A program made the translations under genes and the position numbers. Below, piece after piece: positions 1-37,895 of a stretch of 37,895 nucleotides of DNA. The notes under the pieces are model-generated. The model did no database searches. It was given only the letters and a program-made list of their open reading frames with translations, and was not told the origin of the DNA. Location of the stretch: the UHGV virus genome UHGV-0162601; one strand, given 5' to 3'. This DNA comes from a virus. Positions within the stretch are counted from its first letter, which is position 1. Each line of letters begins with the position of its first letter.

Positions 1-101
1 AATACGATATCTTTGATTCCTAGTTTCTTCAGATTAGTTAAACAAACTTCAAGCTTCCATTTAAACCGATTGATTGCCGGCTGACAAAGAATATACTTCA
101 T
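1..101 (-). CDS. N-terminal part (33 codons) of a GT8-like glycosyltransferase gene that continues in frame at 37895 if the window is circular
   Basis: ATG at 101-99 preceded by AGGTGA (112-107). The frame is open to position 1 (MKYILCQPAINRFKWKLEVCLTNLKKLGIKDIV). The last 2 nt plus the complement of 37895 form a TTG codon and the frame continues without a stop into ORF 37121..37828. Confidence 0.5.
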   Translation of the reverse strand, partial: MKYILCQPAINRFKWKLEVCLTNLKKLGIKDIV

Positions 102-110
102 TCTGATCAC

Positions 111-1271
111 CTACGCTTGTGTTGTAGTTGTTGTGGTTGTTGGTTTTGTAGTTGTAGTAGTAGTTCCCAAAGCGCTAATATCTAATACAATGAAACTATC
201 ATTACGTTTAGGTTGTCCGTTTGCATATTGTTTAGCTAGATAAATGCGTTCGTCTTCAACAAAATGGTATTCATCTGAAGCTTCAATTTTTAGCGTAGAT
301 CCTACACCCATGAAGTAATCTGAAGCTACCCCAATAACTGCTTTTCCTTCTGGCACAGCTGTTGACTGCAAGTCTGAAACTGGTACTGGCAATACTTGTA
401 CATATTCTCCATTAGCAGTTAGTACGGTTTTAGCTGGGAAAACTTTAGACCAGTAATCTGTTGGATTCACAATTAGGACCACATCAGAAGGATTTACATT
501 ACGATAAATCGGATCATCTACGCCTTCGATATTGAATTTTGATAGTCGTGCCATCAAACCACCCATCGTTGCAGCATCTAATGCTGTAATAGGTTCTGCT
601 GTTTTTTCAGCATATTCTCCGCTAGTTTGTTTGCTCATGTCACGCATCATTCCGACTGGCATATCTTTACCAGTACCATCAACAATTGCTTGTTCTAATG
701 CAATTCTCAATGATTCTACTAGAACAGTACGGACATAACGATCTAACCATACTGGACCTAAGTCAAGCATTGCCTTACATACAGGAATATAACCTGATAG
801 CTTGAACTGCTTCATGTTAATTACGTCAAAGCCATTATCTAAAACTTTTTTAACAGCTTCGCACAGTTTTCCCCACCATGCTGGATTGACTCCACGTGAC
901 ACAATCCATTCTGTTACACCAGTTGTGTTAACAAAAGTAATTTTTTGCAACAGTGGATGAGATTGTTCTAGATCTTCAAATACGCGTTCAAATACAGTAG
1001 CTGGTACTAATTCTTCAACTCCTGCAAAACCTTCGTTATTCACTACTTCGTTATAGAATTTTGTTTCTTGTGTAGTTAGTACACGCTGACCACGGTTCAT
1101 TAATACTAATTGATCTTGATTTTTTGCTGTTGCTTCTTCTAAAATTTTATCCTGTATTTCCTTAGATAAACTTACCATAGCTGCGCTAAAAGACTCTTCG
1201 TTACCATCTTTAAAAGCTTTCATCAATTGGTCGCTTGCAGCTGTTACACCTTTTAAATTTTTAACTGTCAT
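111..1271 (-). CDS. major capsid protein, HK97 family, with C-terminal ...TTTTTTKPTTTTTTTQA tail
   Basis: 386 aa, position after the ClpP-like protease, and typical HK97-fold MCP length. The C-terminal poly-Thr uses mixed ACN codons. Confidence 0.85.
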   Translation of the reverse strand: MTVKNLKGVTAASDQLMKAFKDGNEESFSAAMVSLSKEIQDKILEEATAKNQDQLVLMNRGQRVLTTQETKFYNEVVNNEGFAGVEELVPATVFERVFEDLEQSHPLLQKITFVNTTGVTEWIVSRGVNPAWWGKLCEAVKKVLDNGFDVINMKQFKLSGYIPVCKAMLDLGPVWLDRYVRTVLVESLRIALEQAIVDGTGKDMPVGMMRDMSKQTSGEYAEKTAEPITALDAATMGGLMARLSKFNIEGVDDPIYRNVNPSDVVLIVNPTDYWSKVFPAKTVLTANGEYVQVLPVPVSDLQSTAVPEGKAVIGVASDYFMGVGSTLKIEASDEYHFVEDERIYLAKQYANGQPKRNDSFIVLDISALGTTTTTTKPTTTTTTTQA

Positions 1272-1966
1272 TATTTTGCATCTCCTTGTCCAAATGTTTT
1301 ATTTAATGCTGCTGTAAATGCAGCAATTTTTTCTGCTCTTTTTTCTTCAACGTCATTCAAAATTTCTTCAACGCTTTGTTCTTTTTTAGCTTCAGTACCT
1401 GTGCTATTTTCTGCATCGATAATTTCATCGACCAATCCATAACTCAAAGCTGTTTCTGCATCCATAAACGATTCTTTTTCAAGAAGTTCTTGCAATGCTT
1501 CATCTGTACCGTTGAATCGTGTTTTATATGAAGCCTTTACCGATTTATCAATTGATTCCAATTGATCAGCAATCGTGCGGAAGTCATCAACATTACCTTC
1601 TCCATATGTGGAAGCGCGGTGAATCATCAATTGCGCATTGTTGTAAATTTTTACAGTATCGCCAGCCATCGCGATAATTGAAGCAGCACTAGCGGCTAAT
1701 CCGTTAATCACAACGTTGATTTTTGCTTTATTTGACTTAAGTAAGTTCCCAATAGCAATCCCTTGAAATACGTCTCCACCGTTTGAATTAATTACTACTT
1801 CAATTTCTTCTTGATCACCTAGACTATCCAAAATATTTTTGATTCCCTTGTCAGTATTCCCTTCAAAGAACCAACTAGAACCAATAAATCCCTGAATAAA
1901 AATTTGCGGTACTGTGCCTTCATTCTTTACTGCTAGAAATGTTTTCATTGTCGTCATTCGCCTCAC
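1271..1966 (-). CDS. ClpP-family head maturation protease
   Basis: ClpP-like core (VINSNGGDVF...INGLAASAASIIAMAGD) and position between portal and capsid. Confidence 0.8.
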   Translation of the reverse strand: MRRMTTMKTFLAVKNEGTVPQIFIQGFIGSSWFFEGNTDKGIKNILDSLGDQEEIEVVINSNGGDVFQGIAIGNLLKSNKAKINVVINGLAASAASIIAMAGDTVKIYNNAQLMIHRASTYGEGNVDDFRTIADQLESIDKSVKASYKTRFNGTDEALQELLEKESFMDAETALSYGLVDEIIDAENSTGTEAKKEQSVEEILNDVEEKRAEKIAAFTAALNKTFGQGDAK

Positions 1967-3116
1967 CTCCTTTCGATACTTGTTGGTTGTTTTTAGTTAT
2001 AAATATTTCATCCGCCATCGCCTTATCAGAGCGATCATTTCCAACGCGTTCTCTTCCTTCGTTGATTGTAAATACCCCATTTCTAATGCCGACATCAATA
2101 GCGTCAACCAAATCTTTGAAGCTAGTAATCTTGATCATAGTTGTATCCACGCGTACAAAATTTCCTGACAAGTATTCTTCTGCTTCATAGAGACTAGCGT
2201 TAAATGCATCCTGAATAAGTTCAGCAATCGGTATGATTTCGAACATTAAAAAAGCGTCCACTTGATCCGATAACCCACTCATGTCTCCCTTTAGTAGGTT
2301 TTTCGGAACGTGAAACGCTGCTGCTGTCATCTCAAAGATGTCATCTATTAAGTTTTTTATATCTCTTGAATTGCTTTGAAAATTTCCGCTGAAATCTTCT
2401 AATGTGTACTCATTTTGTAATTGAAATACCGCACCTGCATTATCGGCTTCCATAAAAGCCTTAAATTGTGATGTCATCATTTTATTGATTTGATCTTGTG
2501 TTGTATTGTCTTGCGATCGGAATAAATTCCCTTTCAGTACGTATCTACGAGCGTTAGAACGCTTGTAAACATTCATAGCACTAGAAATGAGTTTCCCATA
2601 CGCTTGATAATACGCATCGACTAGTTGCCTAATTCGTTGATCTGCGTATTTTATATAGATAACATCACTTTCTAGAAATTCTCTATCAAGGACTATGTTG
2701 TTAATTTGCACTTGAGAAAACACATCATCTTTCAATGCATATTCTGTGACATCCCAACTATCCGCAATAAATATTTCGCTAGAATTATTAGACGGAGAAA
2801 CGATCAACACTTCATTGTAGAATATTAATCTCCTGATCAGTTTTTTTCTAAATTCTGTTGCATTATTTTTCTTATTAGGAGCTACATTCAGCCTATAGTA
2901 AAGATCATTCTTTTTATTTTTTCCATCTTCATATGACTTGAATTCTGCTTTACTCATCGCATTTGCAATCAAATCAATACAAGTTTCAATCGCAAATTTT
3001 CGATACACAAAATCAACTTGCAATTTACAAAAATATTCTTCTAAAGGAACTGTTGCTTTTTTTGTGAAGTATCCTACCGCCTTTTGAAAAATCCCCACTT
3101 TCTCACCTCCTTTCAA
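1920..3116 (-). CDS. portal protein (HK97-type)
   Basis: 398 aa, immediately downstream of TerL and upstream of the protease. Confidence 0.75.
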   Translation of the reverse strand: MKGGEKVGIFQKAVGYFTKKATVPLEEYFCKLQVDFVYRKFAIETCIDLIANAMSKAEFKSYEDGKNKKNDLYYRLNVAPNKKNNATEFRKKLIRRLIFYNEVLIVSPSNNSSEIFIADSWDVTEYALKDDVFSQVQINNIVLDREFLESDVIYIKYADQRIRQLVDAYYQAYGKLISSAMNVYKRSNARRYVLKGNLFRSQDNTTQDQINKMMTSQFKAFMEADNAGAVFQLQNEYTLEDFSGNFQSNSRDIKNLIDDIFEMTAAAFHVPKNLLKGDMSGLSDQVDAFLMFEIIPIAELIQDAFNASLYEAEEYLSGNFVRVDTTMIKITSFKDLVDAIDVGIRNGVFTINEGRERVGNDRSDKAMADEIFITKNNQQVSKGGEANDDNENISSSKE

Positions 3117-3117
3117 G

Positions 3118-4821
3118 TTAGAATACTAGAGGAGTAAATCCAGTTCCTGTATTTTCTACTGAGCTATTTGTGACTGTTACAGGAGCAGAATCATAAATAT
3201 CATCTAAAAAATTCAAACCATGAAGGAATGAAAAAAAACCATCCGTTTTTCTAGTTTCAGGTTCTATTTTTTCATAGCGTATATTTCCATTAGAAATATG
3301 CTCTTCATATACATTCATGCAGTACCAACGCATAATTGCATCGTCACCAAAATATAAACGTTGATTAATAAAAAGGTCATCAACCAGATCTTTTAACATA
3401 CCATGTGTAACAGATCCGCTTCGAACAATTTCCACAGTAAAACCCGCTTCTTCTAAAGCGGGCTTCAATATTTTTGCACGGTACATATCCATAGCAATTT
3501 TTTTAATGTAATATTTGTTACTCATTTCAAGAAACCAACCTACGATATAATCTGCTTCTATATTTTTTCCATGAACGATTTGTGATTTGCCTTGATCTAT
3601 AGAAATATCTATAACCTCTCGTTTTATGTTCTGTAATCGAAGAGCTGATTCGTGGATAAAAGTATGTTGCGTAAAATAAACATCTTTATCATATTTTCCT
3701 AGCAACCCAACGCTGGCAAAATCTCGTCTATCAGCAAAATCGACTGTTCCTATCACTTCATCCATTTTTTCAGGAAATTCTTTTTCTTTCGTATGCAGAA
3801 CATCATCATATGAAGCAACAGCAAATCGTGTATCTTCCATAGGTCTGTTCATTCGTTTTGTCATGAACGTAAGTCTTAAACCAGCATTACGTTGCATTTG
3901 AGAGTATTCTTGAAACATTTTCCGTTTTAAATCTGCATTGTAATTAATAGTTGGACAAGCTTTTTCCCACATGTCAGGATCATCAACTTCATCATCATTA
4001 TCTAAGCGACAAATAAATGGAAACAAACTAGAAAATTCTGCTCCATCTTTATCAATTCCAAGTTCTCCAGAAAGAATCATTTTTGATTCTTCTATAATGT
4101 CATCAAGTGGTCCACCTCGAACATGACCATTAGTTGTATCATAAAATTCTCTATAATCTCGAATTTTACCACCACCAGAAGTAGCTACATTCATCATTGA
4201 ATAATCTTCATTTTCGTGAATTTCATCAAAGCGGTTTGCTCCTGGCCGTTTACCATCTTTTGTTCTAGCGTTCGCCGTGTTATATCGAAGTTTGCTATTT
4301 GTAGCAATATTTTTAATGACTTCCTTGGTTGCTTTGAATACTTTTTTATCTAAATCAGGATGAGCTTTAATCACTTGATAGACGTCTTCAAAGCTAGTCT
4401 TGGCTTGATCTTCATTATTCGCAAAAATGTCAATATTATAATTTTTAATACCGTGTTTCGCGGTTAGTAAAAAGAAGTTGTTCCATGATGCATAACCCGT
4501 TTTGCCATTTCCTCGACCCATCAGAGTTAAATATCTATTGAACACTAGCGTTTTATCTTTTTTCCATCGGACTCCATAAATAAAACATTGTAGAAATTTT
4601 TCCCACGGAATTAATTCAAATGGAAAGTATTGTGCTGGTATATTGATTGAATCCTCTACCATCTGCTTATCGAAGTAAATATCTTCTCTAGTAAAGACTC
4701 TTTCTTCTAGATAATTTTTTAGCAATAATTGCTCTTTGCATACCTTGATAGTGCCTTCTTCTATAGCTTTGAACCAATTTTCAATATGCTTATAATTCAG
4801 GAATTGATTCATTTGCTTCAC
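3118..4821 (-). CDS. terL: terminase large subunit
   Basis: 567 aa with a Walker-type ATPase region (LTLMGRGNGKTGY) and nuclease C-terminus. Overlaps TerS. Confidence 0.9.
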   Translation of the reverse strand: MKQMNQFLNYKHIENWFKAIEEGTIKVCKEQLLLKNYLEERVFTREDIYFDKQMVEDSINIPAQYFPFELIPWEKFLQCFIYGVRWKKDKTLVFNRYLTLMGRGNGKTGYASWNNFFLLTAKHGIKNYNIDIFANNEDQAKTSFEDVYQVIKAHPDLDKKVFKATKEVIKNIATNSKLRYNTANARTKDGKRPGANRFDEIHENEDYSMMNVATSGGGKIRDYREFYDTTNGHVRGGPLDDIIEESKMILSGELGIDKDGAEFSSLFPFICRLDNDDEVDDPDMWEKACPTINYNADLKRKMFQEYSQMQRNAGLRLTFMTKRMNRPMEDTRFAVASYDDVLHTKEKEFPEKMDEVIGTVDFADRRDFASVGLLGKYDKDVYFTQHTFIHESALRLQNIKREVIDISIDQGKSQIVHGKNIEADYIVGWFLEMSNKYYIKKIAMDMYRAKILKPALEEAGFTVEIVRSGSVTHGMLKDLVDDLFINQRLYFGDDAIMRWYCMNVYEEHISNGNIRYEKIEPETRKTDGFFSFLHGLNFLDDIYDSAPVTVTNSSVENTGTGFTPLVF

Positions 4822-5104
4822 CTACCAATTCAGGAGTAATGGCAAGTTTATCCAACATCAATCCCATTTGTTTGTTGACAGAAACAAGCAACGCTACTGA
4901 TTCATTCTTTTTACCATTCTCCAGTCTAATGCCGTTCTCGGATATATCTTCTTCCAGTGATATCGCCGTTTCCCATAAACTGATATAACGATCAACATTA
5001 TCTAAGAATGGCTCAATATTTGTTTTCTGACTTTCCAATTGGCTTATTAAAGAGCGGCGTAATTTTTCTCTGTAGCGATTTTGAGACAATTCGTTTTTAA
5101 ACAT
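4790..5104 (-). CDS. terS: terminase small subunit (P27-like)
   Basis: 104 aa, directly upstream of and overlapping terL. Confidence 0.6.
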   Translation of the reverse strand: MFKNELSQNRYREKLRRSLISQLESQKTNIEPFLDNVDRYISLWETAISLEEDISENGIRLENGKKNESVALLVSVNKQMGLMLDKLAITPELVGEANESIPEL

Positions 5105-5206
5105 TTTAGCCCTCCTTTCATGATAAAATTCGAAAAAATCTCTTTTCCTGACAGCCCCCTCCGTTTCATCACCCCCAAAAAATTTGCGATTTATTTTAAG
5201 GGGGGG
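5105..5206. other. candidate cos / packaging-recognition region with C5-7 and G7 tracts forming a long-loop hairpin
   Basis: cccccaaaaaatttgcgatttattttaaggggggg plus cagccccctccg stand out in an AT-rich genome. The region lies between the HNH endonuclease and terS. Confidence 0.3.
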
Positions 5207-5488
5207 TTATCTCACCATCGGAATGAAAGCTTCAGCGAAGTCAATGTAATAATTAATCTCTTCAATGCTATATCCAAAAATATTTTTTATTCTTTCAACG
5301 TTATTATCTTTATTCAACGCTTCTCTTACTTGATTCACTTTGTATTTACTGCAACAGTTATCTGATAACAGATCCCTGATACCTACATAGCGAACGTATA
5401 TCAAACGTTTAATTAATCCTTGAGTATAAGATGAATACTCTTCAATCTTTTCTGTGTCATACTCTCTGCCATTGTCATTGATGATCAT
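5207..5488 (-). CDS. hypothetical protein (93 aa from MIINDNG...)
   Basis: RBS AAAGGTGG 8 nt before the ATG. Lies between HNH and terS. Confidence 0.5.
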   Translation of the reverse strand: MIINDNGREYDTEKIEEYSSYTQGLIKRLIYVRYVGIRDLLSDNCCSKYKVNQVREALNKDNNVERIKNIFGYSIEEINYYIDFAEAFIPMVR

Positions 5489-5492
5489 GCAC

Positions 5493-5837
5493 TTACCACC
5501 TTTCACTTGCATCGAAGTTAGCAAAGCTTTCTATCTTCTTCTCTTGTTTATCTAATGCTGTAAGATATCTGCCATGAACTTCATTATGATGTTCAACACA
5601 TAAACAAATAAGATTATCTAAATCTAAAGCTAAGTCAGGTCTATCCTTGACTTCCTTTATATGATGAACGTTCTCTACTCTATGATACTTACCTAGTCTT
5701 CTACACTCTTGGCATTCATAGTGATCTCGTTTCATCGCTTTCTCTCTAAGCCTGCGCCATTTAGGAGACTGATAGAACTTAACCAAACGATCTTCTCTTA
5801 TCAACTGTAATAACCATCTATAGAATTCCTCGGTCAT
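5493..5837 (-). CDS. HNH endonuclease (terminase-associated)
   Basis: CQEC...HHIKEV...CLCVEHHNEVH zinc-binding HNH motif. Position upstream of terS is typical of cos phages. Confidence 0.85.
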   Translation of the reverse strand: MTEEFYRWLLQLIREDRLVKFYQSPKWRRLREKAMKRDHYECQECRRLGKYHRVENVHHIKEVKDRPDLALDLDNLICLCVEHHNEVHGRYLTALDKQEKKIESFANFDASERW

Positions 5838-5862
5838 GTCCCATCTCCTTTCGCAATCTTAT

Positions 5863-6029
5863 TTAATACTTAGCTATTCTTTTGCCATACAATGGAATAA
5901 CTTCATTGCTTTCCTTTCGTTTATATGTATTGCTCTTTATTGGTCTTCTATACTTTCGTACTATCTCACCGTTACCGTTTTGCACAGTGATTACTTCATG
6001 CTTCTGTTCTAAGTATTGTGGTCTATACA
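5863..6029 (-). CDS. small basic hypothetical protein (55 aa, MYRPQYLEQ...)
   Basis: RBS AAGGAGG before the ATG at 6029. Confidence 0.45.
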
Positions 6030-6239
6030 TTGTTGTTACCTCCTTTTTGCAAAATAAAAAGACCACTCAACGAGTGATCTAATATGTAATGCACAGGCAG
6101 GGACGTTTCCGATCCTGTGCTTGAGACATTTGACGATTCATTTGTACCGAATCCCAAATCTCAATCTAACCTAACCAGTTATGTAATAGCAACCTACACG
6201 ATGCACAAAACGCGTACGAAATTGCGCACCCCTATATTT

Positions 6240-6360
6240 TTAAACCGCCGATGCCTCGGTTGCCAAAGTCACTGGCAAGGAATCGAACCTTGCATGGTTG
6301 CCGAAGCATTGACCTAGCACACATGCTTAGCGTCTACCCTTTCCGCCACAGTGACACTAT
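6240..6360 (-). other. tRNA-like element: canonical T-arm (caagg-ttcgatt-ccttg) plus acceptor-like inverted repeat, about 87 nt, with no canonical anticodon arm found by eye
   Basis: Minus-strand GGTTCGATTCC T-loop consensus, flanking 6-7 bp complementary ends (tcactg / cagtga), and a D-loop-like aaagggtag. Confidence 0.25.
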
Positions 6361-6380
6361 AAAATTATTCTTGGCTGCTA

Positions 6381-6464
6381 CTATTTTTTATTTTGCCCAT
6401 TTTTAAATCCAATCATATAGACATTAAGACAGAGCGCAAAAATTGAAATTATTAATGGAATCAT
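6381..6464 (-). CDS. 27-aa hydrophobic peptide MIPLIISIFALCLNVYMIGFKNGQNKK (type I toxin-like small membrane peptide)
   Basis: Strong RBS AAAGGTGGGTG about 6 nt before the ATG. One TM segment plus a basic C-terminus. Below the ORF-track size cut-off. Confidence 0.35.
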   Translation of the reverse strand: MIPLIISIFALCLNVYMIGFKNGQNKK

Positions 6465-6621
6465 TTCTCTTCACCCACCTTTAGTTATCGTGTGAATAAT
6501 TAAAAAACAATAGACAGCAACAAAATAACATTGCTTTGATAATTTGGTATAAACCACTATAAATTTCTTTTCTTGCAATTATTTTTAATATATGCTAGAT
6601 TATCAACCGATATAGTCACTG

Positions 6622-6653
6622 CCTGTACTAGCGGAAACTAGTGCAGGTTTTTT
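6622..6653 (+). terminator. rho-independent terminator (10-bp stem cctgtactag/ctagtgcagg, loop cggaaa, T6)
   Basis: Perfect stem with one G-U pair followed by tttttt. Confidence 0.6.
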
Positions 6654-6690
6654 GTTCTATTTACTCAAAAGTTATTACGATAAATTAATA

Positions 6691-6718
6691 TTGTGAAAAT
6701 AAATACTAAGCGTATAAT
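6691..6718 (+). promoter_or_regulatory. sigma-A type promoter (TTGTGA, 16-bp spacer, TATAAT) for gene 6768..7121
   Basis: Consensus -10 and a near-consensus -35 about 50 nt upstream of the RBS AAGGTGG. Confidence 0.5.
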
Positions 6719-6767
6719 TTTATTTATCAGCGAGTGGTCCGCTGAAATAATTTAAGGTGGTAAAAAA

Positions 6768-7121
6768 ATGGCAAAAATTGATGATTACCGTTCAGACATG
6801 ATTGAATATATTGAACTCTTCGCTAAAAATTCTAACAATAATATTATTATTCAAACTGGAGGAGCAACAATTTGCGGAACTCCTATAGACTTTGATGCTG
6901 AAGTAAAAGTAAATCCTCTTATTGATGCTATGATGGATTCTTTTGCAGAATTTCGCTCAAAAAAAATTGATGATATAGAAAAAGATGATGAGCAAAGTTT
7001 GGTAGTCAAATCTATCTTTCTGAAAGATGTTACCATCATAGGCGAGAGAACTACTAATATCCCATTTTTAGTTGTTTTTGCTGATCAGATTTCTGCAATT
7101 TCTCTCGGGAACTTGGAGTAA
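6768..7121 (+). CDS. hypothetical acidic protein, opposite-strand moron gene
   Basis: 117 aa with its own promoter, RBS AAGGTGG and a downstream terminator. Confidence 0.6.
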   Translation: MAKIDDYRSDMIEYIELFAKNSNNNIIIQTGGATICGTPIDFDAEVKVNPLIDAMMDSFAEFRSKKIDDIEKDDEQSLVVKSIFLKDVTIIGERTTNIPFLVVFADQISAISLGNLE

Positions 7122-7237
7122 CAATAGATTCATTTAAATTATCTATATTGATTAAATTGCTAATCTCTCGGCTATTACAAATAGCTGAGAGGATTTCTTT
7201 TATTTCTCCTGAAGTACCTTCAATCGATAATTTCATA
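7054..7237 (-). CDS. hypothetical 61-aa protein (MKLSIEGTSGEIKEIL...), 3' end overlaps the convergent gene 6768..7121 by 68 nt
   Basis: RBS GGAGGG 7 nt upstream of the ATG at 7237. Confidence 0.4.
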
Positions 7238-7266
7238 TTCTTACCCTCCAATACATAAATTAATAG

Positions 7267-7348
7267 ACAGCAACGGATGATAGATAATAAGAACAATTTA
7301 GAAGGAGTTGAAATTCACATCCTTATTCTTAATATTTCCGTTGCTGCC
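7267..7348. repeat. long imperfect inverted repeat (cagcaacgga ... tccgttgctg, plus inner taagaa/ttctta) around a 32-nt centre
   Basis: 10-bp perfect outer arms at 7268-7277 and 7337-7346, with inner imperfect arms. Confidence 0.5.
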
Positions 7349-7370
7349 TATCGAAGCTTAATTAAACGAT

Positions 7371-7401
7371 GAGGGAGATTTCCTCCCTTACATTTTATTT
7401 T
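7371..7401 (+). terminator. rho-independent terminator (gagggag-atttc-ctccctt, then T-rich)
   Basis: 7-bp stem followed by acattttattttg. Probably ends the transcript of 6768..7121. Confidence 0.5.
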
Positions 7402-7494
7402 GTCGATCCTGTTTCCTAATCTTTCGACACTATCATAATATCACTGATAAATGGCTAAAAACCGCCATCATTCCGCCAAAAAACCGCCATTTTT

Positions 7495-7881
7495 TTATGC
7501 GTCAGTCACTATACAAAGTTTGTCTTTGACCTTTAAAGCACAAACACTATAATAGTAGCCACCATTCCCATCATCCGCTGTGCATTCTGCTTTAGCGATC
7601 TCATTACGATTATGATAAACAACGACTTCAGCATAAGAGGTATGTCCGTCACCATTATATTCATACTTACCTTTGTCAAATATTTTTATATCTGTAATAA
7701 CCGCGTCAAGTTTTACATTTTTGAATTCACCCCCAGCCCATGCGCAACAATCATACTCGCTACATACAACTTCTAATTTTGTTCCATCTTCTAAAATTAA
7801 TTCACTCTCAGACCATTCTACGATTTTTTTGAAAATAAGATCTTTTTTCAACTCTTTCAATGATACATAATCTTTCCACAT
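7495..7881 (-). CDS. hypothetical Cys-rich protein (128 aa)
   Basis: ORF only. Located downstream of ArpU. Confidence 0.55.
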   Translation of the reverse strand: MWKDYVSLKELKKDLIFKKIVEWSESELILEDGTKLEVVCSEYDCCAWAGGEFKNVKLDAVITDIKIFDKGKYEYNGDGHTSYAEVVVYHNRNEIAKAECTADDGNGGYYYSVCALKVKDKLCIVTDA

Positions 7882-7893
7882 TATATAGTCCTC

Positions 7894-8310
7894 CTATTTA
7901 TAAGCAATTATTTTCCCATGTTTATATGCTTCTGCAAACTCTATCAGAGCTTCCGACTTCATCCGTTGTATGCTTCTTTCTGAATAACCCACTTCACGGC
8001 TAATCCTGTAGTTTGAGAAGCTATCTGGCACACAAAAGCTGTAGTAGAGTATCTGACGACTAATCAGACTAAGCGCCATCAAAGCCGCTAGAATCGCGTC
8101 TCTCTCCGCTTCTATATCCATCATTTGAATGATCGCGTCTTCTGCCTTATTGCCGTGCTTCGGTGCCTTCGGCATATCCGTAATAATTGGCGACTTAATA
8201 TCTATCAAAGAGCGACCTGCCATCCGCTCCAAACGCCGAAAGTTCTTCAGCACATCTCTCGCATTACATCTTGTCTGTTTGAAATCTACCTCTCGTAACA
8301 ATTGCATCAA
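7894..8310 (-). CDS. arpU: ArpU-family late transcriptional regulator
   Basis: About 138 aa with a sigma-region-4-like C-terminus. Canonical position immediately upstream of the packaging module in Firmicutes phages. Confidence 0.75.
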   Translation of the reverse strand: MMQLLREVDFKQTRCNARDVLKNFRRLERMAGRSLIDIKSPIITDMPKAPKHGNKAEDAIIQMMDIEAERDAILAALMALSLISRQILYYSFCVPDSFSNYRISREVGYSERSIQRMKSEALIEFAEAYKHGKIIAYK

Positions 8311-8363
8311 GTCAAACCGCTCCTTTTATGTGATATAATAAACTTGTCTGTTTTATTATGTTA

Positions 8364-8386
8364 GTCGGAGCGATCCGGCTTTTTTA
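8364..8386 (+). terminator. hairpin gtcgga-gcga-tccggc + T7 (rightward-facing intrinsic terminator between two leftward genes)
   Basis: GNRA-type loop with the T-run on the plus strand only. Confidence 0.4.
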
Positions 8387-8695
8387 TTTGTCATTGATTA
8401 GTTCCATATCCACCAATCTAGCCACCGCTAAATTCTCTTTGCTTTTCGCTAACCACTTATCACATTCCATCGTGTTTTCAATACGAATGATTGCTGAGTG
8501 ATTATAGAGATGCTCTACATATCCACGAAATGGATAGATGAACTCTTCTGCTTCACAGCGAACCATGTCACCGACTTTGAATTTTGATTTCTTGCGTGTT
8601 TTAGGATTCTTTGTCTGCATATCTAGTATTAAACCGCCGATACCATGACTACTAGCGTAAAATCCGTCTTTTAGTTTCATCTCATTTCCTCCCAT
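8384..8695 (-). CDS. hypothetical protein (YorP-like small phage protein?)
   Basis: ORF. Start probably at MKLKDG. Confidence 0.5.
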   Translation of the reverse strand: MGGNEMKLKDGFYASSHGIGGLILDMQTKNPKTRKKSKFKVGDMVRCEAEEFIYPFRGYVEHLYNHSAIIRIENTMECDKWLAKSKENLAVARLVDMELINDK

Positions 8696-8886
8696 TTACG
8701 ATCATCATTTAATATCGAAATCCCAAACTTACGAATAGCCTTACTTGCAACAGCAACACACTGACTTGCTACTTTATATGCTTCTTCTGCAGAAACACCA
8801 TACTCCCGTTCGAACTTTACTTTCGCTACATTCAGTTCCTGTTTTCTTAGTTTTGTTATTCTGCGATGTCTGTTGTTCATTGTCAA
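8677..8886 (-). CDS. hypothetical protein
   Basis: ORF in an operon context. Confidence 0.45.
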   Translation of the reverse strand: MTMNNRHRRITKLRKQELNVAKVKFEREYGVSAEEAYKVASQCVAVASKAIRKFGISILNDDRKWEEMR

Positions 8887-9132
8887 TCAACTCCCTAATC
8901 TGAAAGTGTTGTCTATACTTGATCGAAATTCTTTTAAGTGGTTCTCTACCACAGAATCAGTCACGTTAAAACGATCAATTAATACTGGAGCTGCCATATC
9001 TTTCAAATAACTTTGTCTGATGACTAATTCAGTACCATCAGGAAGTTCTATGTTAACCTCCCGACCGTTAATAATTGACTGGACGTCTGCTTCGCTTAGT
9101 GGTATTTCGTATTTCATTCCGCTTCCTCCCAT
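8887..9132 (-). CDS. hypothetical protein
   Basis: ORF in an operon context. Confidence 0.45.
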   Translation of the reverse strand: MGGSGMKYEIPLSEADVQSIINGREVNIELPDGTELVIRQSYLKDMAAPVLIDRFNVTDSVVENHLKEFRSSIDNTFRLGS

Positions 9133-9320
9133 GATTCAATGATTTCAATAAATAATTGGTTATCTAACGCCATTACAAGCGTGACATCGTAAAACCAGTA
9201 TTTCAAAGGTAAGTTCTGTGAGATATCCATTACTTTTCCTGTAAAAATGTTCTTGTTTTGGTAACGAATAATCACCGTTTCAACGTCGTTCAATACGGCT
9301 AACAGTGCTCCTAAGGTCAT
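9114..9320 (-). CDS. hypothetical protein
   Basis: ORF in an operon context. Confidence 0.45.
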   Translation of the reverse strand: MTLGALLAVLNDVETVIIRYQNKNIFTGKVMDISQNLPLKYWFYDVTLVMALDNQLFIEIIESWEEAE

Positions 9321-9375
9321 GACTCGTCCTCCTATTCTTCTAGTAATTCAATAATTACTGGTTTCTTTCTATATT

Positions 9376-9942
9376 TCATCCTTCTGCCACCTCTTCCACT
9401 GCTCCACCAATCGTTTGAGCAGTTCGATCAGCATCTGATTTCGAATCGAATATCTTAATCTCTTTATTGTCGTCAGGAATAATCAACGCGCCTCTTCCTT
9501 GATACTCAACGAAATAGCCTTCGCCTAGTTTAACTCTGTACATAGGCTCTTTCTCGACCTCGTAGCCGTTGTATAGGCTCAATAGTGTTTCGTATGATTG
9601 TCTTGTTGCCCAAGCGAGTAATTCTTCACCTTGTTCTTGCGTCACTATGCCATCTCGTACAAACCAATCACAGAAATAATATGAATCACCATCTTTAGAT
9701 TTGATTAAATACGCTATTTTTTCAGCTTTTGTAAAAGGGTCCGTAGATTTCTCAATCCAACCGGCCACGAGTTGTGGAATAACTAGCTTCTTCGGTTCGT
9801 CTAGTTGTTTTGCTAAGCCAATCAGATTGAAATACGCGTCTGTTTTTCCTCGCCAGTAGTCCTCATGTTTATCTATCCCAATGCAGCGTTTGGAATATTT
9901 ATTAAGCTTTTCTAATGTCTCAATCAATTCTTGTTTATTCAT
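9376..9942 (-). CDS. hypothetical phage protein (DUF1642-like?)
   Basis: 188 aa ORF. Family assignment is from memory only. Confidence 0.5.
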   Translation of the reverse strand: MNKQELIETLEKLNKYSKRCIGIDKHEDYWRGKTDAYFNLIGLAKQLDEPKKLVIPQLVAGWIEKSTDPFTKAEKIAYLIKSKDGDSYYFCDWFVRDGIVTQEQGEELLAWATRQSYETLLSLYNGYEVEKEPMYRVKLGEGYFVEYQGRGALIIPDDNKEIKIFDSKSDADRTAQTIGGAVEEVAEG

Positions 9943-10250
9943 TTGCTGTCCTCCAAATCACTCGACTTCACGAATACACCATCTACCATTTTCCCTGTGC
10001 GTCCTTTGATTTCGTTATACGCCATTTCTAAACACTCTTGTATGTTTGCCCCTTTTTGCATGGAAAGAATAATCAGCGTGACGATAACGTCTCCTACGCT
10101 ATCTTTAAATAGCTCATCATTACTTCTTGCCATTGCTGAAGCGATTTCCCCGAATTCCTCGGCTACTTTCAAAAATTGTGCTTTTGGATCTGCCTGGTTC
10201 AATCCCTTATCTTTAGCCCACTGCTCTACTTTTGTGATTAGTTCGTCCAT
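9939..10250 (-). CDS. MazG-like nucleotide pyrophosphohydrolase
   Basis: About 100 aa with an all-alpha EEFGE motif (VAEEFGEIASAMAR), typical of phage MazG-like proteins. Confidence 0.55.
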   Translation of the reverse strand: MDELITKVEQWAKDKGLNQADPKAQFLKVAEEFGEIASAMARSNDELFKDSVGDVIVTLIILSMQKGANIQECLEMAYNEIKGRTGKMVDGVFVKSSDLEDSK

Positions 10251-10555
10251 TTTTTCTCCTCCACATACCTAAATTGTCGTCCTTTTGAATCAATCCATAA
10301 GCTCCTAGCTCTATCCCAGATGATGTTTTTGCTCAGACCAGTAATTTCAGATAACTGTTCAGCAGTACCTGTTACTAGAATTCGGTCACCATGCCAGATT
10401 GCAATCTTTCTCGGCGTTCTCCGTTTGGTTTTTTCAGCCCACATTGACTTACCGAGCTTTTGGACTTCTGCAACTATTTCTTTGTCTTCTTGCCAAGATT
10501 CTGACTTGGTTAATTCAGCAATTCGTTTCATTGCTGCTTTCTTATCCACGCTCAT
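10238..10555 (-). CDS. hypothetical protein, paralogue A (KIAIWHGDRILVTGTAEQL motif)
   Basis: About 55-60% aa identity by eye to 10710..11012 over the full length. Confidence 0.6.
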   Translation of the reverse strand: MSVDKKAAMKRIAELTKSESWQEDKEIVAEVQKLGKSMWAEKTKRRTPRKIAIWHGDRILVTGTAEQLSEITGLSKNIIWDRARSLWIDSKGRQFRYVEEKKWTN

Positions 10556-10713
10556 TCCTCCAATCTACGAATTTCCCTTCTTAAGTTCTCTGTGTGCAAA
10601 TCGATTGCCTTTCTCGCCGTTTCATTGACCATCACTGCCTTTGTCTGCTCCAGATCGTCAATCTCACGTTGAAGGCTTCGAATACGCATTTGAATCACTT
10701 CTTCTGTTGTCAT
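10552..10713 (-). CDS. 53-aa predicted coiled-coil protein MTTEEVIQMRIRSLQREIDDLEQTKAVMVNETARKAIDLHTENLRREIRRLEE
   Basis: RBS GGAGGAAT before the ATG at 10713. The stop overlaps the ATG of 10238..10555 (ATGA). Confidence 0.4.
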   Translation of the reverse strand: MTTEEVIQMRIRSLQREIDDLEQTKAVMVNETARKAIDLHTENLRREIRRLEE

Positions 10714-11012
10714 GATGATTCCTCCACGTATCTAAACGTTCTCTTCTTAACGTCTGTGTATCCACACCTAGCTCTTTTTCTCACAATTTTCTCGTGCAAG
10801 CCTGTGAGACTTGCTAACTGTTCAGCTGTTCCTGTCACTAGAAGTTTGTCACCGTGCCAAATTGCGATTTTTCGTGGTCTTGGCTTGTTACTCTTGTCTG
10901 CCCACATCGCTCTTCCAAGCCTCATTACTTCTGATGCAGCTTCTTTGTCATTTTGCCAATCTTCTGAATAAGTCAATTCGATAATTCGCTGCAATGCCGC
11001 TTTCTTATCCAT
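10710..11012 (-). CDS. hypothetical protein, paralogue B of 10238..10555
   Basis: Shared motifs: KAA(L/M)(Q/K)RI(I/A)ELT.SE.WQ.DKE, PRKIAIWHGD.(L/I)LVTGTAEQL, and a C-terminal RYVEE. Confidence 0.6.
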   Translation of the reverse strand: MDKKAALQRIIELTYSEDWQNDKEAASEVMRLGRAMWADKSNKPRPRKIAIWHGDKLLVTGTAEQLASLTGLHEKIVRKRARCGYTDVKKRTFRYVEESS

Positions 11013-11169
11013 CCCGACATTCTCCTTTCAATAATTTAAGTACTTGATCAAGTGCGCTCTCGCGTCCGCCGTAAAACGTGTTGAGCCACTTGTCTTCATA
11101 CGAGGCGCTTTGCCTTAAAGCTTCTTGATGCATTAGTTCGATCTGTGCTGTAAATGTTTTTAGATCCAT
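11005..11169 (-). CDS. hypothetical protein (start probably MDLKTFTAQ...)
   Basis: ORF with GGTG 5 nt upstream of the ATG. Confidence 0.4.
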   Translation of the reverse strand: MDLKTFTAQIELMHQEALRQSASYEDKWLNTFYGGRESALDQVLKLLKGECRDG

Positions 11170-11173
11170 CTGA

Positions 11174-11443
11174 TTACACCTTCTCAAGTTCATTAAGATG
11201 TTTTTGCAATCCTTTAATGCAATCAACAAATAGTAATTTTGTATAAGCTAAATTTCTTAATTGTGTTGCATCGATATAAAGTGCGAAATAGTATCTGAGC
11301 TTACTCCAACTCGAACGATCATTCTTAATTCCTTCGATTCCAGCTTCTTCGAGTTGATCATATACGTCTCTCAGGATTTCTATTTCTTCACCAGTTTTAT
11401 ACTTTGCTATTTCATTAATTAGTTCTAGATAATCGATTTTCAA
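11174..11443 (-). CDS. hypothetical protein
   Basis: 89 aa ORF downstream of the replisome organizer. Confidence 0.45.
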   Translation of the reverse strand: MKIDYLELINEIAKYKTGEEIEILRDVYDQLEEAGIEGIKNDRSSWSKLRYYFALYIDATQLRNLAYTKLLFVDCIKGLQKHLNELEKV

Positions 11444-11454
11444 TTTTCCACCTC

Positions 11455-12201
11455 TTAGAATGGTGCTTTTGATTGTCTATTAGCTCGTTCTAGCGCTTTT
11501 TTCTTGAGATAGGCTTCTTGGTCGATTGCCCATTCAGGAAGCTTCTCTCGTCTTCCTGTGCGCTTGTATCCACTGCTTGCGTTCTTAGGTTCACTTTTTT
11601 CTTTCCTTGCCCAACTTCGAATAGTTGCCAAATAGTTTTTATAAGTCTTACCAGATGATTCACAATACTCTGACAGTCGTTCGATTCGCTCTTGGTAATC
11701 ATTAGGGAATTCTGTTTTGAGTTTCTCCATCTGCTCATCTGACAAAAGAACATTTTTATACTCTCCGTATTTATGACTGATGGGCTTAGCCTTCGATTTT
11801 TTCGAAGGCGGTAACTCTCTTATATATTCTTTTGTATTATTAAATGTATTATTAATAGATGTATTATTATCTTGATAGATTTCTTGGTGACCCCTCACCA
11901 AATTTTCTTGGTGACCCCCACCAAGAATTCTTATATACCTAGCCTCGATTTCTTTACTACCCTCTTTGTACTTAACTTCTCTATAGATATAGCCCTTTTC
12001 TTCAAGTGACTTTAGCCAATTCTGAATGGTTGGTTTGCTTACTTTATATTGATTGGCAAAGTACTCATTGCTAGCCCAGCAATAACCTTTCTCATTACAT
12101 AGAGCTGTGATTTCTCCATAAAGAAGTTTTGCACTAGGTATCAAAGAATCGTCATATCTAACATTTGCAGGTATGATGGCGTAATAACTTCTGTGATCCA
12201 C
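11455..12201 (-). CDS. DnaD-like / phage replisome organizer protein
   Basis: N-terminal replisome-organizer HTH-like region (YYAIIPANVRYD...LLYGEITALCNEKGYCWASNEYFA). Carries internal iterons like phage initiator genes. Confidence 0.7.
   Translation of the reverse strand: MDHRSYYAIIPANVRYDDSLIPSAKLLYGEITALCNEKGYCWASNEYFANQYKVSKPTIQNWLKSLEEKGYIYREVKYKEGSKEIEARYIRILGGGHQENLVRGHQEIYQDNNTSINNTFNNTKEYIRELPPSKKSKAKPISHKYGEYKNVLLSDEQMEKLKTEFPNDYQERIERLSEYCESSGKTYKNYLATIRSWARKEKSEPKNASSGYKRTGRREKLPEWAIDQEAYLKKKALERANRQSKAPF
11833..11926. other. putative origin of replication inside the DnaD-like gene: 3 x TGTATTATTA iterons + 2 x 21-bp direct repeats, each an internal palindrome (ttggtga-cccc-tcaccaa)
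   Basis: Iterons at 11833, 11845 and 11860. Palindromic repeats at 11881-11901 and 11906-11926. Confidence 0.5.
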
Positions 12202-12204
12202 TTT

Positions 12205-12891
12205 TTATCCTCCGATTCTTAATTTCTTGATTGTCTCCTGATTTAACTTGATCCCTTTGATTTGATACTTATTTTTGAAATTGATCACACCTATCTTGTG
12301 CTTCTCTGTGTGATGGATTCTGCAGAGTGCTGCAAATGTGTACTCTGAATGATCAACTTCTTTGCGCTTTCGTCTTCCTAGCGCTTTGTCAAAGTGATCG
12401 ATGTCAGCTCCTGTTTTGCCACAGATGCAGCAGACTCTTTTTGTGATGCATTTGTAGAAGTAATATTCTTGATTCGCTGGTAAAATCTCATAGCCTTCTT
12501 TGAAAGGAATATGATGTTCAAAGATGAAATCTAAGATGATATTTGCTAAGACGTTAGCATCACTCACAGTCGTATTCGATTCATCTTTGAGGCTTATTTT
12601 GCGCCCTGTGACACCTTCAAAGCGGAAGTAAAAGAATTCCTTCCAGAAGTCCGTTGGCATGCCTGTATCGATGAAAATATCGCCTATGAGTGCATAGATG
12701 AAGTTTCGTTGCTGTACAGTGAACCGACGTGGATCAATAAAACGAATTTCAATGACTCGATCGCCATCATATCCGTCGTACATCGTCTTCAAACGTTCGA
12801 TGTTCACTTCTTCATTAATAGTTGCACCTATGTCTTTTCCTTTGAACTTTTTCAGAACCGCTGAATATGAATCGATTAATGGTTTAAACAC
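12205..12891 (-). CDS. phage protein with C-terminal HNH-like / zinc-ribbon nuclease motif
   Basis: CCICGKTGADIDHF...CRIHHTEKH. Confidence 0.35.
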   Translation of the reverse strand: MFKPLIDSYSAVLKKFKGKDIGATINEEVNIERLKTMYDGYDGDRVIEIRFIDPRRFTVQQRNFIYALIGDIFIDTGMPTDFWKEFFYFRFEGVTGRKISLKDESNTTVSDANVLANIILDFIFEHHIPFKEGYEILPANQEYYFYKCITKRVCCICGKTGADIDHFDKALGRRKRKEVDHSEYTFAALCRIHHTEKHKIGVINFKNKYQIKGIKLNQETIKKLRIGG

Positions 12892-12896
12892 TCATA

Positions 12897-13571
12897 TCAC
12901 TTCTTATCTAATTCTTTTCTCTTAGCTGCTATTGCTCGCTCCATCAAGGCACATTGCTCATAGCTTAACTGTTCAATAGTTTCAACGTTGTCAGCTAAGA
13001 GCCCTAATTTATCTGTCTGCTCATTAACATATTCGATTAAGGTTTTGGTCATATCTTTACCCATCTGCTCATTGAAAGCTTCTAGAATCGTCTCTAGCAT
13101 GCTTAATTTCTTTGTATCGATTCTAGGTGGTGTTGGAATATCTTCCCCTTGAAATACATATAATCCCAGTCCGTGTAGAGCCAATGCTTTCACAAAGCAT
13201 CGCTTCAATGAGTTATTGATTTGCATAGCATTTGGTTTAACAACTGGTTGGTTTCGATAATCTAAAACAGGAAATAACTCTGTTTCCGTATGTCCTTTAA
13301 CCGTTACTGAGACAGATACATAAGTCCCTGTTTCATCCATAAGAAAAGGTTTGTATTCCTCAACAAGAAAGTCTTGATGAGTTCCAGAAACAACTCTGTA
13401 GTGTTTGTACTCATTAATAGTTACCGTTGCCTGTGGATCATTCTTTTTCATAATCTCCCATGCGTGAGCCCAAGATAAATAATCAAAATTTCCTTTTTTC
13501 TTGAGAATTTTATTTAACTTGCGACTAAAAAGTTTTTCAAAAGTCGATGTCCCTTTGCTTTCACTCATCAA
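12897..13571 (-). CDS. putative Rad52-like single-strand annealing protein (Sak/DUF1071-like)
   Basis: Position in the recombination/replication module and size. Start probably MSESKG after GGAGG. Weak pattern recognition only. Confidence 0.35.
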   Translation of the reverse strand: MMSESKGTSTFEKLFSRKLNKILKKKGNFDYLSWAHAWEIMKKNDPQATVTINEYKHYRVVSGTHQDFLVEEYKPFLMDETGTYVSVSVTVKGHTETELFPVLDYRNQPVVKPNAMQINNSLKRCFVKALALHGLGLYVFQGEDIPTPPRIDTKKLSMLETILEAFNEQMGKDMTKTLIEYVNEQTDKLGLLADNVETIEQLSYEQCALMERAIAAKRKELDKK

Positions 13572-13902
13572 ATTCTGCCTCCATTTCAGCAATGTATTTC
13601 TTACCTGATCCGTAATAAGAGATATCAATCAAGTTATCTCTGTCGTACTCTTCTAATGCATCAGTCAAGCCATCTTCGATGACGTAAATATATTCAGGTT
13701 TGTTTGAATGTTTTGATAGATGTATAAGGTAAACATGATCCCAAATACTCACAAAATTTCCCAAGTCATCTTGATCACATGATAGTTCTTCATTCGTCAA
13801 AAGATTACGTCTGATTTTTCGATTGCTTGTTTCCTTGATATTCGATTTACCCCAACTAGGATCAGTCAAATATTGATCTAGAGTGGAAAGTTCTTTTTCC
13901 AT
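13561..13902 (-). CDS. hypothetical protein
   Basis: 113 aa ORF with an RBS. Confidence 0.5.
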   Translation of the reverse strand: MEKELSTLDQYLTDPSWGKSNIKETSNRKIRRNLLTNEELSCDQDDLGNFVSIWDHVYLIHLSKHSNKPEYIYVIEDGLTDALEEYDRDNLIDISYYGSGKKYIAEMEAEFDE

Positions 13903-13934
13903 ATGCTAAAATCTCCTTATGATGTGTTTTCTTT

Positions 13935-13968
13935 GTGACTCTATGCTTGCCGGCTGAGTCACTTTTTT
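13935..13968 (+). terminator. hairpin gtgactc ... gagtcac + T6 (rightward-facing)
   Basis: 7-bp stem, 14-nt loop, tttttt. Confidence 0.4.
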
Positions 13969-14079
13969 ATTTGTTGCCAAGCTTTTTGCTTATCAATATG
14001 TTGTTGGCTTAGGATGCTTGGTTTATTGTGTCTCCACCAGCGATTAGCAATTATTACGCCTGTTTTTAGCGCTTCAGCT

Positions 14080-14787
14080 CTATTCATTTTTATCACCGAA
14101 AAGTCTTTGTTGTCTGTTCAGTTGATCGATTTCCATGCGGATCGCAGTTTCTGGTAACCACATTTCAATAAATGAAACAGCATCATCGAATCTCTTACGA
14201 GGTAACTCGCCATATCTTGGGATTGAAAAGGTACGTTTAAATTCAGACCAAAATTTTGAGAATACTTTTTTGCTGATTTCTTCATAAGCTCGGCTTTCTT
14301 TTCCCCCTAGAACTTCCATAACTTTCGTATTTCCTTTTTGCTTAATTTCAAACTCTTGTTGTCCGCTAATTCGCATAGTATCTTTAAGCATGGAAACATC
14401 TTTTTTAACATCTTTCATTTCTTCTAATTGATAGATCATCATGTCTTCAATTGTGTCAAAAGCTGTATTTTTGCGAATTGCCTTTTCCATTTCGTTGAAC
14501 GCTTCAATGTATTTCAATTTGAACTCTAAAACTTTTTGAGTATTGTTGAATCCTAATACAGCAAGAGTAAAGCCATCACGATTCATATAGACAATTCGAT
14601 AAGCCTGTTTGTTTTGCGGATGGATGTACACATCTTCCCAAAATAGGTCTGCATACTTTTGTGCAAGCCCATCTTTTAGATCGTCAATCGCCTTTAAAAC
14701 TGCTCTATGTTCCTTTCGGAATGTTTCTGCGACTTGTAAGCTCGTAGTCACAGCTTCTTTATTTTTCAAAATTACTAATTCTTGCAT
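14080..14787 (-). CDS. ant: phage antirepressor (Rha/ORF6N-type N-terminus, KilAC-like C-terminus)
   Basis: N-terminus MQELVILKNKEAVTTSLQVAETFRKEHRAVLKAIDDL is a typical antirepressor N-domain. RBS GGGAGAG. Confidence 0.7.
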   Translation of the reverse strand: MQELVILKNKEAVTTSLQVAETFRKEHRAVLKAIDDLKDGLAQKYADLFWEDVYIHPQNKQAYRIVYMNRDGFTLAVLGFNNTQKVLEFKLKYIEAFNEMEKAIRKNTAFDTIEDMMIYQLEEMKDVKKDVSMLKDTMRISGQQEFEIKQKGNTKVMEVLGGKESRAYEEISKKVFSKFWSEFKRTFSIPRYGELPRKRFDDAVSFIEMWLPETAIRMEIDQLNRQQRLFGDKNE

Positions 14788-14802
14788 TTTTTTCTCTCCC
14801 TT

Positions 14803-14811
14803 TTGGTATAA
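14803..14811 (+). promoter_or_regulatory. extended -10 element TGGTATAAT upstream of 14838..15620
   Basis: Perfect TGnTATAAT about 27 nt before the RBS AAAGGTGG. Confidence 0.45.
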
Positions 14812-14837
14812 TTTAGGTAAAAAGGTGGTGTATATAA

Positions 14838-15620
14838 TTGGATATTTCAGATACTCCTTATTATCAAAAATTGATAGCTTCTTCAAAATTAATCGGTGAA
14901 ACCATTGCTCCTTCTCTAGATGTCGTTAACGCTATGCAGCCTGCGATAGAACAAGCTAAAAAATTAATTGCAATTCAAGATACTTTTATAGCTTCGCAAG
15001 CAATACTCAATGATTCTCTCATTCAAATTGTCGAGAAACGTAACAAATCTATTGCTAATATGATTCCTCCTTCTTTGTTCGCAATACAGAAACAATTAGA
15101 ATCTCCAAGTTTTAATATTGCTAAAAAAATGGCAGCTACTATGCCAAAACCTTATTTTTCTGATATCTCTAAAATCACAGAAAAATTTGCCGTTGACATG
15201 TCTAAGTACGACTTCAGAATAGGGGTAGCTACCCAAGAATTAGAAAAAGCATTTTCTTCCGAACCGGAAGTTAGTACAAAAAATCTACTTTTTAAAGACA
15301 CTTCTAATCCATCTGATGAGTTTGAGGCTAAGTTTTTTGATATCCTTAATGAGCAAAGGAAAGTCCTTGATGATTCTATAAAGCTTTTTGAAGAAATAAA
15401 TACAGCCAAGAACAAAGATATAACTAATGAACCATCTGAAAAACAACAAGCTTCACCTGCTTTCTACAAAGATAAAATGTGGTATTTAGAGCAAACTGGG
15501 GCAGCTTTGATAGGACTAGTAGTAACCGAAATTGTAAATATAACTATTGGAGTAGATCCTAACAATACAATTTCATTAGCTTTATTTTTGCGTTATTTGT
15601 TACAATTTTTAATTAATTAG
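14838..15620 (+). CDS. hypothetical protein with C-terminal TM helix, opposite-strand moron in the early region
   Basis: 260 aa, TTG start after AAAGGTGG, own promoter and terminator. Confidence 0.55.
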   Translation: MDISDTPYYQKLIASSKLIGETIAPSLDVVNAMQPAIEQAKKLIAIQDTFIASQAILNDSLIQIVEKRNKSIANMIPPSLFAIQKQLESPSFNIAKKMAATMPKPYFSDISKITEKFAVDMSKYDFRIGVATQELEKAFSSEPEVSTKNLLFKDTSNPSDEFEAKFFDILNEQRKVLDDSIKLFEEINTAKNKDITNEPSEKQQASPAFYKDKMWYLEQTGAALIGLVVTEIVNITIGVDPNNTISLALFLRYLLQFLIN

Positions 15621-15623
15621 GTT

Positions 15624-15650
15624 AAGTCAGTCCCTCCCGACTGGCTTTTT
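15624..15650 (+). terminator. rho-independent terminator (aagtcagtc-cctccc-gactggctt, then T5)
   Basis: Stem plus T-run directly after the stop of 14838..15620. Confidence 0.55.
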
Positions 15651-15797
15651 CGCTCTATATTCAGCTTCATCAAGCCCCATAAAAATCCAAACCATGTAAA
15701 CGATCGTTCCTATCAACGCTTGTTTGCTTCCCCAAAGTCCTAAAGCGTAGATGATTAGCGGTGCGCTGAATACTAATGCTCTGTTGAATTTACCCAT
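15627..15797 (-). CDS. 56-aa small membrane protein MGKFNRALVFSAPLIIYALGLWGSKQALIGTIVYMVWIFMGLDEAEYRAKKPVGRD
   Basis: RBS AAGGAGG 7 nt before the ATG. Two hydrophobic segments. Last gene of the early leftward operon. Confidence 0.45.
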   Translation of the reverse strand: MGKFNRALVFSAPLIIYALGLWGSKQALIGTIVYMVWIFMGLDEAEYRAKKPVGRD

Positions 15798-15801
15798 CCG
15801 C

Positions 15802-16122
15802 TTACCTCCTTAATATTTCCGAAAAATTTGTTTCTAAAAATTCAAGTGTTTTACTTCTTAAAAATAGATATGTGTCTCTTCCTTCAACTGGATAATAGAC
15901 AAATCCATTTTTGTTTTTTTCGATATCGATAATATTTCTATATCTTGGGTTTTTTAAAACTCTAGAAGTAAACCAATCATATTTTCTGTTAATCCGTTCT
16001 AGCACTTCTGGTAACGTCATCCATCTACCAGTATCATCAGCTTTTTTTAACTCCTCGTAATCCACTTGGGAGATAATTACATAGCCTTCTGGAATTGGGA
16101 TTTTTGCTTCTAGATATTGCAT
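15802..16122 (-). CDS. hypothetical early protein (possible excisionase-like/DUF771-like)
   Basis: 106 aa, second gene of the cro operon. Confidence 0.45.
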   Translation of the reverse strand: MQYLEAKIPIPEGYVIISQVDYEELKKADDTGRWMTLPEVLERINRKYDWFTSRVLKNPRYRNIIDIEKNKNGFVYYPVEGRDTYLFLRSKTLEFLETNFSEILRR

Positions 16123-16134
16123 TAGCTGTTCCTC

Positions 16135-16320
16135 CTATTGAATACCTAATATTTTTTTTACAGTTTCTATGTGTTCTTGAGCTTTTTTTCCATCACGATT
16201 GCCGTTTAGAATATCTGATAAATAAGCTCCTGAAATACCAACAAGCGCAGCTAGTTCTTTGAAAGTCATTCTTCTTTTTCTCATCTCTGCCCGAATTTTT
16301 AAGTCTAAATTCTCAGACAT
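16135..16320 (-). CDS. cro: Cro-like HTH_XRE regulator
   Basis: 61 aa with an HTH (MTFKELAALVGISGAYLSDILNG). Divergent from the repressor. Confidence 0.75.
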   Translation of the reverse strand: MSENLDLKIRAEMRKRRMTFKELAALVGISGAYLSDILNGNRDGKKAQEHIETVKKILGIQ

Positions 16321-16344
16321 AAAAACAGCTCCTTTCTAAAAAAT

Positions 16345-16600
16345 GATTTGTAAGCTAAAAAATTAGCTAAATCATTGACACCTATTAGCTTTTAAGCTAT
16401 TATAAATACATAGTTAAATAAGCCTTATAAAAAGCCTCTAAAATAACATTTCTAAGTTTGGCGACCGAGAGAATGTTTTTAATTAATAGATATTTTTGTT
16501 GCTCTTATTTAGCTAACAATTTAGCTTACAAATTAAATATACTAGCTTAAAAGCTAATTGTCAACTAAAAATATAACTTTTAAGCTATTTATTTTCTTTT
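16345..16600. promoter_or_regulatory. genetic-switch region: 4 palindromic operators (AGCTAA-N4-TTAGCT at 16353 and 16511; TAGCTT-N2-AAGCTA at 16386 and 16543) and two face-to-face promoters with perfect TTGACA -35 boxes
   Basis: Plus promoter TTGACA 16375-80 / TATTAT 16398-403. Minus promoter TTGACA (complement of 16559-64) / TATATT (complement of 16536-41). Each spacer contains an operator. Confidence 0.55.
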
Positions 16601-16622
16601 CAGCTTTGAAAGGTTGATAATA

Positions 16623-16997
16623 ATGAGTTTAGTTACTAAGATTAAAGAATTAGCAGATGAAAAGCATGTGACTATAGCAGAAGTAGAAAGACAGGTAGGC
16701 ATTTCTAATGGACAAATAAGAAGATGGGATAAAGCCTCACCAAAATCTGAGAACTTAAAGAAAGTTGCTGATTATTTTGGGGTCACAACTGATTATTTAT
16801 TGGGAAATAATAATGTTCCCAAATGGGCTACAAAAGAGGAAGTGGTTGAACTTGATAAACTACTAGACTCAAATGTTAATATGTCTTATGGTGGGGAAAC
16901 ATTGACACCCGAACAAATACAGCGCGTAAAAGATATCCTTATAGCGACTTTCTGGGATATTGTGAAAGAAGACAAAGAAAAAGGCAAAAAGATGTGA
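16623..16997 (+). CDS. ImmR/CI-like repressor (HTH_XRE, no S24 peptidase domain)
   Basis: HTH IAEVERQVGISNGQIRRWDKA. Followed by the ImmA-type protease gene. Confidence 0.8.
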   Translation: MSLVTKIKELADEKHVTIAEVERQVGISNGQIRRWDKASPKSENLKKVADYFGVTTDYLLGNNNVPKWATKEEVVELDKLLDSNVNMSYGGETLTPEQIQRVKDILIATFWDIVKEDKEKGKKM

Positions 16998-17001
16998 GCT
17001 T

Positions 17002-17430
17002 ATGGAGATGGATACGATTAATTTAGTCGAGGAGTTGAAGCGGAATTACCAGTCCGCTAATCCTTTTTATATTTGTGAAAAGATGGGCATTAAAATTCAA
17101 TACGTTCCTTTTATCGAAAATCCCAAAGGGCAGTTTCAAGAAATTAGAGATCGTGCAATAATCTTTTTAAATGATGAACTGCGAGACTCTGAGGAAAGAT
17201 TCTACATTTGCGCTCACGAATTAGGTCACGCTATTTTTCATCGTGGCTTATCCAGTTACTATGTATCGACAAGAACATCTAGAAGCAAATCTGAAAGCGA
17301 AGCTAATTGTTTTGCTGCTAATCTCATTGTTTCTCTATACAAAGAAGACAACGATCAATATCCTAAACGAATTGAGGAATTAAAAAATCTTTACGGACTT
17401 CCAGAAAGCGCTTATCGTTTTCTTATATAA
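17002..17430 (+). CDS. ImmA/IrrE-family metallopeptidase (anti-repressor protease)
   Basis: HEXXH motif HELGHAIFH. Paired with the XRE repressor. Confidence 0.8.
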   Translation: MEMDTINLVEELKRNYQSANPFYICEKMGIKIQYVPFIENPKGQFQEIRDRAIIFLNDELRDSEERFYICAHELGHAIFHRGLSSYYVSTRTSRSKSESEANCFAANLIVSLYKEDNDQYPKRIEELKNLYGLPESAYRFLI

Positions 17431-17513
17431 AAAAGCCCGTGCTGCAACACGGACTCTTTCCTCATATATGAGCTTCTACAAAAAAATCATATCATAGAAA
17501 TGAGGAAGAAAAA

Positions 17514-17975
17514 ATGGAAAAAGAGATTTTAATAAAATCTCCAGGAAAAACCTTGATCAAAGTAACTGATGATTCTATTTCAATTATTAGAAAAGGATTT
17601 ATAAATTTAGTTAATCAAGGTATTAAAGGAGAAAAAACTATTCCCTTTAAAAATATATCAGCAGTACAATTAAAAAAACCAGGTATGAGCAATGGTTATA
17701 TACAATTTACTCTGCTGGGTGGAAACGAAAGTCGTGGAGGAATATTAGCAGCCACGAAAGATGAAAACACCATTATGTTTACAAAAAAATATTGGAATGA
17801 AATGGAGAATTTAAAAAAATATATAGAGAAGCAACAATCTATATTAGATAATAATTCCAAAGAAACACAAATTTCAAGTGCAGATGAAATTAAAAAGTAT
17901 AAAGAGTTGTTGGATGAAGGTATTATTAATCAGGACGAATTTGATTTTAAGAAAAAAGAACTGCTTGGTTTGTAA
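17514..17975 (+). CDS. hypothetical protein with C-terminal SHOCT-like domain
   Basis: C-terminus EIKKYKELLDEGIINQDEFDFKKKELLGL matches the SHOCT pattern. Confidence 0.5.
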   Translation: MEKEILIKSPGKTLIKVTDDSISIIRKGFINLVNQGIKGEKTIPFKNISAVQLKKPGMSNGYIQFTLLGGNESRGGILAATKDENTIMFTKKYWNEMENLKKYIEKQQSILDNNSKETQISSADEIKKYKELLDEGIINQDEFDFKKKELLGL

Positions 17976-18008
17976 TATTAACTATCAAAAGAAAAGGATG
18001 TTTTATTA

Positions 18009-18644
18009 ATGGACGGTATATTCGGTTTTACTGGTATTGTTTTATTTTTTATAGGTTTAATCATGTTGATTGTAAGATTTATCAAAAAAACAAATAAGAA
18101 AACACCTATGATTCTCCTTATTATCGGGATTATTTTTACTGCCGTAGGTTTCTCACTTTCCTCATCAAACGAGGCAAATGACAATAACAAACAGGAAAGC
18201 TCATCATCTGAGACTCAAACTACTACATCTAACAGCAGCAATAAAAGCCTAACTCAATTTGAAGAATTTTTAGAGGCAAATAATCATGACTGGGGTGCTT
18301 TCTTAGATAGTTATTATTCTATTACTCCAGCTACTGAGCAAAATACAGCTTTTACTAAATATATTAGTGGTAAAACATATACTTTTGAAGGAACTGTTAT
18401 CGAATCAATGACTACTAGAATAGCCATTATAGCAGACAAAGAGTACGATGATAAAAGTTGGAGTGATATTTCTACAACACCTAAAGTTTCATATGTAATT
18501 TTTGCTAAGGACGTAAACAATGCTGATACCTTTACAAAAGGCGATAAAGTAACTTTTACAGGAGAAATTAGTTCAAGAGGATCGAACATAGAAAAATCCT
18601 ATGCTCAATGGGATATGATTAATAGTAAAGTAAGTAAAAAATAA
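18009..18644 (+). CDS. membrane-anchored protein (2 N-terminal TM helices + extracellular Ser/Thr-rich linker + domain); superinfection-exclusion candidate
   Basis: Hydrophobic segments at residues 5-25 and 35-55. Located in the lysogeny module. Confidence 0.5.
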   Translation: MDGIFGFTGIVLFFIGLIMLIVRFIKKTNKKTPMILLIIGIIFTAVGFSLSSSNEANDNNKQESSSSETQTTTSNSSNKSLTQFEEFLEANNHDWGAFLDSYYSITPATEQNTAFTKYISGKTYTFEGTVIESMTTRIAIIADKEYDDKSWSDISTTPKVSYVIFAKDVNNADTFTKGDKVTFTGEISSRGSNIEKSYAQWDMINSKVSKK

Positions 18645-18756
18645 ATGAACCACGCCCCACTAAGAGTTAGATTGTGCACAATAATAAAACCTATACAAAA
18701 GAGTGCCATCAGGAGTCACAATGCTTGTAAAGGAAATGACAAAATAGGAGGTAACT

Positions 18757-19392
18757 ATGGATAATAGCAATGAAAAACTAACCAAAAAAGAATATCTTGA
18801 ATTAATAGTTGAAGGCGGTATTGGAGCAATTCCTTATATTGGTGGCGTTGTGCAGTCACTTTATTTTGGGTCTAAAAACGAGAAGCGTTTCAAACGCATC
18901 GAGAAATTCTACAAAAATTTAAACGAATCATTAGAAAACATTCGCGATCAAATTCCAGAAGATGTTTTCAACTTAGAGAACAAGGACCAACTCATTGGAA
19001 TATTCGAAGGGATAAATGACGAGGTAGAAAAATCAAAGGCACAAAATAAAATAGATATGTATAAAAATCTTTATAAGAATTGTTTACTTCGAATTAACAA
19101 CGCTTCATGGGATAACGAGGAGTATTATCTTCTTGTACTGAATCAATTAACATCGATTGAGATTCAATTGTTAGCATGCTTAATGAGTCGTGGAAACGAA
19201 AATTTCACTGGAAATATCAGCATGTCTGGCTATTCACAAGAGCTAATAGATGGTAGCTTAAATAGATTATCTGATTTTGGTCTGTTAGAAAAAACGATTA
19301 GCTCCATAGTATTAGGTGATGTCGGCAAACAAAATATGGGCTACAAAATATCTCATTTAGGAATTCAATTTATTAACTCAACTCTTACTTAA
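18757..19392 (+). CDS. hypothetical protein (lysogeny-module cargo; Abi-like candidate)
   Basis: 211 aa, RBS GGAGG. Confidence 0.45.
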   Translation: MDNSNEKLTKKEYLELIVEGGIGAIPYIGGVVQSLYFGSKNEKRFKRIEKFYKNLNESLENIRDQIPEDVFNLENKDQLIGIFEGINDEVEKSKAQNKIDMYKNLYKNCLLRINNASWDNEEYYLLVLNQLTSIEIQLLACLMSRGNENFTGNISMSGYSQELIDGSLNRLSDFGLLEKTISSIVLGDVGKQNMGYKISHLGIQFINSTLT

Positions 19393-19519
19393 GTTTTCTT
19401 TCTAATATGACATCTAGACCTATCAGCAATGCAACAATAAAAAACCAGACATACCAATAATCAACAAATAATCTAAACTCTGGAAGTTCAGTTATTCTTT
19501 TAAAAATCACTTTAATCAT
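19385..19519 (-). CDS. 44-aa hydrophobic peptide MIKVIFKRITELPEFRLFVDYWYVWFFIVALLIGLDVILERKLK
   Basis: RBS GAGGTG 7 nt upstream. Convergent with 18757..19392. Confidence 0.3.
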   Translation of the reverse strand: MIKVIFKRITELPEFRLFVDYWYVWFFIVALLIGLDVILERKLK

Positions 19520-19586
19520 AATAAACACCTCTGATTGGATGATCTAATACACATCCAATTATACCATTAAAACGACAAATAGCACA

Positions 19587-19632
19587 TCCTTGCGCCGGCA
19601 AGCAAAAAGGATGTGCAAAAAATAATAAAACC
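19587..19632. repeat. perfect 10-bp inverted repeat gcacatcctt ... aaggatgtgc with a 14-nt GC-rich loop
   Basis: Seen directly in sequence, upstream of int. Confidence 0.5.
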
Positions 19633-19690
19633 CAAACAATGGGCTTCTTTATAGTTCCTATTGTATCAGAGAAAGAGAGCTGATTCAATT

Positions 19691-20830
19691 ATGGCAAGAT
19701 TAGTCAAACGTGGAAATAGTTGGCAATACGAAATTTCATACAAAAAAGATGACGGAAAATACACGAAGATAAGAAAATCAGGATTCAAGACAAAAGGCGA
19801 AGCAAAAGATGCCGCCAACGAATTAGAATATAACCTAAACAAAGGCCTTAAAGGGGATCGCAAAAATCTATTATTATCAGACTACTTTGAGGATTGGATG
19901 CAACTTTATAAAGAAGGAACAGTATCTCCTATCACTTATAGAAAATACGAAGATACGTTAATGAACATAAAGAAATATATGCCAGCGGTATTGATTTCTG
20001 ATTTAGATAGAGTTGGATATCAACGCTTTTTAAATAAGTATGCTAAAGACCATGTAAAATCTACCGTTATTAAGTTTAATAACCATATTAGAGCGTCGTT
20101 GAAAGATGCCGTAGAAGAAGGATTAATTCCGTTTGATCCAACTAGAAAAGCAGTAATCAAAGGAAAAGATTCATTGAAGCCAAAAGAAGATAAATATTTA
20201 GATTATGATCAATTTAAATCTTTAATGAAACTCGTAGAAGAAAACCTTTCTGCGCAGTACTCTTCTCCTATGCTCGTGTTAGTTGCTGGTGCCACTGGAA
20301 TGCGATTTGCTGAACTTCTAGGATTAACATGGGAAGATATCGATTTCGAAGATCAAATCATCACTATTAATAAAACATGGAATTATAAATTAAATGAATG
20401 GGGAAAAACAAAAAACGAAACTTCAAATAGGAAAATTTCCATTGATAAACATACGATTGATCTCTTAAAAAAGTTTAAAATCAATCAAAAAGAATTATTC
20501 GAGAATTTTGAAATCAAAAACCCTCATAATTTTGTTTTTTTCAACTTAAAAAATGGATTAGTTTCATCAAACGCCGTCAGCAAATATTTGCGCAAAAAAT
20601 TAAAAGAATTAGGGATTGAAAAGCAATTTACTTTGCATGGACTAAGGCATACACATGCATCTATTTTACTTTATCAAGGAGTAAATATACTTAGCGTATC
20701 GAAACGTTTAGGACATAGCAGTTTAGAAACTACAATGTCTACTTATCTTCATATTGTTCGAGAGCTTGAAGATCAGGATAAAGAAAAAATCAATGCTGTG
20801 TTCGATAGTTTATATAAAAATGATAACTAG
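19691..20830 (+). CDS. int: tyrosine integrase (phage integrase family)
   Basis: N-terminal SAM-like domain and C-terminal catalytic R...HGLRHTHASILLYQG...Y motifs. Confidence 0.9.
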   Translation: MARLVKRGNSWQYEISYKKDDGKYTKIRKSGFKTKGEAKDAANELEYNLNKGLKGDRKNLLLSDYFEDWMQLYKEGTVSPITYRKYEDTLMNIKKYMPAVLISDLDRVGYQRFLNKYAKDHVKSTVIKFNNHIRASLKDAVEEGLIPFDPTRKAVIKGKDSLKPKEDKYLDYDQFKSLMKLVEENLSAQYSSPMLVLVAGATGMRFAELLGLTWEDIDFEDQIITINKTWNYKLNEWGKTKNETSNRKISIDKHTIDLLKKFKINQKELFENFEIKNPHNFVFFNLKNGLVSSNAVSKYLRKKLKELGIEKQFTLHGLRHTHASILLYQGVNILSVSKRLGHSSLETTMSTYLHIVRELEDQDKEKINAVFDSLYKNDN

Positions 20831-21024
20831 TTTGGCACATTTTTGGCACAAATACAAAACAAACCCCTGTATCACAAAGGATACAGGGGTTATTTGTACG
20901 TTCCTGACTAACTATTACATGTCTTCTATTGTGTTTGTTATTATAAGAAATGTTATCATAATAGGATTCCTTTTTGTTTGTGTTTTATTAAATTCGATTT
21001 TTTTTGGCACATAATTTGGCACAA
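20831..21024. other. attP-like region: two pairs of TTTGGCACA direct repeats (20831, 20842; 21003, 21016) flanking about 150 bp that should contain the core
   Basis: Four identical 9-mers spaced 11 and 13 bp within each pair, immediately downstream of int. Confidence 0.5.
20864..20897 (+). terminator. int terminator (10-bp stem cccctgtatc/gatacagggg, loop acaaag, then ttatttgt)
   Basis: Perfect 10-bp stem. Confidence 0.7.
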
Positions 21025-21110
21025 GTACTTTTTCATCTATTTGTTTGTATAATAAATTCCACCTTTACAAAAAGAACATTAGTTCGTATACTCTTCTCGA
21101 GGTGATCTTT

Positions 21111-21341
21111 ATGATGGAAGAATTTATTAGAAAAAATATTAGTGATGAATATGCAGATTTTTATGAGCAAAGCAACGAAAAAGACAAATTCCAGATGGAT
21201 GTTTCAATTTTAGCTATATTAGCTTTTTCCGAAAATAACCAACCTGTAACTGCAAAAAAAGAAACAGTATTCTCTGAAGGCAAAATAAAAACTCGATATA
21301 TATTAGAGGTAGAAACTAAGTTTAAAAATAGATCGGAGTAA
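21111..21341 (+). CDS. hypothetical small acidic protein (start MMEEFIRKN after GAGGTGA)
   Basis: ORF with RBS. TAATG overlap with the next gene. Confidence 0.45.
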   Translation: MMEEFIRKNISDEYADFYEQSNEKDKFQMDVSILAILAFSENNQPVTAKKETVFSEGKIKTRYILEVETKFKNRSE

Positions 21342-21646
21342 TGGTTATGCTTTTTAATGAGACGCAATTATGGTTTAAATTTGATCCTTCGAATAGATTT
21401 GTCAAAGATTTTTATAAGGTGTGGGATTCAGAAGTTTTCTTTTTAGCAATCGAAGATAGCTTATTAATCAATCTCTACTATTCTAATAAGAACTACTTTA
21501 AAATCCCTGCTGCGAAAACCAGAATGAAGAAAGATGTGTATTTTTTGTTTGATATCGTGACTGACGTGCCGGATACACGGAGCGATCATCGGCGTTATGA
21601 CTATATAAAGTATACTTTCGTTGATCCGGAAAGGTATAAAGATTAA
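21341..21646 (+). CDS. hypothetical protein, translationally coupled to 21111..21341
   Basis: ATG overlaps the upstream TAA. A hairpin follows. Confidence 0.5.
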   Translation: MVMLFNETQLWFKFDPSNRFVKDFYKVWDSEVFFLAIEDSLLINLYYSNKNYFKIPAAKTRMKKDVYFLFDIVTDVPDTRSDHRRYDYIKYTFVDPERYKD

Positions 21647-21650
21647 AGTA

Positions 21651-21670
21651 GGCTACCTAAAAAGGTAGCC
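21651..21670 (+). terminator. hairpin ggctacc-taaaaa-ggtagcc (weak T-run)
   Basis: 7-bp stem after the stop of 21341..21646. Confidence 0.35.
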
Positions 21671-21897
21671 CGGAACGGATTTTATCACCATACTTATGAA
21701 AGGAGATATTTTTTAAGTTAGTATTAAGATTGTGTAATATGATGACGTTATCATTTTAACATAATTAAATTTATTTTTTTATTTTTTTTATACTTATAAA
21801 TTAAAATAAAGAAATAAAGTGCATATCAAATATGTTTGAAAAATAATTTCAATTATAGATTAACTTCCCTATATAACATGTCAAAAAACATAAGATA

Positions 21898-22161
21898 TTA
21901 ACCTATTGCAAAAAATAATAATATAAAATATCCTACAGGGATAATATTTAACAACAATCCACATACTGAGATAACTTTTTCAATAAGACTACTATTTTTA
22001 CTTAATGACCAAATAGAAAGTATAAATCCTATTACTCCCATTAATAAAACAGGAATGAGACTAGAAAATAGCATACCAAACCAGGTTGTAAAAATTTCTA
22101 TACTTACTAATATTCCTATTAATAAACTGAGAATATTGATAAATTTAAATCTTTTATCCAT
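21898..22161 (-). CDS. small 3-TM membrane protein
   Basis: 87 aa, very hydrophobic, RBS AAGGAGG. Confidence 0.55.
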   Translation of the reverse strand: MDKRFKFINILSLLIGILVSIEIFTTWFGMLFSSLIPVLLMGVIGFILSIWSLSKNSSLIEKVISVCGLLLNIIPVGYFILLFFAIG

Positions 22162-22199
22162 AAAAGTTCCTCCTTAATGGTAACTAAATTTTTATGTGC

Positions 22200-22290
22200 C
22201 CTGTAGAATTAAAACCTCCAATCAGATAGTTATAAGCCATCTGATCTGACCAGCTGAGCTAAAGGTACGGAAAGCCATCACAACTACTGC
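22200..22290 (-). other. tRNA-like fragment: D-arm consensus TAGCTCAGCTGGT plus an anticodon-arm-like hairpin (gatgg-cttataa-ctatc); no T-arm
   Basis: Minus-strand ttagctcagctggtcaga. Incomplete cloverleaf. Confidence 0.2.
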
Positions 22291-22351
22291 AAACAAAAAG
22301 AATGGACATAGACTAGATAATAATGGGTTTCATTCTTCATGTTGTGATGGC
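22274..22351. repeat. 11-bp perfect inverted repeat gccatcacaac ... gttgtgatggc (56-nt spacer with an inner agaatg/cattct pair)
   Basis: Seen directly in sequence. Leader region of the membrane-protein gene. Confidence 0.45.
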
Positions 22352-22441
22352 ATATTTATTATTACACATTTAATAGCAAAAAACTAGATTGTACTTATTC
22401 TTTGTAAAAGATATTATTTTATGCTATTATTTCCAAGTCAT

Positions 22442-22516
22442 AAAAAGAAAAAAGCTTCAGATACTTATCTTTTTGGGGAAAGACTCTAGGGTGAGGGAGT
22501 ATCTGAAGCTTTTTTC
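22442..22516. terminator. bidirectional terminator: A-run, 14-bp stem aagcttcagatact / agtatctgaagctt, T-run
   Basis: Perfect 14-bp stem with a 32-nt loop, flanked by A6+ and T6. Confidence 0.55.
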
Positions 22517-22581
22517 TATGTTCATTATCTCACATAGTTATTTTTTAGTCTATTATTTGATTAGATTTTTCAGAAAAAATG

Positions 22582-22618
22582 AAAAAACCTCAGCCAAGGA
22601 TGATTGGTTGAGGTTTTT
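22582..22618. terminator. bidirectional terminator: A6, 10-bp stem cctcagccaa / ttggttgagg (1 G-U), loop ggatga, T5
   Basis: Directly downstream of the three-gene operon. Confidence 0.65.
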
Positions 22619-22657
22619 GTCTTGCAAATTTAAATAGATAACTCTATTACTTGTATT

Positions 22658-23056
22658 TTATTTTTGTTGACTATATAGCTGATATAAATCAATAACTGTA
22701 GGCATAACTCCTACTTCGCTATATAAATTAGAAATCAAATTAGAAGCTTTATTCAGGATAGGTTTAGCTAGCTCTCCCATAGATTCTTCTACTAATTTTT
22801 TATATGGCTGTTCATTTGTAGAAACACGAATAACTGAAAAGAGTAAAATATCTACCGGTGCTCCTTCCATCCCCCCTACAATGTGAGCTCGTAAAGAAAC
22901 AAGTTTTTTTTCTAGATACTCTGCTTCGTCTTCTTTATATCCAAGTTCAATATTAAACTCTAAATCTCCATAACTAAAATTATCAGTTAATTCAAAATGA
23001 ATTTTATTCAAACTAATATTTTCAAGTGCAAAAGTAACACTATTTCCTTTATCCAT
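22658..23056 (-). CDS. SecB-like chaperone (third gene of a TAC-type module)
   Basis: By-eye alignment to E. coli SecB: SVTFALENISLNKIHFE vs EMTFQIQRIYTKDISFE, and LAKPILNKASNLISNLYSEVGVMPTVIDLYQLY vs [36 protein letters not shown]. Confidence 0.6.
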   Translation of the reverse strand: MDKGNSVTFALENISLNKIHFELTDNFSYGDLEFNIELGYKEDEAEYLEKKLVSLRAHIVGGMEGAPVDILLFSVIRVSTNEQPYKKLVEESMGELAKPILNKASNLISNLYSEVGVMPTVIDLYQLYSQQK

Positions 23057-23501
23057 GTACATATACCTCTTTTTCTACAATATAGCGGCTCGTATCTTGG
23101 TAATTAACACTAGCATAGACCATATTTGACGATACTTCTTTTCTCTTTCTACTTTTAAATACTGAGTAACTTTTATTCCGAATATAAGGTTTATTTTCAA
23201 TACGGTCATATTTAATAGGGCCGCCAGCAACCTTAATAGTGAAATTCATTGAATCTTTATAGGACAAATTTTCAACTTGTTTCAAAAGTTTATTGTACTC
23301 TGCAACAGGAATATGCATATCTCCGAACTCAAATTCAAGATATTTTTTTTCACTTATTCCTAACATTTTTGAGAATTCTGTCACGTTTTTTTGTTTTTTT
23401 AATCTTATTTTAAGTAATTGTTTGGACAGGTTTCTTTGTTCAGAATTTAATTTTTTATATAAATCAGGATGTTTTTTTAATAAATCATTAATAGATTTCA
23501 T
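23049..23501 (-). CDS. HigA-like HTH_XRE antitoxin with about 75-aa C-terminal extension (chaperone-addiction-like)
   Basis: HTH LLKIRLKKQKNVTEFSKMLGISEKKYLEFEFGD. Aromatic/basic C-terminal tail ...YIVEKEVYVHG. RBS GGGGAGG. Overlaps both neighbours. Confidence 0.55.
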   Translation of the reverse strand: MKSINDLLKKHPDLYKKLNSEQRNLSKQLLKIRLKKQKNVTEFSKMLGISEKKYLEFEFGDMHIPVAEYNKLLKQVENLSYKDSMNFTIKVAGGPIKYDRIENKPYIRNKSYSVFKSRKRKEVSSNMVYASVNYQDTSRYIVEKEVYVHG

Positions 23502-23994
23502 TCAACTTTTCCTCCCCTATCCAGTAATTCTCTTCCCCATTGCATACTTTCTTACATATATCATCACTTTCTGTAGCAGCTTGACGGGTTTTATCCGAAT
23601 TGATTGTTCCATTTTTCGTAAAACCGAATGTTAATGCAGTAGTCGCAGTAGCATCTTCTATAGAATTGTATACGAAAAAAACAATTCTATAATGCTCATA
23701 TGTATCATCTAGTCTTATTTCATAACTAAATTTATGATAAAAAAGTTCTTTTACTATTTCCGATCTTTGGAGTATTCCCATCCGATTTCTTAAGCTTAGC
23801 TCAATAGGTGTTTTTATTGGAGAATCATTTTCACCAATTAATTTATTTTTTTTAACAGAGTAAATTTCAAGATATTTTAATACTTGTAAAAAATTATCTG
23901 TAAGATGTTCATCTTCAAAGATAGTTTCTTCGAGATATTTAATCGCCAATTCTAAATTGCTATCATTTTGTTGAACCAACCACTTAATGTCCAT
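23488..23994 (-). CDS. HigB/Gp49-like (RelE/ParE superfamily) toxin with N-terminal extension
   Basis: C-terminal core YEIRLDDTYEHYRIVFFVYNS...TALTFGFTKNGTINSDKTRQAA aligns by eye with M. tuberculosis HigB1 LELRWHEANNHFRVLFFRWGQHPVALTAFYKNQQKTPKTKIETA. Confidence 0.55.
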   Translation of the reverse strand: MDIKWLVQQNDSNLELAIKYLEETIFEDEHLTDNFLQVLKYLEIYSVKKNKLIGENDSPIKTPIELSLRNRMGILQRSEIVKELFYHKFSYEIRLDDTYEHYRIVFFVYNSIEDATATTALTFGFTKNGTINSDKTRQAATESDDICKKVCNGEENYWIGEEKLNEIY

Positions 23995-24257
23995 CTCACT
24001 AAACCACCTGTTTCAATATTAGTAAATATTACTATATGTATAAGCATATTATATATATTTGTATCTTATTTTAAGTTTAACTATAGTACATCCTGCTTGT
24101 CAATAAAAATTAGCTTATTTTATAAGCAATTTAGTTAACATAATGTAATAAGGTAGAAATGTTTAAATACTGAAAATAAATTACAATTGTATTACCAAAC
24201 TAGTTTACGCTTTTGATTACAAATTAGCTAATAATATGCGCTAATTTATATATGTAC

Positions 24258-24282
24258 CGCCCCTCATCGAGGGGCTTTTTTT
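24258..24282. terminator. hairpin gcccctc-atc-gaggggc + T7 (A/T-rich on both sides) right after the endolysin stop
   Basis: 7-bp GC stem. ttttttt on plus; the endolysin stop codon is embedded in the run. Confidence 0.55.
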
Positions 24283-25300
24283 ATCGTTGCGGAATATTTA
24301 AATACCAGCGTTTATCATGAAAATCTTGTGCTCCGCCTTTAGTGTTCCCTTCTGGATCATTCGTTGCACGCATCATTACATAGACTTTCTTATTAGAAAA
24401 ATTACGCATATTGAAAGATACATGATAACCAACGTTTCCAGAAGTATTATAAGCTTGATTTACATCTGGTCTATAAATTCCATCAGCTCTTACTCGAGCT
24501 AATTCTTTCCCAGTATTGTAGTCCATAATGAAAATATACTCGTATTTATAGTTAGCGATGTGCCATCCAGCGACGTGTAAGTTCGCATTTTCGATTTCTC
24601 CAAACTGATCAATGTGAGAATGGTTCGTTCCATCTGATAAAGTTGGATTTGCTGCACCTGCTCGGGTTGGATCAATGACAGGCTTGTTCTCAGAAGTCGT
24701 TGGGTTTTCGTCTGTAAATCCATGAGCTAAATCGTAAGCCAGTTTTTCCTTACTTACACCCATTTCTGATAAGTATCCATACGGATCAGTGTGATCGCCC
24801 CAAATGTTTTGAGTTACCCATAAATGTGATTTGATTCCTGGTTGATTATACGGTGTGTCTAATGTAAGTGGAATACCGTATTTCTTTGCTGAATCTCTAG
24901 CCAATTCAACGTATGCTTTATAGTTTTTTTCAAAAGTTGCTTTATCATGTGTGTGTTGTAACTCAATCTGCACAGGACTATTGGCATTAGCATATGAACC
25001 AGCACCGTACTGTACATAACCAGGTTGTCCGACTTGGTAAACAATTCCACCGTCTCCCACAATGTAAGCAGTATAAGCACTAGTCCATGAACGTTGCATA
25101 TACTGCGCTTCATTGCGTCCTGTTGCTGTTTCGTTAGCTGTTTCATGCAGTAAAATATACTGATTATTCGCTACTTGAGAGCTACCTTCATTTACACCTA
25201 AATTAAATTCATTGTTAATCGTATAGGCAAACCCATTAATTGGCAATAAAAAAAGAGCCGTTAATAGGCTCATCGCAGTAATAGTAATTTTCTTTCTCAT
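24281..25300 (-). CDS. endolysin: N-acetylmuramoyl-L-alanine amidase (Amidase_2/PGRP-like) with N-terminal Sec signal peptide and a C-terminal wall-binding domain
   Basis: MRKKITITAMSLLTALFLLPINGFAY signal-like N-terminus. Amidase_2-like YILLHETANE... Last gene of the lysis cassette. Confidence 0.75.
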   Translation of the reverse strand: MRKKITITAMSLLTALFLLPINGFAYTINNEFNLGVNEGSSQVANNQYILLHETANETATGRNEAQYMQRSWTSAYTAYIVGDGGIVYQVGQPGYVQYGAGSYANANSPVQIELQHTHDKATFEKNYKAYVELARDSAKKYGIPLTLDTPYNQPGIKSHLWVTQNIWGDHTDPYGYLSEMGVSKEKLAYDLAHGFTDENPTTSENKPVIDPTRAGAANPTLSDGTNHSHIDQFGEIENANLHVAGWHIANYKYEYIFIMDYNTGKELARVRADGIYRPDVNQAYNTSGNVGYHVSFNMRNFSNKKVYVMMRATNDPEGNTKGGAQDFHDKRWYLNIPQR

Positions 25301-25310
25301 TTGTTTCCTC

Positions 25311-25508
25311 CTATTTTTTCAAATTATATGCCGACACACCAGTGATAACGCCTAAAAATGTTGCTACTGCATTGATAGTGAGTACTGTCATATCTGTTCC
25401 ATTCCATCCATACGCTTTTCCTAACGTGGCTACTAAAACAGATGCAGCTGGTAAAACTGTTAAAACCGTCCATTTAATGACTTGATAATACTTATCGGGT
25501 AAAATCAT
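25311..25508 (-). CDS. holin (XhlB/SPP1-type, 2 TM)
   Basis: 65 aa with two hydrophobic helices and a basic C-terminus, between XhlA and the amidase. Confidence 0.7.
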   Translation of the reverse strand: MILPDKYYQVIKWTVLTVLPAASVLVATLGKAYGWNGTDMTVLTINAVATFLGVITGVSAYNLKK

Positions 25509-25523
25509 TTCTTCTCACCTCCT

Positions 25524-25766
25524 TTACAATTTAGTCAAGAAATAGCCAATAATCGTAATGCCTAAACCAATCATGTAACCCCACGACCATTTATTATTGG
25601 CTTTCATTTCTTTGATATCTTCTGCATTATTAAGCGCAATAGAATATGCCTGATCCGCTCTATCTTTTGCACTTTCCGCTTTTTCGCGTAATGATTCGTA
25701 ATTATCCAGTTTCGTTTCAATACGCACTAAGCGTTCTACCACGTCTTGTATTGCTTCGTCTTTCAA
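25524..25766 (-). CDS. xhlA: XhlA-family protein (coiled-coil + C-terminal TM)
   Basis: 80 aa. Coiled-coil N-terminus and WSWGYMIGLGITIIGYFL TM helix. First gene of the lysis cassette. Confidence 0.7.
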   Translation of the reverse strand: MKDEAIQDVVERLVRIETKLDNYESLREKAESAKDRADQAYSIALNNAEDIKEMKANNKWSWGYMIGLGITIIGYFLTKL

Positions 25767-25829
25767 TCAAACAGCCTCCTTTCTGGAAATAACTAGCGCA
25801 CTCATTTGAGCACACTGGTTATCTATTTC

Positions 25830-27947
25830 TTATATGATATATGTCACTGTGAATGTATATGAAGAAGCATATGATGTGTTACGCCTCCAATAAATATTAC
25901 CATCCGCTCCAAACCCAAGTTGAGCATTGTTAAAAGCACTTCTGTCAGTCGACCCAACCAGTTGCTCAAAACTAATTGGTGGCCGATAGCCTTCTGGAAC
26001 AGTTAAAATAACCGAATCATTCCCACCACTATTTCTTCCGTTTAAATCAAAAAAGTAAATCGTAACACAGTTTCCCTGTCTATATAATCGTGCTGTGCCT
26101 AGATTTCCATTCTTTACAGTTAAATTCACTATCTCCTTTCTGAAAACTTCATCTGTATACTTCTTTGATTCATTGACTGCTTCTATCTTCTTAGTATCCG
26201 TATAATTTCTAGCCGCATTTTCGTTTACGTTAATTTGCTTAGCTAAGTCATCTGCAATATTCGTAACATTTATATTCACAGCTTCTATTGAATTATCTGT
26301 GTATTTATTTGCTTCACCAATGATTTCTGTTACTTTGCTCTCGGTTGCTAAGTTTTCTTCGACATATTCTGGCTCTATATCCCATACATAATCATATGGG
26401 TTATTAGAATCACGCATACCAATGCCACGATATTTATACTCACTAATATTTGGTGTTCTGGTTTTGCCTTTTTCAATTTTGAGCCAGTCAATTTGAACAG
26501 TATCATATGTTGCAGAATTTGGTTTTTGCCATAACGCTACTCTAAGTAAATTTGTCATTTCACTAGTATTTCTGGCTGTAAACGTGGCACTCCACACATT
26601 TGCCAATCCTTCCACAGGAAGTAAAGTTGCCTGATACTGCGACTGCGACTGCTGGTAATTTGCATCTCCGTAGTATAAGTGGAATTCTTTATTAGCTGGC
26701 TTAGTCCCTTTTAAAGATACCGTATAAGTTTCACCTATTATTAATTCTTCTGAAATATCAAAGCCAGAAATAGGATTGTTTGGTGTTATAATTGGGAACT
26801 TAGCATTTGTTACCAAATTCTCACCCAAAGCCACCTTACTCAAATAATACGGCGCATCGAGTAAATTTGGTTGATATGGTGTGGCTGTTGAGCCTTCTTC
26901 GAGTTTAGCGTGTCTCAAACGTAGTTTGCCGGATAGGCTGTTATTAGCGTCTTTATTTTGTAGCATTATAAGCCAGCTTTCAGCGTTATCACTCGCAGCA
27001 GTAATTTTAACGGTGCCAGTTAGTTTTTGCCATACACCCTTAGTAGCAGTTAATGTATTACGCGTATATAGCTCTGATACCCAGTTAGGCATTTTAATAT
27101 ATCTTAGGCCTATCTTGCTAGGGTCTCCAGTGAAATCGCCTTCTAACATAATTTCTACACTCACGGTATATGTTTTGCCTGTTAATAGGGCTGGTTGACT
27201 TTTCGGTTTTAATACCTCTAATTTATGGTTTGGATCAAGCGTAATCACTACCTCGTCACCATCATCTACAACAGATAAGGCACCACTACCTTGCGAGAAG
27301 CTATCAGCGTTTATATTAGCCATCAAATTCGGATTCCCCGAATAATCATAGCCCCCGAAATCAATGCTGTTACTGTACATCACTTGTAAGTTACCTAACT
27401 TAGAAATTTCTTCTTTCAGAGCATCTAACTTGTCTTGTAGCGTTTTAGCTTGACCAGTTAAATCAGTAATCTGTTGATTTAAGCTATCCACTCTACCTTT
27501 AGTTTCAGCCATAAAAGCATCAAAAGTTTCATTATACTTTCGAATCAACTCTTCTAATTGCGAAACATATTCATCGGCTTGACCTTGCGAAATGTCAGAC
27601 ACTCCTAGTGAGAAAAAAATGATATCTTGCGTTGTTAGAATTTGATTGTCTTTTCTATATTCTACGTAGCAGTGTTTATAATATCCTGCTTCACTCATAA
27701 ATGTGCCATCAAGAGAAAACGTGACTTCTTCACTAGTTACGCTAGTTGCAACACTATCTACGTAACGGTTAGATGGTGTTGTTCCTTTTAAAGTAAATGT
27801 TCCGCCACTCGTATCCATCTGCAAGCCATTTAAATATGGTTTAACCGTCACCGTAATCCCTTTATCACCCTGACGAGCCATAATAGCTTTGGTGTAGTTT
27901 AATTCTTTGCTGAAATCTAAAGCCAAATTATATAAACTGCTAGCCAT
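25830..27947 (-). CDS. receptor-binding / tail fibre protein (BppU-like N-terminus, central coiled coil, C-terminal beta-rich domain)
   Basis: 705 aa. N-terminus MASSLYNLALDFSKELNYTKAIMARQGDKG. Heptad-rich stretch at aa 120-190. Confidence 0.6.
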   Translation of the reverse strand: MASSLYNLALDFSKELNYTKAIMARQGDKGITVTVKPYLNGLQMDTSGGTFTLKGTTPSNRYVDSVATSVTSEEVTFSLDGTFMSEAGYYKHCYVEYRKDNQILTTQDIIFFSLGVSDISQGQADEYVSQLEELIRKYNETFDAFMAETKGRVDSLNQQITDLTGQAKTLQDKLDALKEEISKLGNLQVMYSNSIDFGGYDYSGNPNLMANINADSFSQGSGALSVVDDGDEVVITLDPNHKLEVLKPKSQPALLTGKTYTVSVEIMLEGDFTGDPSKIGLRYIKMPNWVSELYTRNTLTATKGVWQKLTGTVKITAASDNAESWLIMLQNKDANNSLSGKLRLRHAKLEEGSTATPYQPNLLDAPYYLSKVALGENLVTNAKFPIITPNNPISGFDISEELIIGETYTVSLKGTKPANKEFHLYYGDANYQQSQSQYQATLLPVEGLANVWSATFTARNTSEMTNLLRVALWQKPNSATYDTVQIDWLKIEKGKTRTPNISEYKYRGIGMRDSNNPYDYVWDIEPEYVEENLATESKVTEIIGEANKYTDNSIEAVNINVTNIADDLAKQINVNENAARNYTDTKKIEAVNESKKYTDEVFRKEIVNLTVKNGNLGTARLYRQGNCVTIYFFDLNGRNSGGNDSVILTVPEGYRPPISFEQLVGSTDRSAFNNAQLGFGADGNIYWRRNTSYASSYTFTVTYII

Positions 27948-27970
27948 TTATATACCTCCTTGTCTTCGTT

Positions 27971-30262
27971 TTAAAAACGTTTTTGGTCAAGCACTGTGCT
28001 ATCATATGCTGTATCCTCTTTTAATCTAATATCTTCATACCCTAGACGGTGTGCCACTAAATTCCATCTAACTAATACGTTTGGCTTACTAGTTTCAATG
28101 ATGAAATGGTCAATATCTTCATGAGTAACAGCACACAAAACTAGTTCTGTAGGTGTCACATGTGTCATATACCGACTTAGATTTACTGTCTCAGCAAACA
28201 TGGGGTCAATATCAACACGAACTTTACCATCGTCACCTGTAACGGCTTCCCCATAATCAGCGAAATAATATTCTGGAGTTTCATAAGCGTTCAATAGTCG
28301 TTGTCCATAATGTTCTGTTGGTACAGTTGAGTTTTTAGTACCTCTAACAGTAAAATCTTTATATACTTGTACCGTTGATTGTTCAAACCTAGCAAGTTTC
28401 CCATCTTCCCATGAACCAAAAAAACAACCTGGTAACGTTAGCATACCATCACTAGTAAATTTCATAGTCCTACCAGCTACCTTAAATTCCCATGAGTTAC
28501 CCGCACTACCATTAATGCTTAAAGAACTACCGTCGCCAGAAGTTACATAACTAGCATTGCTATACCTGAAATTGGGCGCACCAAAAGATAGAAACGGTCT
28601 GTTATTACCATTATCCCACGTACTAAAAACCAAGTTACCCTGTGGATTTCTAATCATGAAACCACCACCAGTTTTCATGGTGTATGATACAATACCGGCA
28701 TCAGCACTTACATAATCACGTGCTTCTAGCTCCATAATATCTTTGTTAACTTTTTTTGAGTACCAAGTCATTTTGCCATTAGCAATACTTGTTCTATAAT
28801 CAGCACCATCACTAATTAATGTAGTACCTCTAATAGTAATTCCTACTATTTCACCAGCCGTAATAAACGAGGCATTGAATCCGCCATCTAACGTCCATGC
28901 CGTTTCATATGTTCCATTAATGCCAGTTTTAGAAAAACCAATACCAGCATTGTTGATTTGTAAAACATTCCTTGCGGTATTCTTATCTGGTGTGTCCATA
29001 ATCAAAATACGACTAGGCGCTTCTTTAGGATCTAATAAAACATAACCACCATTTTGACCAGTAATCATATCAGTTTGATGATCTACAATATCATTGATTA
29101 AATCACTGATTTCGCCAACGTTTTTCAATTGATCAATGGCATCATTAATCAAATTGCTGACATTATTCTCTGTATTTTCTAAGAAGTTTGTTTTGACGTT
29201 TCCTACAACTAATTTATCGTATGAATTAGTTAAAACATTAAACGTATATTCCACGATTCTCGCTGACATATTCACTTTTAACTGTGGATGATACACATCT
29301 ACTCCGTCGCCCATCGAAACTTTTTCTAGATCAACAAATTTTTCATAGCCTCTTTGATGCCTCAATGGTACTAATTCAATCGAACCACTCACTTGTGGTT
29401 TTTGTTTATCTATGTTTGTTTTCAACCAGTCTTTAGCAGCTTCCCTTAATGTGGCTACATCAGTCGCTTTGTCTTTAAAATCAACAAAAGAAACATATCC
29501 AGCAGGATAATCATCCACGTAATCCGTGAAAATAACTTCTTCTGGTAGAGTGATCTCGTCTTCTCCTTCTGAAGAGCTGCTAATGAATGGATAAACTCCA
29601 ACTAAAACACTTTGAGCATCTATCTCTAAGTCAATACCAGTTAAGTTTTTAGTATAAATCGCTTTGATTTTATGATCCGTACCTAGACTTTTTTCATGAC
29701 GTAATGTGTTATTATCTTTTAGAAATTCACCATGAAATCGATCTAGAATAGATCCATCTTTTCCACCAAAGAATTCTAAAAAATTCGCTTTTTCTATCTT
29801 CACATTAGCAAGCGTATCTACTAACGATGAGAAAGAAAACTGCGAAGGAATAGCTGGTTTTGCTAAAACTTTTGCATTTTGCCATGCCTGAGTAGCAGTG
29901 ATTTTTTCTGTTCCGCTGTCATATTTATTCAACACCGATTTTCTTATATCATTGAAAATAGGTTCAGCTTTTACTTCTATCGTATTTCCTATTACAGAAG
30001 TCTTTGCATAATAGATCCGTAGACGTTGTTTTGCTCGATTTTCATCTACATAACACTGAATTATACGTCCTTCTACAATCAAATCTGCATTAGTTCCGCT
30101 TATTGGATAAGTACCCTGAAATATCTCGGCTCCGTTTAGTTTATTGCTAACAGTAGCTGTTAACCAGTCTGATAAAGCACCTAAACCTTGCGTATCATAT
30201 AAATGTTCAGCTAAATTATTCGCGTCATTTTTATCGTAAATAGTTATTAAATTATCGATCAT
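27971..30262 (-). CDS. tail-associated lysin / prophage endopeptidase tail protein (Tal)
   Basis: 763 aa immediately after Dit. N-terminus MIDNLITIYDKNDANNLAEHLYDTQG is typical of the family. Confidence 0.75.
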   Translation of the reverse strand: MIDNLITIYDKNDANNLAEHLYDTQGLGALSDWLTATVSNKLNGAEIFQGTYPISGTNADLIVEGRIIQCYVDENRAKQRLRIYYAKTSVIGNTIEVKAEPIFNDIRKSVLNKYDSGTEKITATQAWQNAKVLAKPAIPSQFSFSSLVDTLANVKIEKANFLEFFGGKDGSILDRFHGEFLKDNNTLRHEKSLGTDHKIKAIYTKNLTGIDLEIDAQSVLVGVYPFISSSSEGEDEITLPEEVIFTDYVDDYPAGYVSFVDFKDKATDVATLREAAKDWLKTNIDKQKPQVSGSIELVPLRHQRGYEKFVDLEKVSMGDGVDVYHPQLKVNMSARIVEYTFNVLTNSYDKLVVGNVKTNFLENTENNVSNLINDAIDQLKNVGEISDLINDIVDHQTDMITGQNGGYVLLDPKEAPSRILIMDTPDKNTARNVLQINNAGIGFSKTGINGTYETAWTLDGGFNASFITAGEIVGITIRGTTLISDGADYRTSIANGKMTWYSKKVNKDIMELEARDYVSADAGIVSYTMKTGGGFMIRNPQGNLVFSTWDNGNNRPFLSFGAPNFRYSNASYVTSGDGSSLSINGSAGNSWEFKVAGRTMKFTSDGMLTLPGCFFGSWEDGKLARFEQSTVQVYKDFTVRGTKNSTVPTEHYGQRLLNAYETPEYYFADYGEAVTGDDGKVRVDIDPMFAETVNLSRYMTHVTPTELVLCAVTHEDIDHFIIETSKPNVLVRWNLVAHRLGYEDIRLKEDTAYDSTVLDQKRF

Positions 30263-30271
30263 CTATTTCAC

Positions 30272-31009
30272 CTACCTTAACCCGTTACGATAAATTTGTA
30301 TTTTGCTCAAACCAGTACAATTAAAATGATTAATATCCACTTGCAATGTCGGATATTGCATGGTCTTCATTTTATTGGACCGATCTAAAATATCTCCGTC
30401 CAATTGCTCTTCGTAGCAAAGCATTAAATCACTATCAATGACTACGTCAGTTCCTACTACTAAGCCTTCGAAACTAAACACATAATCATTTAAGATGAAC
30501 TGGCATGAAGTAGCTGAAGGAGTGATGATAATCTTTGGAAAACTTTCTTCTAAACTATTATTCAGCAAGCTAAATGATCGTGGTTTATCTACAGTTATAG
30601 GCACATCTTCTTGAACTCTTGCGAATGGTTTCGCAGTAATGTTTACATCGAACTCTCCCCATTCAACGATATCGTTTTCTGCATCCCCAATATCGATAGT
30701 CTGGATAACATAATAGACATTGGGATCATCAGAGAATTCTAATTTCTTTGCATAGTTTAACCAATGACGCATGATATAAAACGATTGCTTGAACGCTTGA
30801 TGGTCTTCCACATCCTCTAAATAGTTATAGTGCAATGTAAACGACATGTCTTCAAACGAGTAATCTTGCACTAAGCCACCTAACCTTCCTAAAACAGAAG
30901 TTTCAACTCTCTGTCTTTTTGGAGAAGGTATGGTTGGTCTTTCAGCTAAAGCCAATTTATGCAAATAATCAGGAAATCCATCGATTATAGAATGTATACA
31001 ATCAGTCAT
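30272..31009 (-). CDS. distal tail protein (Dit)
   Basis: 245 aa directly downstream of the tape measure gene. Confidence 0.7.
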   Translation of the reverse strand: MTDCIHSIIDGFPDYLHKLALAERPTIPSPKRQRVETSVLGRLGGLVQDYSFEDMSFTLHYNYLEDVEDHQAFKQSFYIMRHWLNYAKKLEFSDDPNVYYVIQTIDIGDAENDIVEWGEFDVNITAKPFARVQEDVPITVDKPRSFSLLNNSLEESFPKIIITPSATSCQFILNDYVFSFEGLVVGTDVVIDSDLMLCYEEQLDGDILDRSNKMKTMQYPTLQVDINHFNCTGLSKIQIYRNGLR

Positions 31010-31059
31010 TTTTTCACATCCTTTTTAATACTAAAAAAACAGGAGAAATACTCTCCTGT

Positions 31060-34000
31060 TTAACGCCATGCCGAAGCATTATCATTTTGAACTTTTGTAA
31101 TGTTATCAATGATTTGTTGAGTTGTTTGCTTCATAGTAACTTCATCTGCGTTACCATCAATTGTGAAATTGAATTCGTAATTGTTCACAGGTTGAACCGT
31201 TTGTGCCCTAGATGAAACTGAGGTGCTACTCAAGATACGATCACCAATTTCTTGCAGCACAGATCTTTTCAAAGGTAAAACTGCTTCAGGCCCTGCTTCA
31301 CCGACACCGATAATATTCGGAGAATTAAACACACTACCTTTCGCATACCAATCAACACCCAACGTTGGGATTTTTCCCTTCAATGGATTGAATTCCCCAC
31401 TCAATTTAAAATGTGGTAACGGAATATGTGGTATCGAAATATTCAAATTATCAAAAAGGCTGCTGATTTTATCTCTAATCCAATCAATTGGAGCGCTAAC
31501 AGTCTTTTTGATACCTTCCCAAATGTTAGCAATTGTACTTTTAACATTATTGAATATGCCGGAAACAATACTTGTTAGATTGGACCAACCGCTTGAAATT
31601 GCATTTTTTCCGTCGTTTACTTTAGAGCTAATAGTGCTTGTAATTCCATTCCAAAGGTTTAAAGCAGTGTTTTTGATACCGTTCCAAATTCCACTAATCC
31701 ACGAAGATATGCTATTCCAAACACTTTGAATGGCACTTTTAGCTGCATTTATAGCATTGCTTATACTGCTTGTCACACTATTCCAGATATTTGATGCTGT
31801 AGAGCTGATTGAATTCCAAATTCCACCTAACCAACTAGATACAGTTGACCAAATATTTTGAATTACTGTAGCAGCTGCTTGTACCAAGCTAGTGATTGTA
31901 TTCTTGATACTGTTCCAAATACTAGAAGCTGTTGCACTAATTGAATTCCAAATATTTGAAGCCGTAGTACTAATGGATGTCCATATACCGTTCCACCATG
32001 CCACAATTGGATCAAATATAGTATGGAATGTAGTTACAATTCCATTCCAGGCGATGCTTACCCATTGTGTCATAGTATCCCAAATATTTTTAAGGAAATC
32101 AGAAATAGGTGTCCAAACAGCTTGCCAAGCTGTGCCTAATAACTGTCCAGCTACATCAAAAATACCCACGATAATATTAATACCAGCTTGAATCAATGAC
32201 GTTATTAATGTCCATGGTATTTGAACAATTCCTACAATGTCTGCCCAAATAATCGACCATACTTCTTTGACTCCGTTCCAAATATTTGAAACCCAATCAA
32301 CGAATGCTTGCCAAGTCTCTTGGACTCCTTGCCAGATGTTGGAAGCTCCTTCAACTAATCCGCTCCATAACTCTCCAAACCAATCAGAAACTCCTTGCCA
32401 AATTTCTTGAACCCAATCTACAAATCCAGACCAGGTTTCTTTGACTCCATCCCAAACTGATGAGGCACCTTCTTTTATACTTTCCAAAGTACCACCCAAC
32501 CAATCAGTGAATTTACTCCATATTCCCTTAAACCAGTCAGTAATTGCACCCCAGTTTTTTATAATTGCTATAACTCCAGCAATAGCAGTAATAACTGCTC
32601 CTATTATTAATGTAGTAGGACCACCTAGAGCCATGAAGCCAACTATTATTGGCATTAATAAAGTAAATGCAGCAGTCAATCCGCCAATTGCTACGGCATA
32701 ATCCTGTACTGGTTGTGGAAGATTATTAAACGCATCAGCCATCTTTCCTAGAAAATCAATTACTGGTTCGAGTGCATCTATGATTGTGTTGCCTATAGGA
32801 GCTAATGAATCCTTTAATTCAGCTATTTTCCCGTTCAACTCTTGCAACGGAGTAGTAGAATCTTCATTCATTTTTTGTGCAGATCCACTAACATCATCAA
32901 ATGTATGGTTAACATCAGTTAAAGATTGGACAACTTTCATCGCATTATCTTCGCCAAGCGCAGACCAAATTGTCGAAGCTTTATTTAATTGGTCGTATTG
33001 ACCATCCATATTGCTAAAATCTTGAATCATGGAATTAATAACGTCTTTTTGTGTTCCTCCGCCATTTTTCCACTCTTCAAAAGCTTTTCTAGTACTTTCA
33101 CTAAACATATCCATGTTTTGCTCAAATCGACCATCTGTTAACGATATTCCCATTTCCTTAACTAAGTCATTGACTTTATCAAGGTTATAAGCACCCGCAT
33201 CTAAACCATTTTGAAGCATTCCGAACGTTTCATCAGCTGAATATCCCATTTGACTCCATAATTGGCTATATTCTGCCATATTGTCGCCTAATTCGTGCGT
33301 TTTATCTAAACCGTTTTGAGTACCCGAAACCATTAAATCCATTGCATCTTGAGCACTCAAGCCGAAATTGACCATTAAGCCATTTACACCACGTAACGTT
33401 TCATCCATATCAGCGCCCATGGTGTTTTCTAGGACCATAGCTTGTTCCGTGATATTTTGTAAATCTTGATTATTTAAATCGCCTAAATTACGCTTTACCA
33501 AAATCAATGCATCTGTGGACTGATCTAACGATTCTCCAAAACCTTTATAATAAATGTCTCTGGCTACATTCGTTAATTCTTCAGCCTCTTGTTTAGTCAA
33601 ACCAAAATTAGCTTGTATCTTACTCTGGGAACTACCTACACTGTTAGCTGAGTCCACTGCTTGTTTCCCTAATTCTGTAAGCTTATCGCCAATGTCGCTT
33701 AAAACGTCAGAAGCTTCCATTAAATTATTCATATCTATTTTGCTTCCGATATCGTCCAAGTTAGTTGTATCTACATTTTTAGCAGCTTGTCCTAACTCTT
33801 CAAATTCACGTTCAGCATCATTAAGCTTCGCTTCCATCTGCATTGCTTCTGTGGATGTAGCGCCAAATTCAGACTGTGTAGCTTCTAACTGTCGTCTTAG
33901 GATATCTATCGTTTTCTCCGCATTTTCAGATTGTTGAGAAACAAATTCTTGGGCTTTCGCTAATTTCTCGGATTCAGAAGCTGATTGACCAGCAGTTGCT

Positions 34001-34479
34001 TGCCATTTTTTATATTCTGATTCAATCAGAGAAGCACTAGCTTGAACATTTTTCTGTTCACTGTCCAACTGTTGCATTGTAGACTCGTACGTCTGTATTT
34101 CGCCTTTTGCTTGAGCTAGTGCATTACTCGTTTTATCAATTTCGTTTGACAAACGTTGTTGTGCTGTTTGTTGATTAATCAGTTCTCTTTCAAGTTTCTG
34201 AACTTCGGTGGAATTTTCTCCATAATATTTTTTGGCATTGGCTAAACGTTGACTAGTTACTTCAACTTTTTGACTTTGTAATTCATACTGCTTTTCTAAA
34301 GAAGATAATTTACTTCCTAACTTGTCTGATTCAGAACCAGTCTGTTGCAATTGAGCTTGTTCTAGTTTTAATTCTGCTCTATTTTTAGTTAATTCAGCAC
34401 TGATTTCTTTTAACGTAGATTTCAATCCGTCATCGTTAGCTATGAAAGTTACTTCTGCTTCTGTTCTCTTTTTAGCCAT
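31060..34479 (-). CDS. tail tape measure protein
   Basis: 1139 aa. N-terminal coiled coils, a central hydrophobic segment, and a long Trp-periodic repeat region. Confidence 0.9.
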   Translation of the reverse strand: MAKKRTEAEVTFIANDDGLKSTLKEISAELTKNRAELKLEQAQLQQTGSESDKLGSKLSSLEKQYELQSQKVEVTSQRLANAKKYYGENSTEVQKLERELINQQTAQQRLSNEIDKTSNALAQAKGEIQTYESTMQQLDSEQKNVQASASLIESEYKKWQATAGQSASESEKLAKAQEFVSQQSENAEKTIDILRRQLEATQSEFGATSTEAMQMEAKLNDAEREFEELGQAAKNVDTTNLDDIGSKIDMNNLMEASDVLSDIGDKLTELGKQAVDSANSVGSSQSKIQANFGLTKQEAEELTNVARDIYYKGFGESLDQSTDALILVKRNLGDLNNQDLQNITEQAMVLENTMGADMDETLRGVNGLMVNFGLSAQDAMDLMVSGTQNGLDKTHELGDNMAEYSQLWSQMGYSADETFGMLQNGLDAGAYNLDKVNDLVKEMGISLTDGRFEQNMDMFSESTRKAFEEWKNGGGTQKDVINSMIQDFSNMDGQYDQLNKASTIWSALGEDNAMKVVQSLTDVNHTFDDVSGSAQKMNEDSTTPLQELNGKIAELKDSLAPIGNTIIDALEPVIDFLGKMADAFNNLPQPVQDYAVAIGGLTAAFTLLMPIIVGFMALGGPTTLIIGAVITAIAGVIAIIKNWGAITDWFKGIWSKFTDWLGGTLESIKEGASSVWDGVKETWSGFVDWVQEIWQGVSDWFGELWSGLVEGASNIWQGVQETWQAFVDWVSNIWNGVKEVWSIIWADIVGIVQIPWTLITSLIQAGINIIVGIFDVAGQLLGTAWQAVWTPISDFLKNIWDTMTQWVSIAWNGIVTTFHTIFDPIVAWWNGIWTSISTTASNIWNSISATASSIWNSIKNTITSLVQAAATVIQNIWSTVSSWLGGIWNSISSTASNIWNSVTSSISNAINAAKSAIQSVWNSISSWISGIWNGIKNTALNLWNGITSTISSKVNDGKNAISSGWSNLTSIVSGIFNNVKSTIANIWEGIKKTVSAPIDWIRDKISSLFDNLNISIPHIPLPHFKLSGEFNPLKGKIPTLGVDWYAKGSVFNSPNIIGVGEAGPEAVLPLKRSVLQEIGDRILSSTSVSSRAQTVQPVNNYEFNFTIDGNADEVTMKQTTQQIIDNITKVQNDNASAWR

Positions 34480-34495
34480 TTTTTACCTCCTTTCT

Positions 34496-34678
34496 TTAGT
34501 TTTTATGGGATTGGTTTATTGCATAGTTTTTCCATCCTTCATAAGCACTCTTGTTGTAAGCCATTTGCAAAATGTCATCTAAACAGATATCGCTTAAAAC
34601 CAAATCTGAAGGCATAGAAAAAACGTCGGTCAACATCGAATAGACATCGACCCACGTTTCAACTAAGAGCTTTGGCAT
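34496..34678 (-). CDS. T segment of the G/GT tail assembly chaperone (expressed by -1 frameshift from 34681..35043)
   Basis: -1 frame relative to the upstream gene. A slippery A_AAA_AAG lies 4 codons before the G stop. Confidence 0.55.
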   Translation of the reverse strand: MPKLLVETWVDVYSMLTDVFSMPSDLVLSDICLDDILQMAYNKSAYEGWKNYAINQSHKN

Positions 34679-34680
34679 TT

Positions 34681-35043
34681 TTACTTTTGAAGCTTTTTTT
34701 CCTTATTTGCTTTTTCGAATTCTTTTTGATAGGCATCTCGTGCTTGTTTGAACATCATCAATTGATAAATATAGCTGGCAGTAGCCATATCAAAATCCCA
34801 TTTATCGATAAATTCATCGAATGAAATATAATCAGTCATGTTCGCTTGGCGGTAAGCAATATACACAGCCTTTGCACCTTGAATAACAGAAATATCCATG
34901 GATCCTTTTCCCACAGTCATTTTTGCAAACTCGTCTGTGTTAAAATCTCTATTGATCATCAATAATTTCTTGATATTCAGTTTAGGTTCTAAATTCAAAA
35001 TTGTTCCATCGTTTAGTTCAATTTTTGAGTAATCTTCGTTCAT
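34681..35043 (-). CDS. tail assembly chaperone (G)
   Basis: 120 aa between the major tail and tape measure genes. Confidence 0.65.
   Translation of the reverse strand: MNEDYSKIELNDGTILNLEPKLNIKKLLMINRDFNTDEFAKMTVGKGSMDISVIQGAKAVYIAYRQANMTDYISFDEFIDKWDFDMATASYIYQLMMFKQARDAYQKEFEKANKEKKLQK
34693..34699 (-). promoter_or_regulatory. programmed -1 ribosomal frameshift heptamer A_AAA_AAG
   Basis: In-frame codons GAA AAA AAG on the minus strand. Slippage to AAA AAA reads ...KASKVKMPKLLVETW... into ORF 34496..34678. Confidence 0.6.
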
Positions 35044-35064
35044 TTTGCTACCTCCGTTTTATGT

Positions 35065-35670
35065 TTAAGCTTGAGTCGTTGTAGTAGTGGTTGTTGAACT
35101 CTTTTTAATCACATCAGCAGATAGATTCGTCATCCATTGATCTGTTAAGTCTTCTTCAAGTTCTGCAACAATTGCTTCATGATAGAATTTACCAAATTCA
35201 TCTTGCATAACTTTTGTTTCTAGTTCTAAAGCAGCTACTTCATCCGCACCATTTTCAATAGAGAATGTTAATCCTGTATTCGAAGTGCATGCTAACATAC
35301 CAACTAACTTGCTATTTTCTTCGAAGTCATCCACGATCTCTGCAGCAAGTGAGAAATCTTCGCCTACGGAATCAGGACCGTAAGAGTAAATGCCTGGTTT
35401 AATACGTTCATCTTGTTTCAACCCATTGAAACGTCGATAAACTTCCATCGGTACATGTGCAGTAATTGTTACCGTCATATTGATTGGTTTAGATTTTGAT
35501 TTTACTTCTGTCGCTCCACATTTTTTAACCACCGTTTGCATTTCTGTTTCGCCATCTAATTGTCCGTTACAATCTGTTGCGATTGCATTTTCTGCATTCT
35601 TAAAATTAAAAGCAATTCGTTTGATACTCACGTTATCGAACGTTGTTACTACAGTTGTTGTTTTAGCCAT
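35065..35670 (-). CDS. major tail protein with C-terminal ...SSTTTTTTTQA tail
   Basis: 201 aa, position upstream of the G/GT chaperones. The poly-Thr uses mixed codons (ACT/ACG/ACA/ACC). Confidence 0.8.
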   Translation of the reverse strand: MAKTTTVVTTFDNVSIKRIAFNFKNAENAIATDCNGQLDGETEMQTVVKKCGATEVKSKSKPINMTVTITAHVPMEVYRRFNGLKQDERIKPGIYSYGPDSVGEDFSLAAEIVDDFEENSKLVGMLACTSNTGLTFSIENGADEVAALELETKVMQDEFGKFYHEAIVAELEEDLTDQWMTNLSADVIKKSSTTTTTTTQA

Positions 35671-35681
35671 TGTTGTTCCTC

Positions 35682-36095
35682 CTATTTATTTAATTTATCG
35701 AATTGACGAATCAGAAGTTCTGTAATTGGATCAAGTGCAAGACCTAATCCTCTTCTCATGAATTCGTCTGGCTGATTTCTTTTAGAAGTACCTATCCCCA
35801 AATCAGGATATTTTAAATACTCAAATTTTCTTGTAGGTCTAATGATGAAACCCAAATTAATATATTGAGTCTTAAGTGGACGACTATTTTTTGCGTGTTG
35901 GTGTCCTCTTCTTAAATCTGCTTCAGAAACAGGAATTTTTTCTGTAATCCTATCCACTGCAATAGCCGAACCCTTCGATTTCAATGCTTCATTGATCAGT
36001 CGTTCACTCTCGCTTGAATAGCGTTCCATCCGCACAAGAAGTTCATCATGCCCATTTATTTTTAGCTCCCAACTATTTTTAGCCATGACAATCAC
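35682..36095 (-). CDS. tail terminator / tail-completion neck protein
   Basis: 137 aa, position immediately upstream of the major tail gene. Confidence 0.45.
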   Translation of the reverse strand: MIVMAKNSWELKINGHDELLVRMERYSSESERLINEALKSKGSAIAVDRITEKIPVSEADLRRGHQHAKNSRPLKTQYINLGFIIRPTRKFEYLKYPDLGIGTSKRNQPDEFMRRGLGLALDPITELLIRQFDKLNK

Positions 36096-36480
36096 TCTTC
36101 AATAATCGTCTAAACGTAAATACCAATTGATCGATATAGCGATCTTGATTTTCTAGTTTTAAATGGTTGGGATCCATTCTCTGAAAACGAATCGAACGAT
36201 TTTGAATCAATGAAATAATATCTAGTGAATCTCCTGTTAAATCTTCTCTATTTTCTGAATAGAAAGTTAGATATAGATTTTGACCCACGCTATATTTTGG
36301 TTCAGTGATCATTTCTATTTCTCCTGTTTCGAGAATGAAGTAATTAAAATCATCAGGTAGCTCATCCTCGCCAACAGAGTCTTGAAAGAGTTTGAGCTTA
36401 AAATGTTCTTCTAAGGAAGTTTTGATAGCAGAAATTTGCTTATTTAAACGTTCTTTTTCTTTAGAATTATCAATAACCAT
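36079..36480 (-). CDS. neck protein (HK97 gp10-like tail-to-head joining)
   Basis: 133 aa from MVIDNSKEKERL after RBS GGGTGA. Position. Confidence 0.45.
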   Translation of the reverse strand: MVIDNSKEKERLNKQISAIKTSLEEHFKLKLFQDSVGEDELPDDFNYFILETGEIEMITEPKYSVGQNLYLTFYSENREDLTGDSLDIISLIQNRSIRFQRMDPNHLKLENQDRYIDQLVFTFRRLLKSDCHG

Positions 36481-36826
36481 ATTCACCCACACTTTCAAGA
36501 TAAAAATAGATATAAAAATTATCGTAATCGGCATAGATAACGTTGTAACGCATACTATCGATTACGATAAAATATTGATCTTTATTAAATTTCTTGGCGA
36601 TCGGATGAAATGGAGTCTTTACTTTCTTAGTTAATTTCGATCCCATCGCATCCATAGCTGTTATATCACTATCTCTCATGGAAAGATTTCTAAATTTTAA
36701 AGAAGTGATTTCTGTATCTTCTACACCAATCTTTTTTCCTAGTTCATTTCTTTTGGTAGTTTGCGTCAAAATCTTTAACCAACCATCGTTGAATGTTTCT
36801 TCGAGTCTACGATTATTCGCCATTCC
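36470..36826 (-). CDS. head closure protein
   Basis: 118 aa from MANNRRLEE after AGGTGA. Start overlaps the upstream stop. Confidence 0.45.
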   Translation of the reverse strand, partial: GMANNRRLEETFNDGWLKILTQTTKRNELGKKIGVEDTEITSLKFRNLSMRDSDITAMDAMGSKLTKKVKTPFHPIAKKFNKDQYFIVIDSMRYNVIYADYDNFYIYFYLESVGEYGY

Positions 36827-37124
36827 CATCACCTGCAATATATTCTTGTAGCGCATAATGTTGAATGAAACCTAATAACTCACTAGCGAAATTTTGTTCA
36901 AACTCATCTAAAGCACGATTCCAGTCGTATCTACATCTTTCGATTAGCAATCCGTATTCTAAGCTTTCAGGAGAAAAAGAAAGTGTTGTACTCACTTTAC
37001 TTTGAAGATAAACAGCATTTTTAGCTATCATCTTTTTAATTGACTCATCTTCTTCGTTCCAGGTAACGTAAATATTATCCTTCACAGCTATTAGCAATTC
37101 TTCAGTCACTTGTTCAGGCGTCAT
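36813..37124 (-). CDS. head-tail connector (gp6-like adaptor)
   Basis: 103 aa, first small gene after the capsid/GT genes. Confidence 0.5.
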   Translation of the reverse strand: MTPEQVTEELLIAVKDNIYVTWNEEDESIKKMIAKNAVYLQSKVSTTLSFSPESLEYGLLIERCRYDWNRALDEFEQNFASELLGFIQHYALQEYIAGDGNGE

Positions 37125-37895
37125 CTAACCACCGCCTTAATTGCTTTAACATATGCGTAAGAGCATTTTTTCTTGTTTACAAATGATAAATCTTCATCAA
37201 AAGGCGTGGAAGTAACGTATCTCCCTTTGAAAAATAAATCTTCATCATTTGTTGTTACTCCAGCGTTATGCAAGATTTTTACTTCTTTAAATTTTTCTAT
37301 TGGATCAGTAGCAAAACAAAAGTTTAATTCCTCGTGAACTTTAGGACCAATATTGAAATACATCATGTTCCAAAGCTGTGCCCACATCTCGGCTGTCCAA
37401 ATCTGTACATTTGTTTTTTGCCCTCTAAGGTAGCGATATAGCCGATTAGAATCCAGATAAACCTTTTTCCAATAATTCGCTTTAGGACGGTTAATAACCC
37501 ACTGTGCGCCTCCTGAATTAGTGTTTATAGTTTCCAAAGATTCTACTCTAACATTTACAATATTTGCCATATCTTTTAGAATATTTTCTCCGTTTTCACA
37601 GCTTCTAATATAATCAAGACTTAGATAACTACAGCAGTCGCTACAATACCAAACATCATCTTTAGAAGGCAATTTGCGCAAATTAATTCTTTTATTGAAA
37701 ATGACATCCGAATCGATATAGAAATATCGGTCGTCCTCACGCGAATGATCTTCTTCTAAATATTTCCACCATAAATATGGTTTAATCGAAGGAATATACT
37801 CTTTGTCGTCCCGCAGATCATCGTACACATGAACTTCAACGCCATATTCCTTCTCAAAAAAAATAGGAATCTGATCATCGTGTCTGCTGAAAAGC
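37121..37895 (-). CDS. GT8-family (LgtC/RfaJ-like, GT-A fold) glycosyltransferase, 5' end runs off the window edge and continues at 1..101
   Basis: DxD motif in RYFYIDSDVIF matches GT8 LYLDSDIIV. Downstream NTNSGGAQWVINRPKANYWKK matches GT8 FNSGVLLINLKKWR. The frame is open to 37895. Confidence 0.5.
   Translation of the reverse strand, partial: LFSRHDDQIPIFFEKEYGVEVHVYDDLRDDKEYIPSIKPYLWWKYLEEDHSREDDRYFYIDSDVIFNKRINLRKLPSKDDVWYCSDCCSYLSLDYIRSCENGENILKDMANIVNVRVESLETINTNSGGAQWVINRPKANYWKKVYLDSNRLYRYLRGQKTNVQIWTAEMWAQLWNMMYFNIGPKVHEELNFCFATDPIEKFKEVKILHNAGVTTNDEDLFFKGRYVTSTPFDEDLSFVNKKKCSYAYVKAIKAVVR

What the first reader, a model, noticed from the sequence alone, without database searches (positions are those of the whole stretch)
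1..101. Window is probably a circular or circularly permuted complete phage genome: an ORF continues in frame across the 37895 to 1 junction
Minus-strand ATG at 101 opens a frame with no stop through position 1 (32 codons + 2 nt). The right edge frame is open from 37895 to the ORF 37121..37828. Joining the complement of 37895 to 2,1 gives codon TTG and a seamless 292-aa ORF. Gene order across the junction (capsid, GT, connector) is also syntenic. This means genes at both edges are not truncated and the element is an excised or virion-form genome.
Basis: seen in the sequence. Interest (0 to 1): 0.55.

Follow-up and report, generated by a model that had tools for sequence, protein, structure and literature searches.

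The report
Complete circular Enterococcus phage genome
The two ends of this window really are neighbours on one DNA molecule, so it is an ordinary, complete temperate Enterococcus faecium phage genome written out from an arbitrary point; the gene cut by the ends is a likely sugar-adding enzyme that may decorate the phage coat.

Summary
On the minus strand, ATG at 101 runs through position 1 into 37895 and stops at 37121. That gives 291 aa plus a stop, and the junction codon is TTG (Leu34).

ORF continuity alone is weak evidence, because about 10% of random joins within this genome pass the same test. Homology settles it:
- The 600-nt junction matches the circular record of Enterococcus phage 4995_1 with no gaps.
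- An exact 40-mer spanning the join occurs in 57 IMG/VR contigs.
- An ENA metagenome contig (37,919 nt) is 100% identical to window 15830-37895 and continues straight into window 1-52.

The window carries an intact attP (core 20866-20909, overlapping the 3' end of tRNA-Arg(CCT)) and no bacterial flanks. It has a full set of phage modules. It is therefore the excised or circular form of a temperate HK97-like siphophage.

The window's ends are arbitrary. Three genome-length linear contigs instead break in the terS-upstream spacer (5116-5193), which is the likely cos site.

Side finding: the junction gene encodes a GT-A-fold glycosyltransferase. It is always next to virion proteins with poly-threonine tails, which suggests virion O-glycosylation.

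The parts
1..101 (-). 5' part of the junction-spanning gene: codons 1-33 plus two bases of codon 34, with ATG at 101-99
   Evidence: PHROG 4417 match covers residues 1-289 colinearly
37121..37895 (-). 3' part of the same gene: third base of codon 34 through the stop. The joined product is 291 aa with a GT-A glycosyltransferase fold and an invariant D95-x-D97 motif
   Evidence: (pLDDT 97.1, pTM 0.92)
107..112 (-). AGGTGA ribosome-binding site of the junction gene, overlapping the TAG stop (111-113) of the capsid gene
   Evidence: read directly
111..1271 (-). Major capsid protein (PF05065, HK97 type). Its C-terminal tail GTTTTTTKPTTTTTTTQA is encoded at 114-167
1271..1966 (-). ClpP-type head maturation protease
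1920..3116 (-). Portal protein (PF04860)
3118..4821 (-). Large terminase (PF03354 ATPase + PF20441 nuclease)
4790..5104 (-). Small terminase (Terminase_4 / P27 family)
5105..5206 (.). terS-upstream spacer with G/C runs: the putative cos region. Genome-length linear contigs end or start at about 5129, 5153, 5163 and 5193. The tightest pair omits only about 5152-5163 (CAGCCCCCTCCG)
   Evidence: inferred, not proven
5493..5837 (-). HNH endonuclease next to the terminase genes (a hallmark of cos-type packaging modules)
19691..20830 (+). Tyrosine integrase, 379 aa. The exact protein is found in many E. faecium chromosomes next to tRNA-Arg(CCT)
20866..20909 (.). attP core (CCTGTATCACAAAGGATACAGGGGTTATTTGTACGTTCCTGACT), shared with both prophage junctions. 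Positions 20898-20909 are the 3' 12 nt of tRNA-Arg(CCT) on the complementary strand
22195..22268 (-). Phage-borne tRNA-Ile (anticodon TAT) in the low-GC cargo region between attP and the lysis genes
24281..25300 (-). Endolysin (Amidase_2). This rare allele led to the identical ENA contig
35065..35670 (-). Major tail protein (PHROG 117) ending in SSTTTTTTTQA (encoded at 35068-35100). It is the only other poly-Thr-tailed ORF in the window
36470..36856 (-). Head-tail adaptor (PHROG 5635), downstream of the junction gene

Best explanation
The window is the whole genome (37,895 bp) of a temperate Enterococcus faecium siphophage. It has an HK97-type head module and an HNH / P27-TerS / TerL packaging module. 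It is represented in its non-integrated, circularisable form and written out from an arbitrary point inside a late gene.

Joining 37895 to 1 restores one gene, which lies between the capsid gene and the head-tail connector genes. It encodes a 291-aa GT-A-fold putative glycosyltransferase.

Shown directly:
- The join is exact to the base.
- attP is intact.
- There is no host DNA.
- All phage modules are present.

Inferred life cycle:
- The phage integrates through its tyrosine integrase at the 3' end of tRNA-Arg(CCT), using a 44-bp core.
- On induction it excises to the circle seen here.
- It is packaged from concatemers by cos cleavage in the spacer upstream of terS (about 5116-5193, possibly at the G/C-rich 12-mer 5152-5163).
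- Virion DNA ends therefore lie about 5.1 kb from the window's start, not at 37895/1.

Provenance, inferred: the window is probably a trimmed and rotated copy of a linear metagenome contig. ENA ERZ19635754 k141_1160 is 37,919 nt, which is 37,895 + 24.
For: Join:
- Translation across the join.
- PHROG 4417 colinear match, E=6e-155.
- 896 homologs; those listed are nearly all full-length, and the closest is 97% identical and 291 aa.
- 595/600 identity with 0 gaps to circular phage 4995_1, and whole-genome circular colinearity with it.
- Metagenome contig L013 spans the join.
- Exact 40-mer across the join in 57 IMG/VR contigs.
- Ten chromosomal prophages carry the same order.
- ENA contig k141_1160 is 100.000% identical over 22,066 nt and reads on into window 1-52, with a 291-aa gene call.

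Excised form:
- Similarity to the integrase-side junction stops at 20909, where tRNA-Arg(CCT) begins in the hosts.
- Similarity to the lysin-side junction starts at 20866.
- The window has phage arms on both sides of this core.

Completeness: capsid, protease, portal, TerL, TerS and HNH; adaptor, neck, tail and late activator; integrase, repressor/ImmA, Rha, recombination and replication genes, lysis genes.

Relatives as circles: seven 20-40 kb (four of them 36-40 kb) non-mobilizable E. faecium 'plasmid' records hold the same module. At least one of them, pF39_2, is recorded as circular.

cos:
- Gene layout.
- Two IMG/VR genome-length contigs (38,195 and 35,246 nt) have both termini inside 5129-5193.
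- Both lack the 30-mer 5147-5176 that 55 other contigs hold.
- The ENA contig's ends fall at about 5116/5139 by coordinate arithmetic.
Against: - No reads are available, so physical circularity and the nature of the termini are not observed directly.
- The three contigs do not break at the same nucleotide (5116/5139, 5129/5193, 5153/5163).
- One end (5129) coincides with an A/G polymorphism at 5128, so strain heterogeneity or G/C homopolymer runs could also explain breaks there.
- The ends of the ENA contig could not be retrieved. Its 24 extra bases could be a terminal repeat or an indel, for example 8 codons in the poly-Thr tail.
- Relatives deposited as plasmids leave some room for episomal maintenance.
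Confidence: 0.92

Rival explanations
1. Headful (pac) phage. Virion DNA is circularly permuted and terminally redundant, so assemblers close it into a circle and the break point is arbitrary for that reason.
For: - A circle-like assembly with arbitrary ends is what pac phages give.
- The window has no terminal repeat.
Against: - An HNH endonuclease lies beside a P27-type TerS and TerL. This is the arrangement of cos phages such as staphylococcal phi12 and phiSLT (Quiles-Puchalt 2014, cited in PMC5052747; otherwise my own knowledge).
- Genome-length linear contigs end in one 80-nt spacer upstream of terS rather than anywhere.
Confidence: 0.07
2. Phage-plasmid. The element is maintained as an extrachromosomal circular prophage rather than, or as well as, integrating.
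For: - Seven related 20-40 kb records (four of them 36-40 kb) are deposited as E. faecium plasmids in finished genomes.
- Phage 4995_1 is itself a circular contig carrying bacterial-genome locus tags.
Against: - The element has an integrase and an intact attP.
- The exact integrase is found integrated at tRNA-Arg(CCT) in many chromosomes: 96 index blocks, with ten places shown.
- No partition or plasmid replication family appears among the Pfam hits for the early region.
- PLSDB gives these records no replicon type and calls them non-mobilizable.
- Spontaneous induction in culture explains circular contigs more simply.
Confidence: 0.08
3. The in-frame join is a coincidence. The window is a fragment of a larger sequence (an integrated prophage or a longer contig) whose two ends happen to be compatible.
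For: Random joins of this genome satisfy the ORF criterion 10.4% of the time.
Against: - The join is reproduced base for base in independent sequences.
- The joined protein matches a 293-position profile end to end.
- attP is internal and intact, so the window cannot be a prophage cut out of a chromosome.
Confidence: 0.01

Closest known systems
Enterococcus phage 4995_1 (OP745419.1, 38,995 bp, circular record; host E. faecium 4995/20)
   Same: - Same structural, packaging and integration modules at 94-98% nucleotide identity.
- Fully colinear as circles.
- Same 291-aa gene between the capsid and connector genes.
- Same integrase.
- Also carries a tRNA-Ile gene.
   Different: - Only about 57-61% of the window is covered at megablast level.
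- Early genes, the immunity region, the cargo next to attP, the endolysin (84% identity) and part of the tail fibre and tape measure differ.
- 4995_1 carries IS elements that the window lacks.
E. faecium 'plasmids' that are phage genomes (e.g. pF39_2 NZ_CP072883.1, E8440 plasmid 3 NZ_LR135421.1)
   Same: - Four of the seven are 36-40 kb.
- Non-mobilizable, with no replicon type.
- Same head-tail module, with the junction gene intact.
- Opened at arbitrary points inside genes.
   Different: - Mosaic early and lysogeny regions; NZ_LR135421.1 also carries a different site-specific integrase.
- None is the same genome as the window.
HNH-dependent cos packaging modules (HK97; staphylococcal phi12 / phiSLT)
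   Same: - HNH endonuclease gene directly upstream of terS-terL-portal-protease-capsid.
- Candidate cos in the spacer before terS.
   Different: - No cohesive ends have been demonstrated here.
- The candidate cos sequence was not compared with, or shown to be related to, any published one.
Virion glycosylation of mycobacteriophages (Che8 and relatives; Freeman et al. 2023, cited in PMC11256854)
   Same: - A phage-encoded glycosyltransferase.
- Capsid (stated in PMC11256854) and tail-tube (my recollection) subunits as the presumed targets.
- Here the capsid and major tail proteins are the only two ORFs with poly-Thr C-terminal tails.
   Different: - Different host phylum.
- The enzyme family has no Pfam or PDB sequence match and is unannotated in PHROGs.
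- The gene sits inside the head-tail operon rather than near the genome end.
- Glycosylation has not been shown here.
- The source paper could not be read, so details of the comparison rest on secondary citations and memory.

Membership tests
Complete phage genome in circular / excised (attP) configuration | The two ends of the linear record are adjacent in the real molecule, with no base missing or duplicated | tested here: met
   0 gaps in 600 nt against 4995_1; exact 40-mer in 57 contigs; an identical ENA contig reads through the join; no terminal repeat in the window
Complete phage genome in circular / excised (attP) configuration | Intact attP (phage arm - core - phage arm) and no bacterial flanks | tested here: met
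   Core 20866-20909 delimited by comparison with both prophage junctions; 4995_1 matches across it
Complete phage genome in circular / excised (attP) configuration | Full set of modules (packaging, head, connector, tail, lysis, lysogeny, replication) | tested here: met
Complete phage genome in circular / excised (attP) configuration | Physical circularity or end structure seen in reads | not testable with these tools
   No reads or assembly graph are available
cos-type HK97-like siphophage with HNH-assisted terminase | HNH endonuclease adjacent to terS/terL, followed by portal, ClpP-type protease and HK97-fold capsid protein | tested here: met
cos-type HK97-like siphophage with HNH-assisted terminase | Fixed genome termini with cohesive ends | tested here: inconclusive
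   Both termini of two genome-length contigs lie in 5129-5193. A third contig's termini are placed there by arithmetic only. The break points are not identical, and polymorphism is an alternative cause
Headful (pac) circularly permuted genome | pac-type terminase and variable termini | tested here: not met
   Terminase context is HNH/P27; linear contigs break at one site
Phage-plasmid | Plasmid replication and partition functions; no dependence on integration | tested here: not met
   No such Pfam families in the early region; integrase and attP are present, with many integrated copies. Relatives filed as plasmids have no replicon type
GT-A fold glycosyltransferase | Rossmann-like GT-A fold | tested here: met
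   AlphaFold model with pLDDT 97.1 and pTM 0.92. Foldseek against PDB finds WbbM, GT6, UGGT and glycogenin at E 6e-8 to 2e-6 and TM about 0.5. Viral GT8-like hits
GT-A fold glycosyltransferase | DxD metal / nucleotide-sugar motif | tested here: met
   D95 and D97 are invariant in 90 homologs, directly after strand 90-93
GT-A fold glycosyltransferase | Membership of a curated sequence family (Pfam/CAZy) | tested here: not met
   No Pfam hit at E<=1. No PDB sequence hit. PHROG 4417 is 'unknown function'
GT-A fold glycosyltransferase | Sugar-transfer activity | not testable with these tools
   Needs biochemistry
Phage virion glycosylation system (Che8-like) | Phage-encoded GT together with Ser/Thr-rich acceptor segments on capsid and tail-tube subunits | tested here: met
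   Poly-Thr tails occur only on the capsid and major tail proteins in the window. The ORF ending at the GT start is poly-Thr-tailed in 47/47 diverse genomic loci and in IMG/VR loci. 0/402 ORFs are tailed in GT-less loci
Phage virion glycosylation system (Che8-like) | Glycans detected on virion proteins | not testable with these tools
   Needs glycostain or mass spectrometry

The most novel reading that the evidence does not exclude
The gene split by the window ends is the enzyme of a widespread and, as far as I could find, undescribed virion O-glycosylation module of Bacillota phages.

The module has two parts. One is a GT-A glycosyltransferase family (PHROG 4417, no Pfam) embedded in the head-tail operon. 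The other is poly-threonine C-terminal tails on two to four virion proteins: the capsid protein or a decoration protein, and the tail tube protein.

In this reading the enzyme coats the particle surface with sugars. This would be analogous to the glycan shield of mycobacteriophage Che8, but in phages of Enterococcus, Listeria, Staphylococcus, Lactococcus, lactobacilli and many bacilli.
Probability: 0.5. Interest if true: 0.65.

Novelty: new member of a known kind. Interest (0 to 1): 0.22.

Why it matters
For the finding itself, the practical value is this:
- The record can be treated as a complete genome.
- The two edge 'fragments' should be annotated as one gene.
- The genome should be re-opened at the cos site or at attP for comparison with other phages.

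The work also shows that ORF continuity across contig ends is a poor circularity test by itself, with about a 10% false-positive rate here.

The lineage is very common in E. faecium, a hospital pathogen. Its exact small terminase is listed in 23,557 blocks of the assembly index. It is also repeatedly misfiled as a plasmid.

The larger potential interest lies in the junction gene. If it glycosylates the poly-Thr tails of the capsid and tail tube, virion glycosylation would extend well beyond actinobacteriophages. That would bear on antibody recognition and mucus or host-surface adherence of phages considered for therapy.

Tried and rejected
I worked around this with homologs and neighbouring genes.
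- Pfam and a PDB sequence-profile search gave nothing for the junction protein. Only fold comparison was informative.
- Seven look-ups aimed at the termini of ENA contig k141_1160 failed. The proteins were too common (TerS, ORF 6768-7121, TMP), the contig was not displayed, or no exact gene call existed. Its ends therefore rest on coordinate arithmetic.
- I checked whether the 'linear' plasmid record NZ_LR135421.1 ends at cos. It does not; it is opened inside the endolysin gene.
- No direct terminal repeat is present in the window, so there is no assembler overlap or DTR left in it.
- The CCCCCCC...GGGGG segment in the spacer does not form a convincing hairpin by inspection. I dropped it as a terminator explanation but did not fold it.
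- PADLOC and Pfam scans of the cargo genes next to attP and of the lysogeny-side genes gave only sub-threshold hits.
- Freeman et al. 2023 is not in the held library. Searches for capsid or tail glycosylation via Thr-rich tails in Firmicutes phages found nothing relevant. This is absence in the held library only.

Full report
**1. The observation**

There is an ATG at 101, with no stop down to position 1. Codon 34 is TTG, made from the complements of positions 2, 1 and 37895. The frame stays open to a stop ending at 37121. An AGGTGA ribosome-binding site at 107-112 overlaps the TAG stop of the upstream capsid gene.

On its own this is weak evidence. I joined random unrelated points of this same genome and asked for a stop-free frame of at least 250 codons with at least 33 codons on each side. 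That succeeded in 10.4% of joins, against 38.8% of truly contiguous points. Genes here are dense and mostly on one strand, so frame compatibility is roughly a one-in-three event.

**2. Proof that the join is real**

- The joined protein matches PHROG 4417 end to end: residues 1-289 on profile positions 1-291 of 293, E=6e-155.
- It has 896 homologs; those listed are nearly all full-length (about 280-300 aa). The closest cluster is 97% identical, 291 aa, and has 1,096 members.
- Leu34, the junction codon, lies in a column that is at least 90% conserved, within a predicted beta strand.
- At DNA level, a 3-kb junction construct hits Enterococcus phage 4995_1 (OP745419.1, circular record) in one piece at 98% identity. 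The central 600 nt align 595/600 with no gap.
- The whole window is colinear with that circle. Window 1 corresponds to 30372 and window 37895 to 30371.
- A metagenome contig (L013) spans the join.
- The exact 40-mer made of the last 20 and first 20 bases occurs in 57 IMG/VR contigs.
- Ten E. faecium chromosomal loci carrying the exact tape-measure protein show HNH-TerS-TerL-portal-protease-capsid(386 aa)-291 aa-103 aa in one run.
- ENA contig ERZ19635754 k141_1160 (37,919 nt) is 100.000% identical to window 15830-37895 (22,066 nt, no mismatch). It continues directly into window 1-52, and its gene call there is a 291-residue product.

The sequence beyond the right edge is the left edge.

**3. 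What the molecule is**

The nearest records are Enterococcus faecium temperate phages.

Gene content is complete:
- HK97-type capsid, ClpP-type protease, portal, TerL, P27-type TerS and HNH.
- Head-tail adaptor, neck, major tail protein and an ArpU-like late activator.
- Tape measure, tail proteins, XhlA, holin and amidase.
- HTH repressor, ImmA-type peptidase, Rha, Sak-type annealing protein, HNHc nuclease and replisome organiser.
- Tyrosine integrase at 19691-20830.

The exact integrase protein is found integrated in many E. faecium chromosomes. In all ten places shown, similarity to the window stops at 20909, where the body of tRNA-Arg(CCT) begins. The other prophage junction was reached through the DUF5960 gene at 21341-21646. 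There, similarity starts at 20866.

The 44 bp from 20866 to 20909 are therefore the att core. They comprise the tRNA's 3' 12 nt plus its terminator hairpin. The window has phage DNA on both sides of this core, so it holds attP, not attL or attR, and carries no host DNA. In an integrated copy the 37895/1 join lies deep inside the prophage, as observed.

**4. Where the real ends probably are**

The packaging module (HNH next to a P27-type TerS and TerL) is the arrangement of cos phages. Staphylococcal phi12 and phiSLT are examples (reference to Quiles-Puchalt 2014 in PMC5052747). The HK97 example rests on my own knowledge.

The 102-nt spacer between the upstream ORF and terS (5105-5206) contains G/C runs that stand out in a 35% GC genome.

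I mapped every true contig terminus among the fetched loci onto the window. The only two contigs of genome length have both termini in this spacer:
- UViG_3300002882_000001 (38,195 nt) starts at 5193 and ends at about 5129.
- UViG_3300045988_078260 (35,246 nt) starts at about 5163 and ends at about 5153. It omits just CAGCCCCCTCCG.

Both lack the 30-mer 5147-5176, which 55 other contigs contain. Most of those 55 are prophages from isolate genomes.

The identical ENA contig is flagged 'flag_1', which in MEGAHIT means a standalone, non-looped contig (my own knowledge). Its ends fall at about 5116 and 5139 by coordinate arithmetic. I could not retrieve its termini. Its 24 extra bases could be a terminal repeat or an indel.

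I read this as probable cos termini near 5150-5165, with confidence of about 0.65. Two caveats apply. The break points are not identical, and one coincides with an A/G polymorphism at 5128.

In either case the window's own ends are arbitrary. The length relation 37,919 = 37,895 + 24 suggests the window is a trimmed and rotated copy of that contig.

**5. Rivals**

- Headful packaging is disfavoured by the terminase context and by the fixed break site.
- A phage-plasmid lifestyle is suggested by seven related E. faecium 'plasmid' records of 20-40 kb and by 4995_1 being a circular contig with bacterial locus tags. Against it stand the integrase, attP, the many integrated copies, the absence of partition or plasmid replication families, and the lack of any replicon type. 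Spontaneous induction in culture explains such circles more simply.
- Coincidence is excluded by section 2.

**6. The gene at the junction (side finding)**

There is no Pfam hit and no PDB sequence hit.

An AlphaFold model built on 90 homologs is very confident (pLDDT 97.1, pTM 0.92). It matches retaining GT-A glycosyltransferases: WbbM, GT6 ABO/alpha-3-GalT, the UGGT catalytic domain and glycogenin, at E 6e-8 to 2e-6 and TM about 0.5. In the viral library it matches GT8-like enzymes. The closest viral hits are uncharacterised, for example Lactobacillus phage LP65 Orf49. D95-x-D97 is invariant, and so is H243.

The capsid protein immediately upstream ends in GTTTTTTKPTTTTTTTQA. The only other poly-Thr-tailed ORF among 135 in the window is the major tail protein, which ends in SSTTTTTTTQA.

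Comparative evidence for the association:
- In IMG/VR loci, including ones whose GT is only 66-74% identical and whose upstream proteins are unrelated, the ORF ending at the GT start carries a poly-Thr tail.
- Some of those upstream proteins are separate 113-145-aa proteins made of (E/A)PTTTTTTT repeats.
- The same holds in 47 of 47 loci from about 35 genera, including Staphylococcus, Listeria, Lactococcus, Clostridium and many bacilli. In two of these (L209, L217) the poly-Thr sequence was seen only in a short reading frame of 35 or 62 residues.
- Further poly-Thr-tailed ORFs sit at capsid-like and tail-tube-like positions in those loci.
- In 273 kb of GT-less Enterococcus loci, 0 of 402 ORFs have such tails.

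This is a strong enzyme-substrate signature for O-glycosylation of virion surface proteins. It parallels the capsid (and, as I recall, tail-tube) glycosylation reported for mycobacteriophage Che8 (Freeman 2023; known to me through PMC11256854 and PMC13313380; the paper itself is not held). I found no description of it for Firmicutes phages in the held library.

It remains a hypothesis, because no glycan has been observed.

**7. Verdict**

The finding is right and ordinary: a complete temperate phage genome in circular form, opened inside a gene. It is a new mosaic member of a very common E. faecium phage lineage, and an identical sequence already exists in a public assembly. The interest score for the finding as given is low. 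The junction gene's possible role in virion glycosylation is the part worth following up.

Noticed in passing
window 37121-37895 + 1-101 (GT), 114-167 (capsid tail), 35068-35100 (major tail protein tail); loci L016-L095, L197-L246: A GT-A-fold enzyme (PHROG 4417, no Pfam) lies next to virion proteins with poly-threonine C-terminal tails. In the window only the capsid and major tail proteins have such tails. The adjacency holds in 47/47 loci from about 35 Bacillota genera, and 0/402 ORFs in GT-less loci are tailed. This suggests phage-encoded O-glycosylation of the particle surface.
   Followed up: partly
window 5105-5206: The terS-upstream spacer has G/C runs. Both termini of two genome-length IMG/VR contigs fall here (about 5129/5193 and about 5153/5163), and by arithmetic so do the ends of the identical ENA contig. 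It is the probable cos site. The tightest pair omits CAGCCCCCTCCG (about 5152-5163).
   Followed up: partly
window 20866-20909: 44-bp attP core comprising the 3' 12 nt of host tRNA-Arg(CCT) plus its terminator hairpin. Integration regenerates the tRNA end. L188 also shows an integrase remnant at the lysin-side junction, which hints at earlier integrations at this site.
   Followed up: yes
window 22195-22268: Phage-borne tRNA-Ile with anticodon TAT (reads AUA). It sits in a 28-30% GC cargo region between attP and the lysis genes, and is also annotated in phage 4995_1.
   Followed up: no
window 22658-23994 (three minus-strand ORFs of 134, 150 and 168 aa) and 21898-22161 (87-aa membrane protein): Low-GC cargo cassette beside attP with no PHROG, Pfam or credible PADLOC match. 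It varies between relatives (IS elements or Abi_2 at the same place). It could be a moron or defence cargo.
   Followed up: partly
window 17514-19392: Genes on the lysogeny side, between the ImmA-type peptidase and the integrase: a DUF4429+SHOCT protein and two consecutive 211-aa ORFs. At least one of the 211-aa ORFs has weak membrane-protein-like Pfam hits. I did not check whether the two are paralogs. They are probably expressed from the prophage.
   Followed up: no
phage collection hits H3, H5, H6: Records named 'Listeria phage LM 4-14-1 / 4-11-1' and 'Acinetobacter phage D2SVT' share 88-94% nucleotide identity with large parts of this Enterococcus phage. D2SVT matches the same window segments as Enterococcus phage vB_ElaS_B1578, at near-identical identity and score. 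Host attribution of those records looks doubtful.
   Followed up: no
plasmid collection hits H50-H56: Seven E. faecium records filed as plasmids (20-40 kb, four of them 36-40 kb; non-mobilizable, no replicon type) are genomes of this phage lineage. One flagged 'linear' is simply opened inside its endolysin gene.
   Followed up: partly
window 4790-5104: The exact 104-aa small terminase is listed in 23,557 blocks of the public assembly index. This packaging module is extremely widespread in sequenced E. faecium.
   Followed up: no
L243: A homolog of the GT (42% identity), with a poly-Thr-tailed upstream ORF, sits on a contig binned as Candidatus Saccharimonadales. This is either a phage of a very different host or a binning error.
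   Followed up: no

What the first reader, a model, noticed from the sequence alone, without database searches (positions are those of the whole stretch)
111..176. Major capsid protein ends in a Thr6-KP-Thr7-Gln-Ala tail identical in its last 9 residues to the major tail protein C-terminus
Two unrelated virion proteins, capsid (111..1271) and tail tube (35065..35670), terminate in the same TTTTTTTQA motif. The Thr runs use mixed ACA/ACT/ACC/ACG codons, so the motif is selected at the protein level and is not a homopolymer slippage artefact. C-terminal Ser/Thr-rich extensions on capsid and tail-tube subunits are the O-glycosylation sites in some mycobacteriophages, and a GT8-like glycosyltransferase gene sits immediately downstream of the capsid gene here. 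I am not aware of an equivalent in this type of phage.
Basis: partly seen in the sequence, partly recalled or inferred. Interest (0 to 1): 0.85.

Follow-up and report, generated by a model that had tools for sequence, protein, structure and literature searches.

The report
Probable sugar-coating system of Enterococcus phage

Summary
The capsid protein (111..1271, minus strand) ends GTTTTTTKPTTTTTTTQA. The tail-tube protein (35065..35670, minus strand) ends SSTTTTTTTQA. No other threonine run of four or more exists in the window.

Among 54 dereplicated loci carrying this gene, from Enterococcus, Lactobacillaceae, Lactococcus, Listeria, Staphylococcus, Clostridium and halophilic Bacillaceae, 50 have at least one neighbouring virion protein with a poly-Thr C-terminus and 40 have two or more. 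In the window's own capsid lineage, tailed capsids have the gene and a tailed tail tube (5 of 5). Untailed capsids lack the gene (6 of 6).

The residues after the Thr run usually match between capsid and tail tube within a genome. In some relatives the tail is reached by a -1 frameshift.

Best explanation: phage-encoded O-glycosylation of virion tails. No biochemical data exist. I rate it a new variant of the mycobacteriophage system.

The parts
111..1271 (-). Major capsid protein gene (HK97 fold, 386 aa)
   Evidence: Pfam PF05065 over residues 88-364, E 2e-16. PHROG 10, E 1e-63. TIGR01554. Annotated as major capsid protein in the 98% identical phage 4995_1.
111..167 (-). Capsid C-terminal tail G-T6-KP-T7-QA plus stop. 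T6 = 147..164, KP = 141..146, T7 = 120..140, QA = 114..119, TAG = 111..113. Proposed O-glycosylation acceptor.
   Evidence: Lies beyond the Pfam domain and the conserved core. Predicted coil with low pLDDT.
1..101 (-). 5' part (codons 1-33 and the first two bases of codon 34) of the 291-aa predicted glycosyltransferase (PHROG 4417). ATG at 101..99, nine bases after the capsid stop codon. AGGTGATC (112..105) overlaps the capsid stop codon and reads as a Shine-Dalgarno sequence.
   Evidence: PHROG 4417, E 6e-155.
37121..37895 (-). 3' part of the same gene, continuing across the window junction. The stop TGA (37123..37121) overlaps the ATG of the next gene (37124).
   Evidence: Continuity shown by 98% end-to-end alignment of the joined sequence with OP745419, L002 and L088. 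AlphaFold pLDDT 96.5. GT-A fold of GT8 type. D95-x-D97 and H243 invariant in 41 homologues.
35065..35670 (-). Major tail (tail-tube) protein gene, 201 aa
   Evidence: PHROG 117 major tail protein, E 7e-19. Its position between the neck genes and the tape-measure gene.
35065..35100 (-). Tail-tube C-terminal tail SS-T7-QA plus stop. T7 = 35074..35094, QA = 35068..35073, TAA = 35065..35067. Proposed second acceptor.

Best explanation
The window is a complete, circularly permuted temperate siphophage of Enterococcus faecium. Its late operon encodes three cooperating elements: a capsid protein and a tail-tube protein that each carry a short, disordered, threonine-rich C-terminal tail, and between them a soluble 291-aa enzyme.

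Shown here:
- The tails exist, lie outside the folded domains, and are the only Thr runs in the genome.
- The enzyme is predicted with high confidence to have a GT-A glycosyltransferase fold closest to the retaining GT8 family, with an invariant DxD motif and an invariant histidine.
- Across Firmicutes phages and prophages, the gene is found almost only next to virion genes whose products end in poly-Thr. In the window's own capsid lineage, gene and tails are gained and lost together.

Inferred:
- During late infection the enzyme uses a host nucleotide sugar (probably a UDP-hexose or UDP-HexNAc) and a divalent metal to attach sugars in alpha linkage to the threonine hydroxyls of both tails in the cytoplasm.
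- The assembled head and tail tube would then carry a mucin-like glycan coat: up to 13 sites per capsid subunit and up to 9 (7 Thr plus 2 Ser) per tail-tube subunit.
[quoted passage not shown] The free C-terminal end is therefore probably part of what the enzyme, or another common partner, recognises.
- The biological role is open. Candidates are shielding from antibodies or proteases (as reported for mycobacteriophages), weak adhesion to cell-wall or mucus glycans (the role proposed for the Ig-like domains that occupy the same positions in sister phages), or colloidal stability.

For: Gene position. The gene sits inside the late structural operon and is tightly coupled on both sides.

Gene to tail. 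In 54 loci dereplicated at under 90% enzyme identity, 50 have at least one in-frame poly-Thr-tailed ORF on the enzyme's strand and 40 have two or more. The four exceptions are a frameshift-encoded tail, a TSTTTSTTT tail that missed the T4 criterion, one weak case, and a 1-kb fragment. Isolated phages show the same pattern: phiFL1A gp45/gp50/gp51, Lactococcus phage 1706 orf10/orf13/orf14 (both ending TTHHD), and Clostridium phage phiCTP1.

Tail to gene within the lineage. Capsids 80-100% identical with a tail (window, P0125, P0127, P0129, P0132) have the gene 5 of 5 times and a tailed tail tube 5 of 5 times. Capsids 55-83% identical without a tail (P0131, P0134, P0136, P0148, P0140, P0162) have no hit to the enzyme profile even at E 10, 6 of 6 times, and 5 of 6 have an untailed tail tube.

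Tail ends covary. The last 2 residues are identical in 24 of 34 loci; shuffles give mean 3.8, maximum 13, and 0 of 10000 reach 24. In 9 of 17 loci with identical suffixes the codons differ. Examples are SGAGA with 5 of 5 codons different, and SHA written AGC CAT GCT versus TCA CAC GCA.

Selection for the tail. Three loci lacking an in-frame capsid tail encode poly-Thr in the -1 frame just after C CCA AAA or UCA AAG, one codon before the stop.

Precedent. Glycans at the C-termini of capsid and tail-tube subunits of mycobacteriophages, added by phage glycosyltransferases (Freeman 2023, as described in PMC12619734, PMC11600133, PMC13445384).
Against: No biochemical evidence exists for this phage or any relative. 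I found no mass spectrometry or glycan staining of a phage that carries the gene. The one proteomic paper read (phiEf11, PMC5221750) concerns a phage that lacks both gene and tails.

The enzyme assignment rests on a predicted structure. There is no sequence-level match to any glycosyltransferase family in Pfam, NCBIfam or PDB sequences.

Direct transfer to a protein threonine is not the typical GT8 reaction. Most GT8 enzymes extend glycans, and glycogenin modifies tyrosine.

Poly-Thr C-termini also occur on proteins of unrelated viral contigs: 53 loci in an arbitrary sample, of which only 11 showed this gene in the available flank. In 28 of those loci only three GT1/GT4-type ORFs were seen. 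A B. cereus prophage has a T5 tail on its tail tube without the gene nearby.

The matching tail ends are partly explained by gene conversion. The two tails are DNA-identical over 30 nt in L048, L054 and L055, including a shared GCG to GTG change.
Confidence: 0.75

Rival explanations
1. The tails are unmodified hydrophilic, flexible spacers on the virion surface. The 291-aa enzyme glycosylates something else, such as host wall teichoic acid or another cell-surface polymer (superinfection exclusion), or phage DNA.
For: Phage glycosyltransferases are best known for DNA and host-surface modification (general knowledge; PMC12619734). Poly-Thr tails occur in viral contigs with no copy of this gene in the flank.
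Against: The gene sits inside the late structural operon, not in a lysogenic-conversion or replication module. It has no signal peptide or membrane segment; a beta-strand starts at residue 2. This 38-kb temperate phage shows no sign of a base-hypermodification pathway, although I annotated only the structural and lysis genes. This reading does not explain why gene and tails are gained and lost together among 80-89% identical capsids, or why the gene always abuts a tailed protein.
Confidence: 0.1
2. The tails are glycosylated or otherwise modified by host enzymes. The 291-aa protein is a catalytically inactive GT-fold protein, for example a chaperone or decoration protein that binds the tails.
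For: Streptococci glycosylate Ser/Thr-rich disordered regions with host enzymes (PMC12041528). The covarying tail ends would also fit a binding partner.
Against: The host systems described act outside the cytoplasm, whereas virions assemble in the cytoplasm. The DxD motif and other polar residues are invariant across genera, which points to catalysis. The family spans hosts with very different glycosylation repertoires.
Confidence: 0.07
3. The shared TTTTTTTQA ending is a by-product of gene conversion or duplication between the two genes and has no function.
For: The tails are DNA-identical in L048, L054 and L055 and in L101. Third positions match 47% of the time against 37% expected.
Against: In the window the two tails differ at 5 synonymous sites. 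Identical suffixes are often encoded by different codons, including different serine codon families. Tails are kept across distant genera on non-homologous proteins: capsid, tail tube, portal and small head proteins. In some genomes they are supplied by frameshifting.
Confidence: 0.03

Closest known systems
Mycobacteriophage virion O-glycosylation (Che8, Corndog, Myrna and cluster F/O relatives; Freeman et al. 2023, Cell Host Microbe 31:1216)
   Same: Phage-encoded glycosyltransferase(s) are present. The acceptors are C-terminal extensions of both the major capsid protein and the tail-tube protein. The proposed outcome is a glycan coat on head and tail. (As described in PMC12619734, PMC11600133, PMC13445384.)
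   Different: The host phylum differs (Firmicutes versus Actinobacteria). There is a single enzyme gene rather than two to four plus a methyltransferase. The enzyme belongs to an unannotated family (PHROG 4417), and BFVD returned no mycobacteriophage protein among its 50 best fold matches. The acceptor is a near-homopolymeric Thr run with a genome-specific 1-5 residue end. The gene sits within the head-tail gene block. Glycosylation is unproven here. I could not read the primary paper.
CAZy family GT8 retaining glycosyltransferases (LgtC, glycogenin, GlyE of the pneumococcal serine-rich-repeat pathway)
   Different: No sequence similarity is detectable by HMMER. Known GT8 enzymes mostly extend sugars or modify tyrosine, whereas here the proposed acceptor is a peptide threonine.
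Ig-like (Big_2) domains appended to capsid and tail-tube proteins by -1 frameshifting (Lactobacillus phage A2; Fraser et al. 2006; from memory, reviewed in PMC5009743)
   Same: The add-on occupies the same two positions, the C-termini of capsid and tail tube, in sister phages of the same capsid lineage. L261 and L262 carry Big_2 in the -1 frame after C CCA AAA G or A AAA AAA G. In L094 and L138 the same slippery heptamer delivers a poly-Thr tail instead.
   Different: In the window the tail is in frame, so every subunit carries it. The add-on is a disordered peptide needing an enzyme rather than a folded domain.
Chlorovirus PBCV-1 A64R and glycosylation of the capsid protein Vp54
   Different: It is a eukaryotic giant virus with atypical N-linked glycans on a folded jelly-roll protein. 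There is no C-terminal acceptor tail, and the fold match is weaker.
Mucin-type O-glycosylation by polypeptide GalNAc-transferases (GT27)
   Same: A retaining GT-A enzyme acts directly on clustered threonines in a disordered Pro/Thr-rich segment. This is the nearest mechanistic analogue for what is proposed (general knowledge).
   Different: It is eukaryotic, located in the Golgi and carries a lectin domain. No homology was shown here.

Membership tests
Phage virion O-glycosylation system (mycobacteriophage type) | Phage-encoded glycosyltransferase | tested here: met
Phage virion O-glycosylation system (mycobacteriophage type) | Ser/Thr-rich C-terminal extension on both the major capsid and the tail-tube subunit | tested here: met
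Phage virion O-glycosylation system (mycobacteriophage type) | Glycans demonstrated on virion proteins and dependent on the phage enzyme | not testable with these tools
   Needs mass spectrometry or glycan staining plus a mutant. No such data were found in 10 literature searches.
Phage virion O-glycosylation system (mycobacteriophage type) | Enzyme homologous to the mycobacteriophage glycosyltransferases | tested here: inconclusive
   No mycobacteriophage protein is among the 50 best BFVD fold matches. No direct comparison was made because I had no Che8 sequences.
CAZy GT8 / Pfam PF01501 Glyco_transf_8 | Significant sequence match to the family profile | tested here: not met
   No match to PF01501 or any other glycosyltransferase model for any of 41 members at E up to 1. 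No PDB sequence match. No NCBIfam match.
CAZy GT8 / Pfam PF01501 Glyco_transf_8 | GT-A fold with DxD after beta-4 | tested here: met
CAZy GT8 / Pfam PF01501 Glyco_transf_8 | Retaining mechanism and nucleotide-sugar donor | not testable with these tools
   Enzymology is required.
PHROG 4417 | Full-length match to the profile | tested here: met
   E 6e-155 over residues 1-289 of 291. The family is annotated 'unknown function'.
HK97-fold major capsid protein (PF05065 / TIGR01554) | Profile match above the curated cut-off | tested here: met
   60.5 bits against a cut-off of 24.2. 65.1 bits against 27.5.
Frameshift-appended C-terminal extensions of capsid and tail proteins (phage A2 type) | Slippery heptamer before the stop codon with the extension in the -1 frame | tested here: not met
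   In the window both tails are in frame. The feature is present in relatives L094, L103, L138, L261 and L262.

The most novel reading that the evidence does not exclude
Firmicutes phages may share a modular 'C-terminal tag' system. Any virion protein (capsid, tail tube, portal, small head proteins) that ends in a Thr run followed by the genome's own 1-5 residue terminus would become a substrate of one dedicated enzyme, a GT8-like family not recognised by any sequence profile. That enzyme would read the free C-terminal end. The dose of the tag would be set either in frame (every subunit) or by -1 frameshifting (a fraction of subunits). The tag would be evolutionarily interchangeable with frameshift-appended Ig-like domains at the same positions. 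It would then be a general, tunable glycan-coating mechanism for phage particles in gut, dairy, clinical and hypersaline Firmicutes.
Probability: 0.35. Interest if true: 0.85.

Novelty: new variant of a known kind. Interest (0 to 1): 0.75.

Why it matters
If confirmed, virion glycosylation would extend from one group of actinobacteriophages to phages and prophages of Enterococcus faecium and E. faecalis, Staphylococcus, Listeria, Lactococcus, Lactobacillaceae, Clostridium and halophilic Bacillaceae.

It would also assign a function to a conserved family that is "hypothetical" everywhere: PHROG 4417, with 896 clusters at 90% identity, one of which holds 1096 E. faecium sequences.

A glycan coat bears on how therapeutic enterococcal and staphylococcal phages are seen by antibodies, on phage retention in mucus, and on the behaviour of dairy phages.

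The short, portable acceptor tag (a Thr run plus a terminal dipeptide) and its single small soluble enzyme would also be an attractive tool for glycoengineering in bacteria.

The system is directly testable. It comprises one gene and two short tails in an inducible prophage of a culturable host.

Tried and rejected
- Sequence-based assignment of the enzyme failed. There was no glycosyltransferase match in Pfam (single protein, and all 41 members at E up to 1), NCBIfam or PDB sequence searches. Only structure prediction and fold search were informative.

- I looked for published experimental hints. The phiEf11 virion study reports an over-heavy tail protein and two capsid bands (PMC5221750). 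However, phiEf11 has neither the gene nor Thr tails, so I do not use it as evidence.

- The primary mycobacteriophage paper (PMC10527164) is not held. I rely on citing papers for it.

- I ran a reverse co-occurrence test, scanning IMG/VR for T7-X-X-stop. 53 real tails were found, 11 with the gene. A Pfam scan of 150 ORFs from 28 gene-less loci found only three GT1/GT4 proteins. This shows that tails are not exclusive to this enzyme family. It cannot show that those viruses lack glycosyltransferases.

- Pure gene conversion as the reason for matching tail ends is rejected as the sole cause because of codon differences. It is accepted as a contributing process.

- A DNA-level or slippage origin of the Thr runs is rejected because the codons are mixed.

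- I could not obtain residue-level structural alignments or model coordinates. The correspondence of D95, D97 and H243 to the GT8 metal site therefore remains an inference from memory of LgtC.

Full report
**What the window is**

The 37,895-bp window (35% G+C) is 98% identical over the 6 kb compared to Enterococcus phage 4995_1, a circular 39-kb element from E. faecium. On the minus strand it carries a standard siphophage late operon:
- small and large terminase, portal, and a ClpP-type prohead protease (1271..1966);
- the major capsid protein (111..1271);
- four head-tail joining genes;
- the major tail protein (35065..35670);
- two small genes in the position of tail assembly chaperones, then the tape measure, Dit, Tal, and further on an endolysin.

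The window is a circular permutation. The gene that follows the capsid gene starts at 101 and runs off the left end. It continues from 37895 down to 37121. The joined sequence aligns without a break, 1295 nt at 98%, to three independent contigs.

**The observation**

- The capsid protein ends ...ISALG-TTTTTT-KP-TTTTTTT-QA.
- The tail-tube protein ends ...VIKK-SS-TTTTTTT-QA.
- The Thr codons are a mixture of ACA, ACT, ACC and ACG.
- The two nine-residue ends differ at five synonymous positions and use different stop codons.
- In all six reading frames of the window, Thr runs of four or more occur nowhere else. From composition, about 3e-5 T7 runs are expected.

The tail is an appendage to the capsid fold.
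- The Pfam capsid domain ends at residue 364.
- The conserved core of 31 homologues ends at ...FIVLDISxLG, with variable sequence after it.
- AlphaFold places the last strand at 360-364 and leaves 365-386 as coil, with pLDDT below 50 at 371-383.

**The neighbouring gene**

The 291-aa product has no Pfam, NCBIfam or PDB-sequence match. Its only family is PHROG 4417, "unknown function".

It has 896 relatives at 90% clustering. All are named "hypothetical", apart from inherited labels such as "prophage pi2 protein 34".

With an alignment of 41 homologues, AlphaFold gives a very confident model (pLDDT 96.5, pTM 0.92).
- Foldseek against PDB agrees.
- In the viral structure library, the best matches after the family's own members are GT8 and GT-A proteins of giant viruses and cyanophages.
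- D95-S-D97, directly after strand 90-93, is invariant, as are H243 and G246.

As I remember it, this is the Asp-x-Asp...His metal-site layout of LgtC and glycogenin. I could not obtain a residue-level superposition, so that correspondence is an inference.

The protein is not a GT8 member by sequence criteria.

The protein has no signal peptide or membrane segment. Its start codon lies nine bases after the capsid stop, behind an AGGTGATC Shine-Dalgarno sequence that overlaps that stop. Its own stop overlaps the next start codon. It should therefore be made together with the structural proteins, in the cytoplasm.

**Co-occurrence, from the gene to the tails**

I fetched loci around relatives of the gene from IMG/VR (545 confirmed, 80 kept) and from one genome per species in GTDB (51 loci). 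I also fetched six isolated phages.

After dereplication at under 90% enzyme identity, 54 loci remain. Of these, 40 have two or more ORFs on the enzyme's strand that end in a poly-Thr tail, 10 have one, and 4 have none.

The four exceptions are:
- a frameshift case (phage 9183);
- an S. aureus locus whose tails read TSTTTSTTT and missed my T4 criterion;
- one weak case;
- a 1-kb fragment.

The tailed proteins are the capsid protein and the tail-tube protein in most loci. In some loci they also include a protein of about 105 aa encoded after the capsid gene, the portal (phiCTP1), or a dedicated 113-122-aa protein encoded between the capsid gene and the enzyme gene.

The enzyme gene is always inside the head-tail gene block, directly after either the capsid gene or the tail-tube gene.

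Isolated phages with the gene include:
- Enterococcus phages phiFL1A-C and phiFL2A-B;
- Lactobacillus phages iLp84 and PLE3;
- Lactococcus phages bIL285 and 1706;
- Clostridium phage phiCTP1;
- the 86-kb Enterococcus phages 9183, nattely and VFW;
- the roughly 90-kb Staphylococcus Sextaecvirus phages;
- Lactobacillus plantarum myophages.

**Co-occurrence, from the tails to the gene**

Within the window's own capsid lineage the association is complete in the sample I could afford.
- Capsids with a tail (the window, and P0125, P0127, P0129 and P0132 at 82-89% identity) all have the enzyme gene next to them, with profile E-values around 1e-160. All have a poly-Thr tail on the tail tube.
- Syntenic relatives whose capsids are 81-83% identical but end in PVSK, PPTP or PASK have no match to the enzyme profile even at E 10. 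Their tail-tube proteins share the preceding ...LTDQWMSNLSA[DE]VI... motif and simply stop without a Thr run.
- Three more distant untailed capsids also lack the gene.

That is 5 of 5 against 0 of 6. The cases are not phylogenetically independent, but tailed and untailed capsids overlap in their range of identity to the window (80-89% and 81-83%).

Outside the lineage the picture is looser. Only 11 had this gene in the short flank available.

A Pfam scan of 150 ORFs from 28 of the other loci found three GT1/GT4 proteins and several crAss-type tail ring proteins.

So C-terminal poly-Thr is a wider viral feature and is not tied to this enzyme family alone. Whether those viruses carry other glycosyltransferases elsewhere in their genomes is untested.

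**Two further observations that bear on mechanism**

[quoted passage not shown] Examples are QA/QA, KKA/KKA, KKV/KKV, SHA/SHA, HHD/HHD, SA/SA, GA/GA, AAV/AAV, EAQ/EAQ, KG/KG and SGAGA/SGAGA.
- In 34 dereplicated loci the last two residues match in 24. Shuffled pairings give a mean of 3.8 and a maximum of 13, and none of 10,000 reaches 24.
- Part of this is gene conversion. In three E. faecium prophages the two tails are identical in DNA over 30 nt, including a GCG to GTG change present in both genes of one of them.
- It is not only that. In 9 of 17 loci with identical suffixes the suffix codons differ (16 of 42 codons). SGAGA is written with five different codons. SHA is written AGC CAT GCT in one gene and TCA CAC GCA in the other.
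- In the window itself the tails differ at five synonymous sites.
- This points to a constraint on the peptide. The simplest reading is that a common partner, most economically the enzyme, reads the C-terminal end.

Second, in three loci where the capsid gene lacks an in-frame tail, a poly-Thr sequence of 30-55 residues lies in the -1 frame.
- It begins at a slippery site one codon before the capsid stop.
- The site is C CCA AAA G in a Lacticaseibacillus prophage and in Enterococcus phage 9183. It is UCA AAG in a Listeria prophage.
- In sister phages without the enzyme, the same kind of site (C CCA AAA G, A AAA AAA G) delivers Big_2 Ig-like domains to both the capsid and the tail-tube protein.
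- This is the arrangement I recall for Lactobacillus phage A2, whose frameshifting is covered in a review I retrieved but did not read (PMC5009743).
- Poly-Thr plus enzyme therefore looks like an alternative to Ig-like domains for decorating the same two surfaces.

**Best explanation**

The enzyme O-glycosylates the threonines of the two tails in the cytoplasm during late infection, and the particle emerges with a glycan coat on head and tail tube.
- The fold, the conserved motif, the operon position and the comparative pattern are shown.
- The transfer reaction, the donor sugar, the alpha linkage expected of a retaining GT-A enzyme, recognition of the C-terminal end and the biological role are all inferred.

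I put the probability at about 0.75. The rivals each fail to account for part of the comparative data:
- enzyme acts on another substrate with the tails unmodified, 0.10;
- host-mediated modification with a non-catalytic GT-fold protein, 0.07;
- a functionless product of gene conversion, 0.03.

**Comparison with what is known**

The nearest known system is the O-glycosylation of the C-termini of capsid and tail-tube subunits in mycobacteriophages by phage-encoded glycosyltransferases (Freeman et al. 2023). I could not read that paper and cite it through PMC12619734, PMC11600133 and PMC13445384.

The present case shares the logic. It differs in five respects:
- host phylum;
- number of enzymes (one);
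- enzyme family, which is unannotated, and no mycobacteriophage protein appears among the best viral fold matches;
- acceptor design, a near-homopolymeric Thr run with a covarying terminus that is sometimes frameshift-dosed;
- gene position.

Ten full-text searches found no description of virion glycosylation in phages of Firmicutes. That is absence of evidence in one library, not proof of novelty.

I rate it a new variant of a known kind and of high interest. It gives a testable function to a widespread "hypothetical" phage protein, and it concerns phages of clinical and industrial hosts.

Noticed in passing
window 1..101 and 37121..37895: The window is a circular permutation of a complete phage genome. 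The glycosyltransferase-like gene is cut by the window ends and is therefore missing from a plain ORF list.
   Followed up: yes
L094:9880-10010, L138:11000-11130, L103:3040-3220: Capsid genes without an in-frame tail have a poly-Thr sequence in the -1 frame. It starts at C CCA AAA G (L094, L138 = Enterococcus phage 9183) or UCA AAG (L103, Listeria fleischmannii), one codon before the stop. This is probably programmed frameshifting that gives the tail to a fraction of subunits.
   Followed up: partly
L262:7100-7631 and 9610-9909; L261:7090-7420: Sister phages without the enzyme gene append Big_2 Ig-like domains in the -1 frame. In Dellaglioa algida (L262) this happens on both the capsid and the tail-tube protein, each ending TCA AAA AAA GCG TAA. 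In L261 it is seen on the capsid only, after GAC CCA AAA GCG TAA.
   Followed up: partly
L264 (phiEf11) 7590-7700 and 9121..9714; L258 and L260 just after the capsid stop: There is a third kind of shared add-on. The -1 extension of the phiEf11 capsid gene (IEAPKVESVIPTTDGASIVLS) resembles the in-frame C-terminus of its tail protein (DSPSVESVTPTFDGASTELS). Similar -1 frame peptides (…TAPTVGTVTPTADGANVELS) follow G TCA AAA TAA in L258 and L260. Its function is unknown.
   Followed up: no
L048, L054, L055 (E. faecium prophages in IMG/VR): The capsid and tail-tube tails are identical in DNA over 30 nt (…ACG AAA AAA GCG or GTG). The GCG to GTG change is present in both genes of L054. This indicates gene conversion between the two short segments.
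   Followed up: yes
L008, L009, L010 and about 25 other E. faecium loci: A second tail-tube allele ends KKTSVVTTTATQSQ instead of KKSSTTTTTTTQA, while the capsid keeps its full tail and the enzyme is 99% identical. This is a degenerate or alternative acceptor.
   Followed up: no
L085:9660-10001, L072:8871-9230, L086:9454-9822: In some halophilic Bacillaceae prophages the only tailed protein is a separate 113-122-aa ORF (MALTYNVYRDDE…) encoded between the capsid gene and the enzyme gene. Its C-terminal half is almost all Thr blocks. The capsid and tail tube are untailed there.
   Followed up: partly
L136 (Lactobacillus phage Bacchae) 14057-16161: In this 141-kb myophage the enzyme gene (gp070) lies far from the capsid gene. 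It is flanked by three small proteins with long Thr-rich C-terminal regions (gp068, gp069 annotated 'major tail protein', gp071).
   Followed up: no
L139, L140, L192, L200, L208 and other IMG/VR loci: Unrelated viral contigs, some crAss-like and some giant-virus bins, also carry several proteins per locus ending in T7 or longer runs. Many end Cys…TTTTTTT-IP, -II or -LP. PHROG 4417 is absent from the flank.
   Followed up: partly
L263:8735-9334 (Bacillus cereus prophage): The tail-tube protein ends …KQTTTTTLSK and the capsid ends …GSGTTTP, with no enzyme gene in the 13-kb locus. This is a short Thr run without the enzyme.
   Followed up: no
L138 (phage 9183 gp095) and row H30: Existing annotations of family members are misleading: 'homology to PqqD family peptide modification chaperone' and 'hypothetical protein with lpxB motif'.
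   Followed up: no
L129 (Candidatus Saccharimonadales MAG) and the organism counts (Chryseobacterium and Arcanobacterium phages): Family members turn up outside Firmicutes. I did not check whether these are true hosts or binning or host-assignment errors.
   Followed up: no

Follow-up and report, generated by a model that had tools for sequence, protein, structure and literature searches.

Predicted face-to-face promoters and proposed separate operators for repressor and Cro in the probable immunity region of a temperate siphovirus

The DNA analysed here, a stretch of 37,895 nucleotides from UHGV virus genome UHGV-0162601 (hereafter the window), contains a 302-bp gap (16321–16622) between a Cro-like gene on the minus strand and a repressor gene on the plus strand. 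The Cro-like gene (16135–16320) encodes a 61-aa helix-turn-helix protein matching Pfam HTH_26/HTH_3 and opens the leftward early-lytic operon; homologues occupy the equivalent position in 21 related loci. Leftward of it lie a DUF771 gene and, farther out, a Rha/ORF6C antirepressor gene. The repressor gene (16623–16997) encodes 124 aa, with an N-terminal HTH_3 domain (Pfam, E 1e-7, residues 7–59) and a C-terminal domain. It is adjoined by a co-directional gene (17002–17430, plus strand) for an ImmA/IrrE-type M78 metallopeptidase of 142 aa, which matches Peptidase_M78 (PF06114, E 3e-13) and carries an HELGH motif in its translation. Three accessory genes and then a tyrosine integrase gene follow to the right. 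Pfam gave no Peptidase_S24 match in the repressor, the locus having the separate M78 peptidase gene instead, and a PDB sequence search returned no match for the repressor and one marginal match for Cro. The original prediction named this region a lysis-lysogeny switch, and the gene content agrees, with an HTH_3 repressor, M78 peptidase and integrase on the rightward side and an HTH protein, DUF771 and Rha/ORF6C on the leftward side. By their domain matches, these parts make up an ImmR/ImmA-type immunity module (XRE repressor plus M78 protease), and the best explanation for the region is that it controls immunity in a temperate siphovirus infecting Enterococcus or Listeria.

A wastewater contig that carries the label 'UNVERIFIED_ORG: Listeria phage LM 4-11-1' matches the switch region at 95% identity. 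This nearest phage record (OR846730; L002 in our locus set) thus bears a Listeria phage label under an UNVERIFIED_ORG flag, and most close relatives are enterococcal. A prophage of Ca. Enterococcus wittei encodes exactly this repressor (100% identity), which makes Enterococcus a possible true host. Within the leftward early operon, a 260-aa ORF without a Pfam match lies on the opposite strand (14838–15620, plus), sharing ~50 nt with the beginning of the Rha/ORF6C antirepressor gene; this may be a moron gene, or the ORF may be spurious.

A promoter scan of 2 kb found only two sites above 9/12, Prep and Pcro, and they face each other across the gap. The rightward promoter of the repressor operon, Prep (16375–16403, plus strand), pairs TTGACA (16375–80) with TATTAT (16398–403), and the leftward early-lytic promoter, Pcro (16536–16564, minus strand), pairs TTGACA (complement of 16564–59) with TATATT (complement of 16541–36). 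Each has a 17-nt spacer and matches the sigma-A consensus at 11/12 positions. Prep adjoins cro and Pcro adjoins the repressor gene, ~55–60 bp in each case from the gene that the promoter points away from. For neither gene did the scan yield a gene-proximal promoter of at least 9/12 in a usable back-to-back position. With starts set ~7 nt past each -10, at ~16410 for Prep and ~16529 for Pcro, the predicted leaders measure 213 nt and 209 nt and would overlap by 120 nt (16410–16529). The scan therefore recovers the face-to-face TTGACA promoters that had been proposed, and the computed lengths agree with the proposed leaders of ~210 nt and overlap of ~120 nt.

Five palindromic sites of two classes accompany these promoters. 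The AGCT-N4-AGCT pattern occurs only twice in the window, at 16387–98 and 16544–55, each time inside a promoter spacer, in line with the expectation of one operator per spacer. Since 0.55 occurrences are expected and two or more arose in 9/100 shuffles, the count is weak alone, and placement is what counts. Extended by one flanking base per side, the two sites are an identical 14-mer, TAGCTTTTAAGCTA. The proposed repressor operator OR3 (16386–16399, TAGCTTTTAAGCTA) spans -24 to -11 in the Prep spacer, and the proposed repressor operator OR1 (16543–16556, TAGCTTAAAAGCTA, the OR3 14-mer read on the other strand) spans -27 to -14 in the Pcro spacer. A repeat finder added a third proposed repressor operator, OR2 (16575–16588, TAACTTTTAAGCTA), one mismatch from the N4 type and just upstream of the Pcro -35, at -59 to -46; relatives carry its equivalent as a locus-specific copy. 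The centres of OR1 and OR2 are separated by 32 bp, or roughly three helical turns, and 157 bp separate OR3 from OR1.

The second class, AGCT-N8-AGCT, occurs at 16353–68 and 16511–26, with one further, unrelated match at 24485 (0.59 expected; three reached in 2/100 shuffles). The proposed Cro operator OC1 (16510–16527, TAGCTAACAATTTAGCTT) covers +2 to +19 of Pcro and +101 to +118 of the rightward transcript. Its partner OC2 (16352–16369, AAGCTAAAAAATTAGCTA), 158 bp away, covers -58 to -41 of Prep and about +160 to +177 of the Pcro transcript. All four of the AGCT-core operators described earlier are present, but the total is five, OR2 having been overlooked. Both classes in the window phage share the hexamer TTAGCT/AAGCTA. 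A common AGCT core, the other element of that description, holds for this phage but not for its relatives, whose repressor sites lose AGCT while their Cro sites keep it; on these comparisons the common core appears to be particular to the window phage.

Using the repressor as query and one genome per species, we collected 73 loci from Enterococcus, Bacillus-class genera, lactobacilli and Clostridia, and 75 loci were analysed. At a threshold of 9/12 or better, 61/75 loci carry both a plus-strand TTGACx-17-TAxxxT ~140–270 nt upstream of the repressor start and a minus-strand TTGACA-17-TAxxxT ~30–110 nt upstream of it. A face-to-face pair at 10/12 or better is present in 58 of the 75 loci and a back-to-back pair in none, counts that overstate independent events because the loci are related. 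Fifty dinucleotide shuffles gave a mean of 0.24 loci with a face-to-face pair. The predicted architecture is therefore conserved among relatives. Across the family the two -35 elements stand 105–198 bp apart, for a predicted overlap of 36–129 nt. The Pcro -35 is TTGACA in 51/61 loci, and Pcro is the promoter nearer consensus in 35 loci, as against 6 for Prep.

The same layout is found in phiFL1A (E. faecalis), phiETA2 (S. aureus; rightward promoter only 9/12), IPP14 and MM1 (S. pneumoniae), 315.1 (S. pyogenes), Listeria LP-101, Lactococcus TPW22 and Paenibacillus GIW2016. In family members the gap runs from ~200 to more than 400 bp and holds two consensus promoters; each stands beside the first gene of the other operon and is directed across the gap, and the window fits this description. 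The window also shares the family's locus-specific palindrome, which is repeated in the two spacers and once more ahead of the lytic -35. The intergenic DNA is unalignable between most groups and the geometry is nonetheless kept, which indicates selection.

Relatives that differ in one regulator separate the two classes of site. Enterococcus lactis CCM 8412 (L007) has a Cro 100% identical to that of the window and a repressor identical to the window's from residue 63 on, save one substitution at residue 67. Its repressor HTH differs, reading NIPKNTIYQWK where the window has GISNGQIRRWD. At the positions of the three 14-bp sites, the DNA alignment shows CTAAT-N6-ATTAG instead; the 18-bp sites persist, and OC1 keeps 20/22 bases within an otherwise diverged stretch. 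Set against window 16300–16997, this locus looks like a natural mosaic, the HTH domain and its three operators having changed together, in which recombination may have swapped immunity specificity, and the HTH-domain exchange predicts that specificity is changed. Other HTH variants come with other palindromes at the same three places, for example EFGNGTIRKWD with TAGTC-N4-GACTA, and within the GISNGQIRRWD group the inner operator bases vary together with residues 36–44. Three further loci (L004–L006) keep the window HTH and the TAGCTTTTAAGCTA sites and have neither a Cro homologue nor 18-bp sites.

The same association emerges within loci. The Pcro spacer 14-mer matches the Prep spacer of its own locus at 10.8/14 positions and those of other loci at 9.0/14, a difference reached in 0/3000 permutations. 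Against its own upstream site the match is 11.25/14, compared with 9.28/14 for other loci (0/5000 permutations). A control region gave no signal in these permutation tests. A same-register comparison of the Prep and Pcro spacers also gave no signal, because the site sits 3 nt farther along in Prep, and a register-free comparison was therefore used.

The 18-bp class follows Cro. We scanned for AAGCTA-N6-TAGCTA, at 10/12 or better, between +1 and +25 of Pcro, downstream of the -10. The site is present in 20/20 loci with a Cro homologue and absent from 47/49 without one (Fisher 2e-15). One of the two exceptions, phiFL1A, has a Cro homologue farther downstream, and moving it changes the table to 21/0/1/47 (homologue with and without the site, then no homologue with and without it). 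The 18-bp sites accompany Cro homologues across repressor specificities and host genera. In loci with a Cro homologue, OC1 stands 6–8 bp from the Pcro -10 (8 bp in 14/16 loci). OC2 stands 4–7 or 15 bp from the Prep -35 in relatives, a difference of about one helical turn. OC1–OC2 spacings are mostly near whole helical turns, with exceptions at 12.76 and 14.57 turns, and many of these spacings are shared by descent.

Because the 14-bp sites covary with the repressor HTH and the 18-bp sites with the Cro family, we conclude that the 14-bp TAGC-N6-GCTA sites are in all likelihood repressor operators and the 18-bp AAGCTA-N6-TAGCTA sites Cro operators. The suggestion that two palindrome classes might distinguish repressor from Cro binding gains support from both lines of evidence, the HTH covariation seen in L007 and other loci and the association with Cro. 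One database record runs the other way: in BCJA1c (AY616446; L001), two protein_bind features labelled 'repressor' (2658–2673 and 2825–2840) coincide with the 18-bp class. That label is apparently a prediction, and on the comparisons above it is probably a mis-assignment.

A group of Enterococcus spp. loci (L008, L010–L021, L024) keeps the face-to-face promoters and the TAGCTTTTAAGCTA sites and has no Cro homologue. Only half of an 18-bp site is left in this group, for example at L015 1500–2000. In L015 the leader is followed by only a 9-codon ORF and then a 140-aa protein with no Pfam match. These may be satellites or defective elements.

Between the two predicted starts, the zone that would be transcribed on both strands (16410–16529, 120 nt) holds a conserved block, CATAGTTAAATAAGCC (16409–24), and a central motif, TTTGGCGACCG (16457–67). 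In alignments, relatives share a block CATAGCTAAATAAGACTT..AAAGCCT directly past the Prep -10. The block CATAG(C/T)TAAATAAG(A/C)C (window 16409–16424) is more conserved than the operators and persists in loci with a different repressor HTH or without a Cro homologue. The block and the flank of the right Cro site mirror each other, which makes the overlap an imperfect dyad over its whole length. At the centre, relatives share a small hairpin, CGYTCCCCARCG, whose stem shows CG to UA covariation. A motif survey found the central motif, in the form CGYTCCCCARCG, its reverse complement CGTTGGGGAACG or a TTGGCG(A/G) variant, at ~0.42–0.45 of the overlap in many otherwise unalignable loci from several genera. 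Its carriers include phiFL1A (L079), phiETA2 (L080), LP-101 (L083), GIW2016 (L085) and the Bacillus-group loci L022–L041. In Bacillus-group relatives, a small conserved hairpin flanked by A and T runs lies in the overlap dyad.

Folded as RNA, the two strands of the 120-nt overlap had non-significant z-scores (-1.55 and -0.57), and an Rfam scan of 15500–17500 at a permissive threshold returned sub-threshold noise only. With 17 sequences, RNAalifold predicted two short helices for the minus strand and left the plus strand unstructured; with 11, it found a weak long hairpin of -9.2 kcal/mol with two compensatory pairs only. A terminator scan found none in the gap, and the hairpins ahead of T-runs, with -3 to -6.5 kcal/mol, are so weak that we rejected a central bidirectional terminator. 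The conserved central dyad, with its weak hairpins and T-runs, could still attenuate read-through.

From the sequence features, their conservation and their covariation, we infer a switch, its start sites, protein binding, cooperativity, looping, interference and cleavage included, that is likely to combine face-to-face Prep and Pcro, separate repressor and Cro operators, and transcriptional interference. Prep would fire rightward across the gap into the repressor–protease–integrase operon, and Pcro leftward across it into cro and the early-lytic genes. Each RNA polymerase would run over the opposing promoter, and the two leaders would be complementary for ~120 nt. The repressor is expected to bind the three 14-bp TAGC-N6-GCTA palindromes. 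On OR1 and OR2, probably cooperatively, it would silence lytic transcription from Pcro, which should also relieve convergent interference on Prep. On OR3, in the Prep spacer, it would cap its own synthesis by negative autoregulation. OR3 and OR1 are the same 14-mer, and preferential repression of Pcro therefore rests wholly on the assumed cooperativity with OR2.

Cro would bind OC1, located over the Pcro start and ~100 nt into the repressor leader, and OC2, just upstream of the Prep -35. Since these sites bracket Prep, their positions would let Cro dampen its own promoter and either block Prep or loop it out. On induction, the ImmA-type protease would presumably cleave the repressor and free the stronger Pcro, which would then fire across Prep and suppress it. 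Cro on OC1 and OC2 would thereafter hinder the repressor operon by a loop or roadblock and moderate Pcro.

Four other readings bear on these data, and two of them accept the promoters as described and redistribute the sites. In one, both palindrome classes would belong to the repressor, which might occupy the 14-bp sites as a dimer and use a different binding mode on the 18-bp sites, leaving Cro to act elsewhere or through protein contacts only. The hexamer TTAGCT/AAGCTA, on which both classes are built in the window phage, would suit such dual binding, as would the BCJA1c record with its repressor label on 18-bp sites. Yet L007 exchanges the repressor HTH together with all three 14-bp sites while keeping the 18-bp sites, L004–L006 have the same HTH but neither a Cro homologue nor 18-bp sites, and the 18-bp site tracks the Cro family (21/0/1/47). 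We consider this reading improbable. Slightly less probable again is the reversed assignment, with the 18-bp sites as repressor operators and the 14-bp spacer palindromes as Cro operators. It draws on the GenBank annotation of BCJA1c and on the classic repressor position, covering the lytic promoter start, that OC1 occupies. Every covariation test, however, runs in the wrong direction for a reversal: a new repressor HTH brings new 14-bp sites even where Cro is 100% identical, and 18-bp sites occur only where there is a Cro homologue, across repressor specificities and host genera.

The remaining two concern the promoters and motifs themselves. The consensus promoters might mainly make short countertranscripts that end at the central dyad, and so be regulatory RNA genes instead of gene promoters, with the genes served by weak adjoining promoters. 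The imperfect dyad of the overlap, its small conserved hairpin and the flanking A and T runs of the Bacillus-group relatives would fit such an arrangement. Weighing against it are the weak hairpins before T-runs (-3 to -6.5 kcal/mol), the gap without a hit in the terminator scan, the folding z-scores of the window (-1.55 and -0.57), the lack of any gene-proximal promoter of at least 9/12 in a usable position, and the back-to-back pair found in 0/75 loci; we give it as small a chance as the reversed assignment. That the motifs are chance matches in AT-rich intergenic DNA would agree with the unremarkable window-wide count of AGCT-N4-AGCT (two or more in 9/100 shuffles). The position-specific conservation (58/75 loci against 0.24 in shuffles), the permutation tests and the Cro association table count as its refutation already, at the level of sequence comparison.

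Face-to-face promoters have a precedent in the coliphages 186 (pR/pL) and P2 (Pe/Pc), whose lytic and lysogenic promoters face each other between divergent operons. In these phages the lytic promoter is the stronger, and the repressor and the lytic regulator occupy separate sites. The 186 face-to-face switch is reportedly the subject of work by Callen et al. in 2004 (cited in PMC11318856). The overlap in 186 is 62 bp, compared with the 36–129 nt predicted for the window family. The likeness extends to the face-to-face promoters of the window by sequence and conservation only. A resemblance to 186 rather than lambda had been proposed: it holds for geometry and fails for homology, since the window regulators match HTH_3/HTH_26-type Pfam families only and have no homology to 186 CI/Apl or P2 C/Cox. 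Induction would also differ from 186 and P2, being presumed to proceed through the ImmA-type protease. Unlike lambda CI/Cro, the window has no back-to-back PR/PRM, and its two site classes track different proteins instead of forming a shared operator set; unlike the lambda repressor, its repressor has no C-terminal S24 (LexA-like) self-cleavage domain.

Closer relatives are found among phages of Gram-positive hosts. The cI/ImmA-like/ORF4 region of pneumococcal phage MM1 is said to have been studied by Obregon et al. in 2003 (FEMS Microbiol Lett 222:193, cited in PMC7600539). MM1 CI is a full-length homologue of the window repressor, with 34% identity, and an ImmA/IrrE peptidase gene stands next to it. 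In its 296-bp gap, TTGACA-17-TAAAAT adjoins cI and is aimed at ORF4, TTGACT-17-TAAAAT adjoins ORF4 and is aimed at cI, and a related palindromic sequence lies in both spacers, as in the window. The operator sequences differ from those of the window, and by tblastn ORF4 has no detectable relation to the window Cro. The MM1 GenBank record lists several alternative putative promoters, some of them gene-proximal. A review describes MM1 CI as repressing elongation of transcripts from the two promoters (PMC7600539).

Rap of Lactococcus phage TPW22 is 41% identical to the window repressor over its full length. Its record (AF066865, 1999) annotates -35/-10 elements face to face between orf6 and rap (plus 469–497, minus 641–613), which score 11/12 and 12/12 in our promoter scan. 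TPW22 differs in having no Cro homologue and no 18-bp site, and its operators are unannotated. In BCJA1c (Bacillus clarkii, AY616446) and phiFL1A (Enterococcus, GQ478081) the whole switch is homologous, and BCJA1c DNA is 67% identical across cro and the gap. Both phages share face-to-face promoters, two 18-bp sites and a Cro homologue with the window, and differ from it in that their spacer repressor operators have other sequences. In phiFL1A the Cro homologue, gp06, lies ~500 bp farther downstream behind inserted genes. There, gp04 and the oppositely oriented gp05 separate gp06 from the switch (L079 2485–3175), which implies either a much longer lytic leader or that the inserted genes are transcribed first.

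Homologous repressors also serve the other geometry. Cpg of Lactobacillus phage phig1e is 38% identical to the window repressor over 96% of its length, but its 166-bp gap is arranged back to back, with a minus-strand promoter (651–623) for cng and a plus-strand promoter (681–709) for cpg; homologous repressors therefore work in both layouts. Like the window, ICEBs1 of Bacillus subtilis has a repressor of the XRE type beside an M78 anti-repressor protease, together with an integrase and a small first gene that is oriented divergently. We examined a locus that we call ICEBs1-like and not ICEBs1, because the best match to the ImmR query was 97% identical and was identified by its immR–immA–int–xis context. 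Here a strong leftward promoter, TTGACT-17-TATAAT, adjoins xis, which makes the layout back to back, unlike that of the window. ICEBs1 itself is described as back to back (PMC11318856), and its ImmR is reported to bind six sites, spread over the two promoter regions (PMC8960796).

For two ImmR/ImmA-type Clostridium clostridioforme prophages, convergent promoters were predicted in silico in a 2024 paper that cites 186 (PMC11318856). Among the full texts that our search covered, this prediction and the review's statement on MM1 were the only relevant finds: none mapped convergent promoters experimentally in a phage switch of a Gram-positive host, and none dissected interference, or distinct operators for repressor and Cro, by experiment in this family. 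Face-to-face switches with homologous repressors are known from TPW22, MM1 and the C. clostridioforme prediction, and the kind is little studied. New here are the evidence of how widely the layout is conserved, a third proposed repressor site, and the assignment of operators to the two proteins.

A broader reading is possible, though we hold it only tentatively and regard it as rather doubtful: that a large class of Firmicutes prophage switches spans Staphylococcus, Streptococcus, Listeria, Enterococcus, Lactococcus, Bacillus, Paenibacillus and Clostridia, with convergent promoters and antisense leaders at the core of bistability, separate operators, and the central motif as an unrecognised control element. 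On this same tentative reading, the central motif, CGTTCCCCAACG (TTGGCGACCG in the window), would be an RNA hairpin or a host-factor site. Were the class real, the textbook picture of back-to-back CI/Cro would be unfit for many medically important Gram-positive prophages. Pathogens such as S. aureus, S. pneumoniae, S. pyogenes, Listeria and enterococci carry prophages of this type, whose induction moves toxin and resistance genes.

Should the convergent promoters run the switch, interference and antisense pairing would be part of the decision, and silencing the lytic promoter would indirectly activate the repressor promoter. Making such a phage lytic, or building an inducible system from it, would need edits unlike those for a lambda-style layout.

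A last, smaller observation concerns the repressor translation start region (16605–16625), which reads GAAAGG(T/C)TGA, a few bases, and the start codon. It is near-identical from Enterococcus to MM1 and TPW22 (L001, L015, L084, L086), between genes that are 34–41% identical.

What the first reader, a model, noticed from the sequence alone, without database searches (positions are those of the whole stretch)
35065..35100. Major tail protein carries the same C-terminal Thr7-Gln-Ala tail as the capsid protein
...KKSSTTTTTTTQA-COOH. The shared motif on the two most abundant surface-exposed virion proteins suggests a common post-translational recognition site (glycosyltransferase sequon, or a shared processing or decoration signal).
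Basis: seen in the sequence. Interest (0 to 1): 0.8.

Follow-up and report, generated by a model that had tools for sequence, protein, structure and literature searches.

The report
Poly-threonine sugar-acceptor tails on phage coat
In this Enterococcus phage the capsid and tail-tube proteins both end in the same run of seven threonines, and that kind of tail always travels with one unannotated sugar-transferase gene, so the virus probably coats itself with sugars; this has been shown only for mycobacterial phages.

Summary
The major tail protein (35065..35670, minus strand) ends KKSSTTTTTTTQA. The major capsid protein (111..1271, minus strand) ends GTTTTTTKPTTTTTTTQA. No other ORF in the window has a run of four or more threonines.

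Comparative evidence:
- All 19 GT lineages sampled (161 loci) have a C-terminal poly-Thr protein close by.
- The 266 such proteins fall into 18 families that BLAST does not link: capsid, tail tube, decoration, FN3 mini-proteins and a portal.
- Relatives with 82-87% identical capsids either have the GT and tails on both proteins, or lack all three.
- Listeria phage PSA, the closest studied relative, has neither.
- The residues after the Thr run co-vary between capsid and tail protein. Three loci show DNA-level gene conversion.

Best reading: a portable poly-Thr O-glycosylation tag served by a phage GT. This is a Firmicutes counterpart of mycobacteriophage virion glycosylation, with a different enzyme and acceptor. 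The glycan itself has not been demonstrated. Confidence 0.72, interest 0.7.

The parts
35065..35670 (-). Major tail (tube) protein gene, 201 aa.
   Evidence: PHROG 117 at E 7e-19. 41% identical to PSA Tsh, syntenic. AF2 model matches tail-tube chains.
35065..35100 (-). The finding itself: codons for SSTTTTTTTQA plus the stop. Predicted disordered C-terminal poly-Thr tail of the tail protein and proposed O-glycosylation acceptor.
   Evidence: Translation. pLDDT below 50 for residues 191-201. Allelic variants QA, RA, KKA, KKV and TSVVTTTATQSQ in related prophages.
111..1271 (-). Major capsid protein gene (HK97 fold), 386 aa.
   Evidence: Pfam PF05065 and PHROG 10. 50% identical to PSA Cps.
111..167 (-). 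Capsid C-terminal tail GTTTTTTKPTTTTTTTQA plus the stop. Two Thr blocks; the last nine residues are identical to the tail protein's.
   Evidence: Length polymorphism in relatives.
1..101 (-). 5' part of the candidate glycosyltransferase gene (start codon at 101..99). It begins 10 nt after the capsid stop codon.
37121..37895 (-). 3' part of the candidate glycosyltransferase gene. Joined product is 291 aa and soluble. Belongs to PHROG 4417 'unknown function'; no Pfam hit.
35682..37124 (-). Four small head-tail connector and neck genes between the GT gene and the tail protein gene. All lie in one late operon.
   Evidence: ORF map. Synteny with 4995_1 (head closure protein and others) and with PSA gp6-gp9.

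Best explanation
The window is a complete, circularly permuted temperate siphophage of Enterococcus faecium with a PSA-like structural module. Its late operon encodes a soluble cytoplasmic GT-A glycosyltransferase directly downstream of the capsid gene. It belongs to an unannotated family, PHROG 4417, and its fold is GT8-like and of the retaining type.

The capsid and tail-tube proteins each end in a disordered poly-threonine tail: T6-KP-T7-QA on the capsid protein and SS-T7-QA on the tail protein. The proposed mechanism has three steps. First, the enzyme binds a UDP-sugar and a divalent metal through D95-x-D97 and H243. Second, it transfers sugar to the Thr (and Ser) hydroxyls of these tails. 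Third, the assembled head and tail therefore carry a dense, mucin-like O-glycan brush.

The tail is a portable tag. In other phages with the same enzyme it sits on unrelated capsid, tail-tube, decoration, FN3 and portal proteins. Within a genome it is copied between the capsid and tail genes by gene conversion and is then kept by selection on the protein sequence.

Shown here: the sequences, the fold, the conserved motifs, the co-occurrence, the matched presence and absence, the co-variation and the gene conversion. Inferred: that sugar is transferred at all, the donor and linkage, and the biological benefit. The benefit could be shielding from antibodies or proteases, or altered adhesion.
For: Enzyme
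- AF2 model with pLDDT 96.4 and pTM 0.92.
- BFVD hits include viral GT8 proteins.
- Y93, D95, D97, H243, G246 and K257 are invariant in 46 homologues down to 52% identity.
- Longer family members are fused to GT2 and Glyco_transf_7C domains, and to a PqqD peptide-recognition domain.

Association
- 159 of 160 GT-positive loci had at least one ORF with a run of five or more Thr in its last 25 residues, against none in 6 GT-less records (five genomes and the GT-less half of 4995_1). The single exception was an ORF-calling miss.
- After dereplication, 19 of 19 GT clusters (90% identity) have such a protein. In 14 of them it is the gene immediately upstream of the GT.
- All 266 tailed ORFs fall into 18 families that BLAST does not link.

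Matched controls
- With capsid proteins 82-87% identical to the window's, L170, L171 and L172 have the GT and poly-Thr on both proteins. L167, L168, L169 and L173 lack the GT and lack poly-Thr on both.
- PSA, PK5.2, BMBtp13, phiCD6356 and CECAV_A40 lack both.
- Fisher's exact test on 5/5 against 0/9 gives p = 5e-4. It is not corrected for phylogeny.

Tag behaviour
- The residues after the Thr run are identical in the two tailed proteins in 27 of 61 unique pairs, against 8.7 expected; no permutation of 10,000 reached 27.
- In L048, L054 and L055 both genes end in T7KKA or T7KKV. In L048 and L054 the last 30 coding nt are identical between the two genes, including the A-to-V change in L054; in L055 they differ at one synonymous base.
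- In the window the nine shared residues persist despite randomised synonymous sites.
- The tail is predicted to be disordered.
- In relatives the tail protein's C-terminus carries an Ig-like domain (CECAV_A40) or a frameshift extension (PSA). It is therefore a known decoration point.

Precedent
- Phage-encoded GTs O-glycosylate mycobacteriophage Che8 capsid protein (Freeman 2023, via PMC11256854 and PMC13445384).
Against: - No direct evidence of a glycan: no mass spectrometry, glycostain or mobility data exist for this phage or any relative in the literature I could search.
- The enzyme matches no Pfam GT model, in any of 46 members, and no solved structure by sequence. The GT call rests on a predicted fold and motifs.
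- Only one GT is encoded, so any glycan would be short unless host enzymes extend it.
- About half of the closest prophages have a much less Thr-rich tail on the tail protein yet keep the GT. Some GT-positive phages (VPE25, SA2, bIL285) have a tail on the tail protein but not on the capsid protein. Modification of any one protein is therefore dispensable.
- The co-occurrence counts are inflated by relatedness. The independent units are about 19 lineages.
Confidence: 0.72

Rival explanations
1. The poly-Thr tails are unmodified. They act as hydrophilic, flexible 'entropic bristles' or spacers on the virion surface. The GT-like protein acts on another substrate such as host wall teichoic acid, cell-wall polysaccharide or phage DNA.
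For: Nothing here shows a sugar on the proteins. Low-complexity Thr runs expand and contract by slippage (length polymorphism). Prophage-encoded GT-A enzymes that modify host teichoic acids are known (own knowledge: S. aureus TarP).
Against: This reading does not explain why the tails occur only where the GT occurs, across 19 lineages and 18 unrelated carrier families, or why both are lost together in relatives 82-87% identical. The GT sits inside the late structural operon, usually directly after a tailed gene, not in a lysogenic-conversion or DNA-metabolism module. The protein is soluble with no membrane segment. The same gene occurs in phage groups described as lytic (VPE25, per PMC4999554; Herelleviridae Bacchae), where lysogenic conversion makes no sense.
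Confidence: 0.1
2. The enzyme modifies the Thr tails with a group other than a plain glycosyl residue, for example a sugar-1-phosphate, a glycerol- or ribitol-phosphate, or a nucleotide. The tag would be real but the chemistry would not be classical O-glycosylation.
Confidence: 0.1
3. The shared 3' ends are a recoding or processing signal, as in the closest characterised relative, Listeria phage PSA. There both cps and tsh share a +1 frameshift site that yields C-terminally extended forms.
For: The capsid and tail proteins are homologous and syntenic to PSA Cps and Tsh. PSA uses +1 frameshifting on a proline codon near the 3' end of both genes (PMC5009743). Many GT-less homologues end in '...TP*' in both genes, so shared 3' signals are a theme in this lineage.
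Against: The window has no CCC or proline codon at either 3' end. Neither alternative frame downstream is open: stops follow within a few codons, and the next genes start 10 and 20 nt downstream. Poly-Thr tails also occur on unrelated proteins in phages unrelated to PSA, always with the GT.
Confidence: 0.03
4. The identity of the two tails is only a by-product of gene conversion between two short repeats. It has no functional meaning.
For: In L048 and L054 the last 30 coding nt of the two genes are identical, including a shared A-to-V change in L054; in L055 they differ at one synonymous base. A rare ACC codon sits at the same position in both window tails.
Against: Conversion explains similarity between the two tails but not their existence, their Thr composition, their presence on 18 unrelated carrier families, or their strict link to the GT. 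In the window the synonymous sites have diverged while all nine residues are retained.
Confidence: 0.05

Closest known systems
Mycobacteriophage virion O-glycosylation (Che8, Corndog, Myrna and others; Freeman et al. 2023, Cell Host Microbe 31:1216; paper not held, cited through PMC11256854 and PMC13445384, details from my own knowledge)
   Same: Phage-encoded glycosyltransferases. Acceptors are C-terminal extensions of both the major capsid and the tail-tube subunits. The result is a glycan coat on head and tail, and GT genes co-occur with the C-terminal motifs.
   Different: The host phylum differs (Firmicutes, not Actinobacteria). Here there is one GT, from a family that no Pfam model recognises, placed inside the structural operon next to the acceptor gene. 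Che8 instead has several annotated GTs near the genome's right end (PMC11256854). The acceptor here is a near-pure poly-Thr run rather than a mixed Ser/Thr/Ala/Gly/Pro extension. The tag is found on many more carrier types. No experimental proof exists here.
CAZy GT8-type retaining GT-A glycosyltransferases (LgtC, glycogenin, GlyE of the pneumococcal serine-rich-repeat protein pathway, Skp1 alpha-galactosyltransferase)
   Different: Sequence identity is only 9-13%. There is no hit to PF01501 or to any GT Pfam model, and no hit to any solved structure by sequence. The spacing of the C-terminal His...Lys motif differs. Donor sugar and acceptor specificity are unknown.
Eukaryotic mucin-type O-glycosylation of Pro/Thr/Ser-rich (PTS) domains
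   Same: Disordered Thr-rich acceptor stretches punctuated by Pro or Lys (T6-KP-T7; (T7-x-x-P)n in L069, L072 and Bacchae). Dense clustered sites exposed on a surface. The enzyme fold is GT-A in both.
   Different: The enzyme family is unrelated (GT27 ppGalNAc-transferases with a lectin domain, acting in the Golgi). Here the enzyme is cytoplasmic and bacterial-viral. The resemblance is functional analogy only.
Listeria phage PSA Cps/Tsh programmed +1 frameshifting (Zimmer et al. 2003, summarised in Atkins et al. 2016, PMC5009743)
   Same: Homologous capsid and tail proteins and the same gene order. In both phages the two most abundant virion proteins share a special 3'-terminal feature that changes the exposed C-terminus.
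   Different: PSA uses a CCC slip site and overlapping ORFs to add peptide extensions, and has no GT and no poly-Thr. The window has poly-Thr and a GT, with no slip site and no extension ORF.

Membership tests
Phage virion O-glycosylation system (Freeman 2023 type) | Phage-encoded glycosyltransferase. | tested here: met
Phage virion O-glycosylation system (Freeman 2023 type) | Ser/Thr-bearing C-terminal extensions on both the major capsid and the tail-tube subunits. | tested here: met
   Capsid protein ends ...T6KPT7QA and tail protein ends ...SST7QA. Tail predicted disordered. Tails absent from GT-less homologues.
Phage virion O-glycosylation system (Freeman 2023 type) | Co-occurrence of the GT and the acceptor motif across phages. 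| tested here: met
   19 of 19 GT lineages have tailed proteins. 7 matched relatives and 5 more distant ones split perfectly.
Phage virion O-glycosylation system (Freeman 2023 type) | Glycan chemically demonstrated on virion proteins and dependent on the GT. | not testable with these tools
   Needs mass spectrometry, glycostaining and a GT knockout. No such report was found.
CAZy GT8 / Pfam Glyco_transf_8 (PF01501) | Sequence match to the family model. | tested here: not met
   None of 46 family members hits any GT Pfam model, even at E up to 10. No PDB sequence hit.
CAZy GT8 / Pfam Glyco_transf_8 (PF01501) | GT-A fold with a DxD metal and nucleotide-sugar motif. | tested here: met
CAZy GT8 / Pfam Glyco_transf_8 (PF01501) | C-terminal His-x-x-Gly-x-x-Lys-Pro-Trp type motif supplying the third metal ligand. 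| tested here: inconclusive
   H243, G246 and K257 are invariant (H-N-A-G...K-G) but the spacing differs. No residue-level superposition was possible with the tools.
PSA-type programmed +1 frameshift in cps/tsh | CCC (Pro) slip codon followed by a stop or pseudoknot near the 3' end. | tested here: not met
   The window 3' ends are ...ACA CAA GCG TAG and ...ACT CAA GCT TAA, with no Pro codon. The PSA sites are ACA CCC UCC and ACA CCC UGA.
PSA-type programmed +1 frameshift in cps/tsh | Open alternative frame giving a C-terminal extension. | tested here: not met
   Both alternative frames close within a few codons of the normal stop.
Serine-rich-repeat glycoprotein pathway (GtfA/GtfB plus accessory GT8 enzymes, SecA2 export) | GtfA/GtfB priming pair, long SRR domains and accessory Sec export. 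| tested here: not met
   GtfA/GtfB and SecA2 were not searched for directly. Indirect evidence: PGAP annotates no GT or Sec gene in the 97%-identical phage. Acceptors are short Thr tails on cytoplasmically assembled virion proteins.

The most novel reading that the evidence does not exclude
PHROG 4417 is a dedicated virion protein O-glycosyltransferase, and 'poly-Thr plus 1-3 terminal residues' is a self-contained, transferable C-terminal glyco-tag. The enzyme recognises the tag near the free C-terminus, which would explain why the terminal residues co-vary between the capsid and tail proteins of one phage. Phages spread the tag among their surface proteins by gene conversion. The resulting mucin-mimicking coat changes how gut and dairy Firmicutes phages meet mucus, proteases, antibodies or intracellular capsid- and tail-sensing defence systems. 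This would include the VPE25-like Enterococcus and Sextaecvirus (SA2-like) Staphylococcus phages. If so, any phage or protein could be glyco-engineered by appending about 10 residues and co-expressing one 291-aa enzyme.
Probability: 0.35. Interest if true: 0.85.

Novelty: new variant of a known kind. Interest (0 to 1): 0.7.

Why it matters
Virion glycosylation has been shown experimentally only in mycobacteriophages, where the glycan coat can alter antibody production and block antibody binding to the capsid (as summarised in PMC11256854). Three things would follow if the reading here is right.

- The same strategy would exist in Firmicutes phages, using an enzyme family that current annotation calls 'hypothetical'. 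That family has 867 clusters at 50% identity and occurs in 77 deposited phage genomes, including the Enterococcus VPE25 group, Staphylococcus Sextaecvirus, Lactobacillus Herelleviridae and lactococcal and L. casei prophages.
- It would affect how therapeutic and dairy phages are judged for serum neutralisation, protease stability and mucus binding.
- It would provide a minimal enzyme-plus-tag pair for engineering glycans onto phage particles.

The hypothesis is directly testable with one knockout and one mass measurement. The analysis also shows that one lineage of capsid and tail genes has solved 'decorate both head and tail' in three interchangeable ways: frameshift extensions, fused Ig-like domains, and poly-Thr tails with a GT.

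Tried and rejected
- **Sequence-level identification of the GT failed.** Pfam found nothing for the window protein or for any of 46 homologues. A profile search of PDB sequences gave only noise. PHROGs gave a family of unknown function. Only structure prediction and fold search were informative.
- **PSA-type recoding was considered** because PSA is the nearest studied relative. It was rejected for the window: no slip codon and no open alternative frame.
- **Read-through fusion of capsid protein and GT.** The GT start codon is in frame with the capsid gene, three codons after its TAG. I treated this as coincidence because the arrangement is not conserved: the GT follows the tail protein gene in phiFL1A, SA2 and phiCTP1 and is out of frame in VPE25.
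- **Another GT or sugar-pathway gene in the phage.** None is annotated in the 97%-identical phage 4995_1.
- **Literature.** Ten searches found no report of glycosylated virions or of this gene family in Enterococcus, Lactobacillus, Lactococcus, Staphylococcus or Clostridium phages. The Freeman 2023 paper itself is not in the held library.
- **One apparent exception.** L071 looked like a GT locus without a tailed ORF, but the tailed FN3 gene there lacks an ATG start, so my ORF caller missed it.

Full report
**What the window is**

The window is about 35% G+C. Over the structural region it is 96.7% identical to Enterococcus phage 4995_1, a 39-kb circular prophage-derived genome from E. faecium. 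Nearly all structural genes lie on the minus strand. The ORF that runs off both ends of the window joins into one 876-nt gene. Its product is 98% identical to a contiguous 4995_1 protein. The window is therefore a complete, circularly permuted phage genome.

**Checking the observation**

- window:35065-35670(-) encodes a 201-aa protein ending ...DVIKKSSTTTTTTTQA*. The finding's coordinates, 35065..35100, are exactly SSTTTTTTTQA plus the stop codon.
- This protein is the major tail (tube) protein. It matches PHROG 117 at E 7e-19. It is 41% identical to the Tsh protein of Listeria phage PSA and sits in the same position in the gene order. Its AlphaFold model matches solved tail-tube chains.
- The capsid protein, 111..1271(-), matches Pfam Phage_capsid and PHROG 10. 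It ends ...ISALGTTTTTTKPTTTTTTTQA*.
- The last nine residues of the two proteins are identical.
- Among 72 six-frame ORFs of at least 60 aa, these are the only two with any run of four or more Thr, and both runs are C-terminal.
- The two 27-nt coding stretches differ at six positions, all synonymous. Third positions of the Thr codons agree no more often than codon usage predicts: 2 of 7 observed against about 2.4 expected. The identity is therefore held at the protein level and is not a recent DNA duplication.

**The candidate glycosyltransferase (GT)**

- The 291-aa product has no Pfam hit. It belongs to PHROG 4417, 'unknown function'.
- None of 46 homologues hits a GT model, even at permissive thresholds. 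A profile search of PDB sequences finds nothing.
- With a 46-sequence alignment, AlphaFold gives a confident model: pLDDT 96.4, pTM 0.92.
- Y93, D95, D97 (a DxD motif), H243, G246 and K257 are invariant across the family.
- The protein has no hydrophobic segment, so it should act in the cytoplasm, where virions assemble.
- The family is large: 867 clusters at 50% identity and 77 deposited phage genomes. The genomes come from Enterococcus, Lactobacillus, Staphylococcus, Lactococcus, Clostridium and other hosts.
- Some longer members are fused to GT2 or GT7 domains. Others are fused to a PqqD-type peptide-recognition domain or to radical-SAM/SPASM domains. Both kinds of fusion fit a glycan-building, peptide-directed enzyme.

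**The decisive comparative result: the GT and poly-Thr tails travel together**

I fetched 160 IMG/VR and GenBank loci that encode a homologue.

- 159 of the 160 had at least one ORF with a run of five or more Thr in its last 25 residues. The exception, L071, was an ORF-calling miss: the tailed gene there has no ATG start.
- After dereplication at 90% GT identity there are 19 lineages, and all 19 have such a protein. In 14 of them it is the gene immediately upstream of the GT.
- All 266 tailed ORFs fall into 18 families that BLAST does not link. These are five capsid families, at least six tail-tube families, a head-decoration protein, small FN3/Ig-like proteins with long (T5-8-x-x-P)n repeats, and the phiCTP1 portal.
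- Six GT-less control records contain none.

Matched controls give the same answer.

- Among capsid homologues 82-87% identical to the window's, L170, L171 and L172 encode the GT directly after the capsid gene and carry poly-Thr on both proteins.
- L167, L168, L169 and L173 have no GT anywhere in the locus and no poly-Thr on either protein.
- Tail protein homologues show the same split.
- PSA, PK5.2, BMBtp13, phiCD6356 and CECAV_A40 share this capsid and tail lineage at 34-50% identity. They have neither feature.

**How the two tails stay alike**

- Across 61 unique capsid/tail-protein tail pairs, the residues after the last Thr run are identical in 27. Permutation predicts 8.7, and no permutation of 10,000 reached 27. 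Examples are QA/QA, SHA/SHA, SHV/SHV, HG/HG, KKA/KKA and KKV/KKV, and L170 has SGK/SGK. Relatedness inflates this figure, but the matches also hold within lineages.
- In L048, L054 and L055 both genes end in T7KKA or T7KKV. In L048 and L054 the last 30 coding nt are identical between the two genes, including an A-to-V change that L054 shares; in L055 they differ at one synonymous base. That is the signature of gene conversion between the two 3' ends, which lie about 2.9 kb apart.
- In the window the synonymous sites have since diverged while all nine residues are kept. That argues for selection on the peptide.
- The tail is not rigidly fixed. About half of the near-identical E. faecium prophages carry KKTSVVTTTATQSQ on the tail protein. 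The capsid tail also varies in length.

**Most likely mechanism**

The GT is co-expressed from the late operon. It would use a UDP-sugar and a metal bound by D95/D97/H243 to glycosylate the Thr hydroxyls of the disordered tails; the tail protein's residues 191-201 have pLDDT below 50. Heads and tails would then carry a dense, mucin-like O-glycan layer.

The tail protein's C-terminus is a known external decoration point in this lineage. It carries an Ig-like domain in CECAV_A40 and a frameshift extension in PSA.

- Shown: sequence, fold, motifs, association, co-variation and conversion.
- Inferred: the transfer itself, the donor, the linkage and the benefit.

**Rivals**

- *Unmodified spacer tails, with the GT acting elsewhere.* This does not explain the strict linkage, the operon position, or the gene's presence in phage groups described as lytic.
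- *A non-sugar modification.* This cannot be excluded from fold alone, but the best matches are true GTs by about 5 Z units.
- *PSA-type recoding.* Rejected: no slip codon and no open alternative frame.
- *Pure gene conversion.* This explains likeness between the tails but not their existence or their link to the GT.

**Comparison with what is known**

The closest known system is the O-glycosylation of capsid and tail-tube C-termini in mycobacteriophages (Freeman et al. 2023; paper not held, cited through PMC11256854 and PMC13445384). This case works like that one but differs in several ways:

- the host phylum;
- the enzyme, a single GT of a family that no Pfam model recognises, embedded next to its substrate gene;
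- the acceptor, a near-pure poly-Thr run;
- the breadth of carrier proteins.

By fold the enzyme resembles GT8, but it fails the sequence test for membership. I found no report of virion glycosylation, or of this gene family's function, in Firmicutes phages. I therefore rate it a new variant of a known kind.

**Verdict**

Confidence is 0.72 that the tails are acceptor sites for this enzyme. Interest is 0.7. The hypothesis is specific and widespread, touches Enterococcus and Staphylococcus phage groups relevant to phage therapy, and can be settled with one knockout and one mass spectrum.

Noticed in passing
L084 (Geobacillus phage PK5.2), L082 (PSA), L085; proteins P0165-P0234: In GT-less relatives both the capsid and the tail protein end in '...TP*' (PK5.2: TPTP* and VPTP*; PSA Tsh: ATP*). 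Dozens of Bacillus capsid homologues end GTTTP*, ETPTP* or VPTP*. This looks like a widely conserved PSA-type CCC_stop +1 frameshift site that is not annotated in these genomes.
   Followed up: partly
L168 7070..7297 (Candidatus Enterococcus murrayae prophage): A 75-aa ORF overlaps the 3' end of the capsid gene by about 74 nt and contains a SAP/HeH-like motif (ADEMRNELDIKGVEYKSTDTK). The motif resembles the frameshift extension of PSA Cps-L (VELKEELDKRGITYNTSDLK). This is a likely unannotated recoded capsid extension.
   Followed up: partly
L167 7203..7403, L169 7203..7583, L173 5791..6024; L069 7302..7718, L071 1783..2205, L072 8871..9230; L089 19057..21161 (phage Bacchae): In GT-less close relatives, the slot after the capsid gene that holds the GT in the window holds a small Ig-like ORF instead. 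In other phages, small Ig/FN3-like proteins with long mucin-like (T5-8-x-x-P)n repeats sit directly upstream of the GT. In the Herelleviridae phage Bacchae, three such small poly-Thr proteins flank the GT, far from the annotated structural genes.
   Followed up: partly
window 99..113 (minus strand): The GT start codon is in the same reading frame as the capsid gene, three codons after its TAG stop (..QA* V I R M K Y..). Stop-codon read-through would fuse capsid protein to GT. This is probably coincidental, because the arrangement is not conserved in other lineages.
   Followed up: partly
L048, L054, L055 (IMG/VR E. faecium prophages): The capsid and tail protein 3' ends match over the last 30 coding nt and encode T7KKA or T7KKV: they are identical in L048 and L054, including an Ala-to-Val change that L054 shares, and differ at one synonymous base in L055. 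This indicates recent gene conversion between two genes about 2.9 kb apart.
   Followed up: yes
L001 and L008-L039 (tail protein allele); L051, L058, P0122 (capsid protein); P0392: The tail protein tail is dimorphic in near-identical prophages (SST7QA versus TSVVTTTATQSQ). The capsid Thr blocks vary in length (T5-T10, plus one block duplication). P0392 is a tail protein fused to the next gene through an indel in the T/A run, so the tail-coding repeats appear prone to slippage.
   Followed up: partly
P0279, P0304, P0283, P0294, P0380 (distant GT-family members): Long members of the GT family are fused to PqqD (a RiPP recognition element), radical-SAM/SPASM, GT2, Glyco_transf_7C or methyltransferase domains. 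The family may also act in peptide natural-product or glycan pathways outside phages.
   Followed up: no
L091 1434..3023 (Clostridium phage phiCTP1 gp4): The 529-aa gp4, which I take from its size and position after the terminase gene to be the portal, also ends in a poly-Thr stretch followed by an acidic tip (..TTTSTTEPITTTTTTMNNNEED). The putative head-decoration protein gp11 and the tail protein gp18 of the same phage are tailed as well.
   Followed up: no
window 22195..22268 (minus strand): A tRNA-Ile with anticodon TAT lies between the lysis and integration regions. 4995_1 also carries a tRNA-Ile, next to IS3-family transposase remnants.
   Followed up: no

What the first reader, a model, noticed from the sequence alone, without database searches (positions are those of the whole stretch)
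37121..37895. GT8-like glycosyltransferase embedded in the structural module, spanning the window junction
The protein has a GT-A DxD motif (FYIDSDVIF) and a second GT8 signature (NTNSGGAQWVINRPKANYWKK resembles FNSGVLLINLKKWR of LgtC-like enzymes). It is co-oriented with and translationally adjacent to the capsid gene: its RBS overlaps the capsid stop codon at 107-113. An enzyme gene is atypical at the capsid/connector position. It is a candidate virion-glycosylating enzyme. Alternatively it could be a lysogenic-conversion glycosyltransferase acting on host wall polymers.
Basis: partly seen in the sequence, partly recalled or inferred. Interest (0 to 1): 0.8.

Follow-up and report, generated by a model that had tools for sequence, protein, structure and literature searches.

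The report
Phage sugar-transferase paired with poly-threonine tails
An unannotated enzyme gene wedged between the capsid and connector genes of this Enterococcus phage has a sugar-transferase fold, and it always travels with capsid and tail-tube proteins that end in a run of threonines, so it most likely coats the virus particle with sugars.

Summary
A 291-aa ORF on the minus strand starts at window 101, runs to 1, then continues 37895→37121. Related contigs align gap-free across the window ends, so the ORF is intact.

It is translationally coupled to the capsid gene upstream and to the connector gene downstream.

The major capsid protein ends in TTTTTTKPTTTTTTTQA and the major tail protein in SSTTTTTTTQA. 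These are the only poly-Thr runs in the window.

In 47 of 49 prophage loci from different species, a poly-Thr/Ser-tailed ORF, usually the capsid or tail-tube protein, ends within 300 nt upstream of the homologue. The same holds in temperate and virulent phages. Syntenic relatives without the gene lack the tails.

Best reading: a dedicated O-glycosyltransferase that decorates poly-Thr C-terminal tags on head and tail. This resembles mycobacteriophage virion glycosylation, but uses an undescribed enzyme family and tag. No biochemistry exists.

The parts
37121..37895 (-). Glycosyltransferase-fold gene, C-terminal 258 codons plus TGA stop (37121-37123). Includes DxD (D95, D97), GGAQW, QxWTAEMW, HNAG (H243) and FFKG (K257).
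1..101 (-). Same gene, N-terminal 33 codons (ATG at 101-99). It continues across the window junction to 37895.
   Evidence: The junction is contiguous in related contigs and in phage 4995_1 CDS WIL01588.1.
105..112 (-). Shine-Dalgarno AGGTGATC of the transferase gene. It overlaps the capsid stop TAG (111-113) and lies 3 nt before the ATG.
   Evidence: Read directly from the sequence.
111..1271 (-). Major capsid protein, HK97 family, 386 aa.
   Evidence: Pfam Phage_capsid E 2e-16, residues 88-364. phrog_10 major head protein E 1e-63.
114..164 (-). Poly-Thr C-terminal tail of the capsid protein: TTTTTTKPTTTTTTTQA. Proposed acceptor tag.
   Evidence: It lies beyond the Pfam capsid domain. It is absent from relatives that lack the transferase gene.
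35065..35670 (-). Major tail (tube) protein, 201 aa.
   Evidence: phrog_117 major tail protein E 7e-19. Position before the chaperone and tape-measure genes.
35068..35100 (-). Poly-Thr C-terminal tail of the tail-tube protein: SSTTTTTTTQA. It has the same last nine residues as the capsid tail. Proposed acceptor tag.
   Evidence: The DNA differs from the capsid tail at synonymous sites. These are the only two T>=5 runs in any window ORF.
36813..37124 (-). Downstream 103-aa head-completion or connector-region protein (phrog_749). Its ATG overlaps the transferase stop as ATGA.
   Evidence: It corresponds to 'Gp6', which directly follows the capsid gene in PSA-like relatives.

Best explanation
The gene encodes a soluble, cytoplasmic, metal-dependent glycosyltransferase. 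It has a GT-A fold of the GT8-like retaining type.

It is made together with the late structural proteins. Its ribosome-binding site overlaps the capsid stop codon, and its own stop overlaps the next gene's start.

It uses a nucleotide sugar to O-glycosylate the threonine hydroxyls of the short poly-Thr tails at the C-termini of the major capsid protein (...TTTTTTKPTTTTTTTQA) and the major tail-tube protein (...SSTTTTTTTQA).

C-terminal extensions of HK97-type capsid and siphovirus tube proteins face outward. The result would therefore be a virion whose head and tail carry a mucin-like sugar coat.

What is shown:
- the intact gene and its coupling;
- the GT-A fold and invariant catalytic-type residues;
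- the tails;
- the near-universal genomic linkage of this enzyme family with poly-Thr-tailed virion proteins.

What is inferred:
- catalytic activity;
- the acceptor;
- the donor sugar and anomeric outcome;
- the benefit, which may be shielding from antibodies or proteases, or adhesion.
For: Fold and catalytic residues:
- AF2 gives pLDDT 96.6 and pTM 0.92.
- Residues D97, G163, W200, M204, H243, G246 and K257 are invariant, and D95, A164, Q165 and Q198 nearly invariant, down to about 32% identity.
- These motifs come in the same order as the GT8 motifs DxD, NAG, DQD and HxxGxxK.

Fusion partners:
- Of 61 long relatives, 14 carry a recognised second glycosyltransferase domain. One carries a radical-SAM/SPASM peptide-maturase module.

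Acceptor tags in the window:
- Only two of 135 six-frame ORFs end in a T>=5 run. They are the capsid and tail-tube proteins.

Linkage across phages:
- In 47 of 49 prophage loci from different species, a poly-T/S-tailed ORF ends within 300 nt upstream of the homologue.
- 92 of 1596 same-strand ORFs are tailed, against 1 of 2231 opposite-strand ORFs.
- The pattern recurs in Lactococcus 1706, Clostridium phiCTP1, Enterococcus phiFL1A, Staphylococcus PMBT8 and the Herelleviridae phage Bacchae. In Enterococcus phage 9183 only the tail-tube protein is tailed.

Negative control:
- Five syntenic phages with about 40-50% identical capsid proteins have no homologue (tblastn E>0.9). None of their 223 ORFs is tailed.

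Shared tag ends:
- In 21 of 33 phages the residues after the last T-run are identical in the two long tailed proteins. Shuffling gives a mean of 2.6 and a maximum of 8.
- The underlying DNA mostly differs at synonymous sites.

Other:
- The close relative has no other glycosyltransferase annotated.
- Precedent: mycobacteriophages glycosylate capsid and tail-tube subunits with their own transferases (PMC12363180 and PMC11256854, citing Freeman 2023).
Against: - There are no biochemical or mass-spectrometry data for any member.
- Sequence methods detect no glycosyltransferase family. HH profile-profile comparison with GT8 is not significant: probability 3.9%, P=0.011.
- The active-site mapping rests on motif order, not on a superposition.
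- Protein-initiating O-glycosyltransferases of GT8-like fold are uncommon. Several GT8 enzymes extend an existing sugar instead (GlyE, from general knowledge).
- In Enterococcus phage 9183 the gene follows a capsid protein that has no tail. Only the tail-tube protein is tailed there.
- One locus, L107, shows no tail at all.
- Co-occurrence is correlative. The tails could be substrates of a host enzyme or serve another role.
Confidence: 0.7

Rival explanations
1. Lysogenic-conversion or superinfection-exclusion enzyme. A cytoplasmic transferase would decorate host wall teichoic acid or another wall polymer, as prophage TarP does in S. aureus, and so change the phage receptor.
For: The window is a temperate phage, since its close relative has an integrase and repressor. 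The protein is a soluble GT-A enzyme. Prophage-encoded wall-polymer transferases are known (general knowledge: TarP).
Against: The gene is translationally coupled inside the late capsid-connector operon, not in the lysogeny module. Homologues occupy the same structural position in virulent phages that never lysogenise: Herelleviridae Bacchae, Lactococcus 1706, the 86-kb Enterococcus Denvervirus and Staphylococcus Sextaecvirus. This reading does not explain the near-perfect linkage with poly-Thr tails or their shared ends.
Confidence: 0.08
2. An active glycosyltransferase with a different acceptor, such as another virion or host protein, a lipid or a small molecule. The poly-Thr tails would then be an independent feature: flexible spacers, host-enzyme substrates or protease decoys.
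For: The acceptor is not demonstrated. In phage 9183 the adjacent capsid protein has no tail. Locus L107 has no tail.
Against: The tails are restricted to phages that carry the gene in every comparison made, and are absent in syntenic phages without it. The gene usually sits directly after a tailed protein, whichever protein that is (capsid, tube or small head protein).
Confidence: 0.12
3. A DNA-modifying glycosyltransferase that sugar-decorates hydroxymethylated bases to evade restriction.
For: Phage glycosyltransferases that modify DNA are well known (bioRxiv 10.1101/2023.12.21.572611, listed).
Against: The nearly identical relative has no annotated hydroxymethylase, TET or methyltransferase genes, and no other sugar genes. 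The location is in the head-tail module rather than with replication genes. Linkage to the tails is unexplained. The classical T4 enzymes are GT-B, not GT-A (general knowledge).
Confidence: 0.03
4. A catalytically dead glycosyltransferase fold reused as an assembly factor or chaperone that binds the Thr tails.
For: No activity has been shown. The family is unrecognised by sequence models.
Against: The metal and nucleotide-binding type residues (DxD, His, Lys) are invariant down to about 30% identity and in fused relatives. This is unlike decayed enzymes. Frequent fusion to other transferase domains also argues for activity.
Confidence: 0.05

Closest known systems
Mycobacteriophage virion glycosylation (Che8 gp110, Corndog gp38, Myrna; Freeman et al. 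2023, as summarised in PMC12363180 and PMC11256854)
   Same: A phage-encoded transferase is thought to modify both the capsid and the tail-tube subunits, giving a sugar-coated virion. It occurs in both temperate and virulent phages.
   Different: The host phylum differs (Firmicutes versus Actinobacteria). The enzyme family differs: no mycobacteriophage transferase appears among the top 50 BFVD structural neighbours. In Maravista the transferase genes lie near the 3' end of the genome; here the gene is embedded directly after the tagged protein. The acceptor here is a simple poly-Thr tag with phage-specific end residues. The primary paper was not available, so acceptor details in mycobacteriophages could not be compared.
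GT8 retaining glycosyltransferases (LgtC 1g9r, glycogenin 3u2t, S. pneumoniae GlyE 5gvv; Pfam PF01501)
   Different: Identity is about 11%. There is no Pfam hit at E<=10. HH probability is 3.9%. The family has GGAQW where GT8 has YFNAG, WxA[ED]MW where GT8 has DQD, and its Lys lies 14 residues after the His instead of 6.
Chlorovirus PBCV-1 A64R and giant-virus capsid glycosylation
   Different: That is a eukaryotic virus with N-linked atypical glycans on folded capsid surface sites and many enzymes. Here there is one enzyme and a terminal poly-Thr tag.
Frameshift-generated C-terminal extensions of capsid and tail proteins in Listeria phage PSA (cps and tsh)
   Same: PSA has the same phage module: its capsid protein is 50% identical and the synteny is the same. 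Both head and tail subunits receive a matching C-terminal appendage.
   Different: PSA achieves this by ribosomal slippage that adds peptide (annotation). It has no transferase and no poly-Thr.

Membership tests
GT8 (CAZy GT8 / Pfam Glyco_transf_8 PF01501) | Significant match to the family HMM | tested here: not met
   Pfam hmmscan returned 0 families at E<=10. NCBIfam returned 0. True GT8 relatives of LgtC all carry PF01501.
GT8 (CAZy GT8 / Pfam Glyco_transf_8 PF01501) | Profile-profile homology to an LgtC-type alignment | tested here: inconclusive
   hhalign of A2 (61 family members) against A3 (50 GT8) gave probability 3.9% and P=0.011. Columns 12-104 aligned with 10-111, and DxD aligned with DxD. 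A1 against the single LgtC sequence gave probability 2.5%.
GT8 (CAZy GT8 / Pfam Glyco_transf_8 PF01501) | GT-A fold with GT8 enzymes as the nearest solved structures | tested here: met
GT8 (CAZy GT8 / Pfam Glyco_transf_8 PF01501) | DxD plus the C-terminal HxxGxxKPW metal and phosphate-binding motifs | tested here: inconclusive
   D95/D97 and H243-x-x-G246 are invariant or nearly so, and K257 is invariant. K257 lies 14 residues after the His and there is no PW. No 3-D superposition was available.
GT8 (CAZy GT8 / Pfam Glyco_transf_8 PF01501) | Retaining stereochemistry with a nucleotide-sugar donor | not testable with these tools
   Needs an enzyme assay and NMR of the product.
GT-A nucleotide-diphospho-sugar transferase superfamily | Single Rossmann-like alpha/beta/alpha domain with a DxD after the fourth strand | tested here: met
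   AF2 model with pLDDT 96.6. Strand 90-93 is followed by D95-S-D97. Foldseek found 242 PDB matches at E<=0.001, and the listed top 50 are all glycosyltransferases.
Phage virion-glycosylation systems (mycobacteriophage type) | Phage-encoded glycosyltransferase | tested here: met
   The fold assignment, inside a phage genome.
Phage virion-glycosylation systems (mycobacteriophage type) | Glycans covalently attached to capsid and tail-tube subunits | not testable with these tools
   Needs MS or glycostaining of virions. There is only indirect support from poly-Thr tags on exactly these two proteins.
Phage virion-glycosylation systems (mycobacteriophage type) | Enzyme homologous to Che8 gp110 or Corndog gp38 | tested here: inconclusive
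   No mycobacteriophage protein appears among the top 50 BFVD neighbours. No direct pairwise comparison was made because the sequences were not at hand.
Lysogenic-conversion glycosyltransferases (TarP / Gtr type) | Encoded in the lysogeny or moron region, expressed from the prophage, and restricted to temperate phages | tested here: not met
   The gene lies in the late operon between the capsid and connector genes, with coupled translation. Homologues are present in virulent Herelleviridae and other lytic phages.
Phage DNA glucosyltransferases | Accompanying hydroxymethyl-pyrimidine synthesis genes | tested here: not met
   None is annotated in the 98%-identical relative.

The most novel reading that the evidence does not exclude
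This is a portable two-part 'tag and writer' system that is widespread in Firmicutes phages. The tag is a genetically encoded C-terminal poly-Thr run with phage-specific end residues. It marks any virion protein (capsid, tail tube or small head proteins). The writer is an undescribed GT-A transferase family (phrog_4417), which then coats head and tail with mucin-like O-glycans. The tag ends co-evolve within each phage. Related enzymes fused to further transferases would build longer glycans.
Probability: 0.55. Interest if true: 0.8.

Novelty: new variant of a known kind. Interest (0 to 1): 0.72.

Why it matters
Virion glycosylation by phage-encoded enzymes has so far been shown only for mycobacteriophages. 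There it alters antibody recognition (PMC12363180, PMC11256854).

If this family does the same, sugar-coated virions would be common among several groups:
- phages of Enterococcus, Staphylococcus and Listeria hosts;
- dairy Lactococcus and Lactobacillus phages;
- phages of Clostridium and many Bacillaceae.

The evidence for this breadth is 77 isolated phages, about 870 protein clusters and 560 viral contigs.

That bears on phage-therapy pharmacology, on phage behaviour in mucus and in the gut, and on dairy phage biology.

It would also give an unannotated PHROG a function. It would supply a very short, transplantable glycosylation tag with a single cognate enzyme, which is attractive for glyco-engineering.

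The prediction is directly testable with one prophage induction and a mass spectrometer.

Tried and rejected
Sequence searches that gave nothing useful:
- Pfam, NCBIfam and PDB phmmer/hmmsearch gave no informative hit. The only PDB 'hits' were chance matches at E>=0.17.

Profile-profile comparison:
- Protein comparison on two alignments failed internally.
- hhalign with -M 50 and -glob or -norealign gave artefactual outputs: 1 aligned column at '99.6%', and 29 columns at 10% identity. I discarded these.
- Only the -M first run is used.

Literature:
They combined terms for phage, glycosylation, poly-threonine, threonine-rich, glycan shield and 'prophage pi2 protein 34'.
- None found a description of this family or of poly-Thr tails in Firmicutes phages.
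- The primary paper Freeman 2023 (PMC10527164) and Yasmin 2010 were not held.
- The paper describing phage Bacchae does not mention the gene or the tails.

Explanations considered and rejected:
- Recent gene conversion as the cause of the identical capsid and tail-tube ends. The DNA differs at synonymous sites (21/27 identical in near-identical relatives of this phage).
- The window junction as an assembly artefact.

Full report
**1. The observation**

All genes at both window ends lie on the minus strand. The ORF starts at ATG 101-99. It runs to position 1 and continues in frame from 37895 to a TGA stop at 37123-37121. That is 876 nt and 291 aa.

The window is a circularly permuted phage genome. 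A 600-nt stretch across the end and start aligns without gaps at 98.7-99.8% to three related contigs. Enterococcus phage 4995_1, a temperate E. faecium phage with 98.4% nt identity, has the same 876-nt CDS (WIL01588.1, 'hypothetical protein'). There it sits between the major capsid protein and a 103-aa protein.

The Shine-Dalgarno AGGTGATC (105-112) overlaps the capsid stop TAG (111-113). The ORF's own stop overlaps the next gene's start as ATGA (37124-37121). The gene is therefore coupled on both sides within the late operon.

**2. What the protein is**

Sequence libraries do not recognise it:
- Pfam returns no family at E<=10.
- NCBIfam returns none.
- PDB sequences return only chance matches, with a single sequence and with a 48-sequence profile.
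- PHROGs places it full-length in phrog_4417, 'unknown function' (E 6e-155).

It belongs to a large, well-conserved family:
- 896 clusters in the 90% database, all named 'hypothetical' or 'prophage pi2 protein 34'.
- 870 representatives at 50% clustering.
- 560 viral contigs.
- 77 isolated phage records, with no functional name.

An AF2 model built from 48 homologues is very confident, with pLDDT 96.6 and pTM 0.92.
- Foldseek against the PDB returns only retaining GT-A glycosyltransferases: WbbM, the UGGT catalytic domain, ABO/alpha3GalT and glycogenin. The best E-value is 5e-8, TM is about 0.5 and identity about 10%.
- In the viral structure library, only uncharacterised family members match closely (TM 0.92, and 0.79 for LP65 orf49). 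Next come generic GT-A and GT8 proteins at TM about 0.5.

Conserved residues were read across 61 members down to 32% identity, and in fused distant relatives.
- Invariant: D97, G163, W200, M204, H243, G246 and K257.
- Nearly invariant: D95, A164, Q165 and Q198.
- The motifs are Y-x-D-S-D directly after strand 90-93, then GGAQ, W-x-A-[ED]-M-W, H-N-A-G and F-x-K.
- They follow the same order as the GT8 invariants YLDxD, YFNAG, DQD and HxxGxxK in an LgtC-family alignment.

I validated an LgtC sequence against PDB 1g9r. Profile-profile comparison gave only marginal support: probability 3.9% and P=0.011. It aligned the N-terminal half with DxD on DxD.

My conclusion is that this is a GT-A enzyme of GT8-like architecture, but not a GT8 member by any sequence criterion. 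It is effectively an undescribed family. The active-site mapping is inferred from motif order, because I had no access to the model coordinates.

Of 61 longer relatives, 14 carry a recognised second glycosyltransferase domain: Glyco_transf_7C in 9, GT2 in 3, GT2_2 in 1 and GT6 in 1. One carries radical-SAM plus SPASM, a module typical of peptide maturases. This fits a sugar-transfer role and possibly a peptide-directed one.

**3. The surroundings give the function**

The capsid protein is 386 aa (Pfam Phage_capsid; phrog_10). It ends ...ISALGTTTTTTKPTTTTTTTQA. The major tail protein is 201 aa (phrog_117). It ends ...KKSSTTTTTTTQA. These are the only T>=5 runs in any of 135 six-frame ORFs of the window.

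The last nine residues are identical in the two proteins. The DNA beneath them differs at synonymous sites (21/27 identical in near-identical relatives). The peptide, not the DNA, is therefore what is conserved.

The pairing recurs wherever the gene occurs.
- In IMG/VR relatives with 64-74% identical enzymes, the upstream protein differs, but it always ends in poly-Thr. A second virion protein carries the same ending: SHA/SHA, KKA/KKA, KKV/KKV.
- In isolated phages, the gene sits directly after the major tail protein in Lactococcus 1706, Clostridium phiCTP1 and Enterococcus phiFL1A. It follows a small poly-Thr-tailed ORF annotated 'major tail protein' in Staphylococcus PMBT8 and the Herelleviridae myovirus Bacchae. 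It sits after the capsid gene in Enterococcus 9183. All have poly-Thr tails on the capsid, decoration or tube proteins. In 1706 both end in ...TTTTTHHD.
- In 49 prophage loci from different GTDB species, 47 have a poly-T/S-tailed ORF ending within 300 nt upstream of the gene, and 48 have at least one such same-strand ORF. The species include Bacillaceae, Lactobacillaceae, Enterococcus, Staphylococcus, Listeria, Clostridium, Trichococcus, Anaerorhabdus and one Saccharimonadales MAG.
- Tailed ORFs number 92 of 1596 on the gene's strand and 1 of 2231 on the other strand.
- In 21 of 33 phages with two long tailed proteins, the residues after the last T-run are identical. Shuffling gives a mean of 2.6 and a maximum of 8 in 2000 trials.

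The negative control also holds. The nearest capsid relatives without the gene are BMBtp13, PK5.2, PSA, phiCD6356 and A40, at 41-50% identity. They share the order TerL-portal-ClpP-capsid-gp6. The capsid gene runs straight into gp6. There is no homologue (tblastn E>0.9), and none of 223 ORFs is poly-Thr-tailed. The gene and the tails thus appear and disappear together.

**4. Mechanism**

The most likely mechanism has four steps.
- The enzyme is made stoichiometrically with the late proteins.
- It binds a nucleotide sugar through DxD/His-coordinated metal and Lys.
- It O-glycosylates the Thr hydroxyls of the exposed C-terminal tags on capsid and tube subunits in the cytoplasm.
- The assembled virion then displays a dense, mucin-like sugar brush on head and tail.

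C-terminal extensions of HK97-type capsid proteins and siphovirus tube proteins are external. This is general knowledge, and the related phage PSA adds C-terminal peptide extensions to both proteins by frameshifting.

No other transferase is annotated in the near-identical relative. This enzyme would therefore have to start the glycan.

Steps that are shown: gene integrity, coupling, fold, conserved residues, tags and genomic linkage. Steps that are inferred: activity, acceptor, donor, anomeric configuration and biological benefit.

**5. Rivals**

- Wall-polymer conversion (TarP-like) is disfavoured. The gene lies in the late operon, is present in virulent phages, and this reading leaves the tail linkage unexplained.
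- DNA glycosylation is disfavoured. No base-hydroxymethylation genes are annotated, and the gene sits among structural genes.
- A dead-enzyme chaperone is disfavoured by the invariant catalytic-type residues.
- An unrelated acceptor cannot be excluded. Phage 9183's capsid protein is untailed, and L107 has no tail at all.

**6. Comparison and novelty**

The closest known system in function is mycobacteriophage virion glycosylation (Che8, Corndog, Myrna). There, phage transferases modify capsid and tail-tube subunits and alter antibody recognition (PMC12363180, PMC11256854, PMC13445384).

This case differs in four ways:
- the host phylum;
- the enzyme family;
- the gene placement, directly after the tagged protein;
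- the simple poly-Thr tag with phage-specific ends.

Ten full-text searches found no description of the family or the tags. The library lacks many subscription papers, so prior publication cannot be excluded.

I rate it a new variant of a known kind, with interest 0.72. Confidence in the glycosyltransferase fold is about 0.9. Confidence in the full tag-glycosylation model is about 0.7.

Noticed in passing
L089 (Geobacillus PK5.2) 3981-5114 and 6845-7432; L088 (BMBtp13) 6001-7152 and 8615-9199; L090 (Listeria PSA) cps and tsh: [quoted passage not shown] PSA extends both proteins by annotated ribosomal slippage. Decorating head and tail with the same C-terminal appendage seems to be a recurring theme in this module, solved in different ways.
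   Followed up: partly
L110, L115-L118, L120, L123, L125, L127, L131, L132, L134, L143 (about 7860-8220 in each locus): Bacillaceae prophages carry a third poly-Thr-tailed protein of about 102-113 aa, encoded just after the capsid gene. Its end motif is slightly different (for example ...TTTTTTTTEGV, ...SGG or ...TVI). It may be a head decoration or connector protein that is also tagged. The 103-aa protein at the equivalent place in the window (36813-37124) has no such tail.
   Followed up: no
L087 (Lactobacillus phage Bacchae) 13051-13563, 13634-13996, 14952-15161: In this Herelleviridae myovirus the transferase is flanked by three small ORFs (170, 120 and 69 aa in stop-to-stop length). They are largely Thr-rich repeats ending in poly-Thr. 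One is annotated 'major tail protein' although it is only about 115 aa. In Staphylococcus phage PMBT8 (L086 11606-11941), a 111-aa ORF annotated 'major tail protein' ends in a run of 16 Thr.
   Followed up: no
P0188 (658 aa, distant relative); annotation note of Enterococcus phage 9183 gp095 in L085 11233-12102: One relative fuses the transferase domain to radical-SAM plus SPASM domains. The 9183 annotators noted similarity to a 'PqqD family peptide modification chaperone'. This hints that bacterial cousins of the family act in peptide (RiPP-like) maturation.
   Followed up: partly
L140 (Candidatus Saccharimonadales MAG) 9117-9983 and 10001-10870; organism list: The family reaches beyond Firmicutes. 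A homologue with 42% identity follows a protein ending ...AASTTTTT in a Saccharimonadales (CPR) contig. Single phage records assigned to Chryseobacterium and Arcanobacterium also carry it.
   Followed up: no
window 36079-36856 (minus strand): The mechanical ORFs 36470-36856 and 36079-36534 overlap by 65 nt. In the 98%-identical phage 4995_1 the corresponding genes are annotated shorter (354 and 402 nt), with later starts. The long upstream extensions in the window list are probably not translated.
   Followed up: partly
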